Origin: Pseudomonadota bacterium
GTDB taxonomy: Bacteria > Myxococcota_A > UBA9160 > JADFDR01
Direction: 5' to 3'
Length of the DNA: 64,000 bases
NCBI GenBank assembly: GCA_003353845.1
Contig: PIVT01000001.1
Coordinates: forward strand, 45,760-109,759
In this document: positions 1 to 64,000 of the stretch, piece by piece
How positions within the stretch are numbered: the stretch's first letter is position 1
Layout of the letters: each line of letters starts with the position of its first letter
Translations under genes and position numbers: made by a program
Notes under the pieces: model-generated
The model's input: only the letters and a program-made list of their open reading frames with translations
Told to the model about the DNA's origin: nothing
Database searches by the model: none

Positions 1-36
1 AAGAGTGCTATGCGCACGTTGAGGTGGTAGCGAGTT

Positions 37-1296
37 ATGGATCGAATCGTAGTAGTTGGCAGTGGTAGCCCCTTAACGGGTGAAGTGCGGGTCTCGGGAT
101 CCAAAAATTCGACCCTGGCGCTCATGGCGGCCGCTTTGCTCGGCGACGGCGAAACAATCATCCACAACGCGCCACGGGTGCGCGATGTCAGCACCATGAT
201 CCAGATCCTCCAATCGCTGGGTGCTCAGGCCGGTTGGATCGAAGGCGAGAGCAATAGCCTGAGCATTGACACCCGTGGTGTGAACCAGTTTGAAGCGCCT
301 TATGACTTGGTGAGGCAAATGCGGGCTTCCTTCTTGGTGTTGGGCCCCCTTTTGGCTCGGTACGGCCGTGCCCGTGTGTCAGAACCCGGTGGCTGCGCCA
401 TTGGCGTGAGGCCCATTGATCAGCACCTCAAGGCCTTCGAACAACTGGGAGCGGAACTCAGCTTGGATCACGGCTATGTCGAGGCCCATGGCAAATTGAG
501 TGGCACCAGCTTCAGTTTTGACATGGTCACGGTTAACGGGACACAGAACGCAATGATGGCTGCGGTGCTGACGCCGGGCGAGACCATTATGGAGAATTGC
601 GCCCGCGAGCCGGAGGTCATGGAGTTGGCCGCCATGCTCAAGAAAATGGGCGCTGATATTCGTGGGGATGGCACGCAGCACATCGTCATTCGAGGCGTTG
701 AAAAGCTAAAAAGCGTGGAATTTCAGGTGTCTGGCGACCGGATCGAAGCGGGAACGCTCATCGCGGCGGGGATGATTACCAAAGGGGATGTCCGCGTGAC
801 GGGAATCGACCCTGCACTTTTGGGCTCGACCTTGGAAAAGATGCGTGAGGCGGGAGCGATTTTTGACATCGAGAAAGATAATGTACGGGTGCGTATCGGG
901 ACGCCCACCGTGGGAGTCAGCGTGGCCACCGCGCCCTATCCCGGCTTTCCGACGGATATGCAGGCCCAGTTAATGGCAGTTATGACGCTTGCGACGGGAT
1001 CGAGTGTTATTGTAGAGAACGTGTTTGAGAACCGATTTATGCACGTGCCCGAAATGCAGCGCATGGGGGCCGATATTTCGGTGAAGGGGCGCTCCGCCCA
1101 TGTGCGCGGAGTGGAAAAACTCTTAGGGGCCGAGGTGATGGCGACAGATCTTCGCGCTTCGGCCAGCTTGATCGTGGCCGGTCTCGCCGCAGAAGGAGAG
1201 ACAACGGTCAATCGTGTCTATCATATTGACCGCGGTTATGAACGAATTGAAGAGAAGCTCCAAAACTTAGGTGCCGTGATTCGACGGGAGGGGTAG
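37..1296 (+). CDS. murA: UDP-N-acetylglucosamine 1-carboxyvinyltransferase
   Basis: 419-aa ORF. N-terminus GEVRVSGSKNSTLALMAAALL and active-site loop EPGGCAIGVRPIDQHL (catalytic Cys) are MurA hallmarks. Confidence 0.95.
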   Translation: MDRIVVVGSGSPLTGEVRVSGSKNSTLALMAAALLGDGETIIHNAPRVRDVSTMIQILQSLGAQAGWIEGESNSLSIDTRGVNQFEAPYDLVRQMRASFLVLGPLLARYGRARVSEPGGCAIGVRPIDQHLKAFEQLGAELSLDHGYVEAHGKLSGTSFSFDMVTVNGTQNAMMAAVLTPGETIMENCAREPEVMELAAMLKKMGADIRGDGTQHIVIRGVEKLKSVEFQVSGDRIEAGTLIAAGMITKGDVRVTGIDPALLGSTLEKMREAGAIFDIEKDNVRVRIGTPTVGVSVATAPYPGFPTDMQAQLMAVMTLATGSSVIVENVFENRFMHVPEMQRMGADISVKGRSAHVRGVEKLLGAEVMATDLRASASLIVAGLAAEGETTVNRVYHIDRGYERIEEKLQNLGAVIRREG

Positions 1297-1300
1297 AGCG

Positions 1301-2686
1301 ATGGCAGCTCGAGCGAAAAGTAAGGGTATTTTAAGGGTGCTGCAGACTTCGGATGCGGACTTTGAGTCCGCCTTTGCCGAATTCTGTAAGCGGTCCACGG
1401 ACGAAGACGTAAAGGTCGAGAAAACGGTCCGAGATGTTCTCGGCGGCGTACGCAGCGGTGGAGATGAAGCGCTGCTCAAGTTTGTGAAGAAGTACGACGG
1501 CGTCGATTTAAAAGACCTTGAAGTGACAAAGCGGGAATGGGAAGCGGGCATTGAGTTGGTCGATTCGGCGGATCGAGCGGCTTTGGGCAAAGCGGCCACG
1601 CGAGTGCGTAATTTCCACCGTCGACGCATCCCCGGCAGCTGGGAGATTAAAGAGGAAGGCGGCGCGACCTTGGGTCAGCGTGTGCGGCCTTTAGAGCGCG
1701 TGGGTTTGTACGTGCCCGGTGGCAAAGCTTCTTATCCCTCCAGCGTCATTATGAATGCGGTCCCCGCTTCCGTGCTGGAGATCTCCGAGATTGTGATGGC
1801 CACGCCGCCACAACCCGACGGAAGCATTCGTCCCGAGGTGCTCATGGCAGCGCGCCTGGCGGGTGTGCATCGCATTTTCAAAATGGGTGGAGCGCAGGCC
1901 ATCGCGGCCATGGCTTATGGAACCGAGAGTGTGCCGCGGGTTGATAAGGTCGTGGGCCCCGGAAACATTTATGTGGCTACGGCCAAACGCTTCGTCTTCG
2001 GGCAGGTAGGTGTCGATTCCGAAGCCGGTCCCAGTGAAATCTTGATTATCGCTGATAAAACAGCCACGCCCGCATGGGTCGCCGCTGATTTATTGTCCCA
2101 AGCTGAGCACGATGAACTCGCGCGGCCCGTGTTGGTTACGCACGTGAAGGGTATCGCGACCAAAGTGCAGGCTGAGTTGGAAAAGCAATTGAAGAAATTT
2201 GAACGGGCCGCCATTGCCAAGGTGAGCTTGGCAAATTGTGGTGCGGTGATTTTGACCAAGAACCTGGAGGAGTCCATCGCGGTTTCGAACCAGTACGCCC
2301 CGGAGCATCTTTCGCTGTGCATTGATACGCCGGAAGTCGAGGCCAAAATGGTGACCAATGCGGGCGCGATTTTCTTGGGTCACTTTACACCAGAAGCCGT
2401 GGGCGATTACATCGCGGGACCGAGCCATGTCTTGCCCACAGGTGGAACGGCACGCTTCTTCTCGCCCTTGGGTGTAGAAGATTTTGTAAAGCGTATGAGT
2501 GTGATGCGTTTTGAGCCTTCAAAAATGCGTGAATTAGGAGCCGATGTGATGCGCTTGGCTGAAATGGAAGGGCTGCCGGGACACGGAAAATCTATCGAGT
2601 TGCGTTTGGAGAAAATTCGAACCAGCCGTCGTTCACGCGACGAACCCGTGGCCGCAGCAAAGGTGACGGGTAGCGAGAAGGGTTAA
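1301..2686 (+). CDS. hisD: histidinol dehydrogenase
   Basis: 461-aa ORF starting 4 nt after murA. Motifs GGAQAIAAMAYGTESVPRVDKVVGPGNIYVATAKR, SQAEHDE and APEHL match HisD. It has a short basic C-terminal tail beyond the usual end. Confidence 0.95.
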   Translation: MAARAKSKGILRVLQTSDADFESAFAEFCKRSTDEDVKVEKTVRDVLGGVRSGGDEALLKFVKKYDGVDLKDLEVTKREWEAGIELVDSADRAALGKAATRVRNFHRRRIPGSWEIKEEGGATLGQRVRPLERVGLYVPGGKASYPSSVIMNAVPASVLEISEIVMATPPQPDGSIRPEVLMAARLAGVHRIFKMGGAQAIAAMAYGTESVPRVDKVVGPGNIYVATAKRFVFGQVGVDSEAGPSEILIIADKTATPAWVAADLLSQAEHDELARPVLVTHVKGIATKVQAELEKQLKKFERAAIAKVSLANCGAVILTKNLEESIAVSNQYAPEHLSLCIDTPEVEAKMVTNAGAIFLGHFTPEAVGDYIAGPSHVLPTGGTARFFSPLGVEDFVKRMSVMRFEPSKMRELGADVMRLAEMEGLPGHGKSIELRLEKIRTSRRSRDEPVAAAKVTGSEKG

Positions 2687-2697
2687 CGATTACAGAG

Positions 2698-3309
2698 ATG
2701 GGCAGGAGTAAGGAGATGAGCGGCGAGCGGCGAGCAGAAATCGAACGCAAGACCAAGGAGACGGATATCCGTGTCTCTTTGGACTTGGACGGGACGGGTG
2801 TGTACGAAGTTGAAACAGGGATTCCTTTTTTCAACCACATGCTGGAATCCTTCGCCAAGCACGGCTTGTTCGATTTGCGTCTCTTCGCCAAAGGTGATCT
2901 CGACGTTGACCTGCACCACACAGTGGAGGACGTAGGTTTGTCCTTGGGGCAGGCGTTTCGAAATGCCTTGGGTAGTGCCGAGGGCATCACGCGCTTTGGT
3001 AGTTTTGTGTTGCCCATGGCCGAGGCCAAAGTGGAGGTGGCGCTGGACATCTCCAACCGTCCCTTCCTCGTCTATCGCGTTCCGCTGGATAACGCGTGGA
3101 TTGGAACCTTCGATTCCTCTCTGGCAGAGGATTTTTGTATCGCCTTCTCCCAGGCGGCCGGGCTCGATTTGCACATCGACCTGCGTTACGGCGTGAGCCC
3201 GCACCACGTGATTGAGGCTGTCTTCAAGGGCCTGGCACGTGCATTGCGAATTGCCGTAGAGCGCGATTCTCGCGTTCAGGGAGTCCCATCGGTTAAAGGA
3301 GCGTTGTAG
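2698..3309 (+). CDS. hisB: imidazoleglycerol-phosphate dehydratase (monofunctional)
   Basis: 203 aa. Motifs RKTKETDIRVSLDLDG, HHTVEDVGLSLG and SPHHVIEAVFKGLARAL are IGPD signatures. An in-frame ATG at 2716 is an alternative start. Confidence 0.93.
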   Translation: MGRSKEMSGERRAEIERKTKETDIRVSLDLDGTGVYEVETGIPFFNHMLESFAKHGLFDLRLFAKGDLDVDLHHTVEDVGLSLGQAFRNALGSAEGITRFGSFVLPMAEAKVEVALDISNRPFLVYRVPLDNAWIGTFDSSLAEDFCIAFSQAAGLDLHIDLRYGVSPHHVIEAVFKGLARALRIAVERDSRVQGVPSVKGAL

Positions 3310-3312
3310 GTT

Positions 3313-3960
3313 ATGTCCGCACCAATTGAGGTAGCCGTCGTGGACTACGGCGCTGGAAACCTGCGCAGTGTGGCCAAGGCCTTGGAGCGCTCGGGCTTGG
3401 CGCCCGTGATTGTGAGCGATCCGGAAGCTGTGCGAGCGGCTGATGCCATTGTTCTGCCCGGGGTGGGTGCCTTTCCTGACGCTGTCGCCAGTTTGCAGAA
3501 AAATGGTCTTGACCAAGCCCTGTGTGAACAGATCCGCGGAGGCACGCCTTACCTGGGCCTGTGCCTGGGCTTGCAACTCTTGTTTGAAGAGAGTGACGAG
3601 CACGGCAACGCCAAAGGCTTTGGAATTTTCAACGGTCGGGTAGAGCGTTTTCCCAAATCCAACCCCGATGGGTCGACCTTGCGAGTTCCTCACATCGGCT
3701 GGAACGAAGTGGTCTTTGAGGGAACGCACCCCATGGTGACGAAGTTGCCGGCCAGCGATTATTTCTACTTTGTGCACTCCTATTACGCAGTTCCCAGCCA
3801 GGAATCGCTCATTGCGGGGCGCGCAGATTACGCGGGCCCCTTCACGGCAGCCGTAGCGAAGGACAACATCTTTGCCGTGCAGTGTCACCCTGAGAAAAGC
3901 CAGTGGGCGGGCAAGCGGCTATTAGACGCCTTTGCCGCCTGGCTGGCGTCGGGCGCTTAG
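3313..3960 (+). CDS. hisH: imidazole glycerol phosphate synthase, glutamine amidotransferase subunit
   Basis: 215 aa. Shows the class-I GATase triad context (GLCLGLQLL, HSYY, QCHPEKS), a typical HisH N-terminus, and lies between hisB and hisF. Confidence 0.95.
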   Translation: MSAPIEVAVVDYGAGNLRSVAKALERSGLAPVIVSDPEAVRAADAIVLPGVGAFPDAVASLQKNGLDQALCEQIRGGTPYLGLCLGLQLLFEESDEHGNAKGFGIFNGRVERFPKSNPDGSTLRVPHIGWNEVVFEGTHPMVTKLPASDYFYFVHSYYAVPSQESLIAGRADYAGPFTAAVAKDNIFAVQCHPEKSQWAGKRLLDAFAAWLASGA

Positions 3961-3987
3961 CTTTCAGGCTGTCCCGGAGGTACCACC

Positions 3988-4788
3988 TTGCTTCAAAAAC
4001 GCATCATTCCCTGTCTTGATGTCGACAAAGGACGTGTCGTCAAAGGGGTTCAGTACGTAGATCACGTAGACGCGGGGGATCCCGTGGAGGTGGCTCTGCG
4101 CTATGAGGGCCAGGAAGCCGATGAAATCACCTTCTTGGACATCACAGCCAGCCACGAGGAGCGCGGCATCTTGCTCGATGTGGTTTCGCGCACGGCAGAG
4201 ACGGTCTTTATGCCGCTCACAGTGGGTGGTGGTGTCCGCGCCTTGCAGGATATTCGCGATTTACTCAACGCGGGCGCCGACAAAGTGTCCATCATGACGG
4301 CGGCCATTCACGACCCCGATTTGGTGAACGAGGCTGCGGCCAAGATCGGCAGCGCCAACTTGGTGCTGGCCATTGACGCCAAGCGCGTCCAGGGCAAGAA
4401 CGCTGAAGAACCGCCGAGTTGGGAGATTTTTACCCATGGTGGGCGCAATCCGACAGGAATCGACGCCGTAGGCTGGGCCATGCGTATGGCCGAGGCGGGG
4501 GCAGGGGAAATTCTGCTTACCAGTATGGATCGAGACGGCATGTGCGACGGTTACGATCTGGAATTCGTTCGGGCCGTCTCAGACGCTGTTCCCATCCCCG
4601 TGATTGCCTCGGGCGGGGGCGGCAATGCTGAAGATCTGGCGGCTGCCCTGGACGATGGACCCCAGGGAGGCCATGCCCAGGCGGCTTTGGCGGCCTCTAT
4701 CTTCCATTTTGGCCAAACCACGGTCAAAGAGGTGAAAGAGCGCCTGCGAGAGCTAGGAATTCCAGTCCGGCCCTGTACCCATTCTTGA
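3988..4788 (+). CDS. hisF: imidazole glycerol phosphate synthase, cyclase subunit
   Basis: 266 aa. The N-terminus [12 protein letters not shown] and the motifs GGGVR, TSMDRDG and ASGGGG match HisF. TTG start at 3988 is preceded by GGAGG (3975-3979). Confidence 0.95.
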
Positions 4789-4941
4789 TGTAGAAACTGG
4801 GTGCGCTAGCATGGGCTGCTCCGATTATCCCGCTGGGCGGGAAGTCCCAGTGGTTCGCGATGGAAAGCATCGCTGAATACGTACTGAAATAAGAACGCTC
4901 CAAGAGCGTCAACCATGGTTCGAAAGGCAAAAGTGATTTAA

Positions 4942-5139
4942 ATGACCCTGATTAAACTTAAGGACAATGAGTCCTTCGAAGGCGCGATCAAGCGCTTCAA
5001 AAAGTCCTGCGAGAAGGCCGGCATCATCTCCGAACTCCGACGACGTGAATACTATGACAAGCCGAGCATCCGCAAGAAGAAGAAAGAGATTGCCGCCCGC
5101 AAGCGAGCGCAAAAGAAAATCAGAAGGCAGGTTGTCTAG
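4942..5139 (+). CDS. rpsU: 30S ribosomal protein S21
   Basis: 65 aa, very basic. [33 protein letters not shown] is the S21 signature. It sits directly upstream of dnaG. Confidence 0.95.
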
Positions 5140-5172
5140 CGAGGGAGAAAAGGTGCGCAGGAGAGAACGCTG

Positions 5173-6933
5173 GTGAGTCTGATCCCCGAAGAGGTCACTC
5201 GAGAGATCAGGGACCGAATCAATATTGTCGACCTCATCGGGCGTTACGTAACCCTCAAGAAAGCGGGCTCAAACTACAAGGGACTCTGTCCCTTCCACAA
5301 CGAAAAATCCCCTTCTTTCAATGTCAATTTAGATCGTCAGATTTTTCACTGCTTTGGCTGTGGTGAAGGCGGCGATGTCATCGGGTTTCTCATGCGCCAT
5401 GAGAACCTTAGTTTTCCCGAGGCTGCACGCAGCCTGGCGGGTGAACTGGGCATTGAAATTCCCGAAAACAATCAGAACTCCCGCGAAGCGTCCACCGACG
5501 ATCTTTTCCGCGCCAATGAGATTGCGCTGAGTTTGTTTCGATCGGCACTGCGCAGCACCGAGGCCACAGCCGCTCGGGAATATCTAAAAAATCGTGGATT
5601 CGATGGCAGCTTGGCAGACGAATTCGAGATGGGTTTCGCCCCGGACAGTTGGGACACCCTCGCCAAGGCCTTGAGCAAAGCCAGTATCCCCGCCGCCCAG
5701 GGAGTGCGCGCCGGACTGTTGGTCGAGCGCAAGAGTGGCGGACATTACGATCGGTTCCGCGGGCGCTTGATGTTCCCCATTCGCGATGTGCGCAATCGGG
5801 TCGTGGGCTTTGGCGGTCGCGCCTTGGCTGCCGATCAAGATCCCAAATACCTCAACACGGCGGAGACACCGATTTTCCATAAGAGCGCCTTGTTCTATGG
5901 CCTCCCTGCGGCCCTGGAACCCATGCGCCGAAACTCGCGTGCGGTGGTCGTCGAGGGATATTTCGATCAGATCGCCATGTGCCGTGCCAGTGTTGGCGAG
6001 AGCGTCGCCACCTGTGGCACGGCGCTCACGGAAGCGCATGGTGCCAATCTGCGCAGGCGAGCCCCCACCGTCGTCTTGGTTTTCGATGGTGACGATGCGG
6101 GACAAAAGGCCATGGAAAAAGCCCTGGCAGTTTTATTGCCTAACGGCTTGCGCGTGCGTGCAGTGCTGCTTCCGACGGGAGACGATCCGGACACCTACCT
6201 CAAGCGGGAGGGCGCCGAGGCTTTGAAGGAACTGGTGGACGCGGCACCACCCGCGCTGGAGCTGATGATGCAGCGCGTTGTTGGAAAAGGTTGCTCGACG
6301 CCCTGGCAGAAAGCAGATGCGGTAAACGCGGTGGTTCCCTTTCTGACACGAGTAAGTGATGTCGTGGAGCGGGCAAACTACATCCATCGATTGGCGTTGA
6401 TGACGGATACGCCTGAAAGCGGTGTAACGCGAGCTGTACGGGCTGCAGAGCAGGGGAAAACCTGGGACGGTGCCGAAACCATGCCGAAGAACCCCCAAAA
6501 GGAGACAGCAGAGGCCCGACGTTGTCGCGAATTTGCAAAATTGCTTTTGGATTACCCGGAACATATCAGTGTTTATTTAACACCGGAAACCATAGATCTT
6601 ATACCCGGGGGTTTCTGGAACCGTTTTTTTACAGCTATGTTTGAGCTATCGTCACAAGGAGAATGCATCGATGCACAAACGCTTTCCAATGCCTTGCAAC
6701 CCGAGGAAGGAAAGCAAGTCCTGGCGTTTCTAATGGATCACACACCTGAACTCGACGGAGTGCAGGTGGTAGGACAGATCGAAGCAAATCTGAAGTGGCT
6801 TAAGGATCGACACAGTCAAGAAATGCGACGTGTCGTTACCGCAAGGGTTCGGGCAAACCCTGAAGCAGACGCCGACGTGTTGGCAGAGAAACAACGCCAG
6901 CTGGAAGAGAGGCGTAAAGCACAGGGAGTTTGA
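5173..6933 (+). CDS. dnaG: DNA primase
   Basis: 586 aa with a GTG start. Has the zinc ribbon CPFHNEKSPSFNVNLDRQIFHCFGCGEGG, a Toprim region (VVVEGYFD, VLVFDGDDAG), and the rpsU-dnaG-rpoD context. Confidence 0.95.
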   Translation: MSLIPEEVTREIRDRINIVDLIGRYVTLKKAGSNYKGLCPFHNEKSPSFNVNLDRQIFHCFGCGEGGDVIGFLMRHENLSFPEAARSLAGELGIEIPENNQNSREASTDDLFRANEIALSLFRSALRSTEATAAREYLKNRGFDGSLADEFEMGFAPDSWDTLAKALSKASIPAAQGVRAGLLVERKSGGHYDRFRGRLMFPIRDVRNRVVGFGGRALAADQDPKYLNTAETPIFHKSALFYGLPAALEPMRRNSRAVVVEGYFDQIAMCRASVGESVATCGTALTEAHGANLRRRAPTVVLVFDGDDAGQKAMEKALAVLLPNGLRVRAVLLPTGDDPDTYLKREGAEALKELVDAAPPALELMMQRVVGKGCSTPWQKADAVNAVVPFLTRVSDVVERANYIHRLALMTDTPESGVTRAVRAAEQGKTWDGAETMPKNPQKETAEARRCREFAKLLLDYPEHISVYLTPETIDLIPGGFWNRFFTAMFELSSQGECIDAQTLSNALQPEEGKQVLAFLMDHTPELDGVQVVGQIEANLKWLKDRHSQEMRRVVTARVRANPEADADVLAEKQRQLEERRKAQGV

Positions 6934-7002
6934 ACTAACTTTCTTCAGTCGCGCAGTGCAGGGCGCGCGCGAGGCTGAAGACAAGCTAGTGGGGATGCTC
7001 TA

Positions 7003-8877
7003 GTGAGTGCACGGTCGTCGATGGGTGGTACGGGGCGCGAAGATGGAAACTCGGCAGCGAAAGGGCAGAGACGAAGGGTGAGTCGTAGCTCCTCTAAAAA
7101 CTCTGAAAGCACCGAAGAACAAAAATCAACGCAGGGACTAACGATTCTAAGAGACCTGATCAAGCAGGGTCAGAGAGAAGGCTCGCTCACGCTTGATGAA
7201 GTTCACGCCGCCCTCCAAGAACAGACGCTTACTGCGGATCAATTCGACGATGTGTTAGAAGCCTTGTCCCAGAAAGGGGTTGAGGTGAACGATGAGCCCC
7301 GCGACTCCGACGGGGCGTCAAAAGATGACCTGCAATTTTTTCAACAGACGGCTACCCGAGAAAAAGTTTCCGCGCCGACTCCATTGGTCGGAGAGGCACC
7401 TTCCAACGATCCCATCCGTGTGTATCTCCGAGAGATGGGGCGTGTTTCCCTGCTGACGCGCGAAGGTGAAGTGCTAATCGCCAAACGCATCGAAGCGGGA
7501 CAGCACGATCAAGCCCGAGCCGTGCTTGGCACGCCCTATGGTTTGTACTCTCTTCTAGTAACGGAAGGGCGACTCAAGTTGGGAGATCTCGACATACGAG
7601 ATGTCATTGAGGGCATCGAACTCGAAGCCACTGAAGAAAGATTGCAGGACGCACATACTTTGTTCGTCGAGACGGCCAAGGAAGTTCGTGAAATCGAAAA
7701 GAAGATCAAGCGCAAGCAGCGTTCGCTGGGGCATCCGCGCACGGGGAAAGAGGCGTGCGATCGTTTGCGAGGCGAACTGGGCACCCTGTATGGGGAAGCG
7801 GTTTCCAAGATGCTCGACATTCGCTTTTCGCGAAAATGCATGCGTTCCATCAGCTCCGCGATGCAAATTCTCTCTAACGAAATGTCCAATTGCCTGGATG
7901 AACTCCGTCGTTTGGAGCGCGAACAAAACGCGACACCGGAGGAACTTGAGCGACTGCAGCGAATCGAAGCCAAGCACCGAGGTCAGCGAAGAGTAGTGAA
8001 TCTTGAAGAGGAGCTAAGCGCGCGACCTTCAGTCGAGGAAAGAATCGCAGCCGTACACGAACGGTTGACGCAGCTCGAAGCCGATGCCTTGATGTCTAGA
8101 ACTGAAGTGGATGATGCCTTGGCGCGTCACGCCATCGCAGAGATTCGCGCGCACGAAGCCAAGGGCGAACTGGTCGAGGCCAACTTGCGTTTGGTGGTAT
8201 CCATCGCCAAGCGTTACACAAACCGCGGTTTGCAATTCCTGGACTTGATCCAAGAGGGAAATATTGGCTTGATGAAAGCCGTGGAGAAATTCGAATACCA
8301 GCGCGGCTATAAGTTCTCAACCTATGCGACATGGTGGATTCGTCAGGCCATTACGCGCGCGATCGCCGATCAAGCGCGCACGATTCGAATTCCCGTCCAT
8401 ATGATCGAGACGATTAACAAGCTCGTGCGCACCAGTCGGTCCTTGGTGCAGCGCCTGGGTCGGGAACCCACGCCTGAAGAGTTGGCCGTCCGGATGGAAC
8501 TGTCCGTTGAGAAAATTCGCATGGTGATGAAGATTGCCAAGGAGCCCATCAGCCTCGAAACGCCAGTGGGCGAAGAAGATGATAGTCATTTGGTGGATTT
8601 CATCGAAGACAAGAATGCCGTGGACCCACAAGTGGCGGTCATCGAACAAAACCTGGCTAAGCACACCGAAGAAGTGCTTGCGACACTGGGCCCTCGTGAA
8701 GAGCGTGTGCTCAAGATGCGCTTTGGTATTGGCGAGCGCACCAATCGTACTTTGGAGGAAGTGGGGCAAGACTTTGACGTCACGCGCGAGCGCATTCGTC
8801 AGATTGAGGCCAAGGCCTTGCGCAAGCTACGGCACCCCAGCCGCAGCCGCGTGCTGAAGAGCTTCGTCGAAAACTAA
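7003..8877 (+). CDS. rpoD: RNA polymerase primary sigma factor (sigma-70)
   Basis: 624 aa. Region 2 is [74 protein letters not shown]. Region 4 is [29 protein letters not shown]. Confidence 0.96.
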
Positions 8878-8909
8878 GAGCTGAAAACTAAGAGACGAGA
8901 ACTAAAAGA

Positions 8910-10313
8910 TCAGCCTTCTTCGTCTACCTTGTGGCGAGCCAGCCAGCTTTGGAGGTTCTCGCCAAAGCCGATCTCCTCGTGTCGCTTGGCCACTTTTTCG
9001 AGAACGGTGGAGAGCTGCTGCTGACTGATAGGGTCCTGTGCCTGAATGTGGTCAGCCATGGCTTCTGCGGCTTCTCCCACTCGATTGGCGATTTCTTCGC
9101 CAATGCCCATACCGCCGCCAGCATCCTCGCTAAGGCCTAGATAATTTTCAGCCGTGTGTTTTGCAATATGCCCCGCGTGTTTGCGCGACGCGATGATATT
9201 GCCCTTGCCCGTGACCACGTTCCCCGCACCAAACACCGTGGGGTAAGCGGCCAGGGTTCCCAGATCCCAGTCGGTAAAGGCGAAGAGATCGCCTTTCATT
9301 TCAATGCCCGGAATGGCTTCGGGGACGCTGCCAATGGAACTGACGACCATGGGTGTCTCTATGTCGAAGCTTTCGTCGGTGGCGACGGGCCTTCCATTCT
9401 CCATGCGTGTTCGGCGCATGGTAAGACCTGTGAGTTGGCCGTTGTCTGAGAGGATGGCTTCAGGTGTGCACAGGGGTTTGACGTCGAAGAGGAATTTTTT
9501 TTGTGCTTTCTCGACCATGCGCAGGCGTGCAGTTTCCATTTTTTTAATACGCGCGGCGTCGGCGCCTTCGGGGGTGGTCATAATGGGCATGTCTTCAATT
9601 CGGCGCCGGTACACCAAGGTGCAGGCCTTGCATCCAAGGTCTTCCCAGGTGAGGTCGTGTTCTGCCAGAGCTTTGGGAATGCCCTTGTGCTCCATTTCCA
9701 CGGTCGACACGTGAATGCCGCGCTCCGCCAAGGCACGGCTTGCCAATTCCAAGTTGATGATCTTGAGCATGTCGATGGAGGCGAGTCCGCCGCCGACCAC
9801 GATGGCTCCTTCGCGGATGTCGCACTGAGGGCCCTCGTAGTCCGCTTCTTGATAATGATTGTACCAGCGCAAGAAAGGATTCTGGTACACAAGTCCCTTG
9901 CCAACGAAATCCTCAGCGCCTTCCACAGCCAGGGCACGATCGCTCCACGCGCCACAGGCCAGGATGACGGCATTGAATCCCCAGTTCTGCGTCAGGTCGG
10001 CGAAGTCGAGGTCTTGACCTATTTTTGTGTTGGGAACGAAATGGATTTTCTCATGGGCGAGCTTCCCTTCGATGGAAGCGTATTCCTTGTTTCGCTGTGC
10101 GGCGTGCCAGCGTGGCAAGCCATCTTCAATCTTCCCGAAAGGGCGTGGGTTTTGTTCAAGGATGACGGCAGTGATACCGCGTTGAGCCAGTCGATGGGCT
10201 ACTTCGGTGCCGGCACAGGCCCCTCCGATAATTGCCACTGCGTAGGAAGAGGTGTTCGTCGTAGGTTGATCAGTCATGGGCGCGATGGTGACAGTTTTTT
10301 CGTCGTCTCTCAA
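8910..10313 (-). CDS. FAD/NAD(P)-binding oxidoreductase (GltD / adrenodoxin-reductase-like)
   Basis: 467 aa. N-terminal dinucleotide fold VAIIGGACAGTEVAHRLAQRGITAVILEQ and a second fold AIVVGGGLASIDMLK. The exact function is not assignable from motifs. Confidence 0.55.
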   Translation of the reverse strand: MRDDEKTVTIAPMTDQPTTNTSSYAVAIIGGACAGTEVAHRLAQRGITAVILEQNPRPFGKIEDGLPRWHAAQRNKEYASIEGKLAHEKIHFVPNTKIGQDLDFADLTQNWGFNAVILACGAWSDRALAVEGAEDFVGKGLVYQNPFLRWYNHYQEADYEGPQCDIREGAIVVGGGLASIDMLKIINLELASRALAERGIHVSTVEMEHKGIPKALAEHDLTWEDLGCKACTLVYRRRIEDMPIMTTPEGADAARIKKMETARLRMVEKAQKKFLFDVKPLCTPEAILSDNGQLTGLTMRRTRMENGRPVATDESFDIETPMVVSSIGSVPEAIPGIEMKGDLFAFTDWDLGTLAAYPTVFGAGNVVTGKGNIIASRKHAGHIAKHTAENYLGLSEDAGGGMGIGEEIANRVGEAAEAMADHIQAQDPISQQQLSTVLEKVAKRHEEIGFGENLQSWLARHKVDEEG

Positions 10314-10339
10314 TGTGAGAGAGGGGTTTGGTGATTCTT

Positions 10340-11824
10340 TCAGTTTTCTTGTTCGGGCCTTGGTGAGAGCAGGCGCTGGAGCCGCTGTGCCTCAATCCGC
10401 ACAAGAATGGAGCGCGTGTGTGTGGCTACGACGCTGCCAGGTCGAGCGCCCTTGGGTTTGCGCACATTGACGCAGCGCGTGGTGAGGACCTCGGCCTCGC
10501 CACTTTTTCCGCCACGGCTGAAATGCGCGGCCAAAGTGGCCGCATCCAGCACACTTTCATTGTCAGGCTCCTTATGGCGCAGGTTGCGCAAGACGACGTG
10601 CGCACCTGCTTGGTCTTCGGCGTGAAACCAAAGATCGTTTCCTCGTGCCAGTCGCAGGCTGAGTTCATCATTTTGGCGGGCACCTTTCCCCACCCAGATT
10701 TCACTCCCGTTCTGGCTGAGATAACAGCGATAGGGTTGGCGGTCGCCCTGTGCGTCCTGCTTGCCACGCTTTTTTCCTTGTCGTTTTTTGCTCGGTGCCT
10801 TTTGTTGAACTTGTTCCGCCGCGGCCTCCAAGGCTTGGAAGTCCGCTGCACTGTTCACCTGTTCTTCCAATGCCTCAAGGATTTTTTTCTGCTGAATCGA
10901 GTTTGCGATTTGCCCCTCGATCCGAGGTTGGCCGCGCTTGAGTTTGCGTGATCGCTGGAAGAGTCGCTGGGCATTCTCGCCCAGACTGTGCTCGGGATTG
11001 AGTGGTATCTCCACGCTTGAACAGTTGGGGTCGTTGTAGTCCACGGCTTGTACGCTGTGTTGGCCGCGCAACTTGGGTTGTCCCAAGGCGACCAGGGCCT
11101 CAGCCTGGCGGCGAAGATTCGGGCCTTCCTGCGTTGCGGCGAGATCGCTCTCTTGGGCTGCGAGACGCTTGCTCAGTCTGCGCTGTGTCCGCTGCAATTG
11201 ACGGAGCAAACTCATCTGGAACTCGGCCCTTTCGAAGTCCAGCAACTCGGTCTCAAAAGCGAGGCTTCGACTGCCATCGGCCGCCAGGCGAGACAAAGCG
11301 AAGCCACCCTGCGCTGCAGCCTTCGTCATTGAATCCAAAGAGGATTTTCTTGCGGGAAGGGGCTGATAGGGGCTGCCCGGGTGCATGCCGCTTCGCGCTC
11401 GATCCCAGTTCATCGCGCCCAGTAGCTTGTCCTCTGCGTTCAGCAGGTACAGATTGGCGCTGCGCCCGAACAACTCGGCCATTAATCGATAAGCACCTTC
11501 TGCAGTTTCGATCTCCAGGGTCAGGAGTCGGTCTCCCTGGGGCGCGCTGACCTTGTGGATGCGTCCAGCACCCAGGGTTTGGCGCAAACTTCGGGCAAAG
11601 TTGGATAGTTCTGGCTTGCGCTCCGGTCGAGTTGAGGAAACCAAGGCGGCACGTGTGCTCGGAGAAGCGATGAGTTGGAGGTAGAGAGTGCGGCTGGAAA
11701 CTCGCAGCGCACAGCTGATGCCACCCGCTTTACGGTCGGTGATCTTTTGAATGCGTCCGCCGACGCAGAGAGAGTTGATCTCCTCGGCCAGAGCAGCGAT
11801 GTCTTGGCTGTTGAGATGAAACAC
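10340..11824 (-). CDS. NFACT-family protein (FbpA/RqcH-like, DUF814-containing)
   Basis: 494 aa. The C-terminal segment SEIWVGKGARQNDELSLRLARGNDLWFHAEDQAGAHVVLR is the NFACT-R/DUF814 signature. The N-terminal region has an NFACT-N-like layout. Confidence 0.65.
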   Translation of the reverse strand: MFHLNSQDIAALAEEINSLCVGGRIQKITDRKAGGISCALRVSSRTLYLQLIASPSTRAALVSSTRPERKPELSNFARSLRQTLGAGRIHKVSAPQGDRLLTLEIETAEGAYRLMAELFGRSANLYLLNAEDKLLGAMNWDRARSGMHPGSPYQPLPARKSSLDSMTKAAAQGGFALSRLAADGSRSLAFETELLDFERAEFQMSLLRQLQRTQRRLSKRLAAQESDLAATQEGPNLRRQAEALVALGQPKLRGQHSVQAVDYNDPNCSSVEIPLNPEHSLGENAQRLFQRSRKLKRGQPRIEGQIANSIQQKKILEALEEQVNSAADFQALEAAAEQVQQKAPSKKRQGKKRGKQDAQGDRQPYRCYLSQNGSEIWVGKGARQNDELSLRLARGNDLWFHAEDQAGAHVVLRNLRHKEPDNESVLDAATLAAHFSRGGKSGEAEVLTTRCVNVRKPKGARPGSVVATHTRSILVRIEAQRLQRLLSPRPEQEN

Positions 11825-11963
11825 CCTCGTAGATTCCTTCCGGCAAACAGCCCCGTTTCTTCAGGCTAGTCGATGAGGCTCATGGTAGGCATTTCTATTG
11901 TAGGCATTTCTGGGAGCATTCGGCCTGCCCTGGAGAATTCGGCGTGTTAGCTTCCGCAGGCGT

Positions 11964-12039
11964 GGGCCTGTAGCTCAGGGGTTAGAGCACCCGACTCATA
12001 ATCGGAGCGTCGTAGGTTCAAATCCTACCAGGCCTACCA
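11964..12039 (+). tRNA. tRNA with CAU anticodon (probably tRNA-Ile2/lysidine type; elongator tRNA-Met not excluded)
   Basis: 76-nt cloverleaf. Acceptor GGGCCTG/CAGGCCT (G1-U72 wobble), D-arm GCTC-AGGGGTTA-GAGC, anticodon loop CTCATAA, T-arm GTAGG-TTCAAAT-CCTAC, encoded ACCA. It is not an initiator because there is no GGG/CCC run in the anticodon stem. C4-G69 and C5-G68 match the E. coli TilS determinants as I recall them. Confidence 0.9.
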
Positions 12040-12248
12040 TTTACATTGTTGATGGAATGCATCTTAGATGTGCAATATCTGCATCTAACAGGCTGTGCAG
12101 CCTCCGATTCTGCGCCGTCTTTCCTGCTAAGTACCCCTTTACTGAACAGCAGAAAGTTTTCTTCTTTATCCGGCTCCTGAATCTGGCGGCAGGGTATTGT
12201 GTGATGTAAGATAGTAAAAATAGACACACCTACATAGGGAAAACACTT

Positions 12249-12860
12249 ATGTCCAGACCAGTAAATTCGGATCTCAGAGGCAAAATTCTTGAAGAAGCCA
12301 TCGGTATCGTTTACCGAGAGGGTCCCAAATCGGTCACTATGCGCTCCTTGGCTGAAAAACTCGGCTACTCCGCCGCCACAATTTACCTCCATTTCGAAAA
12401 CAAGGAGGAGCTATTCAGAGAGATCGCTCTTCATGGTTTCGATGTTTTGACGCGCGCCATGGCGCCCGCCAAAGACATTGAGGATCCCTCGCTGGCGTTG
12501 TCTGAAGCCTTGCGGCGCTACATTGATTTTGGAATCGAGCATTTAGAGCTCTACCGATTGATGTTTGAAGATGTGGGAATGGAAGCCTTGGTGCAGCAAC
12601 TCAGCGCTGAAGACCAGGCAAGGGCCATGGAACCCTGGAATATCACCCGTGACATTTACGCTCGAGGCATGAGCCAGGGTGTTTTCACTGAGAATGATCC
12701 TGATTTAGAGGCCAGTATCGGGTGGTCCCTGGTACATGGTTTCGTGCAGTTGAGCACTGCCGGTAAGATGCTGGTGAGCAATAACGGCGGGCAAGGCTTC
12801 GGCGCGCTGCGCAGCGCCTTGGTAAGCTCCCGTGTCGACGCCCTGAAGAAGGCAGCTTAA
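12249..12860 (+). CDS. TetR/AcrR-family transcriptional regulator
   Basis: 203 aa. N-terminal HTH segment GPKSVTMRSLAEKLGYSAATIYLHFENKEELF is typical TetR_N. Confidence 0.85.
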   Translation: MSRPVNSDLRGKILEEAIGIVYREGPKSVTMRSLAEKLGYSAATIYLHFENKEELFREIALHGFDVLTRAMAPAKDIEDPSLALSEALRRYIDFGIEHLELYRLMFEDVGMEALVQQLSAEDQARAMEPWNITRDIYARGMSQGVFTENDPDLEASIGWSLVHGFVQLSTAGKMLVSNNGGQGFGALRSALVSSRVDALKKAA

Positions 12861-12919
12861 GCCAGCGACGTGTTCTAGCTCCTGTTCGAGCTCTTAGAGA
12901 GTCATTTGAGTCCCGTTTC

Positions 12920-12962
12920 AGCCCCGGTGCGGAGGGTTCCTCTCCAAGCCGGGGTTGTTTTT
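12920..12962 (+). terminator. probable intrinsic terminator downstream of the TetR gene
   Basis: AGCCCCGG (12920-12927) pairs with CCGGGGTT (12949-12956) and is followed by GTTTTT. Confidence 0.5.
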
Positions 12963-13057
12963 GAGAAGCCCCCACCGCCCCTCAGCTCTGCTATGCTGTC
13001 CCTTGTGGGCGCCATCCGAGGCGCACCAGCGCCATCAAAGGGTGAATTAAACGCTCC

Positions 13058-14092
13058 ATGAAGAATCGAAACCGCTATTGGGACTGCTTGGACCAAGCCA
13101 TTGACGCCTCTTATGGAGGTCGTGCCGATGAGGCCTTGCAATGGTTTGACGAAGCGCTCAAAGCCGATCCCGAGGGTGCGGAAGCGCACAACGGCCGCGG
13201 TGAAATTCTTTGGGATGCGGGTCGCATCGACGAAGCCCTTTACGCTTTCGAGCAAGCCATCGCTGTGGATGCCAAATTTGTGACTGCGCATTTGAATCGG
13301 TCGGAATTGCTCATCGAAGATCTGGGCGAGTACCTGCGCGCCATGACATTGTGCGACGAACTCTTAGCGGGCCACCAGCATTTACCACGTCTTGAACGGG
13401 CAGTAGAACTGGAGCTCTATTACCTCAAGGCCAAGGCCTTTTATTATCAAGGCGACTTATTGGGTTCCCTCTTCTTGATTCGCAAGGCCTTGAAACTGGG
13501 TGGCGAGATTGCGTTGTATCGCATGTTTGAGGGTCAGGCCCTTTTCGAATCAGCTCAGTTTCAAGAGGCCCGCCAGGTATTGGAACGTGCCATGGTTCTC
13601 GATCCCGAGTCGGCCCACGCCGCCTATTACCTGGGTCTCACCTTGGAACATTTGGGTGAGAAGGATGCGGCAGCAAAATCTTTTGAGGTGGCAGATGCGC
13701 TCGACCCGGACCACTACCCCCAGCCCACGCCCGTGGAAGAAGCTTCCTTTCGGCGCGTGCTTCGAAGTGCCATTGAAGACCTGCCAAAATCCTTGCGACG
13801 GCACTTCGAGGAACTGTCGCTGACCATCGAGACCCTGCCCGAACCAGCTACCCTGCGTACCGGGGATGTGTCACCCCAAACCTTGGGACTTTTTCGAGGA
13901 GAGCAGCGTCGAGAATCGACGGAGCCAGCGGCAGGCACTCAAAACCAAATTGTTTTGTATCGAGGCAACTTTGAAAAAATTGCCCGGAACGAAGAGGAAC
14001 TCCTCGAACAGTTGAAACTCATTTTGAAGAATGAAGTGGGTCAGTACCTGGGGCTCGATGACATAGCGCTCGAAGGTCTTGGACTTCTCTAG
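13058..14092 (+). CDS. TPR-repeat protein with C-terminal zincin-like (DUF1025-type) domain whose HExxH is degenerate
   Basis: 344 aa. The N-terminal half has TPR-like repeats (ALQWFDEALKADPEGAEAHNGRGEIL, ALYAFEQAIAVDAKF). The C-terminal LYRGNFEKIARNEEELLEQLKLILKNEVGQYLGLDD resembles the small metallopeptidase-family tail, with NEVGQ in the place of HExxH. Confidence 0.5.
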   Translation: MKNRNRYWDCLDQAIDASYGGRADEALQWFDEALKADPEGAEAHNGRGEILWDAGRIDEALYAFEQAIAVDAKFVTAHLNRSELLIEDLGEYLRAMTLCDELLAGHQHLPRLERAVELELYYLKAKAFYYQGDLLGSLFLIRKALKLGGEIALYRMFEGQALFESAQFQEARQVLERAMVLDPESAHAAYYLGLTLEHLGEKDAAAKSFEVADALDPDHYPQPTPVEEASFRRVLRSAIEDLPKSLRRHFEELSLTIETLPEPATLRTGDVSPQTLGLFRGEQRRESTEPAAGTQNQIVLYRGNFEKIARNEEELLEQLKLILKNEVGQYLGLDDIALEGLGLL

Positions 14093-14133
14093 TCCCCTCC
14101 TCAAGATCGACCCTTGAATATTCTCTTGGATAC

Positions 14134-16425
14134 TTATCGGTAAAGAACGGCATCTGGAGTGGGCTCGGGCATCCGAAGGCGCGGGAAGGCGCCCAAGCTC
14201 ATATCCCCTGGCGATCCCTGAAAAACCAGGTCCACAGGAAGAATCGATTCTCTAGATCGAACCAGCCCATATTTTTCACGCACACCTTCAAAGGTGTAGG
14301 AAGAGTAGGCGCCAGAGCGAAGATCGGGTGTGTCAGTGAGTCCGAGTTTGGCGCGTTCGAAGAAGTGATCCCGGCTGGCATCGGCACCGTGATCGTAATC
14401 GCTGTCGGCTCGTTCCTTGTGCTGAGAGGTCTCGTCGAGCAGGGCTACCAGCCGAGCCAGACGCTCGGCACTCAGCCGTTCGTAACTGTATTCAGGTGGT
14501 TTCTTGGCGTTTCCGTGAAGGTCGACATAGGCGATGCGAATGACTTGACCGCCCAGAATGGCGATGCCCTCAGGATGCAGCTCTCCGTTGCGGGCTTCTT
14601 CATCCAGAAGTTGTGAGCGCAGCCCCAGGCCGTGAGGCCCTGCCACCTTGGGATGCTCCTCAAGAAAACCACGCGTAATGCGAATCTGTTGCGGCGAGAC
14701 ATCATCCCAAAGTTCCCGAGCCGCTCGGCCCGCTTCCTGACCGGCTTTGGTGTTGGGAAAGTCTCCCGCTGTGCGCTGAAGCATGGCCATGCGAAGGTCG
14801 GGGTGGGGCTCGCGGTTTGAACCTGTGAGCATTTGCTTGGCCGCTTTTTCCTCAAGTCTTTGTTCCTCTCGAGGGGAAAGGTTTCCGCGCTGCTGTGCGT
14901 ACTTCAAGGTTCCGATGGCGTTGCCACGCCGGTTCTCAAGCCAACGCATGTAATCAAGCACCTTGTTTTCGTAATCACCGCCTGGATAACGAGCCAGGTA
15001 GTGCTTTGCATGAACAGCGACTTCGCGGCTAAAGGGCCAGGGTTTCATCCGGGAATAACTAAACCAGCGGCCAGGCAACGTGATGACGGTACTGAGAACC
15101 GTGGGTGCGTCCAACACCCATTCTAAAGGTCGAAACAGACCGCGCCGTTTGGGTCCGTTGGCCAAGGGCCCGAGCATGACCCAGCGCACGCGGCGCCAGC
15201 CATCTGTTTGCTTGCTCTTGCGGAAGTATCGATAGGGGTTCTCGGAGGGTCGGTTGACAATGCTGCGTGCGTGGCGCTGCATGCCCGAGGAGGCATTCCA
15301 CTTTCTACCGATCTTGCCATAAGCTTTGAACGACCTCTTCTCCTGCCCCTCGCGCTCCAAGGTCATTGCGTTGGCGAAGGCCAGCGGTTGAGACAGAGGC
15401 GCGGGTGACTTGGCGGGCAAAGAAGGCAGAGCAGATTCGAGAAAGGCAGCGCTGCTGATCTCGTAGGCTGCCGGCCATTCTTCGGCTGGAAGCCATTGTG
15501 CCGGGGCTTGCAGGCTGCGCTGTAGGGCCTGCTGGCGTTGGTAGGATCGCTGGTCGACAACTAGCAATAAGCGCTTGGCTTCTCGGAGCTCGGGAGCAAG
15601 GCCCAAGGCCGCATCCAGGTGGTAGCGCGCAGCCTCCGGATAGCCTTTCGAGAGTAATTTGCGTGCCTCCCTCAGTTGGCGCTGAACCATCGTAGCGACA
15701 TATTTCTTTTCATATTTTTCAACACGTTTTTCGAGCTTGCGTGCCTCTTGGGTATCGGGATGGCGTCTCAAGTATTCTTGCCAATGTGCCAGGGCCTGTC
15801 GCTCGCGTAGCGAAAGGGGTTCGCGGTTTCTTTCGGAGGCGAAGACGTCTGCGACTGCGCGCACGATCGTCACGGGAATAAGAATTCCGGAGAGGGCCAA
15901 TCGTCCCACCGGGCCGGCGATTCGGTTATAAGCGCTGCCGTAACGAACCGTGCGTTCATCGTGCAGTCGCTTTTTCGCCAACAGCAGCGGATCATCGGCC
16001 GCTTCTTGCTCCAAACGTGCTCGCAGTGCGGGGTCGAGATCGTCGTCTTCTAAAAGCGCATTCTCTTTTTGGCGGTAGGTCACGTCGTCATCGATGCAGG
16101 CAAAGCCTGCGGCATGCGCGTAAGGAAGAAGACCACTGACGGGTTGGTTGTTCTGCTCGCGAAATCGGTCGAAGGATTCGATTTCGTCGATACTGTCTTG
16201 TGCGGATTCGCTGCAATCTTTCAATACCTCTGTAGCAATGGCGACAGCGGCCAGGTCTGCTTTGTCGGGTGCTAGAGGGGCAAAGCGCACCGGGGCGTTG
16301 AGAGTTTCCAAAGGTGGAGGCGTTGCGGTATGGCAGGCACAAAAGAGTATCAGGCCTGGCAGTGTCAGGCTGTAGAGAAGACGGCGTTCTCGGGCTCGTT
16401 TAGTTGGTAAAACGGTCAACATCAA
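14134..16425 (-). CDS. hypothetical large exported/lipoprotein-like protein
   Basis: 763-aa ORF. It has an N-terminal hydrophobic segment LTLPGLILFCACH, is rich in charged helical stretches, and has no motif I recognise. Confidence 0.5.
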   Translation of the reverse strand: MMLTVLPTKRARERRLLYSLTLPGLILFCACHTATPPPLETLNAPVRFAPLAPDKADLAAVAIATEVLKDCSESAQDSIDEIESFDRFREQNNQPVSGLLPYAHAAGFACIDDDVTYRQKENALLEDDDLDPALRARLEQEAADDPLLLAKKRLHDERTVRYGSAYNRIAGPVGRLALSGILIPVTIVRAVADVFASERNREPLSLRERQALAHWQEYLRRHPDTQEARKLEKRVEKYEKKYVATMVQRQLREARKLLSKGYPEAARYHLDAALGLAPELREAKRLLLVVDQRSYQRQQALQRSLQAPAQWLPAEEWPAAYEISSAAFLESALPSLPAKSPAPLSQPLAFANAMTLEREGQEKRSFKAYGKIGRKWNASSGMQRHARSIVNRPSENPYRYFRKSKQTDGWRRVRWVMLGPLANGPKRRGLFRPLEWVLDAPTVLSTVITLPGRWFSYSRMKPWPFSREVAVHAKHYLARYPGGDYENKVLDYMRWLENRRGNAIGTLKYAQQRGNLSPREEQRLEEKAAKQMLTGSNREPHPDLRMAMLQRTAGDFPNTKAGQEAGRAARELWDDVSPQQIRITRGFLEEHPKVAGPHGLGLRSQLLDEEARNGELHPEGIAILGGQVIRIAYVDLHGNAKKPPEYSYERLSAERLARLVALLDETSQHKERADSDYDHGADASRDHFFERAKLGLTDTPDLRSGAYSSYTFEGVREKYGLVRSRESILPVDLVFQGSPGDMSLGAFPRLRMPEPTPDAVLYR

Positions 16426-17392
16426 CTCTCAAGGTGAAGGCAAGGAAGGCTTCCAGTCGCCTGGCCGCTTCGAGTTTTTCCGGCGTGCCGTCCATCCGGG
16501 CAATATTTTCGTAGATCTTGGTGGCGCCATCGACGAGTTCCTGAAAGCTAATCGGATCGAAGTACAAGCCTGCAGGCGGATTGACCGCAGCATATTCCTT
16601 GGCCATGTCTGCGTAGAGATTGGCAAGGTTTAGAATATGTCGATTGGCGTACTTGCTTTCGCGGTGCCGTGAAATCAAGCGTTGGTATTCAGCCACAGCC
16701 CGCAGGTCGCCGTCTAGAAAGAGTTGGCGTGTTGCGACGAAGTAACGCAGGCGCTCCTCATCGGCGCGCTCAATTTCTTCTTCCAACATGGCTGCGTAAT
16801 GAGTGCCGACAACTTCTTCTCGCAGTGCGTGAAAATCGGCCAATTTGAGTTTGTGAGCGGCCAGAATAAATTCGGAGGAGGGGAGAAGGGGGGCGTCGTT
16901 CGGTTTGTCGAGGTGAGACGTAGTGGGTTCGAACAGCGTTTGCTCGACGGTGCGTTGGAACTTCTCACAGATCGTCGCGCTGCGCACAGCGTCGTCCATA
17001 AGTTCCCCTTGGCGTTGTGCAGCCGCCCGATAATTATCGGCGGCCAACGCATAGGCGCCAAGCCGCTCAAAGGAGCGACCTTTGGCGAAGAACAAGACTT
17101 CATCAAAGTGCCCCGCACGCAAAGCCTCGGCATGCGCGACTTCAATGTTTTCAAGTCGAAGCAAGGAGGCGCGGTAGACGTTGCGACCGGTGAAGTCACG
17201 CGCCGGAAAAAAACGGTAGGTATCATCGGAGACATGCCGCTGCAGGACGGCTACGACTTCGAGAATGCTTTCCGGGGGTCGGTAGCGTTCGTCGCTGACG
17301 GGAGTGTGTGAGCAGCCCACCAGGCCTGCGACGAAAACCAGTACGGCGATCGCCGAGAACTCAGGAAGAACCCTTGTCTTTTTTGCTTGCAC
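16400..17392 (-). CDS. hypothetical lipoprotein (helical/TPR-like)
   Basis: The ORF track gives 16400..17482, which overlaps cimA by 122 nt. An in-frame GTG at 17392 gives a start just before the signal peptide AIAVLVFVAGLVGC (lipobox LVGC). The start is uncertain. The 3' end overlaps the next gene by 26 nt. Confidence 0.5.
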   Translation of the reverse strand: MQAKKTRVLPEFSAIAVLVFVAGLVGCSHTPVSDERYRPPESILEVVAVLQRHVSDDTYRFFPARDFTGRNVYRASLLRLENIEVAHAEALRAGHFDEVLFFAKGRSFERLGAYALAADNYRAAAQRQGELMDDAVRSATICEKFQRTVEQTLFEPTTSHLDKPNDAPLLPSSEFILAAHKLKLADFHALREEVVGTHYAAMLEEEIERADEERLRYFVATRQLFLDGDLRAVAEYQRLISRHRESKYANRHILNLANLYADMAKEYAAVNPPAGLYFDPISFQELVDGATKIYENIARMDGTPEKLEAARRLEAFLAFTLRVDVDRFTN

Positions 17393-18980
17393 GGGGCTTC
17401 GGTCCCTGTTTGTTGGTTTTTCGACTTCGCTTTGATTTTGGAGAGGCTGGCACGATGGCGTTGAGCATCTTCTCAGTGGCAATCACAGCAGCTGCCATTT
17501 GGTCGGAGTCCACACCCGTAGTGGTGATGACATCGTCCTCTTCGTCGGGGTTTTCCCAGCGGATGAGCGTTTCAACAAGGGCGGTCGTTCGCCCGCCCGG
17601 CGCGATGCGCACACGGAAATCCAACAGGCGTGGCAATTCCAAGCCGTAGGCTTCTTGCATCGCTTTGCGCAGCGCATTCATGAAGGCGTCGTACCCACCA
17701 TCTCCATTCCCTTCGGCCTTGGCGGTTTTTCCACGAAAGGCCACGGTGACTTGCGCACGTGGGAGTTCATCGGATCCGACATTGACCTCGTAATGCTCGA
17801 CTCGAATGCGACTCTCTTCGGGCATCTTTAACAAGTCTGAGATGATGAGAGGTAAGTCTTGGGGACCGACGGTGTGCTTCTTGTCTCCCAACTCGATGAT
17901 GCGTTGCAGCAAAAGTTTTTTCTCGGCGGGAGTCAGTTCGATGCCCAGGCGCTTGAGGTTGTGGTCGACAGAGGCCTTGCCCGAGAGTTTGCCCAGCGCG
18001 TAGCGCCGTTTGCGTCGGAAGCGATCGGGCAATAAGCGACTGGCATACAGGTTGCCCTTCATGTCCCCGTCGGCATGAACTCCCGCGGTTTGCGTAAACA
18101 CGTCGCTGCCGACGATGGGTGCGTTGGCCGGGATTTCTTTACCGGTAAAGACCTGGACGAGTTCCGACACTTCCACCAAGTATTTTTCATTGACCCGCGT
18201 GTGGTAATCGGTGAGGTCCTTGATGGCGGGAACGATCTGGGCCAGGCGTGTGTTGCCCGCCCGCTCTCCGAGCCCGTTGACGCTGGTGTGCACGCCGCGC
18301 ACGCCAGCACGCACTGCGGCTAAACAGTTCGCCGTCGACAGGCCGTAATCATTGTGAGAGTGAAATTCGAAATGCACATCGGGCCAGGCGGTCACCATGA
18401 GCCCGATGTAGCGCTCGGTCTCATGAGGGCTAAGCACGCCAAGCGTGTCGGGTAGTAGAACGCGCTCGATGGGGAGTGTGCACAGCGTTTGCATCATGGA
18501 CGCGACGTAGTCAAAGTTTTCTCGCACACCATTGGACCAGTCTTCCAAGTAGACGTTGACTTTAATGCGGCGTCTGCGCGCATAGCGAATGGTCGCTTCG
18601 ACTTTCTGGCGATGCGCCTCGGGCTTCATGCGCAGCTGCCCCACGCAGTGGCTTTCCGAACCCTTGGTCAACAGATTGATCACCTTGCCGCCCACGCCCA
18701 CCAGCCAGTCGATGGATTTCCCACCATCGCAGAAGCCCAGCATCTCAATGCGCTCAAGACAGTCATTCTTCTTGGCCCAACTCGTGATTTGCCTGGCGGC
18801 GTCCCGTTCCCCCTCGGAGACGCGGGTCGATGCGATTTCAATGCGATCGACGTTGACCTCAGTGAGCAGGATACGCGCGAGTTGGAGTTTTTCGGACGGG
18901 GTGTAGGAGATATTGGGGGTTTGTTCCCCATCGCGTAGCGTGGTGTCCATAACGGAGATGATTTTGGCGTCGCCTGCCAT
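17361..18980 (-). CDS. cimA: citramalate synthase / 2-isopropylmalate synthase family enzyme (CimA-like)
   Basis: 539 aa. The N-terminus is DTTLRDGEQTPNISYTPSEKLQLARILLTEVNVDRIEIAS, followed by the HxH metal site FEFHSHNDYGL and a C-terminal LeuA-dimer-type regulatory domain. Confidence 0.7.
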   Translation of the reverse strand: MAGDAKIISVMDTTLRDGEQTPNISYTPSEKLQLARILLTEVNVDRIEIASTRVSEGERDAARQITSWAKKNDCLERIEMLGFCDGGKSIDWLVGVGGKVINLLTKGSESHCVGQLRMKPEAHRQKVEATIRYARRRRIKVNVYLEDWSNGVRENFDYVASMMQTLCTLPIERVLLPDTLGVLSPHETERYIGLMVTAWPDVHFEFHSHNDYGLSTANCLAAVRAGVRGVHTSVNGLGERAGNTRLAQIVPAIKDLTDYHTRVNEKYLVEVSELVQVFTGKEIPANAPIVGSDVFTQTAGVHADGDMKGNLYASRLLPDRFRRKRRYALGKLSGKASVDHNLKRLGIELTPAEKKLLLQRIIELGDKKHTVGPQDLPLIISDLLKMPEESRIRVEHYEVNVGSDELPRAQVTVAFRGKTAKAEGNGDGGYDAFMNALRKAMQEAYGLELPRLLDFRVRIAPGGRTTALVETLIRWENPDEEDDVITTTGVDSDQMAAAVIATEKMLNAIVPASPKSKRSRKTNKQGPKPRASKKDKGSS

Positions 18981-19106
18981 AACTCGTTTGATTCCTCTTT
19001 CAATTTCGCTGTTGTACCGAGAGTATTCCGAGAGTTCGTGATTATACGCAGGTTTACCTCAGATGCGCATGGGCTGAGACCGGTGTCGAGGGTAAACTGC
19101 CCGCTC

Positions 19107-20045
19107 ATGTCTGAAGAATCCAAAGGGCGAGCCCGTGAGTTTCAGGTGGCGGGCGAAGAGACCGGATCCCGGCTGGACCTCTTTCTGGGCGAAAAACTGG
19201 CCTGTTCACGGGGTGAGGTCCGTCGCATGCTGCGCAGCGGTTTGGTTCGTCTGGACGGCAAAACCGTGGGTGAGCGGGCCAAAGGAGCCATCTTGTCCGC
19301 TGGCCAGCACCTCGAATTAAAGGACGACCGCCCCGCCAGCGCCCTGGAGGCGCGTCCATCGCCCGAAAGCCCGCTGTCGATTCTTGCGCAGGGTTCAGGT
19401 TGGCTGGCCTTGGACAAACCCGCCGGCACTCCCGTGCACCCCTTATCTGAAGCCGAGAGGGACAGCCTGCTCAACGCTTTGATCGCGCGGGTGCCCGAAA
19501 TTCAGGGCGTGGGGGAGGGGGGGCTGCGCAGCGGCGTGGTGCACCGCCTGGATCTGGACACCTCGGGAGTGATTTTGTTTGCCACGGAAGAAAACCGCTG
19601 GCAGCAACTGCGCGAGGCCTTCAAGACGCATGCTGTAGACAAGCGCTACCGCGCCTTGGTTTCGGGAACCCTCGCCGGACAAGGCACTCAATCCTTGTGG
19701 CTGCGGGTTGCTCAGCACCGCCCGGCCGTTGTGCGGGTGGTGGAACCCGATACGGCAGGCGCCTTTTTGACGCGCTTGTCCTGGTCTTGTCTGGAGACTT
19801 TTGACGCGGCCAGCTTGCTGGAGGTTCAACTAGAGACGGGTTTCTTGCATCAAGTGCGCGCTACCTTGGCCCATATGGGTCATCCCGTTTTGGGTGATAC
19901 TTTGTATGGGGAGCCGTCTGCGTCGCCGCCGGCTCGACAAACTCTGCATGCAGCTTCTTTAGAGTGGGGTGAGATTCGAGCGCGCAGCGAAGATCCGCCG
20001 GACTTTGCGGCGCTGTTAACAAGCTTGCGGGAGCGTAATTTTTGA
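19107..20045 (+). CDS. RluA-family 23S rRNA pseudouridine synthase (RluD-like, with S4 domain)
   Basis: An S4-like N-terminus (RLDLFLGEKLACSRGEVRRMLRSGLVRLDG), catalytic HRLDLDTSGVILFA, and a C-terminal GFLHQVRATLAHMGHPVLGDTLYG. The ORF opens at 19038; the ATG at 19107 is taken as start. Confidence 0.85.
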   Translation: MSEESKGRAREFQVAGEETGSRLDLFLGEKLACSRGEVRRMLRSGLVRLDGKTVGERAKGAILSAGQHLELKDDRPASALEARPSPESPLSILAQGSGWLALDKPAGTPVHPLSEAERDSLLNALIARVPEIQGVGEGGLRSGVVHRLDLDTSGVILFATEENRWQQLREAFKTHAVDKRYRALVSGTLAGQGTQSLWLRVAQHRPAVVRVVEPDTAGAFLTRLSWSCLETFDAASLLEVQLETGFLHQVRATLAHMGHPVLGDTLYGEPSASPPARQTLHAASLEWGEIRARSEDPPDFAALLTSLRERNF

Positions 20046-20158
20046 GAGAGTGCGCTCAACGCTGGCTTGGTTGGGCTACCCCTTGGTAGTCTCGGAGTTC
20101 CAATGAACGTGCGGTTGTGGCAAGGCACAGAGCGCTACGCCGAGCCAAAGGGGGAAGT

Positions 20159-21859
20159 ATGCGATTCGTGAAACGACTCGTACTGGGTTTGGTCCTACTC
20201 GCGGTGTTGCTGGCAGTGTTTCAAGGCAGTAGCAAAGTTGAAGTGGAGCCTCGTAGCGTGTTGCTCGTGGAACTCCAGGGCGCTTATGTGGAGGGCCCGG
20301 AACCTCCCCTTCTCAGGCGTATGTTGGGGCAAGTCGAGAGGCCCATGGCCAGCGTTTTGTCCGACTTCGCCAAGGCCGAGCGCGACGATCGTATTGACGT
20401 GGTCATCATCCGAATCAGGGAGCTGCAAATTGGCTGGGCCAAGGTGCAGGAACTCCGCGATGCCATTTTACGCTTGAACGAGGCCGGGCGCGAAACCGTG
20501 GCCTATTTGGAAACCGAGACCTTCGGCTCCAATCAAGAGTTCTATCTGGCCACGGCCGCTGACCAATTGGTGTTGGCACCGGGCACCCGCGCCCCCTTGG
20601 TGGGACTCGCCGCTGAATTTTTCTTTTTGGGCGGCGTTTGGGAAAAGCTTGGAATTGAGTTGGAAGTGGAGCGCATCGGAAAGTACAAGAGCGCGGCCGA
20701 AAGTATCTCCGGCAAGTCCATGTCCGAACCCTCGCGCGAAATGGCCGAGGCCATGCTCGAATCCATTAACAACAGCTTCATCGGTGGCATGGCTCAAGGT
20801 CTGGGACTCAGCGAGGAGCAGATTCGAGCGGCCGTCGACGAAGCCCCGGTCAGGGCCGCGCGCCTGCAGGAATTGGGTTTGATTGACGAGGTCTTGTTCT
20901 TTGATCAACTCTTGGAGCGTTACGAGGACCGACCCACGATGAAGGCCGAGGTCTACGCGGGCGTGGAACCCGCAGATGTGGGATTTGATCCTGTCGCCCG
21001 GTTCGCCGTGATTTATGGCAGCGGCGGTGTCACGCGTCAGCAACGTTCTCAGGCGCGCGGCGGTCCTGTGCTCAACGCGCAAGTGGTTTCCGAGGCCTTG
21101 GATGAGGTGGCCAACGATCCCGAAATCGATGCCATTATATTTCGCGTGGACAGCCCCGGTGGCTCCCCCCTGGCCTCGGACATTGTGTGGCGAGCGGTTG
21201 AGCGCGCCAGAATGAAGAAGCCCGTGGTGGCGAGTCTCTCCGATGTCGCGGCTTCCGGCGGTTATTACGTGGTTTGTGGAGCCGACCGCATCGTCGCCGA
21301 GCCGGCTACGCTCACGGGTTCCATCGGTGTTTTTGCCGTTCGACCGGTTCTCAGCGGTTTCTTGACCAAGTTGGGCATTGGCACGGATTCCATTGTGAAG
21401 GCCGAGCATGCAGGTGTGTTGTTATCGACCAAGAACTTGACCGAAGAGGGGCGAGAGCGTTTCCGTTCCGATATTCGAGAAACCTATAACCAGTTCATCG
21501 GGCGTGTCGCCCAGGGCCGAAACATGAGCTTGGAAGCCGTCAACGAGGTGGGCCAGGGTCGGGTGTGGACGGGTGCGCAGGCTCTGGAGGTCGGGTTGAT
21601 CGACGGGTTGGGCGGACTGCGTGAAGCGGCTTTGCAGGGCAAGGAACTGGTGGGCTTGGAGCCCGATGACGATGTAGCCCTTCTGCCTTATCCACAACCC
21701 AAGCCCCTCGCCGAGCAGATCGGTGAAGTTTTAGGTGGAGCACAGGTGGGTGTGCAGGTTTGGATGCCTTCCTCCCTGCGCAAGCTCGAGAGCATTCTCA
21801 GATTGGTGCCCGAAGGCGCACCCGCAGCCTTGCCGCCTTATTGGGTGGAGATTCATTAA
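20159..21859 (+). CDS. sppA: signal peptide peptidase SppA (67K type, duplicated domain)
   Basis: N-terminal TM segment LVLGLVLLAVLLAV. Two ClpP/crotonase-like halves, with the second carrying SLSDVAASGGYYVVCGADRIVAEPATLTGSIGV. The ATG at 20159 is preceded by GGGGGAAG; the ORF opens at 20117. Confidence 0.85.
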   Translation: MRFVKRLVLGLVLLAVLLAVFQGSSKVEVEPRSVLLVELQGAYVEGPEPPLLRRMLGQVERPMASVLSDFAKAERDDRIDVVIIRIRELQIGWAKVQELRDAILRLNEAGRETVAYLETETFGSNQEFYLATAADQLVLAPGTRAPLVGLAAEFFFLGGVWEKLGIELEVERIGKYKSAAESISGKSMSEPSREMAEAMLESINNSFIGGMAQGLGLSEEQIRAAVDEAPVRAARLQELGLIDEVLFFDQLLERYEDRPTMKAEVYAGVEPADVGFDPVARFAVIYGSGGVTRQQRSQARGGPVLNAQVVSEALDEVANDPEIDAIIFRVDSPGGSPLASDIVWRAVERARMKKPVVASLSDVAASGGYYVVCGADRIVAEPATLTGSIGVFAVRPVLSGFLTKLGIGTDSIVKAEHAGVLLSTKNLTEEGRERFRSDIRETYNQFIGRVAQGRNMSLEAVNEVGQGRVWTGAQALEVGLIDGLGGLREAALQGKELVGLEPDDDVALLPYPQPKPLAEQIGEVLGGAQVGVQVWMPSSLRKLESILRLVPEGAPAALPPYWVEIH

Positions 21860-21915
21860 GGCGTCTACTCGGTCTGATTTGTCGAATTCGTTTAAAGTAA
21901 GGCCGCGCGTGAGGC

Positions 21916-23460
21916 TTAGCCGATAACCAGATCGGGCGTGGGAAGCCCGCGCTCCCTGGCGTAGTGGCTGAGGGCCTTGAGTCCCCCTTTGAAGTGGTGG
22001 GCACGCACGCCCAGTCTTGACAGCAACTCTGCCAGTTGGGCCGACTTGATCTCGTACTCACAGTAGAACACGTAAGTTTGATTGCGATCAAAAGCCTTGT
22101 AGGCCGTCAGTGCCTGATTGAACTCCAAGTGCAGGGCTTCGCCATAGTGCCACCCCTTGTAGGCGGCTTGGGAGCGCAGGTCGATGACGACGGCCTCATG
22201 GGGAATCTCCTGGATGGCTAGCTCCGGCAGGGTTTGCGCATGGAGATCCAGGTTGCGCAAATCGAAGATCGAACGCGTGGCGATGAGTTCCGTTAGCAAC
22301 TCGCTGACCTGGGATTTTTCCAGGTACTCTTCTTGTCGCTCAATGTCTTTCAGTTTTGCAGCTGTCGCCGGGCCGCGGCTCACCATGGCACAGTGCTCCC
22401 GTACTTTGGAAGCGCGTTCATAGGTGCCGACGACCTTGGACTGTTCGATGATTTCTTCTTTGTTCATCCCCACCACGGGGCGCAGGATGGGCAGGGTCGT
22501 GGCACGTGAGATCACCGCCATGTTCTGCAAGGTCTGCGAGGACACCTGTCCCACGGCGTCCCCCTTCACCAGCGCAATGGCTCGGATCTCCTCGGCCAAG
22601 GCATCGGCCACGCGCACCATCAGCCGCTTGAGCACGACTTGCCAGTAGCGTCGGTCCACATGCTCTTGGATGGCGTGCATGAGCGGCTCGAAGTTCACGG
22701 TGTGCAGTTTGGGCCGTGTGCCGTAGGACCAATCGTCAGCCAATATCTTGGCCACACCCAATACATCCAACTCGTGTACCGAACCGCCCATATTGCAGAA
22801 CAGGTAATCCAGCGAAACTCCGCGGCGCAGCATTTGCCAGGCGGCCACGGGTGAATCGAAGCCACCGGAAATCAAGCACAAGGCTTTGCCTTCGACGCCC
22901 ACAGGTAAACCTGCTTGTCCCGCGACACGCTCTGAAAAGAAGTAGGCCTGCCCCTCGTAGCATTCTACGCCTACCGTGATCTCGGGTTGCTTCAGGTCCA
23001 CGCCGGCGGCATAGGGGAAGAGCGCGGTCCCCAATTGTTTTTCGACGTCGTTGGAGGTGAAGCTGAGGTGGGCGCGATCTCCGACGCGGCGCGCGCGCAC
23101 GGCGAAGCGCTTGCCCTTGACCTGATCGCGGAACAACTCCAGCCCGAACTCCAGAATTTCATCCAAGGATTCCCCGCGGCGCATCTCGACACGGGAAAGG
23201 GACTGGACGCCAAAAACCCGGGCAACGATGGGGAGGGCCCTTTCGTCGCCCACATCGATGAACAGCCGGCTATGGCTTCGATCAAAGCGTGCCGGAATCT
23301 GCGCCCTCTTGAGCGCCTCCTTGATATTTTTACGCATTCTGGAAATAAAATGCTTCCGCGTTGGCGCTGCCTTGGTGCTGATCTCGCCGGAAAAGCGCAA
23401 GAGAAGGCGAATGGGCAACACCTCTTCCTCGGGGCTCTCTGTTGCGGGATGGGTAGACAA
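21916..23460 (-). CDS. thiI: tRNA 4-thiouridine(8) synthase ThiI with C-terminal rhodanese domain
   Basis: N-terminus LLLRFSGEISTKAAPTRKHF (ferredoxin-like/THUMP), PP-loop LISGGFDSPVAAW, and a rhodanese-type C-terminus (YVFYCEYEIKSAQ with Cys). The ORF track extends to 23682. A TTG at 23460 preceded by GGAG (7-nt spacer) gives a normal-length protein. Confidence 0.85.
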   Translation of the reverse strand: MSTHPATESPEEEVLPIRLLLRFSGEISTKAAPTRKHFISRMRKNIKEALKRAQIPARFDRSHSRLFIDVGDERALPIVARVFGVQSLSRVEMRRGESLDEILEFGLELFRDQVKGKRFAVRARRVGDRAHLSFTSNDVEKQLGTALFPYAAGVDLKQPEITVGVECYEGQAYFFSERVAGQAGLPVGVEGKALCLISGGFDSPVAAWQMLRRGVSLDYLFCNMGGSVHELDVLGVAKILADDWSYGTRPKLHTVNFEPLMHAIQEHVDRRYWQVVLKRLMVRVADALAEEIRAIALVKGDAVGQVSSQTLQNMAVISRATTLPILRPVVGMNKEEIIEQSKVVGTYERASKVREHCAMVSRGPATAAKLKDIERQEEYLEKSQVSELLTELIATRSIFDLRNLDLHAQTLPELAIQEIPHEAVVIDLRSQAAYKGWHYGEALHLEFNQALTAYKAFDRNQTYVFYCEYEIKSAQLAELLSRLGVRAHHFKGGLKALSHYARERGLPTPDLVIG

Positions 23461-23798
23461 GCTTTTACTCCGAAGGCTTAGGGAAGATGCCGCGTACCAC
23501 AGGGTAGGGGGCTCAAACCGAAGCTCCAAGATAGAAGGTGTAATGGGCAATGGGCAAAAGAGTCTGGGGTGGTTGGAGGCGTGAGGCAAATCACGGTCGC
23601 CCGGGTTGAATCTTCGATAAGGGTTAACTGTTCCTTGTTCTTTTGGTTTGTGGCTTGCGCGGAAGCGTACAAGTCCACACAATATGAGGTGCTAATTGGA
23701 GATACGGGTGAATTTCCTGCCACGAGCCGTATCGAACCCAGGGTTGGGGGATGAAGCCCATCGTTTAAGCAGGAAACCATAGATCAGGAGACCCCGAC

Positions 23799-24317
23799 AT
23801 GCATCGAGGATCATTCTTTAAACATTTGATCGTAGGCCTTTCCGCGTTATTCCTTGCCGTTGGATGTGCGAGTACTTCCACTAAAACAGAAGATCTGGGA
23901 TCTGGCGGCTCCGGCTCCGGCTCCGACGGCGGGTATGTCGATACGACTGATATGGACGCAGCCGGGCCCGAAGCCCGTGCCGAGCTCGACAAGATTTATT
24001 TTGATTATGATCGCGCTCTGGTGCGAGACGATATGAAAGACGCCCTTCGCTCCAACGCGGAAAAGATTCTGGCCAACACGAGTTGGGGAGCCATTATTGT
24101 CGAAGGGCATTGCGATGAGCGCGGCAGTGAAGAGTATAACTTTGCACTGGGTGAGCGCCGTGCGGCAACCGTCAAGAAATACCTCGTGGCTTTGGGTGTC
24201 CCCAGCAATCGCTTGGAGACGGTGAGCTTCGGAGAAACGCAGCCCGTGGCGGGTGGTCACGACGAATCGTCTTGGGGCCGAAACCGACGCGCTGAATTCC
24301 GATCCTCATCGCAGTAA
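23799..24317 (+). CDS. pal: peptidoglycan-associated lipoprotein (OmpA-family)
   Basis: 172 aa. Signal peptide plus lipobox LAVGC, a Gly/Ser linker, and an OmpA_C core IYFDYDRALVRDD...EGHCDERGSEEYNFALGERRAATVKKYL...NRRAEF. Confidence 0.88.
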   Translation: MHRGSFFKHLIVGLSALFLAVGCASTSTKTEDLGSGGSGSGSDGGYVDTTDMDAAGPEARAELDKIYFDYDRALVRDDMKDALRSNAEKILANTSWGAIIVEGHCDERGSEEYNFALGERRAATVKKYLVALGVPSNRLETVSFGETQPVAGGHDESSWGRNRRAEFRSSSQ

Positions 24318-24367
24318 ATAGGTGTAGCTGGCGTCTCATGGTTGAGCGCTGAGCCAAAGTCAGTATC

Positions 24368-24407
24368 CGAGGGGAAGAGCCATAGGCTCTTCCCCTCGCT
24401 GTTTGTA
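24368..24407 (+). terminator. intrinsic terminator after pal
   Basis: A perfect 14-bp stem CGAGGGGAAGAGCC (24368-24381) pairs with GGCTCTTCCCCTCG (24385-24398) around a 3-nt loop. It is followed by the T-containing tract CTGTTTGT. Confidence 0.6.
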
Positions 24408-24478
24408 AAGTGTTTGCGTATTTCCTGTGTTGTGGCTGTGTGGTGCCCGTGCAGTACCTGTGAAGCCCCGAATAGTTA

Positions 24479-27247
24479 TTGAAAGATAAGACTTTGGTTG
24501 ATCCAAGTGCGTTGAGAACGGAGCGGTTGACCCTGGCGCAAGCTGGGATCGAACCCCAGGGCCTGCAGGCCCTGGCGCCCCTACTCGACGAAACAGGTAG
24601 CCTGGTTTTTTTTGAATGCTGGCCCTGTGAACCGGGTTCCGACCTGTCTTTGGAAGAGTTGGAACTGACAGCGCTGCGCTTGGAACCTGGTTCCTGTGAA
24701 TTTGCCCTGCGCAAAGCCGTGGGGGTCGATGCTTTCCCGGCCTTGCTGCGGGAGATGGAAGATTGCGTTCCCGTTGTACTGGACCTGCCGGCCAGGCGAA
24801 TTTTTTTCACCTCACTGGGTGTGGAGGCCTTCAAGCCGGCCCGCAGCTTGGATCTCTTGGATCTCTTTGCGCTGACGCACCCCGATGCGCCGGATCTGGG
24901 TCGGGAAACCGTAGAGCGCCTCACTCGTGGCGAGCTTTCCGTCTCAGGTTCCGCCCAGGGTTCCGCCCTGGGTTTGCTGCAGGCCTTGCTGGCCATGGTC
25001 GAGGGTGCACGTGCCGGGGAGCTGCGTTACCGGGCGGCGGCACGTGCGCTGGCCTCCTATGTTCCCAACTCGGTGTGGCGCAAGGTCTTGGGAGAGGTGC
25101 CCACGATCCCGGTGGAGTCCGAGCAGCCCGATTACTTGATCGTTGGGGAGTCTTGCGAAAAACCAGTCCCCTTTGACGAAGAAGCCATCGCCGCAGCCTT
25201 GAGTGATGAGGAGCGCGGTCGTCGCCACTTTCCCGGATATCGCGTGCGTCGAGAGCAGGTGGATCTGGCCCGGCAGTTTGTCCATGTGTTGCAGAAAGGG
25301 AAGTTTGGCTTGTTGGAGGGAGGGACCGGCGTGGGTAAGTCCCTGGCTTATCTCGCGGCTGTGATTCCTTACGTCCTGGTTGGGCCGGGGGCCGACCAAA
25401 AACGGCCCGTGGTGATTTCGACGCGCACCAAGCTTTTACAAGATCAGCTAACCCGAAAGGACATTGCGGCAGCGGCCAGGTTCTTAGGGCATTCCGAGTT
25501 GCGTGCGACTTCCATCAAGGGTCGCGCCAATTATGCCTGCCAGCGTCGCTTGTCCGGGACCCTGGTGGAAGGGGCGCAACCTCTCGCCTTTGAGCAGGAC
25601 CGCTACGCCTACGCCATTTTGGAAGTAGCGGCCTCTGTTCGCAGCCATGGTGAGGTGGCTTCCTTGCCGCGCAGTTTCCATCGTCGCTACCCCTTGCTGA
25701 ATTCCTTGGTACGGCAAGCGGTGAGCACGCGCTCCGATCAGTGCTCGCGCGAAGAATGCGCTGTTTCTTACGGCTGCGCTTTTGGGGAGCGCCGGCGCGC
25801 TTTGTCCAGCGCCCAGCTCTTGGTGGTCAATCACGACTTGCTCCTGCGCTGGCCGACGGACTACCCGGCCTACGGTGATGTCATCGTGGATGAGGCCCAC
25901 GAACTGCCCGGAGTGGCCGATGAGGTCTACGCCATTGGAATTCGGCCCGAAGAGATTTTGGAGCGCTTCGACGAGGTGTTTGGATTAGGGCGCTCCCAAA
26001 CCAGCCTGTTCATGCCCGCCACCCTGAACAAAGTGGACAAGAAACTGCAGGCCTGGCGCATGGATTTGCGCCAGGATCTGGTAGCGCTAGGCGCGGAAGT
26101 ATGTGAATATGCTAACGAATACGGTGAACTCGAAGTGCCCTCCCGGCCGGGCTCCAGCTTTGAAGAGGCGGCCGAGGCCGCGCAGATATTGAGTGATCGT
26201 TTTGTTTTCATCTCTGGGGAAATGGAGCGTCTTCGTGAATTGGAAGAAGAACGGAGTGATAAGGGAACCTCCATCCGGCGGATCGAGGATGAGTTCCTCA
26301 CGGCCGCCAGCGCTTTGCTCCGCGTATTCTCAGGAGAAGAGACCACCGTCTCCGCCTTCGAGGGCTTGAAAGACCCCTTCGATCGCTGGAAGCTCAGTGT
26401 GCGGCCCGTGTCGCCGGCCTTGCAGTTCCACCAGAGTTTTCTCGCGCAGCTCGATTCTTTTGCGGCGGTCTCAGCGACCTTGTTTATGGATGGAGATTCC
26501 TTTGCCGCCTTGGGCGAACTGGAGCTTGAGGATTGGGCAGAGGAGCGACTGCTGAGCACCACGGTGCTCAGCCCCTTTCCCTACGAAGAGCAAATGCGTG
26601 TGGCGGCCATGCGCAGTCGCGGTGACTTGGTGGAGGAAATGGCCCTGGTTTTGCAGCTCCTGGCGCAGCGCCTGGGCGGTCGCACACTGGGCTTGTTTAC
26701 CAGTTTGAAACGCATGCAAGAAGCTGCCGCCCTGTTGAAGCCAAGCTTGGCGAAAGCTGGAATCGAAGTGTTGGTGCCCAGTGCCTCGGGCGACGATCCC
26801 GCCGCCCTGGTGGAACGCTTTCGCAAGTCGGAGCACGCCGTATTGTTGGGTGCGCGTACGTTCTGGCAAGGATTGGACTTGCCGGGGGACACCTTGCAGG
26901 CCGTGGTCATTGAAAAGCTGCCTTTCGAGGTGCCGACGCAGTTGCGCAAGCGGCGTGAGGAGCGCCTGCGGTCCGGCGGGATAGATGCCTTTCGCAGGTA
27001 TACCTTGGGGAAAATGCTGCTTTCCTTGAAACAAATGGCGGGCCGGCTGATTCGCAGCGAGGAGGACCGAGGGGTGGTGGTGATCGTGGAAAGCCGCCAT
27101 GACCGTTCCTATTTTTATCGACTGGGCGACGCTTTCCCGGACGGTGTGGAAGTGGCACTCACCCAGAGCGACCACTTAACTGGTTTGGTGGATGCGCTGG
27201 GTATCCCAGACGCCAGCGCGGGATCTCCTGGCAGCAAAGGACGCTAA
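24479..27247 (+). CDS. dinG: DinG/XPD-family ATP-dependent DNA helicase with ~270-aa N-terminal extension
   Basis: 922 aa. Walker A GGTGVGKS (about nt 25318-25341), DEAH box VIVDEAHELP, and four Cys in the Fe-S insertion (ANYACQRR, SDQCSREECAVSYGC). C-terminal helicase_C_2 motifs are VLLGARTFWQGLDLPG and QMAGRLIRSEEDRG. The TTG start at 24479 is uncertain. Confidence 0.8.
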   Translation: MKDKTLVDPSALRTERLTLAQAGIEPQGLQALAPLLDETGSLVFFECWPCEPGSDLSLEELELTALRLEPGSCEFALRKAVGVDAFPALLREMEDCVPVVLDLPARRIFFTSLGVEAFKPARSLDLLDLFALTHPDAPDLGRETVERLTRGELSVSGSAQGSALGLLQALLAMVEGARAGELRYRAAARALASYVPNSVWRKVLGEVPTIPVESEQPDYLIVGESCEKPVPFDEEAIAAALSDEERGRRHFPGYRVRREQVDLARQFVHVLQKGKFGLLEGGTGVGKSLAYLAAVIPYVLVGPGADQKRPVVISTRTKLLQDQLTRKDIAAAARFLGHSELRATSIKGRANYACQRRLSGTLVEGAQPLAFEQDRYAYAILEVAASVRSHGEVASLPRSFHRRYPLLNSLVRQAVSTRSDQCSREECAVSYGCAFGERRRALSSAQLLVVNHDLLLRWPTDYPAYGDVIVDEAHELPGVADEVYAIGIRPEEILERFDEVFGLGRSQTSLFMPATLNKVDKKLQAWRMDLRQDLVALGAEVCEYANEYGELEVPSRPGSSFEEAAEAAQILSDRFVFISGEMERLRELEEERSDKGTSIRRIEDEFLTAASALLRVFSGEETTVSAFEGLKDPFDRWKLSVRPVSPALQFHQSFLAQLDSFAAVSATLFMDGDSFAALGELELEDWAEERLLSTTVLSPFPYEEQMRVAAMRSRGDLVEEMALVLQLLAQRLGGRTLGLFTSLKRMQEAAALLKPSLAKAGIEVLVPSASGDDPAALVERFRKSEHAVLLGARTFWQGLDLPGDTLQAVVIEKLPFEVPTQLRKRREERLRSGGIDAFRRYTLGKMLLSLKQMAGRLIRSEEDRGVVVIVESRHDRSYFYRLGDAFPDGVEVALTQSDHLTGLVDALGIPDASAGSPGSKGR

Positions 27248-27352
27248 ATCGCGCCCTCCTACAGGGTTTTAGAGACCCTGCACGCTCTGACAAGAGCGGA
27301 TCCTTCCGCTAGCCTCTCGCGGCGTTCCGCGACGAATTGCTGACGGGGGACG

Positions 27353-27420
27353 TGTGAGCTGGACATGTGAGCCGAAAGAGCGACGGACTATTTGAGATCT
27401 TGAGATCGATCCCCGAGATC
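27353..27420 (+). promoter_or_regulatory. repeat cluster in the leader of the FAS-like operon (candidate operator/regulatory sites)
   Basis: Direct repeat TGTGAGC at 27353-27359 and 27366-27372. GAGATC occurs three times (27394, 27402, 27415), giving four GATC sites within 25 bp. The cluster ends 6 nt before the GAGGAAGGA RBS of the TTG start at 27442. Confidence 0.25.
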
Positions 27421-27441
27421 TAGAACGAGGAAGGAAATCCC

Positions 27442-28386
27442 TTGGCGACAGAGTTTCCCCGCGATCAATGGGCAGTCATATTGGGTGGATCGAGCGGTTT
27501 TGGGCTGGCGACGGCTCAGCAATTGGCGGCCCACGGACTTAAAATTTGCATCGTACACCGCGATCGGCGCGGCGCGATGGCCGACATCGAGCCCGAATTC
27601 GAGAAAATCCGGAAGAGTGGCGTTGAACTACGCACCTTTAATGCGGATGCCCTGGCCGCAGACGTCCGCGCTGAGATTCTGGATGAACTCTCCAAGGAGA
27701 TGAGAGGAGAGGGCAAAGTCCGTGTGCTGATGCATTCCATTGCCTTCGGCAATCTCAAGCTCATCGCCCCAGAGCACCCGGCGAACAACGATGCCCGCGC
27801 GGCCTTGGCAGTCAAGCTTGGCATTCCCGAGGAGGATCTGGCCGGTGCCGTGGATGAACTCTTCGACGAAGGGGTGGCCGCCATGTCGGGCCTGGCCACA
27901 GCTCCCAAGTACGCCGAGAGCTATATGGAAGAAGAGGATGTGGCGCGCACCATTCACGCCATGGGAACGAGTATGTTGTCGTGGACCCAAGACCTCAGGG
28001 CGCGGGGCCTGTTTGCTGCCGACGCACGTGTCTTTGGCTTGACCAGCGAAGGCAATACCGTGGCTTGGAAGGGATACGCGGGTGTGGCGGCGGCCAAGGT
28101 GGCCTTGGAGTCCGTTTCCCGATCCATTGCGACAGAGTTGGGTCCCTTCGGTATTCGATCAAATATCATTCAAGCGGGCGTGACGGACACACCGGCACTT
28201 CGCATGATCCCTGGAAATGCCTTCTTGAAAGCACAAGCCGTGACGCGCAACCCCATGGGTCGCTTGACGACACCTAAAGACGTAGCCAGTGTAATCTGTT
28301 TGTTATCGACGGATGAAGCAGGCTGGATCAATGGTGAGCTTATTCGCGTCGATGGTGGAGAGCACATTTCGGGAGCAACGCGTTGA
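27442..28386 (+). CDS. SDR-type enoyl-ACP reductase candidate (FabI/FabL-like Y-x6-K; FabV/TER-like glycine motif)
   Basis: 314 aa. Dinucleotide motif VILGGSSGFGLA and catalytic region WKGYAGVAAAKVALES (Tyr-x6-Lys). It is the first gene of the FAS-like operon, with a TTG start and strong RBS. Confidence 0.55.
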   Translation: MATEFPRDQWAVILGGSSGFGLATAQQLAAHGLKICIVHRDRRGAMADIEPEFEKIRKSGVELRTFNADALAADVRAEILDELSKEMRGEGKVRVLMHSIAFGNLKLIAPEHPANNDARAALAVKLGIPEEDLAGAVDELFDEGVAAMSGLATAPKYAESYMEEEDVARTIHAMGTSMLSWTQDLRARGLFAADARVFGLTSEGNTVAWKGYAGVAAAKVALESVSRSIATELGPFGIRSNIIQAGVTDTPALRMIPGNAFLKAQAVTRNPMGRLTTPKDVASVICLLSTDEAGWINGELIRVDGGEHISGATR

Positions 28387-29381
28387 CAGTATTTTTGCAC
28401 GGCATGGGGCATTTCCATCCCGAGAACGAGATCACCAACCAGTTTCTGGAAGATCTCGACATCGGAACGGATGACAAATGGATTATGGAGCGCGTGGGGA
28501 TTCAAACCCGCCGCACCGTGTTGCCCTTGGATTACATTCGAGAAACGAAGAATGTTGATGTGCGCGCGGGCTTTGAATCGCAGTTGTATTCCAATGCCGA
28601 AGTGGGCAAGCGCGCTGCGGACCTCGCCATCGCCCGAGCTGGGATTGACCCTTCAGAAATCGGCATGGTCATCGCGGGTAGCTCTTGTTCCGATACCACG
28701 TCGCCTGCCGAAGCCTGCAATATCGCCAGGCTCTTGGAACTCGAGGTTCCAGCATTTGACATCAACTCGGCCTGCACGAGTTTCTTTACGCCGCTTTACC
28801 TGCTTTCCATGATGCAGGCCGACAAGCTGCCACCCTACATCTTACTTGTTGTTCCCGATACGTTGACGCGTGCCGTCGATTACAGGGACCGCTCTTCGGC
28901 CGTGTTGTGGGGAGATGCTGCTGGCGCCGCAGTAATTTCTACGCAGGTCGAAGGTGTCGCAGAAATTTTAGGTAATACGTTGGAATCAAGTCCTGCGGGT
29001 AACGACAAAGTGGTCGTGCCTCGAGTGTCACATTTTCATCAAGAAGGGCGAACGGTACAGATGTTCGCCATTAAAAAAACCATCCGTTGCTATCAGGGGC
29101 TGCTCAAAAGTCATAAACAACCCGAGCGCCCCTTCCACTTCGTCGGCCACCAAGCCAACCTGCGCATGCTGGAGAGCGTGTGTGATAAATGCGAAATCCC
29201 GCCAGAGCTGCACCACTGCAACGTGGAACAGTTCGGAAATACGGCAGGGGCAGGGTCGGCGACGGTGATCTCCCAGAACTGGGACAAGTGGACAGCAGAG
29301 GATGATCTGGCTGTCGTGGGCGTCGGTTCAGGATTGACCTGGTCGAGTTACGTCATGCGATTTGGAGCGAAGAAACAGTGA
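28383..29381 (+). CDS. fabH: 3-oxoacyl-ACP synthase III (FabH-like)
   Basis: 332 aa. Cys-His-Asn triad contexts are INSACTSF, FVGHQANLRM and FGNTAGAGS. The TTG start overlaps the upstream stop (TTGA). Confidence 0.8.
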   Translation: MTVFLHGMGHFHPENEITNQFLEDLDIGTDDKWIMERVGIQTRRTVLPLDYIRETKNVDVRAGFESQLYSNAEVGKRAADLAIARAGIDPSEIGMVIAGSSCSDTTSPAEACNIARLLELEVPAFDINSACTSFFTPLYLLSMMQADKLPPYILLVVPDTLTRAVDYRDRSSAVLWGDAAGAAVISTQVEGVAEILGNTLESSPAGNDKVVVPRVSHFHQEGRTVQMFAIKKTIRCYQGLLKSHKQPERPFHFVGHQANLRMLESVCDKCEIPPELHHCNVEQFGNTAGAGSATVISQNWDKWTAEDDLAVVGVGSGLTWSSYVMRFGAKKQ

Positions 29382-29965
29382 AGTACGAAGAATATCGAAA
29401 CCGAAATCAATTCAATAAAGAAGAACTATTAGGGCTGGCACACGGCACGTTGTTGGAAGATGCGCCCGAAACCTATAAGTCGCGCTTGCCCGCACCCCCC
29501 ATGCTCATGATCGACCGTGTCACGTCGGTTACACGCAATAGAAACAGGGGGCGAATTGTCGCAGAGAAGGATGTCTCCGTAGACGATTGGTTCTTTCAGT
29601 GTCATTTTTTAAGTGATCCCGTGCAACCGGGTTGTCTGGGCGTCGATGGCGTTTGGCAGCTTGTCGGTTTTTACATCGGTTGGAACGGAGGTTTGGGAGC
29701 AGGTCGCGCTTTGGGTTGCGGCGAGGTGGAGTTCTCAGGTCAGATCCGACCCTTCGACAGCGTCATGCGTTACGAAGTTGATATTGTGCGCTACTCCGAA
29801 TTGCCAGCATCGGGTTCGGCCATTGCCATTGGCAACGCCGTTGTGTTCATCGATGATGAACCGATCTACGAAGTAAAGAAAGCCAAGGTAGGTTTGTTCA
29901 AGGACATTGAATACCCCGACTACCCCATGCGTTCCGAAAAATCGCGCGGCGGGAGACTTGAATAG
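29378..29965 (+). CDS. fabA: 3-hydroxyacyl-ACP dehydratase/isomerase FabA
   Basis: 195 aa. LPAPPMLMIDRV and WFFQCHFLSDPVQPGCLGVDGVWQLVGF match the FabA active-site His/Asp region. GTGA overlap with fabH. Confidence 0.85.
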   Translation: MKYEEYRNRNQFNKEELLGLAHGTLLEDAPETYKSRLPAPPMLMIDRVTSVTRNRNRGRIVAEKDVSVDDWFFQCHFLSDPVQPGCLGVDGVWQLVGFYIGWNGGLGAGRALGCGEVEFSGQIRPFDSVMRYEVDIVRYSELPASGSAIAIGNAVVFIDDEPIYEVKKAKVGLFKDIEYPDYPMRSEKSRGGRLE

Positions 29966-30694
29966 ATGAGTGACAAGAAAGTTGCGTTGGTAACAGGTGG
30001 CGGTACGGGCATTGGCTCTGCAATTTGTCGTGCGCTGGCTGCGGAAGGTTTTCGCGTCGCGATTCATTATCGCTCCAGCGAGGCGGGTGCGGCAGCGCTT
30101 GCTAAAGAACTAGACGACGCATTTACCATTCAAGGTGACTTGTCCGACGCTAGTTCCATTGATGCCATGGTGAAAACCTTGAAAGCCGAGGCGGGTCGCT
30201 GTGATGTGTTGGTGAACAATGCGGGCTTCAACGTCAACGCACCGATGATGACCATGAAATTAGGTGACTACGATGCCGTGGCCGCTGTCGAACGCGGCGC
30301 CTGGTATCTGACCAAAATGATTGTGCGTCGCTTTATGTTCCGCGCAGAGTCGGGTCGCATCGTGAACATTTCCAGCATTGTGGGTCACACAGGCAACGCT
30401 GGCCAGGTGCCGTACACCATGGCCAAGGCTGGCTTGGATGCCATGACGAAGTCCATGGCGTTGGAGATGCAGGATCGAGGTGTCTTGGTGAATTCCGTTG
30501 CACCGGGCTTTATCGACACCGAGATGACGGAAGTGCTGCCAGAGGAGATCAAGGAAAGTATCTTGAGTAAGATTCCTTTGGGTCGTATGGGCAAGGCAGA
30601 AGAGATCGCAGAGGTCGTGACCTTCCTGGCCACCAAGGCTGGCTATATCACGGGTACAGTGCTGCACGTTAATGGAGGCATGTACGGTGGGTAA
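29966..30694 (+). CDS. fabG: 3-oxoacyl-ACP reductase
   Basis: 242 aa. Motifs TGGGTGIGSAI, NNAG and YTMAKAGLDAMTKSMA (Y-x3-K), with a C-terminal GTVLHVNGGMY. The ATG abuts the fabA TAG. Confidence 0.88.
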   Translation: MSDKKVALVTGGGTGIGSAICRALAAEGFRVAIHYRSSEAGAAALAKELDDAFTIQGDLSDASSIDAMVKTLKAEAGRCDVLVNNAGFNVNAPMMTMKLGDYDAVAAVERGAWYLTKMIVRRFMFRAESGRIVNISSIVGHTGNAGQVPYTMAKAGLDAMTKSMALEMQDRGVLVNSVAPGFIDTEMTEVLPEEIKESILSKIPLGRMGKAEEIAEVVTFLATKAGYITGTVLHVNGGMYGG

Positions 30695-31148
30695 AAAATT
30701 AACTCCAGAAGAAGTGCTCGATCTCTTGCCCCAGCAAGAGCCCTTTCGCTTTGTGGATGAAATTCTTGAGATTGACGAGGATCACATCGTCGCGACCTAT
30801 CGATTCAGCCCCGAGTTGGATTTCTACCGCGGACATTTCCCCGGTAATCCCGTAACCCCCGGCGTAATCTTGATCGAGTCCATGGCACAAGTGAGTGTGG
30901 TGGCCCAAGGCCTGTATCTCTTCGCCCAGGAGTTAGATGACATCTCCCAGATCAGTGAGATGGTGACGGTATTTACGGATGCCCAGGTAGACTTCTCGGG
31001 CATCGTAAAGCCCGGTGAACGCGTAACGATTCGCGGGAAGAAAAATTTTTATCGGCGCCGAAAACTGTGTGCCGACGTGGAAATGTGTCTCGATGACGGG
31101 ACCATTGTGTGCTCGGGCCGACTCTCGGGCATGGGAGTAAAACAATGA
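30687..31148 (+). CDS. FabZ-like 3-hydroxyacyl-ACP dehydratase (hotdog fold)
   Basis: Motifs LLPQQEPFRFVDEI and FYRGHFPGNPVTPGVILIESMAQV. The GTG at 30687 is preceded by GGAGG (30674-30678). The ORF track's ATG at 30672 is an alternative start. Confidence 0.75.
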   Translation: MGKKLTPEEVLDLLPQQEPFRFVDEILEIDEDHIVATYRFSPELDFYRGHFPGNPVTPGVILIESMAQVSVVAQGLYLFAQELDDISQISEMVTVFTDAQVDFSGIVKPGERVTIRGKKNFYRRRKLCADVEMCLDDGTIVCSGRLSGMGVKQ

Positions 31149-32416
31149 GCCGCAGAGTTGTGGTGACAGGAATGGGCGTGGTTGCGCCCAATGCAACGAA
31201 CCTCAAGTCCTTTGAGCAAGCCTTGCGAGAAGGCAAGTCGGGCCTCCGTTTCATCGAAGAATTGGCGGAGCTGAAATTTGGTTGCCACGTGGCCGGTGTA
31301 CCCCAAAATGTCGACGCCCTGTGTGAAGAATATTTTGACGAAGACGCCTTGATGGCCATGAATTCCAGCCATCGCATGGGTTGCTTGGCAGCTGTGGATG
31401 CCTGGACCGATGCGGGTCTGGAGCGCCCCGATCCCAAGGACGATACCGTGCATTGGGATACAGGTGCCGTGATTGGAACCGGCGTGGGCGGCTTGGACAC
31501 GGCCTGTGAAAAGGTCGGGCCTCTAACCGATGCCAAAAAGGTGCGTCGCCTGGGCAGCACCACTGTTGAGCAAGTCATGGGCAGTGGTGTGGCCGCGCGC
31601 GTAGGGGGTCTATTGGCCCTTGGAAACCAAGTGACGGCGAATTCCAGTGCCTGTAGCACGGGGAATGAGGCCATCATCATGGGGGCCGAACGCATTCAAT
31701 CGGGCAAGGCTGAGCGCATGTTATGTGGTGGGGTCGAAGGGGCCACGAAGTACATCTGGTCGGGTTTCGATGCCATGCGCGTCTTGTGCCGAACGCACAA
31801 TGATCGTCCCGAGGAAGCCTCGCGCCCCATGAGCGCTTCGGCCGCTGGTTTTATACCCGGTTCCGGCGGGGGTTTGGTCATGGTGGAGAGCTTGGAATCG
31901 GCGGAAGCGCGTGGAGCGCGTATTCACGCCGAAATTCTAGGATCGGGCCTCAACTGCGGTGGCCATCGGACCGGGGGCAGCATGACAGCGCCCAATCCAG
32001 ACAGCGTGCAGCGCTGTATTAAACTGGCGCTGGAAGATGCCGGCATCTCAGGTGAGGAGATTGACGCCATCAATGGACACCTCACAGCCACGGGAGCCGA
32101 TAAAACCGAAGTTAACAACTGGTCAAAAGGCTTGGAAAGGGAGACACTCCCTTGGATTTGTTCAACCAAGTCAATGATTGGTCACGGTCTCGGCGCAGCC
32201 GGTGCGATTGAATCCGTGGCCGCTATCTTGATGGTGAGCAAGGGGTTCGTACACCCCAGCATCAATTGTGAGGACGTGCACCCGGAGATCGAGCGCTTCG
32301 CCGATTCGATCCCCCACAAGCTCGTCGAAATGCCTGAAATGAAAACTATCATCAAGGCCGGATTTGGATTCGGGGATGTGAATTCCTGTTTGATCTTTCG
32401 CAAGTGGGAAGGCTGA
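31145..32416 (+). CDS. beta-ketoacyl-ACP synthase I/II-type (FabB/FabF-like)
   Basis: The N-terminus is MSRRVVVTGMGVV. Active-site Cys is in NSSACSTG, and the two His are in GGHRTGGSMTAPN and INGHLTAT. The C-terminus is GFGFGDVNSCLIF. ATGA overlap with the preceding gene; the ORF opens at 31109. Confidence 0.85.
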   Translation: MSRRVVVTGMGVVAPNATNLKSFEQALREGKSGLRFIEELAELKFGCHVAGVPQNVDALCEEYFDEDALMAMNSSHRMGCLAAVDAWTDAGLERPDPKDDTVHWDTGAVIGTGVGGLDTACEKVGPLTDAKKVRRLGSTTVEQVMGSGVAARVGGLLALGNQVTANSSACSTGNEAIIMGAERIQSGKAERMLCGGVEGATKYIWSGFDAMRVLCRTHNDRPEEASRPMSASAAGFIPGSGGGLVMVESLESAEARGARIHAEILGSGLNCGGHRTGGSMTAPNPDSVQRCIKLALEDAGISGEEIDAINGHLTATGADKTEVNNWSKGLERETLPWICSTKSMIGHGLGAAGAIESVAAILMVSKGFVHPSINCEDVHPEIERFADSIPHKLVEMPEMKTIIKAGFGFGDVNSCLIFRKWEG

Positions 32417-32481
32417 AGGCACTTAAGGCTAGATGAAGTATCCAGCCAGCCCAGACCCAATTTTAAAAGGAGTAAGTAGCA

Positions 32482-32730
32482 ATGAGTGAACAAGAAATTT
32501 TTGACAAGGTAGTGAAGATTCTTGAGCCCTATGTCAAGAACGAAGAAGCATTTGCAAGTGTGGTCAAAGAGACAAGTATTCTAGAAGACCTGAAGGTCAA
32601 TTCCGCTCGTCTCGTCGATGTGGTGCTCGCTTTCGAGGATGAGTTTGATATCGAAATTGCCGACGAAGACGCTGATGCCGTTGTGACCGTTGGCGATGCG
32701 GTTCGTATTATCACCGAAAAACTAGGCTAA
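32482..32730 (+). CDS. acyl carrier protein, non-canonical attachment motif
   Basis: 82 aa, acidic, with a four-helix ACP-like pattern. The putative phosphopantetheine Ser41 (nt 32602-32604) is in LEDLKVNSARLVDVVLAFEDEF, where housekeeping ACPs have LGADSLDTVELV. The RBS is AAAGGAG. Confidence 0.75.
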   Translation: MSEQEIFDKVVKILEPYVKNEEAFASVVKETSILEDLKVNSARLVDVVLAFEDEFDIEIADEDADAVVTVGDAVRIITEKLG

Positions 32731-32758
32731 TTCAGCCTTTTAAGCGGCGGGTCTAACG

Positions 32759-33508
32759 GTGTCAACTCTCTCCGAACGAGACCGCATCGCGCTTCGTATT
32801 CAACGCGAGGTTGGCAGGTTTTTCGGACCCCTCTGGATCCCCTTGATTGCGTGTGCTCTGCGTTTTGGTTTCGGGTACCGCATCAGGGGCGTACGTGAAT
32901 TGCGCCAGCGCTTTCTTGCGCTGCGGCGCGAGTTCGACGGTCCTCTGCTCATCTGTTCAAATCATCTAACGATGATTGATTCTGCCATCATTGCGACGGC
33001 CTTGGCGCCGTCATGGTGGTACTGCCTCCATTTTTCGGCGCTGGCTTGGAATATTCCAGAGCGACGAAACTTTGCCTCGAGCTACATCAATAACGCGTTG
33101 GTGTATTTGGTGAAGTGCATTCCCATTGTGCGCGGTGGGGATCGCAAAGATATCGCTCACGTGTTGGACTCCCTTACTTATTTGATGGGCCTTGGAGAGG
33201 TTGCCTTGATCTTTCCGGAGGGGGGGCGCTCCCGTACGGGTCGTGTGGAAATTGGTTCGGCGGCCTACGGTGTAGGGCGGATCGTGAAGACGCTGCCCGG
33301 TTGCCGCGTCCTTTGTGTTTATCTGCGCGGCGATGGCCAAGACGTACATTCGGATCTCCCCGTGCGTGGGGACCAGTTTGATATGGAATTTAGCTGCATC
33401 GAACCGACATCGGAGATGAAGGGGATGCGGGCAACACGCGATATTTCACTTCAGATTATGAATGAGATTGTCGCGCTTGAAGCGAGATACTTCGATGCTC
33501 GGCAATGA
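32759..33508 (+). CDS. PlsC/LPLAT-family acyltransferase
   Basis: 249 aa with a GTG start. The HX4D motif is in CSNHLTMID and the second block is ALIFPEGGRSRTG. It has an N-terminal hydrophobic segment. Confidence 0.75.
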   Translation: MSTLSERDRIALRIQREVGRFFGPLWIPLIACALRFGFGYRIRGVRELRQRFLALRREFDGPLLICSNHLTMIDSAIIATALAPSWWYCLHFSALAWNIPERRNFASSYINNALVYLVKCIPIVRGGDRKDIAHVLDSLTYLMGLGEVALIFPEGGRSRTGRVEIGSAAYGVGRIVKTLPGCRVLCVYLRGDGQDVHSDLPVRGDQFDMEFSCIEPTSEMKGMRATRDISLQIMNEIVALEARYFDARQ

Positions 33509-34127
33509 CATCGTCGATTTGTCTGATTTAGAGACACAGCCGGGCGCACAACACCCGCGTTTTGACAGCCGCGTCTTTACCCGGGAAGAGCGGGCTCGTT
33601 TGGATCAGTCCAGGGATTCGCACCGCTTGCGTTGGAGCTACTGGGCCGCCAAAGAAGCCACCTATAAATGGCTTCGCAAGCGGGACGAGGATGTTATTTT
33701 TTCCCCTCGGAGCATGTCGGTGTCCTTCGATAACGACAGCCTTGAAGGGGGAGAGGTACTTGTTGGTCCGGACCGCGTCGCCGTGAAGTTTTACCAACAT
33801 TCTGAATACGTACATGCCTTGGTGCATGACCCGGAGGCCGCTGTCTCCGCCCCTGCGATCGTCGTACACGTAGAGCGCATGGCTGATAGAGAGGTTGCGG
33901 CCGATTGTGCGAGCAGGCGCTTGCGCGAACTGGTGATTGCTCGGTTTTCGGCGGAACTCGAAATCGATCCGACGAATCTGTGCGTCGTGAGCGAGGGCAA
34001 GATCCCCAGGCTTGAAAGCAAGGGGGCGAGGCTAGAGGTGGATTTATCTTTTTCTCATCATGGACGTTATGCTGCCTTTGTAGCGCAACATGGAAACCAA
34101 CCAGCCGGTGAGCGAGGTGCTGCGTGA
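33495..34127 (+). CDS. 4'-phosphopantetheinyl transferase superfamily protein
   Basis: 210 aa from the ATG at 33495 (the ORF opens at 33462). GNDIVDL at the N-terminus and WAAKEATYKW match the PPTase G-x-D and W/F-x-x-KE-x-x-K motifs. Confidence 0.65.
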   Translation: MLGNDIVDLSDLETQPGAQHPRFDSRVFTREERARLDQSRDSHRLRWSYWAAKEATYKWLRKRDEDVIFSPRSMSVSFDNDSLEGGEVLVGPDRVAVKFYQHSEYVHALVHDPEAAVSAPAIVVHVERMADREVAADCASRRLRELVIARFSAELEIDPTNLCVVSEGKIPRLESKGARLEVDLSFSHHGRYAAFVAQHGNQPAGERGAA

Positions 34128-37100
34128 GTAAGATCAAGCCCATTCGTAGAGTTGCCATTGTGAACCGCGGTGAAGCGGCCATGCGCTGTATTCGAGCGGT
34201 GAAAGCCCTGGCGGCCTTAGAAGGAAGTGATCTTGTAGCCGTTGCGCTTTACACCGATGTCGATCGCGATGCCCCATTTGTGCGACATGCGGATGTTGTG
34301 CACCACTTGCCTCGTGAAGGCAGTGCGGTGTCCTCCTATTTGAATCACGATCTGTTGATCAGGGCTTTGCATGAAGTTAAAGCCGATGCCGTCTGGCCTG
34401 GCTGGGGCTTTGTCGCCGAAGATGCGGTGTTTGCGGACCGAGTGGAAGAAGAGGGCATGATCTTTTTAGGCCCCAGCGGCGACACCATGCGCAAGCTGGG
34501 CGACAAAATCGCATCAAAGAAATTGGCAGAGTCGGCCAAGGTTCCCGTGACCGCCTGGAGTGGCGCTGAAGTTGAGAGTGCTGAAGACGCCATCAAGCAC
34601 GGAGAGCAGATTGGCTATCCACTGGTGGTCAAAGCCTCGGCCGGTGGTGGTGGGCGCGGTATTCGCATGGTCGATACCCCTGAAGAGCTGCCAGCTGCCT
34701 TTGAGTCGGCGGCTTCCGAGGCCTTGAACGCCTTTGGGGACGGGCGCTTGTTCATGGAGGGCAAAGTAACGGGCGGTCGACACATTGAGGTGCAGATCGC
34801 GGCCGACAAGCACGGCCAGGTAGTGGCTGTCGGTTGCCGCGATTGTTCCGTGCAACGGCGTCATCAAAAAGTGCTGGAAGAAGCCCCGCCCATGGGGTTG
34901 TCGACCGATACGCTAGAAAACCTCAAAACCTCGTCAGTACGCCTTGCCGCTTCGGTGGGGTACTCCGGTGTGGGAACCGTCGAATTCCTGGTAAAGGAAC
35001 CCGAGATCTTCTTTCTGGAGATGAACCCGCGCTTGCAAGTGGAGCACGGTATCACGGAGGCCATTACGGGCGCTGATCTCGTGCAGGAACAAATCCGAAT
35101 CGGGCGCGGGGAGCGCCTTTTGAAAACGGAGTACACAGAGCAGGGTGTCGCCATTGAAGCCCGTGTGTGCGCCGAAGATCCCGATGCCGGATTTTTGCCC
35201 GCCCCCGGTCGGATCGCTTGTTTCGATCCCGCATTGGGGCCACGTATTCGCATCGACACCGGAGTGGTGGCGGGCAGTCGTGTCCCCGCCGATTTTGACT
35301 CTTTGATTGCCAAAGTGATCGCCACGGGTTCGACGCGTGAAGAAGCGCGAGCACTGTTGTCCTGTGCCCTGAACGATTTTGATTTGGTGATCGAAGGGGG
35401 TGCGACCAACAAGGGATATATTCTCGAGCTCTTGGAGTCAGAGGATTATCGCCGCGGGGGTGTCGATACTCTTTGGCTCGACCGTTGGAGTGCGGACCGC
35501 ACTGAGGTGCGCCCCTTCGCAGGGGAAGCCTTGGTGGTGGCTTCCTTGTTGGCTTATCGCCAAGTGCGAAACCTGGCCCTGATTAATTTTTATTCTGATA
35601 CCGCAGGGGCCACTCCGGCTTCGGCTCCCGCTTCCGTGGGCCAGGAAATGGATTTGAATTACTGCGGAGAGCAGTACCGACTCGATGTCTTTGCAATGGG
35701 CGCGCGTCGCTATCGTGTCCATCTCGACGGAACGGTTGTGAGCGCCACCCTGTACGAAGAAGGTCTGAACGCTGCGCGTTTGAAAATTCGAGATCAGATT
35801 TTACGAATTGTGTATGACGTGACGGATACCGACATTCGCGTTGAAGTCGAAAATTGCGCCCATCGATTCGGCCGACAAACAGCAGGGCGGGTCTGTGCTG
35901 GAACGCCGTCGTCTGTCGTAGCCGTTCATTCGAAACCGGGTGATGAAGTGCAAGCGGGCCAGTCCTTGGGCTTGCTTGAAGCCATGAAAATGGAAATTGG
36001 CTTTGACGCTCCCGTCAGCGGCATCGTCACTGAAGTGCACGTTCAAAAGGGCCAGCAAGTGGCGGCCGGCGATGTCTTGCTCGTCATCGAACCGGCTTCG
36101 GACGAAGATGCGGTTGGAGAGAAAGCCGAGCGCTTGTCCTTGCCTGTTGAACAAGATGCCTTGGCGGCCCTGTTTGCTTTAAACGAAGACGGTTCCTTGG
36201 GGCATCCGGATTTGTTGGCAGCCGACCGTGCTGATATCCAGGTGCGCCGTTCGGCCATTGCAGCCGTTCAGGAAGAAATCCGCAGAATTCTGTTGGGCTA
36301 CGACGCAAATCCCAAACGAGTGACAGCGTTGATTGCTTTTTTGGAGGCACCTTTCCCAGAGGCGCTTTCCGAAGAGTTCCGCAAAGAACTCAGTCAGATT
36401 GCTTCGGGGATCTCGCTGTTCTCGGATATCGAAGAACTCTTCATCCGCACGCCGCGTGCCTCGGTGTTGGGTAGTGCGGGTCCATCAAACAATGCACAGC
36501 TGCGCATCTTCTTGAGAAGGATGGGCGAGGAAGGTGAGGGGATGCCGGAAGAATTCCTCAGCTTGCTCAAACGCGCTTTGGCTCACTACCGAGTTGACGA
36601 CTTCTCGCGCATGGAACTGCTACAGCGATCCATGCTGCGCTTGTTTTCCTCTCAGCGAGAGCCGGATCTGCGGCATCGATTGGTGCACGGCATTGTCCGT
36701 TGCGTCATTCGCCTGGCCGAGTCGGGCATTGATATGGCCGGTAATCAAAACTTTGAGTACGCACTGACACGCATTGCTTCCATGCGCGGCCGTATTGACA
36801 ACGCATTGGCGGATCTGGCCATTGACGGTCGTTATAAGGTCTTTCAAGAGCCGGGCATCGAACGGAGTGCCGAGCATTCCACCGTGGCCTTGGAGCGTTG
36901 GCTCGCCCAAGCGGTGGATATCCCCACGACGCCACCCAGCGATATCGTAAATCATCTGGCTACAGCGCAGCGTGCCGTATTCAACCGGGTCGGCAGTTGG
37001 TTGGTGGAAAGCGATCCGCGCCATCGGCGCATTGCACTCGGCGTTGCACTGCGTCGTTATTATGCGCCGCGCGTGGCTACAGAAATTGAACCTCGCTTGC

Positions 37101-39730
37101 CCGACGACGAACTCATCGAATGTTTGGAGATCGAGGGCCTGGGAATTGTGATTGGTAGCTTGGCGTCGAAAAACACGCTGACCGAGGTCCTGGCGCGGGT
37201 GATCTCGGGTGCCAGAGCGCTCTCCGCACCGGCTGGCATCGCAGTGGAAGTATTGGTTCCCCTGGATGTGAACGAAGAGATCATGGCCATTCGGGAAGTG
37301 ATGAAATCCACACTGGCCGATTGCGATCTCGACGCACGGTTTACCTTGAGCTGTTTGTTGCCGAATGAAGATCAGCACTTTACGTGGGAGCGCGACGGGA
37401 CGGACTTGTGCGAGGTGGAGTTGTACGGCTTGCACCCGGAAACGGCATTGCGCGTCGACCTCAACCGCCATGCGAACTTTGAACTCGAGCGCCTGCCGGG
37501 CCCCGATGGGGTGTATTGTTTCTTTGGCTCTGCCAAGGAAGTGCCTGAAGATAGGCGCATGTTTGTCCTCGCCGACGTGCGAGGCTACACGCCCAGCGAA
37601 GGACCTCCCCAAGCGGCTCTATTGTTGGCGAGTTTTGAGAAAGCCTTTTTTGAGGCCACGCGTGCCTTGCGCACGAATATTGGCTTGTGCGATCCGCGAC
37701 GACAGATGAAGTGGAACCGCATTTCCCTTTTCGTTTCCCAAGACATCGTGCTCGATAACGAGATCGTTGATCGGTTGGCCAAGCGACTCACGCCCGCCAC
37801 GCGCAATCTCGGGCTGGAAAAAGTCATCGTGCGACTCGGGTCCTTGCTCGATGGCGGTGACCTCAGTGCGCCCCCGCGGCAGATGGAAGTTCAGTTTGCC
37901 GACCCGACGGGAAGTCAGTTGGAAGTATCCTGGAGGCCTTTACACACTGATCCCTTAGAGCCGGCGGCCGCTTATGAGCGCAAGGTCGTGGCGGCTCGCA
38001 GCCGAGGGCTGATTTATCCCTACGAGATTATTCGTATGCTGACCAGTGCGGTCTCGGGTCAAGACGAAGTGGCGATGGATCTTACGGAAGGCGATGAATC
38101 AGCCTTGCGTGGGGGAACCTTCGAAGAATACGAATTGGATGCAAAGGCAGATACGCCCACGGCGATTTCCGTCAGCGGTCGTCCCTATGGCGGGAATTCC
38201 AGCTCCATCGTTTTCGGAGTGATCTCTTCGCCCACGGAAACCATTCCAGAGGGAATGGTACGCGTCATCATTCTTTCGGATCCCACCAAGGGAATGGGAA
38301 GTCTGGCGGCTCCGGAATGTGACCGCATTTTGGCGGCCATTGATTTGGCCGAAAAGATGCAGGTTCCCGTGGAATGGGTTCCGCTCTCCAGTGGCGCGCG
38401 CATTGCCATGGACAGCGGCACCGAAAACCTGGATGCCACAGCCCGCATCGTGAAGCGCATTGTCACCTTTACCCAGACTGGCGGCCTCATTCACCTCGTG
38501 GTTCAAGGCGTCAACGTCGGTGCACAAAGTTACTGGGATGCACTGAGTACCATGTTGATGCACACCAAGGGTGTGCTGATCATGACGCCTGGCGCTTCCA
38601 TGGTGCTCACGGGTCGGGCGGCCTTGGCGGCTTCGGGTTCGGTGTCGGCTGAAGATGAAGCGGCCATCGGTGGCTATGAGCGGATCATGGGCCCCAATGG
38701 GCAAGCGCAGTATTACGCGGAAAATCTGGGTGATGCCTTCCGCATTTTGTACGACTACTACCGATTTAGTTACGTCGTTCCCGGTGAAGATCGTCCACGT
38801 GATCGCGTGAGCGAAGACGCCGTCGATCGCTCCGTTACGGATTACCCTTATGAAGTGGAAGGGCACGATTTTACCACGGTGGGCCAGGTCTTCGACGATG
38901 AAACCAACCCGGGTCGCAAGAAGCCCTTTGCCATGCGCCCGATCATGCGTGCTGTCATCGATTCCGACAGCAGCTTCTTGGAACGCTGGAATGCCCTGGT
39001 CGGTGGGGAGACCGCCATTGTTTGGGATGGATACATGGGTGGCCACCCTCTTTGTATGATTGGCATCGAGAGTCAAAACGTCGCGCGTTGGGGATATCGG
39101 CCCAGCGATGGGCCCTCGGAATGGAACGGTGGCACCTTGTTCCCATTATCGTCCAAGAAAGTGGCGCGAGCACTGAACTCCGCCAGCGGAAATCGTCCGG
39201 TGGTGATCTTGGCCAACCTGTCGGGCTTCGATGGCTCGCCAGAGTCCATGCGCAAGCTGCAACTGGAGTACGGCGCGGAGATCGCGCGGGCCACGGTGAA
39301 CTTCGAAGGTCCCTTGCTCTTCTTGGTGGTTTCTCGATATCACGGCGGTGCCTATGTCGTGTTCTCTCACGAACTCAATCCGAGCTTGCGGGCGACGGCC
39401 TTGGAAGGGTCGTATGCCTCAGTGATTGGCGGCGGTCCCGCGGCCTCGGTGGTCTTTCCGCGTGAAGTTCGGACCCGCACCTCAGCCGATCCACGGGTGC
39501 GCAAACTACAAGAACAGCTGCGCTTCACCTTGCACGCCGGGGAGCGGGCTGAAATTGAACGCGTGCGCCAAGAAGTTTTTCTCGAAAAGCAAGCCGAGGT
39601 TGCGGCGGAGTTTGACTCGATTCACACGGTGGAACGCGCGCTCCAAGAGGGCTCCATCGAGGCCATTATCTCGCCGGAGACGATTCGTCCCTTCCTGATT
39701 GATCAAATTGAAAAAGGCCTGAAGTCTTAA
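34124..39730 (+). CDS. single-chain multidomain acyl-CoA carboxylase (BC - BCCP - central region - carboxyltransferase)
   Basis: 1868 aa with a GTG start overlapping the upstream stop. Biotin carboxylase motifs are GYPLVVKASAGGGGRGIRMV and EMNPRLQVEHGITE. The biotinylation motif is LEAMKMEI (Lys622). Carboxyltransferase blocks are IILSDPTKGMGSLAAPE, SSGARIAMDSG and VILANLSGFDGSPESMRKLQLEYGAEI. Confidence 0.85.
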   Translation: MSKIKPIRRVAIVNRGEAAMRCIRAVKALAALEGSDLVAVALYTDVDRDAPFVRHADVVHHLPREGSAVSSYLNHDLLIRALHEVKADAVWPGWGFVAEDAVFADRVEEEGMIFLGPSGDTMRKLGDKIASKKLAESAKVPVTAWSGAEVESAEDAIKHGEQIGYPLVVKASAGGGGRGIRMVDTPEELPAAFESAASEALNAFGDGRLFMEGKVTGGRHIEVQIAADKHGQVVAVGCRDCSVQRRHQKVLEEAPPMGLSTDTLENLKTSSVRLAASVGYSGVGTVEFLVKEPEIFFLEMNPRLQVEHGITEAITGADLVQEQIRIGRGERLLKTEYTEQGVAIEARVCAEDPDAGFLPAPGRIACFDPALGPRIRIDTGVVAGSRVPADFDSLIAKVIATGSTREEARALLSCALNDFDLVIEGGATNKGYILELLESEDYRRGGVDTLWLDRWSADRTEVRPFAGEALVVASLLAYRQVRNLALINFYSDTAGATPASAPASVGQEMDLNYCGEQYRLDVFAMGARRYRVHLDGTVVSATLYEEGLNAARLKIRDQILRIVYDVTDTDIRVEVENCAHRFGRQTAGRVCAGTPSSVVAVHSKPGDEVQAGQSLGLLEAMKMEIGFDAPVSGIVTEVHVQKGQQVAAGDVLLVIEPASDEDAVGEKAERLSLPVEQDALAALFALNEDGSLGHPDLLAADRADIQVRRSAIAAVQEEIRRILLGYDANPKRVTALIAFLEAPFPEALSEEFRKELSQIASGISLFSDIEELFIRTPRASVLGSAGPSNNAQLRIFLRRMGEEGEGMPEEFLSLLKRALAHYRVDDFSRMELLQRSMLRLFSSQREPDLRHRLVHGIVRCVIRLAESGIDMAGNQNFEYALTRIASMRGRIDNALADLAIDGRYKVFQEPGIERSAEHSTVALERWLAQAVDIPTTPPSDIVNHLATAQRAVFNRVGSWLVESDPRHRRIALGVALRRYYAPRVATEIEPRLPDDELIECLEIEGLGIVIGSLASKNTLTEVLARVISGARALSAPAGIAVEVLVPLDVNEEIMAIREVMKSTLADCDLDARFTLSCLLPNEDQHFTWERDGTDLCEVELYGLHPETALRVDLNRHANFELERLPGPDGVYCFFGSAKEVPEDRRMFVLADVRGYTPSEGPPQAALLLASFEKAFFEATRALRTNIGLCDPRRQMKWNRISLFVSQDIVLDNEIVDRLAKRLTPATRNLGLEKVIVRLGSLLDGGDLSAPPRQMEVQFADPTGSQLEVSWRPLHTDPLEPAAAYERKVVAARSRGLIYPYEIIRMLTSAVSGQDEVAMDLTEGDESALRGGTFEEYELDAKADTPTAISVSGRPYGGNSSSIVFGVISSPTETIPEGMVRVIILSDPTKGMGSLAAPECDRILAAIDLAEKMQVPVEWVPLSSGARIAMDSGTENLDATARIVKRIVTFTQTGGLIHLVVQGVNVGAQSYWDALSTMLMHTKGVLIMTPGASMVLTGRAALAASGSVSAEDEAAIGGYERIMGPNGQAQYYAENLGDAFRILYDYYRFSYVVPGEDRPRDRVSEDAVDRSVTDYPYEVEGHDFTTVGQVFDDETNPGRKKPFAMRPIMRAVIDSDSSFLERWNALVGGETAIVWDGYMGGHPLCMIGIESQNVARWGYRPSDGPSEWNGGTLFPLSSKKVARALNSASGNRPVVILANLSGFDGSPESMRKLQLEYGAEIARATVNFEGPLLFLVVSRYHGGAYVVFSHELNPSLRATALEGSYASVIGGGPAASVVFPREVRTRTSADPRVRKLQEQLRFTLHAGERAEIERVRQEVFLEKQAEVAAEFDSIHTVERALQEGSIEAIISPETIRPFLIDQIEKGLKS

Positions 39731-40935
39731 GCGGAAGGCCCTTTTGCAACGAGATCCAGCACGGTATCCAGCGCATTCCAAAGATCCTCTTCGGGGATAT
39801 TCAGAGCCGGGAACAGTCGTATGACATTGCCCGCCGTCACATTGACGAGCACACCTTTTTCCAGCGCTGCTTGAGGAAGGGCGGCGGCTTGTTCGGCGTC
39901 ACTCAGCACCAGGCCTTGCAATAGCCCGGCCCCGCGAGTCTCCGTGGCTTGCGTTGGATGTTCAGCAATAAAGGTGTTGAAGCGCTGGGCGATTTTCTCG
40001 CCGAGTTTGGCCGAGCGATCCACGAGCCCCTCTTCTTCGATGACGCGGATGACCGTATTGGCGGCTGCGCAGGTCAGCACGTTGCCCGCATAGGTACCTC
40101 CGTGATCGCCCAGCGATACGGTCGAGGCCACTGCTTCGGTGGTCATAAAGCCCGCGATGGGGACACCCCCGCCCAGTCCCTTGCCCAGGGTCAGCACATC
40201 CGGCGTGACGCCCGAATGCTCGAGGGCAAACATCTTTCCCGTTCGACCCAGACAGGTTTGAATTTCATCGAAGATAAGCAAAGCGCCCTTGCGATGGCAG
40301 ATCTCCCGCAGGGCCTGAAGGTATTCAGCTTGAGCAATGTTCACCCCACCTTCGCCCTGAATGGGTTCGACGATGAAAGCAGCCGTGTTCTCATCAATGG
40401 CAGCTTCAGCCGCTTGAATGTCATTGAGGGGAACGATGCTGGGCGTGGGCAAGAGCGCCTCGAAGGGAGCCCGATGCTTTTCCTGGCCGATGACCTTGAG
40501 TGCCCCCAAGGTGCGTCCGTGAAAGGACAAGTCTGTGGAGACAAACTGACTGCGTCCCGTGGCCCGGTGAACCAGTTTCAATGCACCTTCAACGGCTTCG
40601 GTCCCGGAACTGACAAAGAACGAGCGCGTCAGGGCTTCCGGAGTCAGCCGGTCCAAGCGCTCCATCAGGTCGAGTTGGGGAAGCGTGTAAAACAGATTTG
40701 TCGTCTGTATCAATTGAGCGGCTTGGTTCGAAAGGGTTTCCACCAGGGCCGGGTGGCAGTGGCCAATGGCGTTCACTCCCCAACCAGCCGTCAGGTCGAT
40801 TAACTCGCGACCGTCTTGATCTGTGACACGGGATCCCCGCCCCTGGACGAGAACCACGGGCATGCGCTTGACCACTGGTAGAAAGTGAGCGGCTTCGCGG
40901 GCTTGGGTCTGTGTCAGGGTGGTCTTTTCAGCCAT
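39727..40935 (-). CDS. argD: acetylornithine aminotransferase (class-III PLP aminotransferase)
   Basis: 402 aa. Motifs include GWGVNAIGHCHP, FVSSGTEAVEGALKL, LLIFDEIQTCLGRTGKMFA and the PLP lysine in DVLTLGKGLGGG. Confidence 0.8.
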   Translation of the reverse strand: MAEKTTLTQTQAREAAHFLPVVKRMPVVLVQGRGSRVTDQDGRELIDLTAGWGVNAIGHCHPALVETLSNQAAQLIQTTNLFYTLPQLDLMERLDRLTPEALTRSFFVSSGTEAVEGALKLVHRATGRSQFVSTDLSFHGRTLGALKVIGQEKHRAPFEALLPTPSIVPLNDIQAAEAAIDENTAAFIVEPIQGEGGVNIAQAEYLQALREICHRKGALLIFDEIQTCLGRTGKMFALEHSGVTPDVLTLGKGLGGGVPIAGFMTTEAVASTVSLGDHGGTYAGNVLTCAAANTVIRVIEEEGLVDRSAKLGEKIAQRFNTFIAEHPTQATETRGAGLLQGLVLSDAEQAAALPQAALEKGVLVNVTAGNVIRLFPALNIPEEDLWNALDTVLDLVAKGPSA

Positions 40936-41160
40936 CAGTGGGGTCTCCGAGTAGGTGGACGGGAGAGTTCAGCTTTTGAAGCGCCCCGTCAAGCTTTCCC
41001 CACCCCCGGGCTGGGAAATGAAGGGCGGCTGGAGCCCTAAACCGCCTTGTGCATCGTTGCTAGCCCGCGTCCAGGTCGGTTACCTTAGCTCTTCGCGATT
41101 ATTCGCACCGAATCCAGCAAGTGGGATCGGGACCTCTACCCGGCTTAGTGAGATCAGTAC

Positions 41161-42420
41161 GTGACAGCAGTCTCAGGGGCTAGCGCCCTATCCAACATCG
41201 ATATTGAAAAGTTCCTCCTCGACGCCCTGGCGGAGAAGGAGCTGGACCGAGGAGAACTGTGCCTGCTGGCCGAGCAACTGGGGGATCCGGCCCTGCGCAG
41301 TCGCCTGTTTGAGGTGGCTTCAGAACTCAAGCAGCGTAGCAAGGGCGATGTGGTGACGGTCTCGCGCAATGTCTTCATCCCCCTGACGAACCTGTGTCGC
41401 AATCGCTGTGGTTACTGCACTTTTGCCAAACAACCCGGTTCTCCCGAGGCCAAGACCTATGCGCTGGAGGAAGTGGCCAGCACGGTTCGCTCCGCCCAGC
41501 AGGCGGGTTGTCTCGAAGCCTTGTTTTGCCTGGGTGACAAACCCGAGCGCGCTTACAAGGAGCACCGTGCCTGGTTGGCCGAGCGCGGTTTCGCCTCCAC
41601 TGCGGAATACTTGATTGAAGCCTGCAAACTCACTTTCCGCGCGGGCATGTTCCCCCATTCCAATGCCGGGATTTTGACTCGCTCGGAGATGGAGGCGCTG
41701 CGACCTTGGAACGCCTCCATGGGCTTGATGTTGGAAACCTCCAGCACGCGTCTGCGGGGCAAGGGCATGCCGCATTATTATGCTCCCGACAAAGAACCCT
41801 CTGTGCGATTGCGCATGCATGAGGAAGCGGGGGAACTCAAGATTCCTTTCACGAGTGGACTCTTGCTGGGGATCGGCGAAACCAATGAAGAGCGAGTCGA
41901 TACACTTTTCGCGTTGCGCGACATCGAAGACCGCTACGGACATCTGCAAGAGGTGATTGTTCAGCCCTTCCACCCCAAGTTCGACACGCCCATGGCTGAC
42001 AGTGCCCCGTTGACCGAAGAGATCTTTGCCGCTTGGGTGGCGCTGGCTCGCTTGGTGTTGGGTTCCCACATGAATTTGCAAGCGCCGCCGAATTTGTCCC
42101 CCACGGTGTTGCCCATGCTATTGGCCGCGGGTGTGAATGATTGGGGCGGTGTGTCGCCCGTGAGCCTGGATTACATCAACCCCGAAGCGCCCTGGCCCGC
42201 CTTGCTGGAATTACACAGGCAGACCGAAGCTTCCGGCCAAAAACTTCGGGAGCGCTTGCCCGTCTACCCAGAGTGGATCACCCATCGACCCGAGTATTTC
42301 GAGCCGCAGATGCTAGAGGTGCTCAAAGCCCGGGCGGATGGCGAGGGATATGCTCGGGCCCACACAGTAGAATTGGACCCCCACCCGCAGCAGGGTCGAA
42401 AAAGAGAGGCCGCAGCATGA
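41161..42420 (+). CDS. cofG: FO synthase subunit CofG-like radical SAM enzyme (7,8-didemethyl-8-hydroxy-5-deazariboflavin synthase)
   Basis: 419 aa. SRNVFIPLTNLCRNRCGYCTF is the CofG-type CxxxCxxC context. It is paired with a CofH-like gene by an ATGA overlap. The GTG start is uncertain. The MqnC/MqnE families are the main alternative. Confidence 0.7.
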   Translation: MTAVSGASALSNIDIEKFLLDALAEKELDRGELCLLAEQLGDPALRSRLFEVASELKQRSKGDVVTVSRNVFIPLTNLCRNRCGYCTFAKQPGSPEAKTYALEEVASTVRSAQQAGCLEALFCLGDKPERAYKEHRAWLAERGFASTAEYLIEACKLTFRAGMFPHSNAGILTRSEMEALRPWNASMGLMLETSSTRLRGKGMPHYYAPDKEPSVRLRMHEEAGELKIPFTSGLLLGIGETNEERVDTLFALRDIEDRYGHLQEVIVQPFHPKFDTPMADSAPLTEEIFAAWVALARLVLGSHMNLQAPPNLSPTVLPMLLAAGVNDWGGVSPVSLDYINPEAPWPALLELHRQTEASGQKLRERLPVYPEWITHRPEYFEPQMLEVLKARADGEGYARAHTVELDPHPQQGRKREAAA

Positions 42421-43646
42421 TGATTGAGAAATTGCTCTCCCTGACGAATCCGCGTGTCGCCAATATTCTGGATGCCGCTCTTTCGGATCGAGAAATGACG
42501 CGTGATGAAGCGGCGATCTTACTGGAGGCCACGGGTGTCGAGTTGCACGCGCTCATGGCGGCCGCCGACGAAGCACGTCGCCAGGATTGCGGGGAGGACG
42601 TCAGTTACGTCGTCAATCGCAATATCAATTCCACCAATATTTGCTACGTGGGCTGCAGCTTTTGCGGGTTTGCACGAAATAAACACGACGAGGATGCCTA
42701 CGATCACCCCGTGGAAGCCATGGTCGAGAAGGCCAGGGGAGCCATTGAGCGCGGCGCAACCGAGGTTTGCATTCAGGCGGGTATCCACCCGAACAAAGAT
42801 CATCGGCATTATCACGAAATTCTAGAAGCCATCCACAGCACCTTTCCCGATCTACACATCCACGCCTTTTCACCGGAAGAGCTGGATTGGGGACATCAGA
42901 AAAGTGGCATGCCTCTGAAGGAGTATTTGCTCTGGTTGAAGGACGCAGGGCTGGGCACGATTCCCGGAACAGCGGCAGAAATCCTTGACGACACCCTGCG
43001 CAAGCGAATCTCCCCGCGCAAGTTAATGACCGAGCGTTGGCTGGAGATTGTGCGGGCGGCGCATGGCGTCGGGTTGCGTTCTTCCTCGACGGTGATGTAC
43101 GGGCACCTGGAAACGGTTCCGCAACTGGCGGCGCATTTGGAAACCTTGCGAAATCTGCAAAAGGAAACGGGTGGCTTTACTGAGTTTGTGCCCTTGGGAT
43201 TCATTCACGAAAAAAATCTCTTGTACAAAGAACTCGGTGCACGGGCCGGTTCCAGCATGCTGGAAGATCTGCGCATTATTTCCGTGGGCCGCCTGTTCTT
43301 CCGGCCGGGAATTATCAACGTGCAAACTTCTTGGGTGAAACTGGGGACCAAGCTGGCTCAAATGGCCTTACTGGCCGGAGCCAACGATTTTGGCGGCACG
43401 CTTATGGAAGAATCCATCAGTCGCGAATCGGGTTCACAGCACGGGGAATATCTTTCGGCGGAGGAAATCCGCATGTTGATTCGAGACTTGGGTCGCGTGC
43501 CTGTGGAACGCAACACGACGTATCAGGAATTGCGACGTTTCGATGAAGAGCCCCAGCTGACACCTCTGCAAGGGGGAGAGTCCGATGGAAAAACAGTCGA
43601 GAGGGCGGAGTCGGCTGCAAATCCCCTGCGAGTGCTCGCCAGTTAG
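42417..43646 (+). CDS. cofH: FO synthase subunit CofH-like radical SAM enzyme
   Basis: The start MMIEKLL at 42417 overlaps the cofG stop (ATGA); the ORF track opens at 42141. VSYVVNRNINSTNICYVGCSFCGF is the CofH/Mqn-type cluster motif. Confidence 0.7.
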   Translation: MMIEKLLSLTNPRVANILDAALSDREMTRDEAAILLEATGVELHALMAAADEARRQDCGEDVSYVVNRNINSTNICYVGCSFCGFARNKHDEDAYDHPVEAMVEKARGAIERGATEVCIQAGIHPNKDHRHYHEILEAIHSTFPDLHIHAFSPEELDWGHQKSGMPLKEYLLWLKDAGLGTIPGTAAEILDDTLRKRISPRKLMTERWLEIVRAAHGVGLRSSSTVMYGHLETVPQLAAHLETLRNLQKETGGFTEFVPLGFIHEKNLLYKELGARAGSSMLEDLRIISVGRLFFRPGIINVQTSWVKLGTKLAQMALLAGANDFGGTLMEESISRESGSQHGEYLSAEEIRMLIRDLGRVPVERNTTYQELRRFDEEPQLTPLQGGESDGKTVERAESAANPLRVLAS

Positions 43647-43678
43647 CTCGCCCGTCAACCCGGTTTCAAATCCTGGTT

Positions 43679-45136
43679 TTAAATTTCGTAACTTCGAGAT
43701 TGTAGTTCGCTGGAGCGCTGCACCTTGATCTGTTCGATGCGCGAGGAAATCGCTTCGACCTGATAGCGCAAGGGTGCTCGCTCAAGCATGCGTCGCTCAA
43801 TCACGCGAATCGCATTGCTCACTGAGGGATGTTCCTTATTGAGTGCACGCCCGATTTGCTTGAAGGATGCGTCGGTATAGCGATGGCAAAGGTACATGGC
43901 CAATTGGCGGGGGAGCAGAATCTCTCGCCGTCTGGAACGCGAGGCCAATGTGGCTGGCGCCGTCTTGAAGAACTTGGCCACAATATCGATGATGATTTCA
44001 GGATCGAGTGCCGCTTCGTGGACAGGCGGAGGGGCCACTTTCTTCAGCGCATTTTCAGTGAGTTCCAGGTCAATGGATCGACTGAGGAGTGCAGAACTGG
44101 AAACGAGTTGAATCAACACGCCTTCGAGATCGCGCACACTGCCGCGCAGGGAAGACACCAAGAGTTCAATACAAGCCGGTGGAATGTGCACCCCGCCCCG
44201 AGCCGCGCGGTCGCGCAAAATTTCACGCCGGACGTGGGCATCGGGAGGTTCAATCTCTGCGACGAGGCCCGCAGTCATATGCGAACACAGTCGCGGATCC
44301 AAACTTGTGATATCGCGAGGGAATCGGTCGCTGGTGAACATGACGCGCACGCCGGATTCACGCAGGTGCTCCACGGTATGAAAAAGTTCCATCTGTGTTG
44401 AACTCTTACCCGAGAGGAATTGCACATCTTCGATGACGAGGAGTTCGCAGTTGCGTCGGTAGACCCGCTTGAACTGATCCATTTGTCGGTTGCGGACCGC
44501 CGTGAGGAAATCACCGGTAAAGCCTTCGGCCGATGTGCAGACTACATTGTCGGCGCCGGACTGCAGTGCCTGGGCAGCGACAGATCGGGCGAGATGGGTC
44601 TTGCCCATGCCGGAAGCGGAGCTTAGGAAGAGCGGGCTGACACCGTGCTGCCCACCGACAGCCAAGGCGTAAGAGGCCTCTCGCGCGAGTGCGTTACAGC
44701 CACCCGTCACAAAGGAACTAAAGCTATAGGGAAGTTCGACTTGGGTAGAGCCTGTCGACTGCTTGCCGGTCCAGCGCTTGCCCGGTGTCTTCCAGCCGCC
44801 TTTAGACATGGGTGTGGTTTTCTTTTCCGGCGCTGGTTTCCGTGTCGCCGCCTGCGCGGGTGTGGCGGTCTGGACCAAGGCCAAGGCTGGCGGGTGCTCA
44901 TCCACCACAAGTTCTACATTGATGTCGTTAGCGGCCACCTCAGTGACACAAGAAGTAATCTCTTGCAGGAAGCGGTCGCGCACTCGCCCTTGGTGAAATG
45001 CGTTTGGACAGCACAGTTTCAGGCCTGAGGCTGACTCATCGACCCGCAAGGGTTGCAACCAAGCCTCAAAAGAAAAGGCTGTTGTCCGTTTTTCTAGCAG
45101 GCACAAGGCACCTGTCCAAAGCTCATTCGGCTTCAT
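43679..45136 (-). CDS. dnaA: DnaA-family replication initiator homologue (divergent)
   Basis: 485 aa. Domain I is LWTGALCLLEKRTTAFSFEAWLQPL. AAA+ motifs are Walker A SGMGKTHL, Walker B LLVIEDVQFL and sensor II SVRDLEGVL. The C-terminal HTH is PRQLAMYLCHRYTDASFKQIGRALNKEHPSVSNAIRVI. Confidence 0.85.
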   Translation of the reverse strand: MKPNELWTGALCLLEKRTTAFSFEAWLQPLRVDESASGLKLCCPNAFHQGRVRDRFLQEITSCVTEVAANDINVELVVDEHPPALALVQTATPAQAATRKPAPEKKTTPMSKGGWKTPGKRWTGKQSTGSTQVELPYSFSSFVTGGCNALAREASYALAVGGQHGVSPLFLSSASGMGKTHLARSVAAQALQSGADNVVCTSAEGFTGDFLTAVRNRQMDQFKRVYRRNCELLVIEDVQFLSGKSSTQMELFHTVEHLRESGVRVMFTSDRFPRDITSLDPRLCSHMTAGLVAEIEPPDAHVRREILRDRAARGGVHIPPACIELLVSSLRGSVRDLEGVLIQLVSSSALLSRSIDLELTENALKKVAPPPVHEAALDPEIIIDIVAKFFKTAPATLASRSRRREILLPRQLAMYLCHRYTDASFKQIGRALNKEHPSVSNAIRVIERRMLERAPLRYQVEAISSRIEQIKVQRSSELQSRSYEI

Positions 45137-45922
45137 AGTTCTCGCACAAGTTTTCGGGTTTTTTGCAGGGTATGTTGAGGTCTCAAGGTTTTTTGTCTTA
45201 AGCCCCCCTCACCAACGAGGAGGAGTAGAGCACAGGTAGCGGGCCCTCCGCAAACCGGATTTATCGCCTTGCCTACACTGATCTGCAGTGCCTTGTGGCC
45301 CTATTTAGACTTCATTATTGGGGGAAAAACCGTGTTCGCAAGTCGGATCTTTATGGGTTTTCACGGGGTTTTGTGACTGCTGTTGAGGTTTTCCTACGCT
45401 CTGCCTCACCCTTCGGGAGCCCGCTATACGCAGGGGGTAAGGTGCCTACTATTTAAAAATTACTCCGAAATACTACTAAATTCGAGGAAATTCAAACCAA
45501 ACGAACAATAGGTAGTACTTCCCGACGGGGCATGAATCCGAGGGGATCCAGCCATAGAGTCGCCGCATGGGCGCTTGTATTGAGCGTAGACGGTGCGCTC
45601 TTGCGAAAGGGGCGTCGGAAAGTGGGTCGAGCATGAACGCCCTGCAAATCGAAAAATAGCCCGAGGCAGGTAGACGCAATATTGTGTCTTTCTCCGTGAA
45701 AAAAAATTCAAATCATGGTGAGTAAAAGATGCAACGCGCCAAAATTTTTATGGCAGCCGCTCCTTTGGATCGAAAAGAGACGCGAAGATTTATAAAAAAT
45801 AACTGCGGCATTTTTACAACTCACTGTAAGGCCAAAGAAAAATCTAGAGTGTGAACGTGAGCCGGGATGTGCGCACTAAAAGTACGTCATGAGGTGCGTA
45901 TTCTTTTAGAAGAACAAAAAAG

Positions 45923-45950
45923 AAAAAAGCCTATAAAAATAGGCTTTTTT
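45923..45950. terminator. bidirectional intrinsic terminator
   Basis: Stem AGCCTAT (45928-45934) pairs with ATAGGCT (45939-45945) around an AAAA loop. It is flanked by an A-run on the left and a T-run on the right, so it is functional in either orientation. It lies 50 nt downstream of the 70-aa minus-strand ORF. Confidence 0.7.
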
Positions 45951-45994
45951 CGTTGGTTCTAGAATTGATAGAAAGAAGTCGCGAGTTACGATAG

Positions 45995-46207
45995 TTATGA
46001 CTGTTGTTGCTTCTTTAACTCATCATATTCTTCAAGAGTGTTTGGACCTTCGCTCACTGCAGCTTCGATGTTGTCGCAAGCAATGGCTTTGTCGAGTACT
46101 TCGCGCAAGAGGCCCGACACACTGAGCTCATCATATTCTTCGAAAGCATCTTCGAGGCTGCTCTCAGAAATATTAAACTCGAGGTTTACTTTGATCTTCA
46201 TGTCCAT
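45995..46207 (-). CDS. small acidic hypothetical protein (70 aa)
   Basis: ATG preceded by GGAG (10-nt spacer), with a terminator downstream. The protein has 18 Asp/Glu versus 6 Lys/Arg and EEYDEL occurs twice (aa 23-28 and 59-64). Its GC content looks lower than the flanking genes by eye. Confidence 0.55.
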   Translation of the reverse strand: MDMKIKVNLEFNISESSLEDAFEEYDELSVSGLLREVLDKAIACDNIEAAVSEGPNTLEEYDELKKQQQS

Positions 46208-46573
46208 CTGGTCTGATCTCCAGTGCCGACCATGCGGTTATTTCAGTTTCAAAAATCTGATGGCCCACAGCGCTGGCCAAACTATTCGTGATCTGCACAT
46301 TCTGTTCGCGCTCTATTGGAGAGCCGCTTTAAAATCCAGATGCCGTTACACCTGGAACTTCATCCTGCCCGGGTCACTTGGATCATACCTTGGCGTTTCA
46401 GACACGTCTCGCTCGGCGTGTGGCTGTAACCTATTGAAATGTATGATGCTTTCGCCCATCTTGCTCGGGAATAGTACCCAATGCCTTTTGAAAGGGCTAC
46501 GAAAATCCCCAAAATTATTCCAGTCGGGAATGAGAGCCTTGCCGCCTCGATCAGGAGGTCAGGAGCACTCGGG

Positions 46574-48331
46574 TCAGGCCGACTCGCCTTGAAGGTGCTG
46601 GGCTTGGTCATCGCTTGTGGTATCGCTGTGACAACCCGCCTTTCGACCCTTCGTGATCTCCATCACTTGCTGGGTCTTTTCTGCCAAGCGTTGGATGTCT
46701 TGTTGAGACAGCGCGCCGCGGTTCTCCAAAATCTTCAGCTGATCAGAAGAGAGGGCGTCGGAAACTTTTACTTTGTTCCAGGCGTAATCAGCATCCTTGC
46801 CGCTGGCAAACTCTTGGATCTCTTTGCTGATGCGCACCGAGCACCAATCGTGCCCACACATGGCGCAGAAGTCGGTGTCGACATCCAGGTCTTCGTCGTG
46901 GAAGGCGCGCGCTGTGTCGGGGTCAAAGCTCAGTTCAAAATGCTTTTCCCAGTTGAGAGCTGCACGCGCTTTGGTCAACTCGTCATCGCGTTCACGCGCG
47001 CCGGGAATCCCCAGGGCGACATCACCGGCGTGCGCCGCAATCTTGTAAGCAATACAACCCTGTTTGACATCTTCGCGTTTGGGAAGTCCCAAGTGTTCTT
47101 TGGGTGTGACGTAACACAACATGGCCGCACCGTGGTAAGCCGCAGCCGTGGCGCCAATGGCACTGGTAATATGGTCGTAACCTGGAAAGTAATCCGTTAC
47201 CAGTGGGCCGAGAACATAAAAGGGTGCACCGTGACAGAGCTGTCGTTGCAGTTTCATATTGTATTCGATTTGGTCGAAGGGCATGTGCCCCGGGCCCTCG
47301 ACCATGACCTGGCAGCCCTGTTGCCAAGCGCGTTCGGTCAACTCGCCCAAAGTGGCCAACTCAGCCAGTTGCGCTTGATCCGAGGCATCGGCCAATCCAC
47401 CGGGCCGCAGGCCGTCGCCAATGGAAAAGGTCACATCGTGCTCACGGGCAATGGCGCAAATATCATCCCATAGCTGGTACATAATGTTTTGCTGCTGGTG
47501 GTGGATCATCCATTTGGCCAAGAGCGCGCCGCCACGGCTTACGATGCCGATGAGTCGATCGCGCACAAAAGGCAAGTGCTCGGCCAGTAGCCCGGCGTGG
47601 ATCGTGAAATAATCCACACCTTGTCGCGCTTGTTTTTCGAGCTCGTCCAAAATAATTTTCTTATCGAGCTCTTCAATACTGCGATCAATAATCATGGAAT
47701 AAATGGGCACGGTGCCAATGGGCACTGTGGAGTTGGCGAGAATGGCGCCACGCGTGGCATCGAGATCGCCACCGGTACTCAAGTCCATGACCGTGTCAGC
47801 TCCCCAACGCACGGCCCAATGCAATTTTTCTATTTCCTCTTGCATGCTGCTGGACACAGGTGAGGCACCCATATTGGCATTGACCTTGGTCAAAGACGCC
47901 CGACCGATACACATGGGCTGAAGTTTTTGCTGTAAATGATTCCGATTGGCCGGGATCACCATGCGCCCCGCGGCCACTTCATCGCGCACTTGCTCAGGGG
48001 TCAAGTGGGTTTCGTGCTGGGAGACGGTCTCCATCTCCGGAGTGACCTGTCCCAGGCGCGCATGTTCAAGTTGAGTCACAGGTTTGAAATCAGCCGGTGC
48101 CTGCCAGCCAGTTTGCGTTTTCTTCCAATCGGCGGGCATGAAATCCCACGCCGTCTTGTCGGAAGGGGCGGGCATGTGGGGAGTGTCCGGCGAACTGAAG
48201 CTGAGCGGACCGCCGATTTGAGGTGGATTGGCAAAACTTCCCGGTGTCGTGCCCGAGTTGTCCTGGCCCGGGTTGGATCCCAAGGGGGGAAGTTCGATTT
48301 TCGCCTCGGTATTGGAGGAGTGTGTGCTCAA
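46574..48331 (-). CDS. thiC: phosphomethylpyrimidine synthase
   Basis: 585 aa. Motifs [35 protein letters not shown] and a C-terminal Fe-S motif [13 protein letters not shown] start at 48331 with GGAG 9 nt upstream. Confidence 0.93.
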
Positions 48332-48534
48332 GGGTTCAAGCTCCTGAAAGTTTCAGTTCTATGGAATAGATGAAGCCAGCTCTTGCCCAGGCCACATGCA
48401 ATTCAGTGTCGACAGCTGGCTCGCCATCACGTCGAGGGAGGAAACGCTATCACCTGCACAAGGCAGAGACAACAAGTTGTTCAGCCTTTGGGCCGAGAGC
48501 GTGACCTCGTTGGAAGTTGCGCTAGTTTTCCCGC

Positions 48535-49071
48535 ATGATCAGACCAAGTGTTCTTCTTATAGGTGTATTTTTTATAGGCGCTCTCAGTGGATGTGGGGAT
48601 CGAAAGATCGAACCCTTTATCCCGGGTGAAGAGCCTGTGCAGCCAGATCTTTCAAAGATCTTTCCCGAATCTGCCGATGTGGCGCCTTCTGGAATGAAGG
48701 CAAGCCAGGGGGCCGCTCCTGAAGTTGATGAAGAACGTCTCAACATCACGGGTCGTGTGAGTGTGTTACCGGACTTGCTGGAGAAAACCGGAGCGGGCGT
48801 TTTGTTTGTCATTGCCCGGCAAGAAGGCATGCGCCCTCCATTGGCTGTTAAGCGCATTGAGAACCCAAGCTTTCCGTTGACGTTTTCCTTGGGCCCGGCA
48901 GACCGCATGGTCAAGACCGTCCCTTTTACAGGTCCGCTGACGCTTTCCGTTCGCTTGGATGGAGATGGCAACGTCATGTCGCGAGAGCCGGGCGATTTAC
49001 AAAGTATGTCCACGCTGGAAGTGGACCCGGGCACTCAAGATGTCGAGTTGGTCTTAGATATCCTGCTCTAG
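48535..49071 (+). CDS. hypothetical lipoprotein
   Basis: 178 aa. Signal peptide and lipobox LLIGVFFIGALSGC. The segment VLFVIARQEGMRPPLAVKRIENPSFPLTFSLGPADRM resembles, from memory, the C-terminal domain of CcmI-type cytochrome c biogenesis proteins. This is unverified. Confidence 0.4.
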   Translation: MIRPSVLLIGVFFIGALSGCGDRKIEPFIPGEEPVQPDLSKIFPESADVAPSGMKASQGAAPEVDEERLNITGRVSVLPDLLEKTGAGVLFVIARQEGMRPPLAVKRIENPSFPLTFSLGPADRMVKTVPFTGPLTLSVRLDGDGNVMSREPGDLQSMSTLEVDPGTQDVELVLDILL

Positions 49072-49121
49072 TTTTCGCCCCGCTGACCAGGATCCTCAAA
49101 CAAGTAAAAGGATGACGGTCT

Positions 49122-49493
49122 TCAAAGCGCTTTGGATTCCGCCAAGCGCTCCAAGATGACTTCCACCAACTTGGGATGCACACCCAAGGGCGGGGCCAGG
49201 CGCACTTCGGCTTGTGGATGCGCGGCCGCGGCGGCTTGAACCAAAGCGGGGATGTCTTCGGTGATGTGCCGTCCAGGCGCTAAAAAATAAGGCACCACTG
49301 TAATCTTGAGCGCATCTTGTGCCACTGCGTGTTGCAAGGCTTCTTGGATCGAGGGTTGCGCAATTTCCATGTGCGCGGCCAAGACCAGGCTCTCCGGCCT
49401 CCGTTCTTGCACGAGGCTGACGACCTCATCCAAGCTTGCGGCAGCTTCGGGAGCGCGGCTCCCGTGATCCACAAGAATCACGGCTTCCTTCAC
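49122..49493 (-). CDS. CbiX/SirB-type small sirohydrochlorin chelatase
   Basis: 123 aa. AVILVDHGSR and VVPYFLAPGRHITEDIP are CbiX(S) motifs. The GTG start overlaps the upstream stop (GTGA) and is preceded by GGAGG. Confidence 0.75.
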   Translation of the reverse strand: MKEAVILVDHGSRAPEAAASLDEVVSLVQERRPESLVLAAHMEIAQPSIQEALQHAVAQDALKITVVPYFLAPGRHITEDIPALVQAAAAAHPQAEVRLAPPLGVHPKLVEVILERLAESKAL

Positions 49494-50644
49494 GAAGCGC
49501 CTCCGGCTCTTTTCAGTGCCCGATCCACGTCGTCCACGAGGTCGTCGCCGTCTTCAATGCCGGGGGACAAGCGCACCGTCGCTTCAGTGATGCCTTTGGC
49601 TTTCTTTTCTTCCGCCGGAAAGCTGCCGTGACTCATGGCCCAGGGATAACCAATGAGGGATTCCACACCTCCCAAACCTTCGACCAGGGAGAAGAGTTCC
49701 GTGCTCTCGCAGAACTTGCGTGCAGCCGGCTCCCCTCCTTTGAGGTCGATGGTGAGCACGGCACCGAAGCCGTGCATTTGCCTCGCGGCCAAGTCGTGCC
49801 CGGGGTGGTCGGGCAAGCCGGGGTAATGGACGCGCTCGACCTGGAAATGTCCTACCAAGAACTCGGCGAGTTGCTGGGCATTCTTTTCATGCTGACGCAT
49901 GCGCAAGGCCAGGGTCTTCAAGCCGCGCAAGGTGAGATAGCAATCCATGGGCCCGGGGATGCCGCCCGATGCGTTGCGGGTGAAGTGCAAGGTTTTCGAG
50001 AGTTCCGGGTCGCTGGTAATCACGGCACCCCCCACCACATCGGAGTGGCCGCCAATCCATTTCGTGGTGGAGTGCATGACCATGTGGGCACCCAGATCCA
50101 GCGGGTTCTGCAGGTAGGGCGTGGCAAAGGTGTTGTCGACGACAAGTGCCGCGTTGGCTTTTTGTGCGATTTCGGCACAAGCCCGCACATCCACCAAGCG
50201 CAACATGGGGTTGGTGGGACTTTCGATCCAGATCATGCGCGTGGTCGCTTCTACGGCTTGCGCGACGTTGTCGATCTGCGTGGCGTCCACGAAGCTGAAG
50301 CGCAGCCCGAAGCGGCTGGCCACTTCGGTGAAGAGCCGATAGGTACCGCCATACAGATCGTCGGCCACGACTACGTGGTCGCCCGACGAAAGCAGTTGCA
50401 AGATTCCACTGGTCGCCGCCATGCCCGAGGCGTAGGACAGGCAAAACTCGCCGCCTTCCAAGGAGGCCAGGCAAGTCTCCAGCGCAGTGCGCGTGGGGTT
50501 GGCACCTCGCGAGTACTCATAGCCGGCGTGTTGCCCGATGCTGGTCTGGGTATAGGTCGTGGTTTGGTAAATGGGGACGATGGTGGCGCCGGTCGCTGGA
50601 TCAGCGGCTTGCCCCACGTGGATGGCCCGGGTTTCGAACTTCAT
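49490..50644 (-). CDS. Cys/Met-metabolism PLP enzyme (cystathionine gamma-synthase/gamma-lyase/beta-lyase family)
   Basis: The start MKFETRAIHVGQ at 50644 gives 384 aa; the ORF opens at 50758. Motifs are YSRGANPT and the PLP lysine in MHSTTKWIGGHSD. Confidence 0.8.
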   Translation of the reverse strand: MKFETRAIHVGQAADPATGATIVPIYQTTTYTQTSIGQHAGYEYSRGANPTRTALETCLASLEGGEFCLSYASGMAATSGILQLLSSGDHVVVADDLYGGTYRLFTEVASRFGLRFSFVDATQIDNVAQAVEATTRMIWIESPTNPMLRLVDVRACAEIAQKANAALVVDNTFATPYLQNPLDLGAHMVMHSTTKWIGGHSDVVGGAVITSDPELSKTLHFTRNASGGIPGPMDCYLTLRGLKTLALRMRQHEKNAQQLAEFLVGHFQVERVHYPGLPDHPGHDLAARQMHGFGAVLTIDLKGGEPAARKFCESTELFSLVEGLGGVESLIGYPWAMSHGSFPAEEKKAKGITEATVRLSPGIEDGDDLVDDVDRALKRAGGAS

Positions 50645-50836
50645 GGTCGCTCTTCCTCGAAGCAATGAATGAGGGGAATCTTCAGCGCTGTGGTTTGAAC
50701 CGCGTTGCGGCGGAGCAAGCTTGAGCATAGGGAAGCCCCTTCCAGAATCCAACGACACCCTGAATCAGGTATTGAAGTCGAATCTTCCTGTGCCCAGCTA
50801 GTGCCTCGCGCCCTCAGCTTGGATACCATCTCGCCC

Positions 50837-51580
50837 ATGTCTACGGCCGGCATTCTCATCATCGGTAATGAAATTCTTTCCGGGAAGATAACCGACGTAA
50901 ATACGGCCTTCTTGTGCAAAGAGCTGTACGACCTTGGCGTCGAAGTCTGCCGCGTCGTGATTATTCCTGACGTGCTGGAAGAGATCGCCAAAGAAGTTCT
51001 TGAGATGAGCGAAGCCTATGATTACGTCTTTACCTCGGGCGGAGTCGGCCCCACCCACGATGACATGACGGTGGAGGGGGTGGCCCAGGCCTTTGGCCTC
51101 GAGTTGGAAGAGCGCGCTGAGATCGTTCAAATTCTCGAGCGCTATCAAGAACCCCCTTTGAATCCGAGCCAATTAAAAATGGCGCAACTGCCTGTGGGCG
51201 CGAAGTTCATGGGGGATTCCGAAGCCCTGTTCCCCGTGACCGTGGTTCGCAACGTTCATCTATTCCCCGGAATTCCTGCACTCTTGCAACGGGATTTCGA
51301 TTACGTGCGTCCGCACTTAAAGGGCTGCCGATTTTCCCAGCGTCGTATTTATCTCAGTTGTTACGAAACGGTCGTCGCTGTGGAACTCAGCGCCATTCAG
51401 AGCGAGTTCAGTGAGATTCGTCTGGGGTCGTATCCGCGAACGGGGCTAGAAGAGCACAAGGTGATGCTGACCTTGGAATCGCGCGATTTGGAACAGGTGC
51501 GTCTTGCTTTCGACGCCTTGCTCAAGCGCTTGCCCGATGAAGTGGTGATGAAAACCGATGTGGCAGTGGAAGAGGAGTGA
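50837..51580 (+). CDS. MoCF-biosynthesis (CinA N-terminal / molybdopterin-binding) domain protein
   Basis: The start MSTAGILIIGNEILSGKITDVN at 50837 is taken as the true start; the ORF opens at 50705. FTSGGVGPTHDDMT is the MoCF_biosynth signature. Confidence 0.65.
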   Translation: MSTAGILIIGNEILSGKITDVNTAFLCKELYDLGVEVCRVVIIPDVLEEIAKEVLEMSEAYDYVFTSGGVGPTHDDMTVEGVAQAFGLELEERAEIVQILERYQEPPLNPSQLKMAQLPVGAKFMGDSEALFPVTVVRNVHLFPGIPALLQRDFDYVRPHLKGCRFSQRRIYLSCYETVVAVELSAIQSEFSEIRLGSYPRTGLEEHKVMLTLESRDLEQVRLAFDALLKRLPDEVVMKTDVAVEEE

Positions 51581-52021
51581 GTGTTCTTGGAAAGTAGTCC
51601 TCTTGTTTATCTGCACCCTACGCTCATGGGCTTGGGATTTCTCCTGGCGCTTCTCTCTTTGCGCAGCGGAATGGGATTGCGCCGTGCTCGCCAACAAAAA
51701 CGCACGGGTCGGGCCGCCTTGCGCCGCTCTCATTTACTTCTGGTGAAAATCACGGTGCCCTGGATCGTGCTGGGCTTTGCTGCGGGTCCCATGGTCCGGT
51801 GGTGGGTGCAGGGCGAGACGCCCTTTCAAACAGCGCATGCCTGGATCGGTTTAACGGCGGCCGTTTTGTGGTCGACCACGGCCACGGTCGGCCATATGTT
51901 GGAGATTGGCGACAAGCGCTTTACCTCGGACAAGGGGCGCGACATCCATGCGATCTTGAGCTTTTCAGCGGTATTGCTCTCCGCCGTGGCCGGGGTCTTC
52001 GGCTATTCGCTCCTGCCCTGA
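51581..52021 (+). CDS. hypothetical integral membrane protein (about four hydrophobic segments)
   Basis: 146 aa. The GTG start immediately follows the upstream TGA. No motif recognised. Confidence 0.45.
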   Translation: MFLESSPLVYLHPTLMGLGFLLALLSLRSGMGLRRARQQKRTGRAALRRSHLLLVKITVPWIVLGFAAGPMVRWWVQGETPFQTAHAWIGLTAAVLWSTTATVGHMLEIGDKRFTSDKGRDIHAILSFSAVLLSAVAGVFGYSLLP

Positions 52022-52047
52022 CGAGACTGATTCTCAGCTCAACGTTC

Positions 52048-53151
52048 CTAGCCCAAGGGCGGCAAGACATCGACGCTGCGCTGGCGCAGCCAGTGATCGG
52101 CCAACACTAAACAGGTCATCGCTTCTATAATAGGGACGGCTCGCGGCAAAACACAGGGATCGTGTCGGCCCTTGGCCTCCAATGTGGTTGCATTGCCCGC
52201 TTGATCCACGGTGTTTTGAGTTTGCGAGATAGTTGCCGTGGGCTTAAAAGCCGTTCGGAAAAAGATGGGCTGCCCATTGCTCATTCCACCCTGCACGCCG
52301 CCGGACCGATTCGAAGCCGTGGCGATTTTCTGATCTCCTTCGCCAGGGATAAAGGCGTCATTGTGTTCGGAGCCCGTGAGGAGAGTTCCGCCAAAGCCGC
52401 TGCCAATCTCGAAACCCTTGGTGGCGGGTAGCGAGAGCATGGCCTTGGCCAGATCGGCCTCGAGCTTATCGAAGATGGGCATGCCCAGCCCCGGCGGCAC
52501 GCCGCGCGCTACGCAGGTGACAATGCCACCGACAGAATCTTGGTTTTTGCGCGCATTGTGAATGGCTGCTTCCATGGCGGTGGCGGCGCTGGCATCAGGA
52601 CAGCGCACATCGTTGTTATACACGTCGGCGGTTGTCACGCGGTCCATATCTACCGTGGAACCAATGCCGTGCACTTCGCTCACCCAGGCTACGACCTCGA
52701 TGCCCGCAGCCAAGGCCAGCAGTTTGCGCGCAATGGCACCGGAGGCGACGTGGGCGATGGTGGCGCGGGCACTGGAGCGCCCGCCGCCCTGCCAATTGCG
52801 GATACCGTACTTGGCGTCGGTGGTGTAATCGGCGTGGGAGGGGCGGTACACCGATTTCATATTTTCATAGGCCGACGGTCTGGCATCTTTATTGCGCACG
52901 ATGAGCGAAATAGGACTGCCCAGGCTGTAGCCCTCGAAAAGGCCCGAGAGAATCTCCACCTGGTCGTCTTCCTGGCGCGGCGTCGTGAGAGAGCTTTGGC
53001 CTGGCTTGCGTCGGTCGAGATCAGCTTGAATCTCTTCGCTTGTAATGGGCAGGCGCGGCGGGCAACCGTCGACAATGACACCCACACCACCTCCGTGCGA
53101 TTCGCCGAAGGTCGAGATCTGGAACGTATGTCCGAAGCTATTGCTGCCCAA
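52048..53151 (-). CDS. aroC: chorismate synthase
   Basis: 367 aa. Motifs [45 protein letters not shown] and KGRHDPCV. Confidence 0.95.
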
Positions 53152-53207
53152 GGTGGTTCTCCGCGCTGATTTAGTACCACGTGGTTTTGTTTAAGAAGAA
53201 TAAGGGC

Positions 53208-53744
53208 TTAGCGGTTTCGACGCAAAAGGATATAGCTGGCGCCCACGCCTCCGTCTTTGGGTTGGGCGCTGGAGAAGGCCATAACCAGCTCCCCCACCCC
53301 GATTTGAGTCAGCCAATCCGGCAAATCCTGGCGCAAAACGGCCTCGCCTTCGGAGTGGTGGCCGCGGCCATGGACGATGAGCACGCAGCGCTTCTTTTCT
53401 CGCCAGGCCCTTTTTAGAAAGTCGCGCACGCGAACTCGGGCCTCGTCCGCGATCAATCCATGAAGATCGACTCGGTCTTCTGGGGGAAAGTGGCCCCCTT
53501 TCAGCTTGGTCAGGTGGGCCTTGTCCATGCCCGGCGCGAGCCCGGCTTGTTCTTCTCCCAAATCGAAACGCTGAAAGACGATGGGCCGGGGATCTTCTTT
53601 TCGGGGTGTGCTCGATGGCTTCTGGGCGCGAGGCCGGGCGCGCTTGGAGCCCCCGCTGAGAGGTTCGACATCAGACATCAGATCCGAAAAGGAAGGGTTG
53701 TCTTGATTCTTGCCCGTTTTTTCCTGCGGCGGCTTTTTTTTCAT
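53208..53744 (-). CDS. Smr-domain protein (small MutS-related nuclease domain)
   Basis: The C-terminal VDLHGLIADEARVRVRDFLKRAWREKKRCVLIVHGRGHHS is an Smr domain. The ATG at 53744 overlaps the mutY stop (ATGA); the ORF opens at 53855. Confidence 0.75.
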   Translation of the reverse strand: MKKKPPQEKTGKNQDNPSFSDLMSDVEPLSGGSKRARPRAQKPSSTPRKEDPRPIVFQRFDLGEEQAGLAPGMDKAHLTKLKGGHFPPEDRVDLHGLIADEARVRVRDFLKRAWREKKRCVLIVHGRGHHSEGEAVLRQDLPDWLTQIGVGELVMAFSSAQPKDGGVGASYILLRRNR

Positions 53745-54844
53745 GGTTTGCGTACCGTTTTTGCTTTCGAGCCTTTCCCGTATAGTGCCAGCGCCAAGGC
53801 TTTTTTTGTCAGCGAATTGGGGGCGCGCTGCGCCAGGCTCCTGGCTGAGCGCCACTGGTGCGCTTCAAAGCCCTGGCGTTGAACTCGTCCAGATACGGTT
53901 CCTTTTACGATTTGGAGAAAGAGTTCGCGATGAGAGAAGACATGGTGCACCTCGCCCAAGTGGCGTACGTCGCGCAGCTCCAATCCCAGGGTTTCGCCCA
54001 ACACGCGCTTGGCTCCTGCGGCGTTGGACTCCCCTTTTTTCAAGGGACCCCCGGGCAGTTCCCACATTCCGCCCAAAAGTTCGCGCGCCCCGCGCTGTAC
54101 GAAGAGGGCGCGCTCATCCTTCAAAGCCAAAACACCCACGGCCGAGACTTTTGGGGAGGGTTGTTTTTTGGCTCTGATGGGCAAGCTCTCGGCGTCACCG
54201 ACACGGAAGGCATCGCAGCGCGCTCGCAGTGGGCAGCTCGGGCAGTCGGGAGATTTGGGTGTGCAGATCAGGGCCCCGAGTTCCATCAGGGCTTGGTTGA
54301 GATCTCCCGGCCGCGGGCCCTGCGCGAACTGAGCGGCCAACTCCCATAGCTTGGCGTTGGCGCTGGTACTGCGGAAGTCTTCGCGAATACCAAACAAGCG
54401 ACAAAACACGCGGGCCACGTTGCCATCGACAATGGGCTCGGGTCGATCAAAGGCGATGGAGGCCACGGCGCCGGTCGTGTAGGGACCGACGCCAGGCAAC
54501 TTCTGGAGATCCGCACTGCTCTGAGGGAATTCCCCGGCGTGATCGCGTACCACCTGGCGCGCTGCATTTTGCAGATTGCGTGCACGGCTGTAGTACCCGA
54601 GACCGGACCAGCTCTCAAGTACCTGCTCGGTGTCGGCGTCGCACAGGGCTTGGGCATCGGGAAAGCGCTGGAGAAAATTGTGGTAGTAGGGAATCACGGT
54701 GTCGACGCGCGTTTGCTGGAGCATGATTTCCGAGACGAGTACGGAGTAGGGGTCGGAGGTCTGTCGCCAGGGCAGGTCGCGTTTGTTCTTGTCGTACCAG
54801 GCCAGCAGCTTTTTGCGGGCAGCGCGAATGGCGGGCTGCTTCAT
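53741..54844 (-). CDS. mutY: A/G-specific adenine DNA glycosylase
   Basis: The start is MKQPAIRAARKKLLAWYDKNKRDLPWRQ at 54844. It has HhH-GPD (LPGVGPYTTGAVASIAF), an Fe-S loop (CTPKSPDCPSCPLRARC) and a NUDIX-like C-terminal domain. The ORF opens at 54994. Confidence 0.9.
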   Translation of the reverse strand: MKQPAIRAARKKLLAWYDKNKRDLPWRQTSDPYSVLVSEIMLQQTRVDTVIPYYHNFLQRFPDAQALCDADTEQVLESWSGLGYYSRARNLQNAARQVVRDHAGEFPQSSADLQKLPGVGPYTTGAVASIAFDRPEPIVDGNVARVFCRLFGIREDFRSTSANAKLWELAAQFAQGPRPGDLNQALMELGALICTPKSPDCPSCPLRARCDAFRVGDAESLPIRAKKQPSPKVSAVGVLALKDERALFVQRGARELLGGMWELPGGPLKKGESNAAGAKRVLGETLGLELRDVRHLGEVHHVFSHRELFLQIVKGTVSGRVQRQGFEAHQWRSARSLAQRAPNSLTKKALALALYGKGSKAKTVRKP

Positions 54845-55590
54845 AGCTTCACCGCCAATTCTCCCATCAACTCGATCCCTGTTTCGCTGACGCGAGCTTG
54901 CAGCGCGAAAACTTCGACACCTTTCTCGTGGGCTTGTAGCAAAGCTTCTGCATAGGCCGGGTCGATATCGGCTGCCGGTTCCAGGTACAGGCAATCCGCG
55001 CGCTGTACCAGAAAGAGCAGGGCTGCACGATGGCCTTCTTGCACAAGCTGGCTCAGGCTGTGGACGTGTCGCGTGCCTCGGGTCGTGACGCAGTCTGGAA
55101 AACGGGCGACCGGTTTCCCCTGTATCTGCTCACACAAGGTCGCGCTTTTGACTTCGAGATACAGCGGACGTGGATCTTTCGGGTGCTCAGTTAACAGGAA
55201 ATCCAGACGAGATTTTTCGCCCGGTATGGAAACCTCGCGCCTGTGTTGCGCGTAACCAGACAAAGGCGCAAAGGCCTGTGCTCGCAGGACTTGCTCGACA
55301 AAGGCATTGGCCAGTTGTGGATTCACACCCACCCAGGTGTCAGCTTCGCGGATCATTTCCAAGGTGTGCCGCAACTTGCGCTTGGGGTTGTCGCTGGTGG
55401 AGCAGCGAACGGGAGCACCCGCGATGGCGGTGCTTTTCATGCGTCCGGGATCGGGACAATAAGCGGTGAGTTCCTCACCGTTTTCCATTTCGATGTCGAC
55501 AAAAAATCGCTTATAGCGACGGATGAAGCGCCCCTTGAGCGACGCTTGCAGGGGGAGTGACACGACGGCATGTGTAGCTGCCGGCTTCAC
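54841..55590 (-). CDS. sfsA: SfsA-family protein (sugar fermentation stimulation protein A homologue; predicted nuclease-like fold)
   Basis: GRFIRRYKRFFVDIEMENGEELTAYCPDPGRM and the CVTTRGTRHV region match SfsA. A GTG at 55590 would overlap the upstream stop (GTGA); an ATG at 55647 is the alternative. The 3' end overlaps the mutY start (ATGA). Confidence 0.75.
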   Translation of the reverse strand: MKPAATHAVVSLPLQASLKGRFIRRYKRFFVDIEMENGEELTAYCPDPGRMKSTAIAGAPVRCSTSDNPKRKLRHTLEMIREADTWVGVNPQLANAFVEQVLRAQAFAPLSGYAQHRREVSIPGEKSRLDFLLTEHPKDPRPLYLEVKSATLCEQIQGKPVARFPDCVTTRGTRHVHSLSQLVQEGHRAALLFLVQRADCLYLEPAADIDPAYAEALLQAHEKGVEVFALQARVSETGIELMGELAVKL

Positions 55591-56930
55591 GGCTCCGGAT
55601 ACAATTGGGAGAGGATGTTGTTCTTCAACCAACGGCGATCCCACCATTCCAAGGGGTTGACGTAGGTATCGCCAATGAGCAGGGCGAAGTGAAGATGGTC
55701 TCCTCCCGCCAAGCCCGTTGCACCCGAGAGCCCTATGGGGTCGCCTTGTTCCAGCACATCGTCTGGACGCACATCGATGCGCGACAGATGACTGTACAGT
55801 GAGGTGACTCCAAGGCCGTGGTCGATGAGCACGCAATTACCGTAAATCCCCATGGCGTCGGCAAAGATAACTTTTCCCTTGTTGGAGGCGGGAACCGGTG
55901 ACGCGGAAGTTGCGGCCAAGTCGTAGCCCATGTGCATGGCCTCCGAGACTTGCTTTGAATTGACAAAGTAGCGACGGTGCTCGGCAAACGTGCTCATGAC
56001 CTGGGAGCCTGGCCATTGACGAAAAGGACCTTCCCACAACGGCGTATCGGAGAAGATCAACTTGGAGCGAATGCTCGCTTCGTTCTGTGCTCGGATTTCT
56101 GAGTTGATTTTTTGGAAGGTCGCCACGGCATCGCTTTCCGATACACCTACTTGGTTGGCCAACTCGGGTACTTTGTTCTTGAGAAAAGAGTCGGGCAAAT
56201 TGATGGTGGCGGGGATAGGCGACCCGGCACGAACCTTGACGGGCCAACTGGCATAGCCGGTGTTACCGGCGGAATCCATGGCGGCCACTCGGATACTTAC
56301 TGTAGCGTCCTCGGTGATGGGAACCGCAAAGATGGCAACGCGATCTTTTGAGGCTCCGCCCGGTAAGGGCCCTCCCTTATAAAAGTGTTCCCCTACTTGA
56401 ACGCCATCCCGTTCAACAGCCTCCTCGATCTGATAACGAACCGCGCTGCTGCCACCTTGGGATACATAGGTGAGCCCGCTCAAGGCGCGTACCCGCGGAG
56501 GATCAAAATCGAACACAATGGGAATTTCCAATTTCTGGCGGTTGCCGGCAAAGGTTCGCCGCAGCGACGCATCATCGGCGATAACGCTGAGCGTGGCTTC
56601 ACCACTTTTTAGTTTGAGAGTGGCGGGGTCGATTTGAATCTCGACGCTGTGCTCTTTTTTAGCGCTGCCTTCCAGGAAGCTGGTAGGAAAACTTTCGTCA
56701 TGGAGCAGGACATCGTTACCGCCCTGGCTGAGGATGACGCTCACTCCTCTCAGTCCGGAGCGGCGATCTCGTAGATTGATGGAGAACTGTGTGCCCTTGG
56801 TTCCAATGGGAGCTGCAAAGGTGTGGGTGTCGATTTCGGGAGCGTGACCCTCGTAGCGCGACAGTGCAAAGTAGCCTCCTGCAACCAGCGCTAGAACGAT
56901 GAGAGCAAAAATAAAAGTACGTGCGGACAT
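55587..56930 (-). CDS. M23-family (LytM-type) metallopeptidase, membrane-anchored
   Basis: 447 aa. N-terminal TM segment FIFALIVLALVAGGYF, HxxxD in MHMGYD, and HxH in GGDHLHFAL. Confidence 0.85.
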   Translation of the reverse strand: MSARTFIFALIVLALVAGGYFALSRYEGHAPEIDTHTFAAPIGTKGTQFSINLRDRRSGLRGVSVILSQGGNDVLLHDESFPTSFLEGSAKKEHSVEIQIDPATLKLKSGEATLSVIADDASLRRTFAGNRQKLEIPIVFDFDPPRVRALSGLTYVSQGGSSAVRYQIEEAVERDGVQVGEHFYKGGPLPGGASKDRVAIFAVPITEDATVSIRVAAMDSAGNTGYASWPVKVRAGSPIPATINLPDSFLKNKVPELANQVGVSESDAVATFQKINSEIRAQNEASIRSKLIFSDTPLWEGPFRQWPGSQVMSTFAEHRRYFVNSKQVSEAMHMGYDLAATSASPVPASNKGKVIFADAMGIYGNCVLIDHGLGVTSLYSHLSRIDVRPDDVLEQGDPIGLSGATGLAGGDHLHFALLIGDTYVNPLEWWDRRWLKNNILSQLYPEP

Positions 56931-57008
56931 GTGGTGGACCCCGTGCCACCTTGGCGGTTGGTGGCTTTACGTAAATGGGTGGAGTGAAAAGCGAAAGTGC
57001 CGATCTCG

Positions 57009-58970
57009 CTAACGGGTTTCAGGCTGCTGCAATTTCGCAATGATGCTCGGATCCTCCAGGGTGGTCGTGTCGCCAACGACATCGACTCCTTCGGCGATAT
57101 TGCGAAGCAGGCGCCGCATGATCTTTCCCGATCGCGTTTTGGGTAGCGCGTTGCTAAACCGGATGTCGGCCGGCTTGGCAAAGGAACCGATCTCTTTGGC
57201 GACGTGCTTTCGCAGCGCATCTCGAAGGGAATTGTCGCCCTCCAGGCCGCCCTTTAACGTGACGAAGGCCACAACGGCAGTTCCTGTGATGGCATCAGGG
57301 CGACCGACCACGGCGGCCTCCGCAACCTTGGCATGGGACACGAGGGCGCTTTCCACTTCCATGGTGCCGATACGATGCCCCGAAACATTCATCACATCGT
57401 CAATGCGACCCATGATCCAGAAGTACCCCTGGCGATCGCGGTGAGCGCCGTCGCCCGCCAAGTAGAAGCCTTGTTTCTTGAATTTGTCCCAGTAGGTCTC
57501 GCGGAAGCGTTTCTTGTCTCCCCAAATGCCACGCAACATACCCGGCCAGGGTTTCTTGATGACGAGCAGCCCACCCGTTTTGCCAGAAACGCTCTCGCCT
57601 GCTTCGTTGACTGTGTCGGCGCAGATGCCTGGGAACGGCAGGGTGGCCGAGCCGGGCTTGGTATTCACAGAGCCGGGCAGGGAGGTGATCATGATCCCGC
57701 CCGTTTCGGTTTGCCACCAGGTGTCGACAATGGGGCAGCGCCCTCCGCCGATGACTTTCTGGTACCAGGTCCAGGCTTCGGGGTTGATGGGTTCGCCGAC
57801 GGTGCCCAGTAAGCGCAAGGACGACAAGTCGTGCTTTTTAATATGCTCATCGCCCCAGCGAATGAAGGTTCGGATAGCGGTGGGAGCCGTGTAGAAAATG
57901 GTGATGCGATGTCGTTCGATGATGTCCCAGAAGCGGTCTTCCGCGGGCGAGTTGGGTGCGCCCTCGTACATCACCGTCGTCGCGCCGTTGGCCAGGATGC
58001 CGTACACCACATAGGAGTGCCCGGTGACCCAGCCGATATCGGCCGTACACCAATAAATGTCATCGTCTTTCAAGTCAAAGACGTATTTGGAAGTCGTGGT
58101 GGCCTGGGTGAGGTAACCCCCGGTGGTGTGCAGAATGCCTTTGGGTTTTCCTGTGGTGCCGCTGGTATAAAGGATGAATAAAGGATCCTCGGCATCCATT
58201 TCGGCGGGCGGACAGTTTGCGCTGGCCTCGGCCATGAGATCATCCCACCACAAATCTCGTCCCACTTGCATGCTTACACGCTGCGCGGTTCGCTTGGCTA
58301 CGATGACGCGTTTCACGCCCGGCGCACTCTCGAGCGCTTCGTTGACGATGGACTTTAAGCCAAAGGGTTTTCCACGACGAAATCCTCCGTCGGCAGTCAC
58401 GATGATTTTTGCACCCGCGTCGTTCACGCGATCAGAAATAGAAGTGGCCGAGAAACCCCCGAAAATAATGCTGTGAATGGCGCCGATGCGCGTACAAGCC
58501 AACATGGCCACGGCGAGTTCGGGGATCATGGGCATATAAAGAACGACGCGATCGCCTTTCTTCACCCCTTGTTGTTTAAGCACATTACTGAACTTACAGA
58601 CTTCGCGGTGCAACTGGCCGTAGGTGATGGTGCGCGTGTCGCCGGGCTCGCCTTCCCAGATGATGGCTGCTTTGTTCTTGCGCCAACTGCCTTCGCCTTC
58701 GATGTGTCGATCGAGGCAATTGTGGGAGACATTGAGCTTGCCGCCGAGAAACCACTTGGCGTTCGGCGCCTTCCAATCGAGCACCTTCTTCCAAGGCTTC
58801 ATCCACGTAATGTTTTCTTTGGCCATCTTGGCCCAGAAGCGCTGAGGGCTTTTCTCACCCAGCTCGCGCATGGCCTTGGCCGTCGCTTTGTTCCAGTTTG
58901 CCTTTTTAGAAAATTCTGCGCTGGGTTTGAAGACGCGTTTTTCTTCGAGAATGGATTCGAGATCGGCCAT
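57009..58970 (-). CDS. acs: acetyl-CoA synthetase (AMP-forming)
   Basis: 653 aa. Motifs [56 protein letters not shown] and the C-terminal [12 protein letters not shown]. Confidence 0.95.
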
Positions 58971-58983
58971 GAGGGTTCCTTGC

Positions 58984-60279
58984 TTAGCTGTCGCGTACCC
59001 AGGCTTCGACTTCGTCGGTTTGCGTGGGGATGGCGCCAGTCAGGTTTTCGATTCCGTCGGGGGTGACAAGAAGGTCATCTTCAATTCGCACGCCGATGCC
59101 TCGGAAGTGTGGAGGCACTTCTTCCGCCATTGCCGGGATGTACAAGCCCGGCTCAACCGTGAAGACCATGCCCTCCTCAAGCTTCCTTGCTTCCCCGTTT
59201 ATTGTATAGGCACCGACATCGTGTACGTCGAGCCCCAACCAGTGGCTGGTCTTGTGCATGTAGTAAGGCTTGTAAGCTTCCTTCTCGATGAGTTCGGGGA
59301 TCGAACCCTTGAGGATGTTGAGCCCAACCAATCCGGAGACAAGTTGCTCAAGGGCAGCGCTGTGGATTTGTTCCAGGCCGCCACCGGGCTTGGCGGCCTG
59401 GATGGCGGCCTGCTGCGCGCGCAAAACAATTTCATAAAGATCGCGCTTGGCACCTTGGAAGCTACCGCCAATGGGGTAAGTCCGCGTGACGTCCGAGGCA
59501 TACCCCGCTAGCTCGCAACCGGCATCGATGAGCAGGAGGTCGCCGTCACACAAAGCTTGATCGTTATTGATGTAATGCAGAATGGTGGCGTTGGCGCCGC
59601 CCCCCACGATGGATTCATAGGCGGGGCCGGCAGCGCCGCGGCGCCTGAATTCATAATCGAGCTGAGCGCTCAGTTCGTACTCATAGGCGCCGCCCTTGGC
59701 CAGGCGGGCCGTTTGTCGGTGTGCCTCAAAGGTGATGGAAGCAGCGCGCCGCATGGTGTCCACTTCTTCCGCATCTTTAAACAGGCGCATTTCGTGCAAA
59801 ATGGCCCGCGGGTCCATTTGCGCTTCGGTGGGTCGTCCTCCTGCGCGGGAGCGCAGACGCTGTTGCTCGTTGATCTGTACCAAGTGCGCATCCACCGCCT
59901 TGTTTCGGCCGGGTACGTAGTACAGGGTTTTGGTAGCAGCGATGAGCTTGGGTAGCGCGTCTGAAAACTCGCCCATGGGATGAGCCTCATCCGCCCCAAA
60001 GTCACACTTGGCTCCGTCCACTCCAGGGCGATTGCCTGTCCAGATTTCCTCGGCCTCCACGCGCGGCTCTACAAAGAGCGTAAAGGCAGGCCCGCCGTCG
60101 GTTCGCAGTACCGCAATGGCATTGGGCTGGGTGAACCCTGTCAGGTAGAAAAAGTCGCTGTCCTGGCGAAAGGGATAGTGGGTGTCAGCAGATCGGGTGG
60201 CGAGTTTGGCGCCGAATAGGATGGCCACGGCATCGGGGGCCATGGCTTCGAGAAAGCGTTGTCGTCGTTGTAGGTGCAC
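58984..60279 (-). CDS. pepP: Xaa-Pro aminopeptidase (M24B)
   Basis: 431 aa. It has an AMP_N-type N-terminus. Metal-site motifs are [38 protein letters not shown] and GIGVRIEDD. Confidence 0.88.
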
Positions 60280-60656
60280 GGAGAGTTGGTTGACCTCGAT
60301 TAGTTCCTTCTCATCATAAAGAAGAGAGAAGTGCTGTCATCAAGTGAAGGGTGAAAAACATACACACTCTCAAGGGATTCGTAGAGGTGCACCTTTTAGT
60401 TGCTGTGTGCAACAAATAGGTGCGAAGTAAGTAAAAATGTTTAAAAACAAAAGGTTAAACATGGTGTGTCGGCATAGTTACAGTGGGATAAAACCAGGTG
60501 CATTCATTTGATGCAACTTTTGAAGCAGGTCCAGCAGCACGCTACCTGGAAGGTAAAGTAAAACATTAACAAAACCAGTGACTTGAAATTTTATCTCCAA
60601 AGTAGAAGAAGTTGGCACGAGACGTGCTTTATATAGAACCAAAGCCAACGTTACAT

Positions 60657-60824
60657 GGGGTGTTTCAAGCCCAATCGCTTCACGCGAATGAAACACTCCG
60701 CCTCGGAAGCCCTGAGCCCCCAAAAAGCAGGCGCTTTCCCCCAAGAATGGCACCCCGCCTACTCTGGGTTTCTGAGGCACATATGGACCCCTTCGATCGA
60801 CGGATCGAAGGGGTCCTTTCTTTT
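60657..60824 (+). ncRNA. candidate small RNA / structured RNA ending in an intrinsic terminator
   Basis: There are three contiguous helices. H1 pairs 60657-60667 with 60689-60699. H2 pairs 60700-60716 with 60762-60778. H3 is a perfect 14-bp stem (60785-60798 with 60803-60816) followed by TTTCTTTT. The G-U pairs and the U-tract fit only the + strand. It is antisense in orientation to both flanking genes and has no credible ORF. I do not recognise the family. Confidence 0.4.
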
Positions 60825-60882
60825 GTGATCTTGAAAGTGAGTTCCTGAAATTTTGCTGTCGCAGAAGTGAATGCTGAGATGT

Positions 60883-62028
60883 TTATTGCAGGACAGCCAC
60901 CAGCTCTTCTCCGAACTCCCGGCCAAACCAAGCTTTGAGCTCTTCCACGCCTCGAACTTCTTCGAGGTCTTTGGGGTGAGCGATGGCGATGGCTTCCAAA
61001 CCGGAATTGGGGCAGAGAACACCTGGGTCGAGCTTTAATTCCTTGGCGCGTGTCCCGCGCCAGGTCTTGAGAAGGGTGAAGCGCTGGTCTGCGTCGCGGT
61101 CCATGCGTTTGCGCCCCGTGCCTTTGCTGCGGGGAATCGGACCGTGGGGAGTTTCTTGACCCGTGGCAATGGCGTCCAAAATGGCGTCACCCAGGTGGTT
61201 CGCCGTCTGCTCTCCGATCCCTTTCATCTGGCATAAGGATTTATAGTCTTTGGGGGGCTTGCTGCTCAGGTCCAATAGCGTGCGCGGGCTGATGACTTTA
61301 AAAGCGGGTCGATCCAGTTCAGACGCCCGCGCATCGCGCACAAGAAACAGTTCGCGCAGAATGGACAGCCCTATGGGGTCGAGTGAGCGGGCGCCTTTTA
61401 TCTTCAGATAGCCGAGCTCGTCGAAGGTACGTTCGGGCCACTCGCGTTGGGTCAAGGTGGCAAAATCTTCCTGAGCCCATTCCAGTCGATTGACTTCAAT
61501 CAGTTCTTTTTCGAGCATTTCCGCCATTTCTACCAGATAAAAAACATCGGTGGCCCCGTATTCGAGTTGCTGCTTTGTTAGCGGACGCCGAGACCAATCG
61601 GAGCGTTGTTCATCTTTGGGTAGCACGACGCCGAAGTAGTGCTTTACCAGCGCGGCCAGGCCTACCGAGGGGTATCCCAAGAGCTGTGCACTGATCATGG
61701 TGTCGAACAAGTTGTCAATCGTGATGCCACAGAAGCGCTTCAAGAGAAAAATGTCGTACTCACCCGCGTGAAACAGAATGCGAATATCAGGTGAGGTGAA
61801 AACGGGCTCCAGAGGCATGAGGCTGGACGGGCCCCCCATGGCCAAGGGGTCGATGAGGTAGGCGAAGTTGGGCTCGCTAGGAATCCCCACTTGAATCAGG
61901 CAGAGCTTTTCTACGTAGTGGAAAAAGCTATCGGCCTCGGTATCGAAGGCGACTATGGGTTCAGCAAGCAACTTTGGAATAAGCGCCTGCAGTTTTTGTT
62001 TATCGTCGATGATTTTATAATTAGCCAA
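60883..62028 (-). CDS. rnd: ribonuclease D
   Basis: 381 aa. The DEDDy exonuclease motifs are VAFDTEADSF, LFHAGEYDIFLL and YGATDVFYL. An HRDC-like C-terminal region follows. Confidence 0.85.
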   Translation of the reverse strand: MANYKIIDDKQKLQALIPKLLAEPIVAFDTEADSFFHYVEKLCLIQVGIPSEPNFAYLIDPLAMGGPSSLMPLEPVFTSPDIRILFHAGEYDIFLLKRFCGITIDNLFDTMISAQLLGYPSVGLAALVKHYFGVVLPKDEQRSDWSRRPLTKQQLEYGATDVFYLVEMAEMLEKELIEVNRLEWAQEDFATLTQREWPERTFDELGYLKIKGARSLDPIGLSILRELFLVRDARASELDRPAFKVISPRTLLDLSSKPPKDYKSLCQMKGIGEQTANHLGDAILDAIATGQETPHGPIPRSKGTGRKRMDRDADQRFTLLKTWRGTRAKELKLDPGVLCPNSGLEAIAIAHPKDLEEVRGVEELKAWFGREFGEELVAVLQ

Positions 62029-62111
62029 GAAGCAGTTCAGTCATAGTCCTGGGGTGAGGGAGATCTCAGACGAGAGTAGCCGAGGACGAATTTGGCACAA
62101 GCATCCGCAAG

Positions 62112-63329
62112 TTGCCTTGGTACCCTCTCGCCATGAACTCTTTACGTGTAGGCGTTGGGCTTGCCGCCGCGGAGAACACGCTGGAAGCGGGACTGGCTGC
62201 GGCTCGCTTGGCTCTGGCCAATGGCGGCTTCGACCGGGCCGATGCCGCAGTGTGCGCACTGATCCCCGCTGTGGACGATCGTCCGGGAGAGATCCTGAGC
62301 CAGATGGCTTTAGTTTTGGGCACAGAGGTGCTCCTGGGCCTGTGCGTCGAGCAACTCTTGGATGGGACGCAGGAAGTTCGAGAGGAAGGTTCCGTCTGCG
62401 TTTTCGTGCTCAATGGCGCTCGCGCGAGTTTGTTGTCCTATGCCGACTTCGTCGGTGAGGAGAGGGGCCTGGGTTCGGCACTGTTGGCGGGGTTGGATTG
62501 CCGCCGAGAGGCGGAGGGCAGGGGCAAGGGCAGGGAGAAGGACAGGCAGACGCTGGTGTTGCTCGGTTTCGACTGTTTGCGACTGTCGCCGCTCATGCTG
62601 CAAGAAGGACTTTCTAGTTGCACGCAATCCAGCTGCGTCGTCGGGCTCGGTGTTTCTCCCAGCGGGCGCGAGAACTGCGCTGTATGGGCAGGTTCAGAGC
62701 CCATGCCCGCCGGTGCCGCGGCCCTCGTGCTGGGGCTAGACGAAAAGCCTCGCACTGTGATCGCCCCTTCGTGGCGGCGTGAGGATGCCTGGCGGCGGGT
62801 GACCCAGGCTCAAGGAAACTGGGTATTGGAGATCGATGGCCAAAGTGCCTTGCCCTGTTACCGCAAGGCGGTTGGAGGTGCTTTGGGCGAGGACCTTTTG
62901 CGTGCCAGCGAATTTGTTTTCGTGGCTATTCCCCAGGCTGAAGGAGGCCAAGAGTCCCGGGAAGTGGAACGCGTCTTGGATGTCGTGGGCTTCGACCCAG
63001 AGCGAGGAGGCTTTGCCTTGCCGGAGCCTGTGCCCTCGGGATCCTTGATCTCTTTTGCCTTTCGAGACGGGAATCAGGCGAGAGCGGAATTGCAACACGC
63101 GCTGGAGTCCCTGGGCTCGCCAGCGCCAGGAGCCGTCCTTTACCTTGGCGACCGCAGCCGGGGCGAGGGCTTGTTCGGGGTCTCGGGCTTGGAATCGGGC
63201 TATTTAAGCCGCGCTTTTCCCGGTGTCCCCGTGGCTGGCTTGTCGGGCGTTCGCTTGCTGGCGCCCTGCGCGAACGGAGTGCAGTTGTGCAATCACTCGG
63301 CCCTGGCCATTGGCTTGCCGCCCGGCTGA
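62112..63329 (+). CDS. FIST-domain (FIST_N/FIST_C) putative sensory protein
   Basis: 405 aa. The overall pattern (N-terminal LRVGVGLAAAEN...AAVCALIP and C-terminal GAVLYLGDRSRGEGLFG...GLSGVRLLAP) resembles FIST proteins from memory. The ATG at 62133 (MNSLRV) is an alternative start. Confidence 0.4.
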   Translation: MPWYPLAMNSLRVGVGLAAAENTLEAGLAAARLALANGGFDRADAAVCALIPAVDDRPGEILSQMALVLGTEVLLGLCVEQLLDGTQEVREEGSVCVFVLNGARASLLSYADFVGEERGLGSALLAGLDCRREAEGRGKGREKDRQTLVLLGFDCLRLSPLMLQEGLSSCTQSSCVVGLGVSPSGRENCAVWAGSEPMPAGAAALVLGLDEKPRTVIAPSWRREDAWRRVTQAQGNWVLEIDGQSALPCYRKAVGGALGEDLLRASEFVFVAIPQAEGGQESREVERVLDVVGFDPERGGFALPEPVPSGSLISFAFRDGNQARAELQHALESLGSPAPGAVLYLGDRSRGEGLFGVSGLESGYLSRAFPGVPVAGLSGVRLLAPCANGVQLCNHSALAIGLPPG

Positions 63330-63393
63330 CGGTACTCTCGGCTTGGATTTGCTGCCGGTATAGCCGAGTAGCGGCTACCCAAGGGAGAACATA

Positions 63394-64000
63394 GTGCGCT
63401 GGTCCCAAGCTTTTGTTCCAACACTCCGCGACGATCCGGCCGACGCCGAGGCCTGGAGTCATAAATTGCTCGTTCGCGGTGGTTTCATTCGCCAGTTGGC
63501 TACGGGCATCTACGTCTTGCTGCCCCTGGCACATCGGACTTGCCAGAAAATCATTCACACGATCCGCCAAGAGATGGAGTTGATCGGCGGCCAGGAATTT
63601 ATGATGCCGGCGCTGCATCCCAAGGAGATCTGGGAAAAATCCGGGCGTTGGGAAACCATGGGGTCGGAGATGTTTCGCTTGCGTGATCGCAAAGAGGCAG
63701 ACCTGTGTCTGGGCATGACGCACGAAGAGATCTTCACCCACATCGGCGGAGAGTTGAAATCATACAAACAACTTCCGCAGATCTGGTTTCAGATTCAAAC
63801 CAAGTTCCGCGATGAGGCGCGGCCCAAATCAGGCATTTTACGCGTGCGCGAATTTCGCATGAAGGATGCTTATTCCTTTGACCTGGACCAGGCCGGTCTG
63901 GACCATGCTTTCGATCAGCACCACAAAGCTTATCGGCAAATTTTCAAACGCTGCGGCTTGGATCCCATGGCGGTGGAGGCGAGTTCGGGCGCCATGGGAG
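63394..64000 (+). CDS. proS: prolyl-tRNA synthetase (5' part, runs off the window)
   Basis: GTG at 63394 is preceded by GGGAG. The translation [45 protein letters not shown]...[25 protein letters not shown] is the class-II ProRS N-terminus (motifs 1 and 2). It is absent from the ORF track because it has no stop in the window. Confidence 0.92.

Follow-up and report, generated by a model that had tools for sequence, protein, structure and literature searches.

The closest characterised enzyme to the protein described here is SACE_4237 of Saccharopolyspora erythraea (Livieri et al. 2019, Sci Rep 9:6725; PMC6491548), which we liken to it by the layout described there and which, as far as that account goes, is the only enzyme of its kind characterised to date. 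It is reported as a homodimeric multidomain acyl-CoA carboxylase of about 200 kDa, active on both acetyl- and propionyl-CoA and indispensable to the synthesis of fatty acids. In its central region it is related to eukaryotic acetyl-CoA carboxylases (ACC), with whose carboxyltransferase (CT) its own CT groups, and the same authors place eukaryotic ACC and bacterial SACE_4237-like enzymes together in their group V (PMC6491548). The paper also describes the single-chain long-chain acyl-CoA carboxylase (LCC) of Mycobacterium and Pseudomonas, a hexamer of ~120 kDa chains with the CT at the N-terminus, the biotin carboxylase (BC) and biotinyl (BCCP) domains at the C-terminus, and no central domain (CD). 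Here, we analyse a carboxylase gene in a stretch of 64,000 nt (hereafter the window) from a Myxococcota-affiliated uncultured lineage.

Results

Organisation of the polypeptide

The gene is one ORF of 5,607 nt, running without interruption from a GTG start to the stop codon (1868 aa; predicted mass 203.8 kDa), as the initial annotation had read it. From N- to C-terminus the chain holds BC, a BT-like linker, BCCP, a CD of ~635 aa and the CT, all in one polypeptide (Table 1); Pfam coordinates and collinear full-length homologues both bear out the eukaryotic BC-BCCP-central-CT layout that had been proposed. The domain HMM search recommended at that stage matched Biotin_carb_N (aa 7-122), CPSase_L_D2 (127-332), Biotin_carb_C (345-453), Biotin_lipoyl (597-655, E 3.7e-15) and Carboxyl_trans (1376-1855), with ACC_central below its gathering threshold in the window protein.

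Table 1. Features of the carboxylase and of the genes upstream, in window coordinates.
Feature	Coordinates	Strand	Evidence
SDR-type enoyl-ACP reductase-like protein, 314 aa; first gene of the run, 194-nt gap before	27442..28386	+	domain/HMM search
KAS III (FabH-like) condensing enzyme, 332 aa	28383..29381	+	domain/HMM search
FabA-type dehydratase/isomerase, 195 aa	29378..29965	+	NF003509 201.5 bits, cut-off 124
FabG-like 3-oxoacyl-ACP reductase, 242 aa	29966..30694	+	domain/HMM search
FabZ/ApeI-like dehydratase, 158 aa	30672..31148	+	domain/HMM search, related loci
beta-ketoacyl-ACP synthase I/II-type, 435 aa	31109..32416	+	FabB and FabF equally similar, both equivalog cut-offs missed
divergent acyl carrier protein, 82 aa	32482..32730	+	56.6 bits, under all curated ACP cut-offs
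PlsC/LPLAT-family acyltransferase, 249 aa; NHxxxxD and FPEGGRSR motifs	32759..33508	+	Pfam Acyltransferase
4'-phosphopantetheinyl transferase (PPTase), 221 aa	33462..34127	+	Pfam ACPS
single-chain multidomain biotin-dependent acyl-CoA carboxylase (whole ORF)	34124..39730	+	Pfam, homologues, motif positions
BC domain, aa 1-455	34124..35488	+	Pfam, PDB matches, conservation
BT-like linker between BC and BCCP, aa 456-590, boundaries approximate	35489..35893	+	collinear alignment
BCCP (biotinyl) domain, aa 591-656; biotinyl-Lys622 in EAMKME	35894..36091	+	Pfam Biotin_lipoyl
CD, aa 657-1292	36092..37999	+	profile search, AF2 and Foldseek, Pfam on relatives
CT domain, aa 1293-1868	38000..39727	+	Pfam Carboxyl_trans, E 3e-30

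The BC motifs noticed earlier in the first ~450 aa, GYPLVVKASAGGGGRGIRMV (aa 164-183) and EMNPRLQVEHGITE (aa 299-312), fall within the Pfam BC domains (7-453), whose PDB matches are BC subunits and PCC/MCC alpha chains (E about 1e-105). The site is intact, with its ATP-grasp glycine-rich loop and EMNPRLQVEH block, and 41 family members share its ATP-grasp and catalytic residues without variation: K128, K170, H220, E222, K249, E287, E299, N301, R303, Q305, V306, E307 and R347. We take these to correspond to the catalytic residues of E. coli BC. The linker that follows is collinear with the BT region in the alpha chain of methylcrotonyl-CoA carboxylase (3u9s_A, residues 5-655 of our protein against 6-650 of the chain), and a weak Pfam match to ACCA_BT is present in one relative (L084). 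The (A/E)MKM biotin attachment motif takes the form EAMKME (aa 619-624), its A620, M621 and K622 being invariant in 41 sequences, and the AAA codon of Lys622 lies at nt 35987-35989, exactly where it had been placed.

Central and carboxyltransferase domains

The ~600 aa in which no motif had been recognised are a true ACC central domain, helical in its N-terminal part, with three alpha/beta sub-domains after it. Searched against the PDB, a family profile of this region (A2) found no chains but those of eukaryotic ACC CDs (8e-8 to 1.4e-6), the next match lying at 0.24. The structure prediction called for in the initial annotation gave a confident AlphaFold (AF2) model (pLDDT 85.8, pTM 0.82) with the fold of the eukaryotic ACC CD: the best 30 Foldseek matches in the PDB were all eukaryotic ACC CDs (E 1e-19 to 6e-10; about 650 aligned columns, identity about 15-20%), and nothing else came below E 9e-3. 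Against Pfam PF08326 (ACC_central) the window protein scores 13.1 bits at full length and 17.5 bits as CD alone, the gathering threshold being 23.2. Among relatives, 14 of 17 CD segments match ACC_central at E<=0.1 (best 3.5e-8), and a precomputed PF08326 match is on record for many homologues in the database. It is the profile and the predicted fold, and not the PF08326 score, that show this ~635-aa region to be homologous to the central region of eukaryotic ACC.

In the CT, YPYEIIRML is present as described, at aa 1298-1306, the earlier estimate of about aa 1280 being slightly off. SSGARIAMDSG (aa 1422-1432) and VILANLSGFDGSPESM (aa 1694-1709) do parallel eukaryotic blocks, the ANSGARIG-like and ILANWRGFSGG-like segments aligning with yeast CT. 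We judged the grouping of the CT by score ranking in both search directions. With a CT profile (A3), the best 20 distinct PDB sequences were all eukaryotic ACC CTs (5.5e-26 to 1.2e-18), and no bacterial beta subunit did better than 2e-12; a single-sequence search likewise ranked eukaryotic ACC CTs above every solved bacterial beta subunit. Reciprocally, a fungal CT profile found 270 of 270 family sequences, and at 79 ordinary carboxylase loci its only matches among the ORFs were two weak ones of at most 17.6 bits. Similarity is distant, at about 16-25% identity, with 66-95 bits scored against eukaryotic CT. By these rankings the CT is nearer to that of eukaryotic ACC than to PccB/AccD-type subunits.

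A bacterial family

Full-length homologues occur in more than 120 database clusters (1824-1912 aa, 56-62% identity), collinear over 99-100% of their length, and clustering at 50% identity divides the family into at least 545 clusters (E<=1e-30). MAGs of Myxococcota, Polyangiaceae and Oligoflexia account for the named members; others are from unnamed MAGs. Such fusions had been said to be few and mainly actinobacterial, which holds for the literature searched, as far as Livieri et al. (2019, PMC6491548) reports, but not for the sequence databases. The carboxylase is a member of a large, almost unstudied bacterial family. A contig scan for SACE_4237 matched BC motifs of ordinary alpha subunits only.

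Gene context

The window region is core chromosome of uniform GC. The carboxylase is the last of ten same-strand genes (27442 to 39730) with gaps of -47 to +65 nt, and its FAS-like neighbours agree with the earlier view that it closes a lipid-type operon. The PPTase stop and the carboxylase start overlap by 4 nt (GTGA; junction ...GCGTGAGTAAG...), and the carboxylase is apparently translationally coupled to the PPTase. Scans for promoter and terminator consensus sequences gave nothing above chance level; judged by gene spacing, the carboxylase would form one transcription unit with the cassette. FabA is the sole cassette gene above its NCBIfam cut-off among the housekeeping FAS II set tested; the others miss their equivalogs (FabH 143.9<292, FabF 293.7<493.75, FabB 262.9<630, FabG 258.3<297.75, FabZ 72.4<155, ACP 50.8<70.45). 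Both acyltransferase motifs are invariant in six orthologues, and no homologue of this protein was found among PDB sequences. FabD (malonyl-CoA:ACP transacylase) is absent from all six cassettes examined, so that malonyl-ACP would have to be made from malonyl-CoA by the product of a gene outside them.

We compared 11 loci (the window and L080-L089). Six keep the ten-gene operon (window, L080, L081, L082, L083, L087), with the same gene order and 4-nt PPTase/ACC overlap and with differing outer flanks. In the other five the carboxylase lacks the full cassette: it stands alone in L084, L085, L086 and L088, and in L089 it occupies the same chromosomal position as in the window, with ThiI-OmpA-helicase upstream and a radical-SAM pair and dnaA downstream, but with only two SDR genes before it. 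These five loci, the syntenic L089 among them, weaken the suggestion that the carboxylase was recruited to feed this pathway. It looks as if the carboxylase were a resident general ACC in front of which the cassette was placed in some lineages.

Discussion

We think it quite probable that the ORF encodes a prokaryotic homomeric acetyl-CoA carboxylase of the eukaryotic type, likely a general supplier of malonyl-CoA, coupled to a FAS-like cassette. A general supplier is more likely than a carboxylase recruited only for the upstream pathway, because in five of the 11 loci examined the carboxylase is present but the full cassette is not. Biotin protein ligase would load biotin on Lys622 of the BCCP, and the N-terminal BC would carboxylate it with ATP and bicarbonate. 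The BCCP would then swing to the C-terminal CT, where the carboxyl group would pass to acetyl-CoA (possibly also to propionyl-CoA), giving malonyl-CoA in the former case. The remote CT similarity, our sole guide to the substrate, points to acetyl-CoA. The non-catalytic CD might act as a scaffold that holds BC and BCCP in position with respect to the CT dimer, as it does in fungal and human ACC, and the carboxylase is presumably dimeric. Malonyl units would be consumed by a type-II FAS-like cassette (KAS III, FabA, ketoreductase, FabZ-like dehydratase, KAS I/II, dedicated ACP, PlsC-like acyltransferase, PPTase and enoyl reductase), whose product may be an acyl chain for a lipid acceptor.

The carboxylase might instead be dedicated to the pathway, providing extender units (malonyl-CoA or another carboxy-acyl-CoA) for the cassette, with bulk fatty acid synthesis left to a separate housekeeping ACC. 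The fixed order of cassette and carboxylase, kept with its overlap in six loci of differing outer flanks, speaks for this, as does a set of ACP, KAS, KAS III, ketoreductase and FabZ-like proteins under equivalog cut-offs and with its own PPTase, which fits a secondary pathway; carboxylase subunits inside polyketide or PUFA clusters are also known, according to the same account (PMC6491548). We nevertheless regard it as unlikely. Besides the loci without the full cassette, the family has very many members, which in the more distant branches mostly stand alone, and its sole characterised relative, SACE_4237, is described as an essential general ACC (PMC6491548).

A non-standard substrate, such as long-chain acyl-CoA (as in mycolic-acid-type pathways) or acyl-ACP itself, seems very improbable to us. 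Direct carboxylation of acyl-ACP would explain why FabD is missing from every cassette, and the dedicated ACP and PPTase encoded right beside the carboxylase, like the remoteness of its CT from characterised ones, would suit it. But the top-scoring CTs all belong to acetyl-CoA carboxylases, the two conserved blocks align with yeast CT, no ACP adjoins the stand-alone family members, and SACE_4237 is reported to use short-chain CoA esters (PMC6491548). Finally, apart from the likeness of the first 655 aa to a whole PCC/MCC alpha subunit, nothing supports a frameshift or misassembly of acc genes, a PccA-PccB fusion around an unrelated spacer, or an LCC-type chain, and we give these negligible probability: they are refuted by the collinear homologues from different, independent assemblies, by the profile and confident fold of a conserved ACC central domain where a spacer would be, by a CT that ranks with eukaryotic ACC and not with PccB, and by a domain order opposed to that described for LCC (PMC6491548). 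Neither outcome named in the initial annotation as refuting its reading was seen: the central region does have ACC_central homology, the CT does not rank with PccB/AccD fusions, and the ORF is no frameshift product.

Returning to the eukaryote-type general carboxylase, we would tentatively add, as a rather improbable extension, that the homomeric ACCs of Myxococcota and Bdellovibrionota, with their complete CD, are as close to eukaryotic ACC as the actinobacterial branch or closer, and/or that the cassette is an undescribed FabD-independent lipid pathway with its own eukaryote-type carboxylase. Should this branch be that close, myxobacteria-like bacteria would be a candidate source of eukaryotic ACC.

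Like SACE_4237 as described, the window protein is a bacterial single chain of about 200 kDa with BC-BCCP-central-CT order and a CD and CT of the eukaryotic type, and making malonyl-CoA for fatty acid synthesis, reported for SACE_4237 (PMC6491548), is proposed for the window protein. It differs in coming from a Myxococcota-affiliated lineage rather than from Actinobacteria, and in following a nine-gene FAS II-like cassette, whereas the description of SACE_4237, in the part available, mentions no adjoining FAS-like operon (PMC6491548). With eukaryotic ACC (yeast Acc1 5csl/5csk; C. thermophilum 5i6e-5i6i; human ACC1 6g2d/8xkz) it shares the domain order, the biotin motif, a CD fold alike over its whole length and the closest CT sequence blocks. 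Yet, it is about 350-500 residues shorter than full-length eukaryotic chains (2218-2407 aa), its CD is only about 15-20% identical, its BC-BT-BCCP part scores nearer to bacterial PCC/MCC alpha subunits than to eukaryotic BC, and its gene sits in a bacterial operon. The chemistry and the BC, BCCP and CT folds are also those of heteromeric AccA/PccA with AccD5/PccB (actinobacterial or archaeal) and of AccABCD, and the first 655 aa can be aligned with MCC/PCC alpha chains from one end to the other. Those enzymes, however, are separate subunits without a CD, and their beta subunits match the window CT far more weakly (2e-12 or worse) than does eukaryotic ACC CT (5.5e-26). LCC, too, is a bacterial single-chain biotin-dependent carboxylase, but at ~120 kDa against 204 kDa, and in the layout reported for it (PMC6491548) the domains come in the reverse order and without the central domain that the window protein shares with eukaryotic ACC.

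Results

The initial annotation described one uninterrupted reading frame carrying biotin carboxylase (BC), biotinyl and carboxyltransferase (CT) motifs. Both the frame and all the quoted motifs were found in the translation (see table), and the predicted protein has a mass of 203.8 kDa. Pfam domains occur in the order Biotin_carb_N, CPSase_L_D2, Biotin_carb_C, Biotin_lipoyl and Carboxyl_trans, with a gap of about 700 aa separating the biotinyl domain from the CT match. The sole Pfam signal in this gap is a faint one to ACC_central (13.1 bits, under the threshold of 23.2). Across 41 homologues there is no variation in the residues of BC catalysis, in the MKM biotin motif or in either CT block.

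Features of the window: genes of the ten-gene run, carboxylase motifs and other coding regions
Feature	Position	Strand	Remarks
Coding-like ORF	2683-3888	-	401 aa
NFACT_N + NFACT-R_1 protein	10340-11824	-	RqcH/FbpA-like
tRNA-Met gene	11964-12039
Coding-like ORF	14134-16425	-	763 aa
Coding-like ORF	16724-17311	+	195 aa
Run gene 1, SDR-type enoyl reductase	27442-28386	+
Run gene 2, KAS III		+	resembles FabH
Run gene 3, FabA		+
Run gene 4, FabG-like reductase		+
Run gene 5, FabZ/ApeI-like dehydratase		+
Run gene 6, KAS I/II		+	equidistant from FabB and FabF
Run gene 7, ACP		+	82 aa
Run gene 8, PlsC/LPLAT-family acyltransferase		+	NHxxxxD and FPEGGRSR motifs intact
Run gene 9, PPTase		+	221 aa
Run gene 10, carboxylase	34124-39730	+	GTG start, 1868 codons plus stop
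GYPLVVKASAGGGGRGIRMV motif	aa 164-183		carboxylase
EMNPRLQVEHGITE motif	aa 299-312		carboxylase
EAMKME motif	aa 619-624		carboxylase; Lys622 codon AAA, nt 35987-35989
YPYEIIRML motif	aa 1298-1306		carboxylase
SSGARIAMDSG motif	aa 1422-1432		carboxylase
VILANLSGFDGSPESM motif	aa 1694-1709		carboxylase
Radical-SAM gene	41161-43646	+	one of an adjacent pair beside dnaA
Radical-SAM gene	43679-45136	-	CofH/MqnC C-terminal region
Coding-like ORF	46038-46592	+	184 aa
Acetyl-CoA synthetase	57009-58970	-	ACAS_N, AMP-binding, AMP-binding_C

The key question left by the initial annotation was the central stretch, in which it recognised no motif. A profile built from a 17-sequence alignment (A2; aa 657-1292 of the carboxylase plus homologues) matched six distinct PDB sequences (E 8e-8 to 1.4e-6; the next at 0.24), each a yeast or Chaetomium construct of the eukaryotic ACC central domain. 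The AlphaFold2 model obtained from the same alignment is confident (mean pLDDT 85.8, pTM 0.82): its N-terminal half is helical, and three alpha/beta units come after it. When this model was compared with the PDB by Foldseek, 30 structures matched at E<=0.001, with values of 1.1e-19 to 6.5e-10; all 30 are either eukaryotic ACC central domains or holoenzymes that include one (yeast 5csl/5csk/5csa/5i6e/5cs4, Chaetomium 5i6f-i, human 8xl0-2/8xkz/6g2d-i). The alignments reach about 650-690 columns, and the next-best match is a designed armadillo protein (9e-3). Scanned singly, 14 of the 17 family segments match Pfam ACC_central (best 3.5e-8). Identity to eukaryotic ACC central domains is about 15-20%. 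Taken together, the family profile, the fold search and the matches in relatives identify the central region as a bona fide ACC central domain.

The affinity of the CT was judged by two-way profile scores rather than by a tree, because a tree of three groups gives no indication of which pair is closest. With aa 660-1868 as a single query, chains of eukaryotic ACC covering CD-CT or CT come first in the PDB (1.3e-17 to 2.8e-11), and all bacterial beta subunits rank lower (4e-8 and weaker). The gap widens with a 7-sequence CT profile: eukaryotic ACC CT accounts for each of the top 20 distinct sequences (5.5e-26 to 1.2e-18), against 2e-12 for the highest-scoring beta subunit of a bacterial acyl-CoA carboxylase. 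In the reverse direction, a profile of 60 fungal ACC CT fragments found 270/270 family sequences in hand (median 42 bits), among them the window carboxylase (38 bits, E 4e-11); applied to every long ORF at 79 ordinary carboxylase loci, the profile found only two weak matches (<=17.6 bits). The rankings thus agree, both ways, with the parallel to eukaryotic ACC drawn initially from the CT motifs. Fungal-profile scores within the family span 15 to 68 bits and single out no subclade as closer to eukaryotes. At the N-terminal end, aa 1-655 can be aligned over their whole length, BT region between BC and BCCP included, with bacterial MCC/PCC alpha subunits (3u9s_A, E 1e-105), and they score higher against these than against eukaryotic ACC.

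The carboxylase is the last of ten consecutive genes (27442-39730) whose junctions range from -47 to +65 nt, and its GTG overlaps the PPTase stop by 4 nt. The nine genes upstream form a FAS II-like cassette. All cassette proteins but FabA fall under the NCBIfam housekeeping equivalog cut-offs, and the ACP scores under every curated ACP cut-off. The acyltransferase has no match among PDB sequences, and a promoter and terminator scan of 26800-41200 gave counts at or below shuffled expectation. The enoyl-reductase-like SDR matches Pfam models twice (main match aa 153-307, a KR domain piece at aa 12-100); the two separate matches point to an insert of some 50 aa within the Rossmann fold. Its gene is kept in L080, L081, L083 and L087.

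We compared the window with ten other loci (n=11). Five of these (L080, L081, L082, L083 and L087) have the full cassette in the same order and with the same 4-nt overlap, in different outer flanks. ENR, FabA and KR vary in presence among cassette loci, and the constant core comprises KAS III, FabZ-like DH, KAS, ACP, acyltransferase, PPTase and ACC. A small NFACT-R protein is encoded near the cassette in L083. Among the relatives that bear the cassette is the one with P0023, on a contig of 5.8 Mb (ERZ25072999 ctg322075). The carboxylase occurs without the cassette in L084 (Oligoflexia), L085, L086 and L088, and in L089 it is preceded by two SDR genes only. L089 shares its chromosomal setting with the window and L087, with ThiI, OmpA and a DinG-like helicase upstream and the radical-SAM pair and dnaA downstream. 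The block is syntenic across distant relatives (L089:1-23538 against window 21916-45136 and L087), and L089 has no KAS, ACP, acyltransferase or PPTase genes at the shared position. Given the stand-alone loci and L089, the carboxylase looks like a resident gene, ahead of which the cassette sits only in some lineages. The earlier proposal that it was recruited to feed this pathway is weakened, since 5/11 loci, including the syntenic L089, carry it without the full cassette.

The carboxylase is probably a general malonyl-CoA supplier co-transcribed with the FAS-like cassette, where both substrate and co-transcription are what we infer. That it is instead dedicated to the cassette, complete at some loci and missing from others, we regard as unlikely. 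Much less probable still is a non-standard substrate (acyl-ACP or a long chain, for example), in favour of which stands one point, the lack of FabD in the ten-gene run.

Among 5.8 billion proteins searched, more than 120 clusters align with the carboxylase over 99-100% of the query (56-62% identity, 1824-1912 aa), and they stem from many independent assemblies. Where a source is named, it is a MAG labelled Myxococcota, Polyangiaceae, Myxococcales, Deltaproteobacteria or 'bacterium', with generic annotations such as 'ATP-grasp domain-containing protein'. The CT part, searched against 1.84 billion 50%-identity representatives, gave, at E<=1e-30, at least 545 clusters. Identity over the matched region is 44-75% in each of the top 150 of the 545, most of which measure 1750-1910 aa. 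One looked-up cluster comes from an Oligoflexia MAG. Exact look-up of the window protein gave no record, and a full-protein search of genome contigs gave 79 ordinary BC-BCCP alpha-subunit loci, with the EIFFLEMN-type BC motif only, and no family member. An artefact or ordinary fusion has a negligible chance of explaining the ORF: a frameshift is rejected by the collinear clusters from independent assemblies, and a PccA-PccB fusion with a random spacer by the ACC central domain at the spacer position. A long-chain acyl-CoA carboxylase (LCC) type was rejected on the domain order BC-BCCP-central-CT.

Two family proteins deserve mention. P0175 (1995 aa; CT 55% identical to the window carboxylase) is filed in EukProt under the green alga Mesostigma viride (EP00899) and by score nests with bacterial proteins; either the assembly is contaminated with bacterial DNA or the gene was transferred horizontally. 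P0257 (2381 aa; L085:10001-17903), a distant member with 44% CT identity, has a biotin protein ligase domain (BPL_LplA_LipB) fused at its C-terminus, and a separate second BPL gene directly follows. P0257 would be a predicted carboxylase bearing its own biotinylating enzyme.

A convergent argD follows the carboxylase, and elsewhere the window consists of core chromosome (aroA, hisD, hisF, dnaG, rpoD, leuA, thiI, dnaA, thiC, aroC, acs) of uniform GC. No accA/B/C/D genes lie within the window. RpoD is 88% and 82% identical to proteins of two 'Deltaproteobacteria bacterium' MAGs and about 50-60% identical to Myxococcota/Myxococcales proteins; judging by sequence, the host is a deep, uncultured, Myxococcota-affiliated lineage. 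Cumulative GC skew climbs steadily across the window, with no switch near dnaA. The radical-SAM genes overlap by ~280 nt if the most upstream start is called, and abut in L087 and L089. The acetyl-CoA synthetase, 17 kb downstream of the carboxylase, is a possible supplier of its acetyl-CoA substrate. Beside the tRNA-Met gene lies the RqcH/FbpA-like gene; such proteins are linked to ribosome quality control. Pfam scans at E<=1e-5 (E<=0.001 in the case of the 401-aa ORF) gave no match for four sizeable ORFs whose GC3 is coding-like.

Discussion

Recent work, for example a 2024 paper (PMC11077971), continues to present homomeric ACC as eukaryotic and prokaryotic ACC as heteromeric. The homomeric bacterial kind is already known (Livieri 2019), with one actinobacterial enzyme characterised in the literature searched. 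Beyond that study, the searches returned nothing on myxobacterial or homomeric bacterial ACC, and no paper on Myxococcota enzymes of this type or on the FAS-like cassette. The rarity assumed in the initial annotation therefore holds for the literature but not for the databases, where the family numbers at least 545 clusters (50% identity). The eukaryotic layout in full, with the central domain, spans a bacterial family reaching Myxococcota and Oligoflexia. Hence, the central domain cannot be regarded as an innovation of eukaryotes, and the origin of eukaryotic ACC becomes testable with a much wider bacterial sample. The family also offers compact (~204 kDa) versions of the enzyme for structural work and malonyl-CoA engineering. 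The cassette, with its own ACP, PPTase and acyltransferase and its conserved link to the carboxylase, points to a lipid pathway worth characterising. We consider these findings of moderate interest, for the breadth of the family, the complete central domain beyond eukaryotes and Actinobacteria, and the conserved operon link.

The closest known system is SACE_4237 of Saccharopolyspora erythraea. Its published description (PMC6491548), in which E. coli L8 served as the strain for complementation, presents a homodimer of about 200 kDa with the BC-BCCP-central-CT layout, which takes acetyl- and propionyl-CoA as substrates for carboxylation and is indispensable for fatty acid synthesis. By analogy, in a general malonyl-CoA supplier the biotin on Lys622 would be carboxylated at BC, BCCP would bring the carboxyl group to CT, and CT would produce malonyl-CoA from a presumed substrate, with the central domain serving as a scaffold. 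The oligomeric state of the carboxylase and the product of the cassette are likewise matters that we infer. By its layout, the window carboxylase is most likely a prokaryotic homomeric ACC of the SACE_4237 type.

Follow-up and report, generated by a model that had tools for sequence, protein, structure and literature searches.

The arginine finger of DnaA (R285 in E. coli) is regarded as a defining and essential part of bacterial replication initiation, where it links the binding of ATP to assembly of the origin-opening oligomer. The dnaA homologue described here, encoded within a 64-kb stretch of DNA (the window, by which we always mean this whole stretch), carries a histidine at the corresponding position. 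This raises the question whether such a protein can be the replication initiator of its lineage and how it would open an origin if it is. Full-text searches of the literature turned up no report of a DnaA lineage without an arginine finger.

Architecture and ATP site of the DnaA homologue

As proposed in a first-pass annotation of the sequence, the gene product has the architecture of a full-length DnaA (Table 1). Pfam detects DnaA_N (PF11638) at residues 4-65, Bac_DnaA (PF00308) at 137-293, and Bac_DnaA_C (PF08299) at 380-445, and a search of the PDB matched B. subtilis DnaA (8btg) with E = 2e-63. The score for TIGR00362 is marginally above the cut-off (351.2 versus 343.9 bits), and those for NF001154 (190 versus 410) and NF009087 (173 versus 657) are below the respective cut-offs. 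The AlphaFold model (pLDDT 84.8) is matched by Foldseek to 8btg, 8bv3, 2z4r, 1l8q, and 2hcb, and the modelled domain III superimposes on B. subtilis DnaA (8bv3) and T. maritima DnaA (2z4r) with an rmsd of 1.7-1.8 Å and TM-scores of 0.91-0.92.

All ATP motifs are kept in this protein, i.e., K179/T180, E236/D237, E204, the sensor I Asp (D270), and the sensor II Arg. Across 121 sequences of the clade of relatives described below, D237 and R335 are invariant, and K179, E204, and D270 are each found in 120. The Walker B motif reads IEDV as first annotated, and this proves to be a property of the whole clade with Glu as the first acidic residue in 118 of 121 sequences. In Walker A, Ser takes the place of the first Gly of canonical GxxGxGKT, both here and in most of the clade. 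Judging from these motifs, every element needed for binding and hydrolysing ATP is retained.

Table 1. Features of the dnaA locus; positions refer to the window.
Feature	Position	Strand	Remarks
cofG	41161..42420	+	just before cofH; TIGR03550 419.8 bits (cut-off 213)
cofH	42420..43646	+	convergent with dnaA; TIGR03551 462 bits (cut-off 374)
dnaA homologue	43679..45136	-	485 aa, ATG start, four domains; ORF list, TIGR00362, Pfam, PDB match, structure model
Domain IV (DNA-binding domain)	43802..43999	-	residues 380-445; PF08299 E = 1e-20
Domain IV signature IGRALNKEHPSVSNAIR	43805-43855	-	translation of window
AAA+ domain III	44027..44728	-	residues ~137-370; PF00308 at 137-293 plus lid region
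Sensor II Arg335 (E. coli R334)	44132..44134	-	invariant in clade
Box VII DPRLCSHMTAGL	44264..44299	-	translation of window; R282 codon 44291-44293, H286 codon CAT 44279-44281
Walker B V-I-E236-D237-V	44423..44437	-	E. coli equivalent I-D235-D236-I
Walker A core G176-M-G-K179-T180	44597..44611	-	alignment
Domain II linker	44741..44884	-	residues ~85-132; predicted disordered, pLDDT < 50
Domain I	44942..45127	-	residues 4-65; PF11638 E = 4e-7; W7/F47 correspond to E. coli W6/F46
Non-coding region upstream of dnaA	45137..45994	.	858 bp; distal part (45700-46100) 37-41% GC
Promoter-like element TTGCGG-N18-TCTACT, TGTG before	45224..45253	-	~90 nt upstream of start codon; consensus resemblance only
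Hairpin terminator after 70-aa ORF	45922-45951
70-aa acidic ORF	45995..46207	-	same strand, upstream of dnaA; conserved

The arginine finger position varies across an uncultured clade

Three independent alignments place His286 at the arginine finger position of E. coli R285, and none of them gives this protein an Arg there. In ungapped HMMER alignments, RLCSH pairs with RLRSR in DnaA from B. subtilis (8btg) and with RLVSR in that from T. maritima (2z4r), and MAFFT aligns it to E. coli R281-L-K-S-R285. Because HMMER and MAFFT pair them in this way, we equate R282 with R281 and H286 with R285, which is the assignment that had already been made, including the position of the His codon, when the gene was first annotated. 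The first Arg of box VII is thus kept, as it is in 118 of the 121 sequences of the clade. In the AlphaFold model, R282 and H286 are predicted to lie on one short helix (residues 281-287).

A total of 197 distinct relatives all come from MAGs of uncultured Myxococcota, with labels as Myxococcota, "Deltaproteobacteria," or clearly mislabelled bins and no cultured relative among the matches. Their finger column holds mostly Gln (132 sequences), followed by Arg (37), His (17), and Lys (5), and the picture is similar at 83 related loci that we fetched from 80 GTDB species genomes and 3 metagenome or MAG contigs (49 Gln, 16 Arg, 10 His, and 5 Lys). Leu, Ala, Thr, and Glu are also found at this position in the clade, and all seven closest relatives of the window's protein carry His (independent samples, 59-94% identity). 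Among representatives of 50%-identity clusters, just 9 of the 31 best matches have Arg in the finger column versus 111 of 119 more distant DnaAs. Fitch parsimony on a neighbor-joining tree places Arg at the root with at least 14 changes at the finger position, and Arg is by this reconstruction the ancestral state. On the evidence of these alignments, the trans-acting arginine finger has been lost and its position is now free to vary across the clade, with Gln > Arg > His > Lys.

Altered base-contacting residues in domain IV

Divergence had also been noted for the C-terminal signature, and we recover it both in the translation and in the alignment to E. coli DnaA, where E435/H436/P437/S438/N441 stand opposite D433/H434/T435/T436/H439. 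Of the base-contacting residues of domain IV that read TTATCCACA, R402 (equivalent to R399, the minor-groove Arg) and H436 (equivalent to H434) are kept, whereas four others are altered (D433→E, T435→P, H439→N, and P423→K); the changes of T435 to Pro and of H439 to Asn are clade-wide. From these changed residues we infer that the protein recognises a box differing from TTATCCACA. As far as the aligned relatives tell, all features spotted in this single gene are common to a large clade.

Genomic context and search for an origin

The window belongs to a housekeeping chromosome, as seen from its dnaG, rpoD, his, aro, and fab genes. The convergence of dnaA with cofH and the lack of dnaN, recF, and gyrB nearby, both described previously for this locus, agree with our data: the TIGR03551 score supports cofH, and a Pfam scan of ~40 ORFs in the window detected none of the three replication-associated genes. 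Likewise, tblastn with an E. coli DnaN query, run without a positive control, detected no dnaN up to 10 kb away at any of 83 loci. A dnaA gene is typically linked to dnaN but is not defined by this linkage.

The 70-aa acidic ORF precedes dnaA at 70 of the 72 clade loci with enough flank, and no family was found for it. We considered the non-coding region between both genes as a decayed WLM or Lon-N-like gene and rejected this idea, with no tblastn trace of either. No known RNAs were detected at gathering thresholds in the intergenic region upstream of dnaA, where sub-threshold matches came only from the terminator. The position and sequence (TGGTCTACTCC / TGCTCTACTC) of the promoter-like element are conserved in the clade according to positional k-mers from 81 loci and a three-way alignment.

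Canonical DnaA boxes had been reported missing upstream of the gene, and indeed no match to TTATCCACA within one mismatch exists in 45137-45994; the whole 64-kb window contains 6 such matches versus 6.8 expected by chance. A repeat search of 45100-46600 returned only short two-copy repeats at chance level and the terminator hairpin. De novo k-mer enrichment on the upstream regions of 81 loci gave strong signals once per locus at fixed positions, which were TGGTCTACTCC of the promoter-like element, a block of TGCAAACAGCGGTTCTCCG, and the 3' end of the Lon-N-like coding sequence upstream. Multi-copy k-mers were only modestly enriched (GAATC with ~3 copies per locus, GGAATC with 62 versus 17, and ATTTTCGA with 17 versus 2.6), and GAAAWTC showed no enrichment in the window (33 occurrences versus 27.6 expected). 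As leads to a DnaA box, GAATC, GAAAWTC, and TTTCGAGA are weak, and we claim no box. GC skew on the plus strand is positive across all 64 kb irrespective of gene orientation with no switch anywhere in the window, and no consistent flip at dnaA was seen across 36 loci, most of which have near-zero skew. GC skew, which had been proposed as a check in the first-pass annotation, thus places no origin at dnaA.

Orthologous initiator or diverged paralogue

Each of 80 GTDB genomes contains one clade-type gene, a count that covers this type of gene only. Two His-type relatives (L001 and L002) share the convergent arrangement of dnaA with cofH-cofG, and the order of small ORF, WLM, Lon-N-like gene, and dnaA is common to a Gln-type relative (L003) and two basal relatives of the Arg type (P0147 and P0276), with cofH-cofG-aminotransferase downstream of dnaA in P0147. 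Basal relatives are more canonical in having an Arg finger and a DHTSV signature and occupy a syntenic locus (small acidic ORF, WLM, Lon-N-like, dnaA, cofH, and cofG), and therefore the gene appears to be the orthologous dnaA of this lineage and no recent duplicate. We lean, with some reserve, towards the reading that an uncultured Myxococcota lineage has in this gene its orthologous dnaA and, most likely, its chromosomal replication initiator. The option of a lineage-specific initiator recognising a different box, one of two that were raised initially, is accordingly favored in its first part by the clade-wide substitutions, the synteny with Arg-bearing basal relatives, the one clade-type gene per genome, and the conserved ATP motifs; the different box is suggested by domain IV, and none was identified.

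The other option was a second, diverged DnaA paralogue that would act as a regulator or transcription factor beside a canonical dnaA-dnaN locus elsewhere in the genome, where relaxed constraint on oligomerisation-dependent origin opening would free the finger position. An unconstrained finger next to kept DNA- and ATP-binding residues is what would be expected of a protein that is only a DNA-binding ATPase, and the marginal TIGR00362 score as well as the lack of dnaN, a skew switch, and a DnaA-box cluster near the gene point in the same direction, as does the canonical dnaA-dnaN-gyrB arrangement of cultured Myxococcus (PMC12390754). However, the canonical-looking basal members at the same syntenic locus suggest that this is the ordinary dnaA locus of the lineage and that the changes came later. 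Furthermore, no close canonical sister group stood out in a search of 1.84 billion representative proteins, in which scores below the clade fall to generic DnaAs of 30-38% identity, and the match lists of crown-type and basal-type sequences have no contig of equal size in common. Domain I also conserves residues whose E. coli counterparts bind the helicase, and we consider a paralogue unlikely, though worth keeping in view.

A different possibility is that the ATP-dependent mechanism is intact and that the job of the finger is done by His286/Gln286 hydrogen-bonding to the gamma-phosphate or by a neighbouring Arg of box VII that reaches the ATP of the adjacent protomer (R282 or, in most relatives, R284). 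The strong conservation of R282, the Arg that 83 of 121 clade members have at position 284 (E. coli K283), the predicted placement of R282 and H286 on the same modelled helix, and the preference for polar hydrogen-bond donors (Gln, His, and Lys) over hydrophobic replacements would fit such a substitution. Yet position 284 is Cys in the window's DnaA, which therefore has only R282 available; Leu, Ala, Thr, and Glu occur at the finger position as well; and no column covaries convincingly with the finger state as a compensating residue would (mutual information <= 0.26). In addition, E. coli R281 and R285 are well established to have distinct, non-redundant roles, as reported by Kawakami et al. 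2005 and Felczak & Kaguni 2004, and this explanation seems rather improbable to us. Finally, only a single transition separates the His and Arg codons (CAT versus CGT), so that one might suspect a sequencing or assembly error or a decaying gene, but His is conserved in the independent assemblies of all seven closest relatives, the ORF is intact and full length, and motifs are invariant across ~200 sequences. This leaves error or decay with hardly any probability and effectively refutes it.

A possible mode of initiation and its implications

If the gene is the orthologous initiator, replication in its lineage may be initiated in the absence of the usual ATP-sensing contact because the arginine finger, near-invariant in the other DnaAs sampled, is replaced by His here and by Gln in most relatives. 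DnaA would then assemble on the origin through contacts of domain IV with DNA and of domain I, without a finger sensing the ATP of the neighbour. It would read a box other than TTATCCACA, and the origin would lie outside the window, unlinked to dnaA and dnaN. With such finger-free assembly, the control of initiation timing that normally operates via the ATP/ADP switch would be weakened or done by something else.

Put in its most specific form, which we advance tentatively and with less than even confidence, the sole initiator of a species-rich uncultured Myxococcota lineage would be a DnaA with a dispensable finger, for which Gln, His, Lys, and other residues were substituted on at least 14 occasions. 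With its Pro/Asn-type domain IV, this protein would recognise a non-canonical box in an origin that is not linked to dnaA/dnaN. It would represent a natural case of initiation by DnaA that is independent of oligomerisation driven by the arginine finger and ATP, with timing handed elsewhere, possibly to the co-located 70-aa acidic protein.

A large natural clade with an intact ATP site and a freely varying finger would show that not every DnaA requires the ATP-sensing contact. Such a clade would be the natural counterpart of an engineered E. coli system, R285A/oriC-allADP, and would raise the question how initiation timing is controlled. The DnaA box and origin of this lineage would be beyond the reach of standard origin predictors based on TTATCCACA or on dnaA-dnaN. 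If a second, canonical DnaA exists, the clade would instead be a widespread and ancient DnaA-derived regulator, which would still be new but less fundamental.

Comparison with known systems

Hda is a protein of ~230 aa that has the AAA+ domain only, with no domain I, II, or IV, and that requires an arginine finger of its own. The AAA+ domain of the window's DnaA is related to Hda/HdaA (TIGR03420 80.2 bits; Foldseek matches 3bos and 5x06), but identity with these proteins is ruled out by its length of 485 aa, the presence of domains I and IV, and a TIGR03420 score far below the cut-off of 194.8. With the canonical DnaA of E. coli, B. subtilis, and A. aeolicus it shares four domains, Walker A/B, sensor I, the sensor II Arg, and the equivalents of R281, R399, and H434. 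It differs from them in the replacement of R285 by His (by Gln in most clade members), of T435 by Pro, and of H439 by Asn, in the loss of the first P-loop Gly, and in a gene that is linked neither to dnaN nor to canonical boxes or a switch in skew.

T. maritima DnaA binds a 12-mer box, not TTATCCACA. Like the window's DnaA, it has Pro at the T435 position (FNRSHPVV versus NKEHPSV) and a residue other than His at the H439 position, but it has kept its arginine finger (RLVSRF) and shares only ~32% identity (Foldseek).

An experimental parallel to a finger-less initiator that still binds ATP and DNA is E. coli DnaA(R285A), which activates the engineered oriC-allADP in vivo, where the sites do not need contacts of ATP-form DnaA (Grimwade et al. 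2018, PMC6158602). It speaks against the reading favored here that R285A has no activity on the native origin of E. coli and that oriC-allADP cells over-initiate (PMC6158602), so that a natural finger-less initiator would need other changes as well. The E. coli system is a laboratory mutant on a designed origin with deregulated timing, whereas the loss of the finger described here is natural and ancient and extends over more than 150 species-level genomes.

Architecture of the DnaA homologue and its arginine-finger position

The product of the dnaA homologue in the window contains the Pfam domains DnaA_N (residues 4–65), Bac_DnaA (137–293) and Bac_DnaA_C (380–445), scores narrowly over the cut-off of the NCBIfam equivalog TIGR00362 (351.2 bits; cut-off 343.9), and falls far short of the thresholds of Hda, IstB and two more specific DnaA models. 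Its top solved relatives are the DnaA proteins of B. subtilis (8btg, E = 2e-63), T. maritima (2z4r) and A. aeolicus. An AlphaFold model with 31 relatives as input (pLDDT 84.8) is confident apart from a disordered linker at residues 85–132, and its domain III matches 8bv3 and 2z4r at 1.7–1.8 Å (TM-scores 0.91–0.92). By architecture, fold and curated score, the protein is a member of the DnaA family, and the full-length architecture described in the first-pass annotation is borne out by the Pfam domains, TIGR00362 and the model alike.

The arginine finger of box VII (R285 in E. coli), usually regarded as a defining feature of DnaA, is absent from this protein, which has no Arg at the trans-acting position. 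Box VII is encoded by gat ccg cga ctg tgt tcg cat atg act gcg ggc ctc, and its RLCSH motif pairs with RLRSR of B. subtilis and RLVSR of T. maritima in ungapped HMMER alignments and with R281-L-K-S-R285 of E. coli in a MAFFT alignment, for which the E. coli reference matches the literature numbering (K178, D235, R281, R285, R334, R399 and H434). R282 therefore corresponds to R281 and His286 occupies the finger position, so that the original by-eye reading of a retained first Arg and a His in place of the finger, with no Arg there, stands on proper alignment. The box VII helix (residues 281–287) is intact in the model.

The nucleotide pocket is intact, domain I is present, and the minor-groove Arg and central His of the DNA-binding domain are kept. 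Walker B reads I-E-D-V, as first described. The base-contacting residues of domain IV are altered: E435, H436, P437, S438 and N441 pair with E. coli D433, H434, T435, T436 and H439, and translation and alignment thus agree with the divergent DNA-recognition signature noticed at the outset.

Features of the dnaA locus, its surroundings and related loci (window positions unless a related locus is named)
Feature	Position	Strand	Basis or remark
dnaA homologue, 485 aa	43679-45136	-	ORF list; ATG start, ORF intact
Box VII, DPRLCSHMTAGL	44264-44299	-	translation
His286 codon	44279-44281	-	finger position
Domain IV signature, IGRALNKEHPSVSNAIR	43805-43855	-	translation
Promoter-like TTGCGn-N17/18-TGnTCTACT	45224-45253		~90 nt ahead of start codon; positional conservation across clade
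AT-rich stretch	45700-46100		between small ORF and dnaA
Perfect bidirectional hairpin terminator	45922-45951		inside AT-rich stretch
Acidic ORF (67–70 aa in clade)	45995-46207	-	upstream of dnaA, same strand
Acidic ORF in relatives	L002 2616-2819; L003 8248-8454; L084 8154-8363; L087 8283-8492
cofG	within 41161-43646	+	directly before cofH
cofH	42420-43646	+	TIGR03551, 462 bits; convergent with dnaA
Carboxylase fusion gene, 1868 aa	34124-39730	+
Long ORF, 763 aa	14134-16425	-
Long ORF, 360 aa	16400-17482	-
thiC in two ORFs	L003 3734-5325		265 + 174 aa

Finger loss across the clade

Loss of the finger is a property of the clade of close DnaA relatives, not a peculiarity of the window gene. The best 120 database matches (46–94% identity), all from metagenomes or metagenome-assembled genomes (MAGs) labelled Myxococcota or Deltaproteobacteria, share an S/A-x-x-G-x-GKT P-loop, an ED Walker B and the signature R-D-H-P-A/S-V-S-N/H-A; their finger column holds Gln 87, Arg 22 and His 8 times. 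Scanning one genome per GTDB species gave 80 loci, every one in a MAG and single in its genome. Together with three fetched earlier, these form 83 related loci with Gln in 49, Arg in 16, His in 10, Lys in 5, and Leu, Thr and Glu once each, and among 197 pooled de-duplicated sequences the numbers are 132 Gln, 37 Arg, 17 His and 5 Lys. Unlike the finger, the ATP-site residues K179, T/S180, E204, D237, D270 and R335 are near-invariant in the clade, as are R282, W7, F47, R402 and H436.

When 1.84 billion cluster representatives were searched exhaustively with HMMER, scores dropped beyond the clade. The finger is Arg in only 9 of the 31 best representatives compared with 111 of the 119 that follow, all of them generic DnaAs of 28–38% identity, and Pro stands at the T435 position in 20 of the 31 and none of the 119. 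In a neighbour-joining tree rooted on E. coli, the Arg-bearing sequences are basal, the finger position changed at least 14 times, and the change of T435 to Pro predates the first loss of the Arg. The window protein lies within a small His-type subclade (proteins P0001–P0005 and loci L001 and L002) whose sister group is Arg-bearing.

Outside the clade, the finger column is also without Arg in a few DnaA-like representatives, among them P0148 (RLKAL), P0188 (TLSSS), P0228 (PLKSK), P0253 (NLKSQ) and P0212 (SLRSQ); finger loss may therefore occur elsewhere too, though rarely (8 of the 119). In several Desulfobacterota-like relatives it is the first box VII Arg (R281) that is missing instead, and P0155 (1876 aa) and P0187 (1990 aa) are giants in which long Glu/Lys/Arg-rich segments resembling coiled coils are joined to a DnaA-type AAA+ domain. 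Full-text searches of the literature turned up no description of a natural DnaA lineage without the finger.

Gene neighborhood

The convergence of dnaA with cofH, already noted, is confirmed and recurs as dnaA><cofH-cofG in the His-type loci L001 (JGI 3300009506) and L002 (GCA_003353925.1). Gln-type L003 (514-kb contig) has the order small ORF, WLM-like gene (minus strand), Lon-N-like gene and dnaA, with no dnaN at the locus. The basal, more canonical P0147 (KLASR, RDHTSV) and P0276 (GLRSR, RDHTSV; GCA_046757685.1) share this upstream order, and in P0147 dnaA is followed by cofH-cofG and an aminotransferase gene. The WLM and Lon-N-like genes are lost in the window, L001, L002, L025 and L066, leaving 0.7–1 kb of non-coding DNA.

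As to the neighbors themselves, cofG and cofH (FO synthase, F420 deazaflavin) are separate genes in this Myxococcota chromosome and adjoin dnaA in relatives too; L001 and L002 have a sulfite/nitrite-reductase-like gene and folB after them, both missing from the window. The carboxylase gene of the window fuses biotin carboxylase, biotinyl carrier and carboxyltransferase domains in a single polypeptide, and the same gene is conserved beside the locus in L001. The split thiC of L003, preceded by a TPP riboswitch, is probably an assembly frameshift error of this long-read contig.

In 70 of the 72 loci with enough flank, basal Arg-type ones included, the small acidic ORF precedes dnaA by 0.55–1.9 kb and shares its strand. 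Its strongly acidic product (consensus M.I.IK...SLEDAL.EYDELTV.GLL.EVLDKAIA.D.I...V.EGPNSLEEYDE) belongs to no Pfam or NCBIfam family and could be a lineage-specific DnaA partner. Its only PDB sequence matches are designed pentatricopeptide-repeat proteins; they reach E = 1e-5 over some 20 residues, no stretch passes by itself, and they look spurious.

Upstream region and replication context

The canonical DnaA box TTATCCACA occurs at ≤1 mismatch six times in the 64 kb (6.8 expected) and never in the 858-bp stretch preceding dnaA, in line with the lack of boxes first reported there. Within the proximal 350 nt, blocks are conserved in position across the clade, most clearly the promoter-like element, and also a TGCAAACAC/GGTT block and TTGTGCGA immediately ahead of the ATG. 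The AT-rich stretch (37–41% GC; window 57%) shows neither skew switch nor repeat cluster and therefore does not stand out as an unwinding element; in all loci inspected, an AT-rich module lies at −400 to −300. Across the loci there is a modest enrichment of short GAATC-, GAAAWTC- or TTTCGAGA-type repeats, which the window does not share, and the upstream region matches no known RNA family. We read this region as promoter and regulatory DNA and not as an identified origin. About 1000–900 nt upstream of dnaA, the long non-coding region of L002 carries two tandem copies of a 24-nt unit, ACTCCCCCGCACGTCACCATCTCA, a duplication not present in the window.

GC skew, which had been proposed as a check, shows no switch at dnaA in the window: plus-strand skew is positive in 31 of 32 2-kb bins, despite gene orientation flipping from mostly plus to mostly minus near 43.65 kb, where cofH and dnaA converge. 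The window as a whole therefore falls within a single replichore, with dnaA and the ~18 kb of genes after it on the C-rich strand. Among related loci, skew is mostly near zero, and the few measurable ones keep the same sign on either side of dnaA.

Scanning some 40 ORFs of the window with Pfam revealed ordinary chromosomal housekeeping genes (EPSP-synthase-family, hisD, hisA/F-family, dnaG, rpoD, leuA-like, thiI, fab genes, the fused acyl-CoA carboxylase, thiC, aroC, MutY-like and acs) and no dnaN, recF, gyrB or parAB, which upholds the initial observation that the first three are absent downstream of dnaA. A tblastn search with an E. coli DnaN query, run without positive control and supportive only, gave no match in the window or the 83 loci. 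The 763- and 360-aa ORFs have no Pfam match at E ≤ 1e-6.

Possible mechanism, alternatives and comparison with known systems

The window DnaA would bind ATP and would assemble on its origin with no need for an arginine finger to sense the neighbor's ATP. It would also read a box other than TTATCCACA, as does T. maritima DnaA, which likewise has Pro at the T435 position and whose box differs from the canonical one. In E. coli, DnaA(R285A) cannot fire native oriC; it does initiate from an origin with its low-affinity sites changed into versions that need no DnaA-ATP, and such cells over-initiate (PMC6158602). On this precedent, a lineage with all origin sites read directly by domain IV could dispense with the finger if timing were controlled otherwise.

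Conservation in independent samples rules out a sequencing error or a decaying gene. It is possible that the His or Gln at the finger position, or the neighboring R282/R284, substitutes for the finger, but residue 284 of the window protein is Cys, and the finger position can also hold Leu, Ala, Thr or Glu. The clade may instead be a regulatory paralogue beside a canonical DnaA; that the locus is conserved among Arg-, Gln- and His-type genes argues for vertical descent of one gene and not for a recent duplicate. The finding would carry more weight if this DnaA were the sole initiator, and less if a canonical second copy were found. The clade loci contrast with cultured Myxococcus xanthus, where the origin lies in the usual dnaA-dnaN-gyrB region (PMC12390754).
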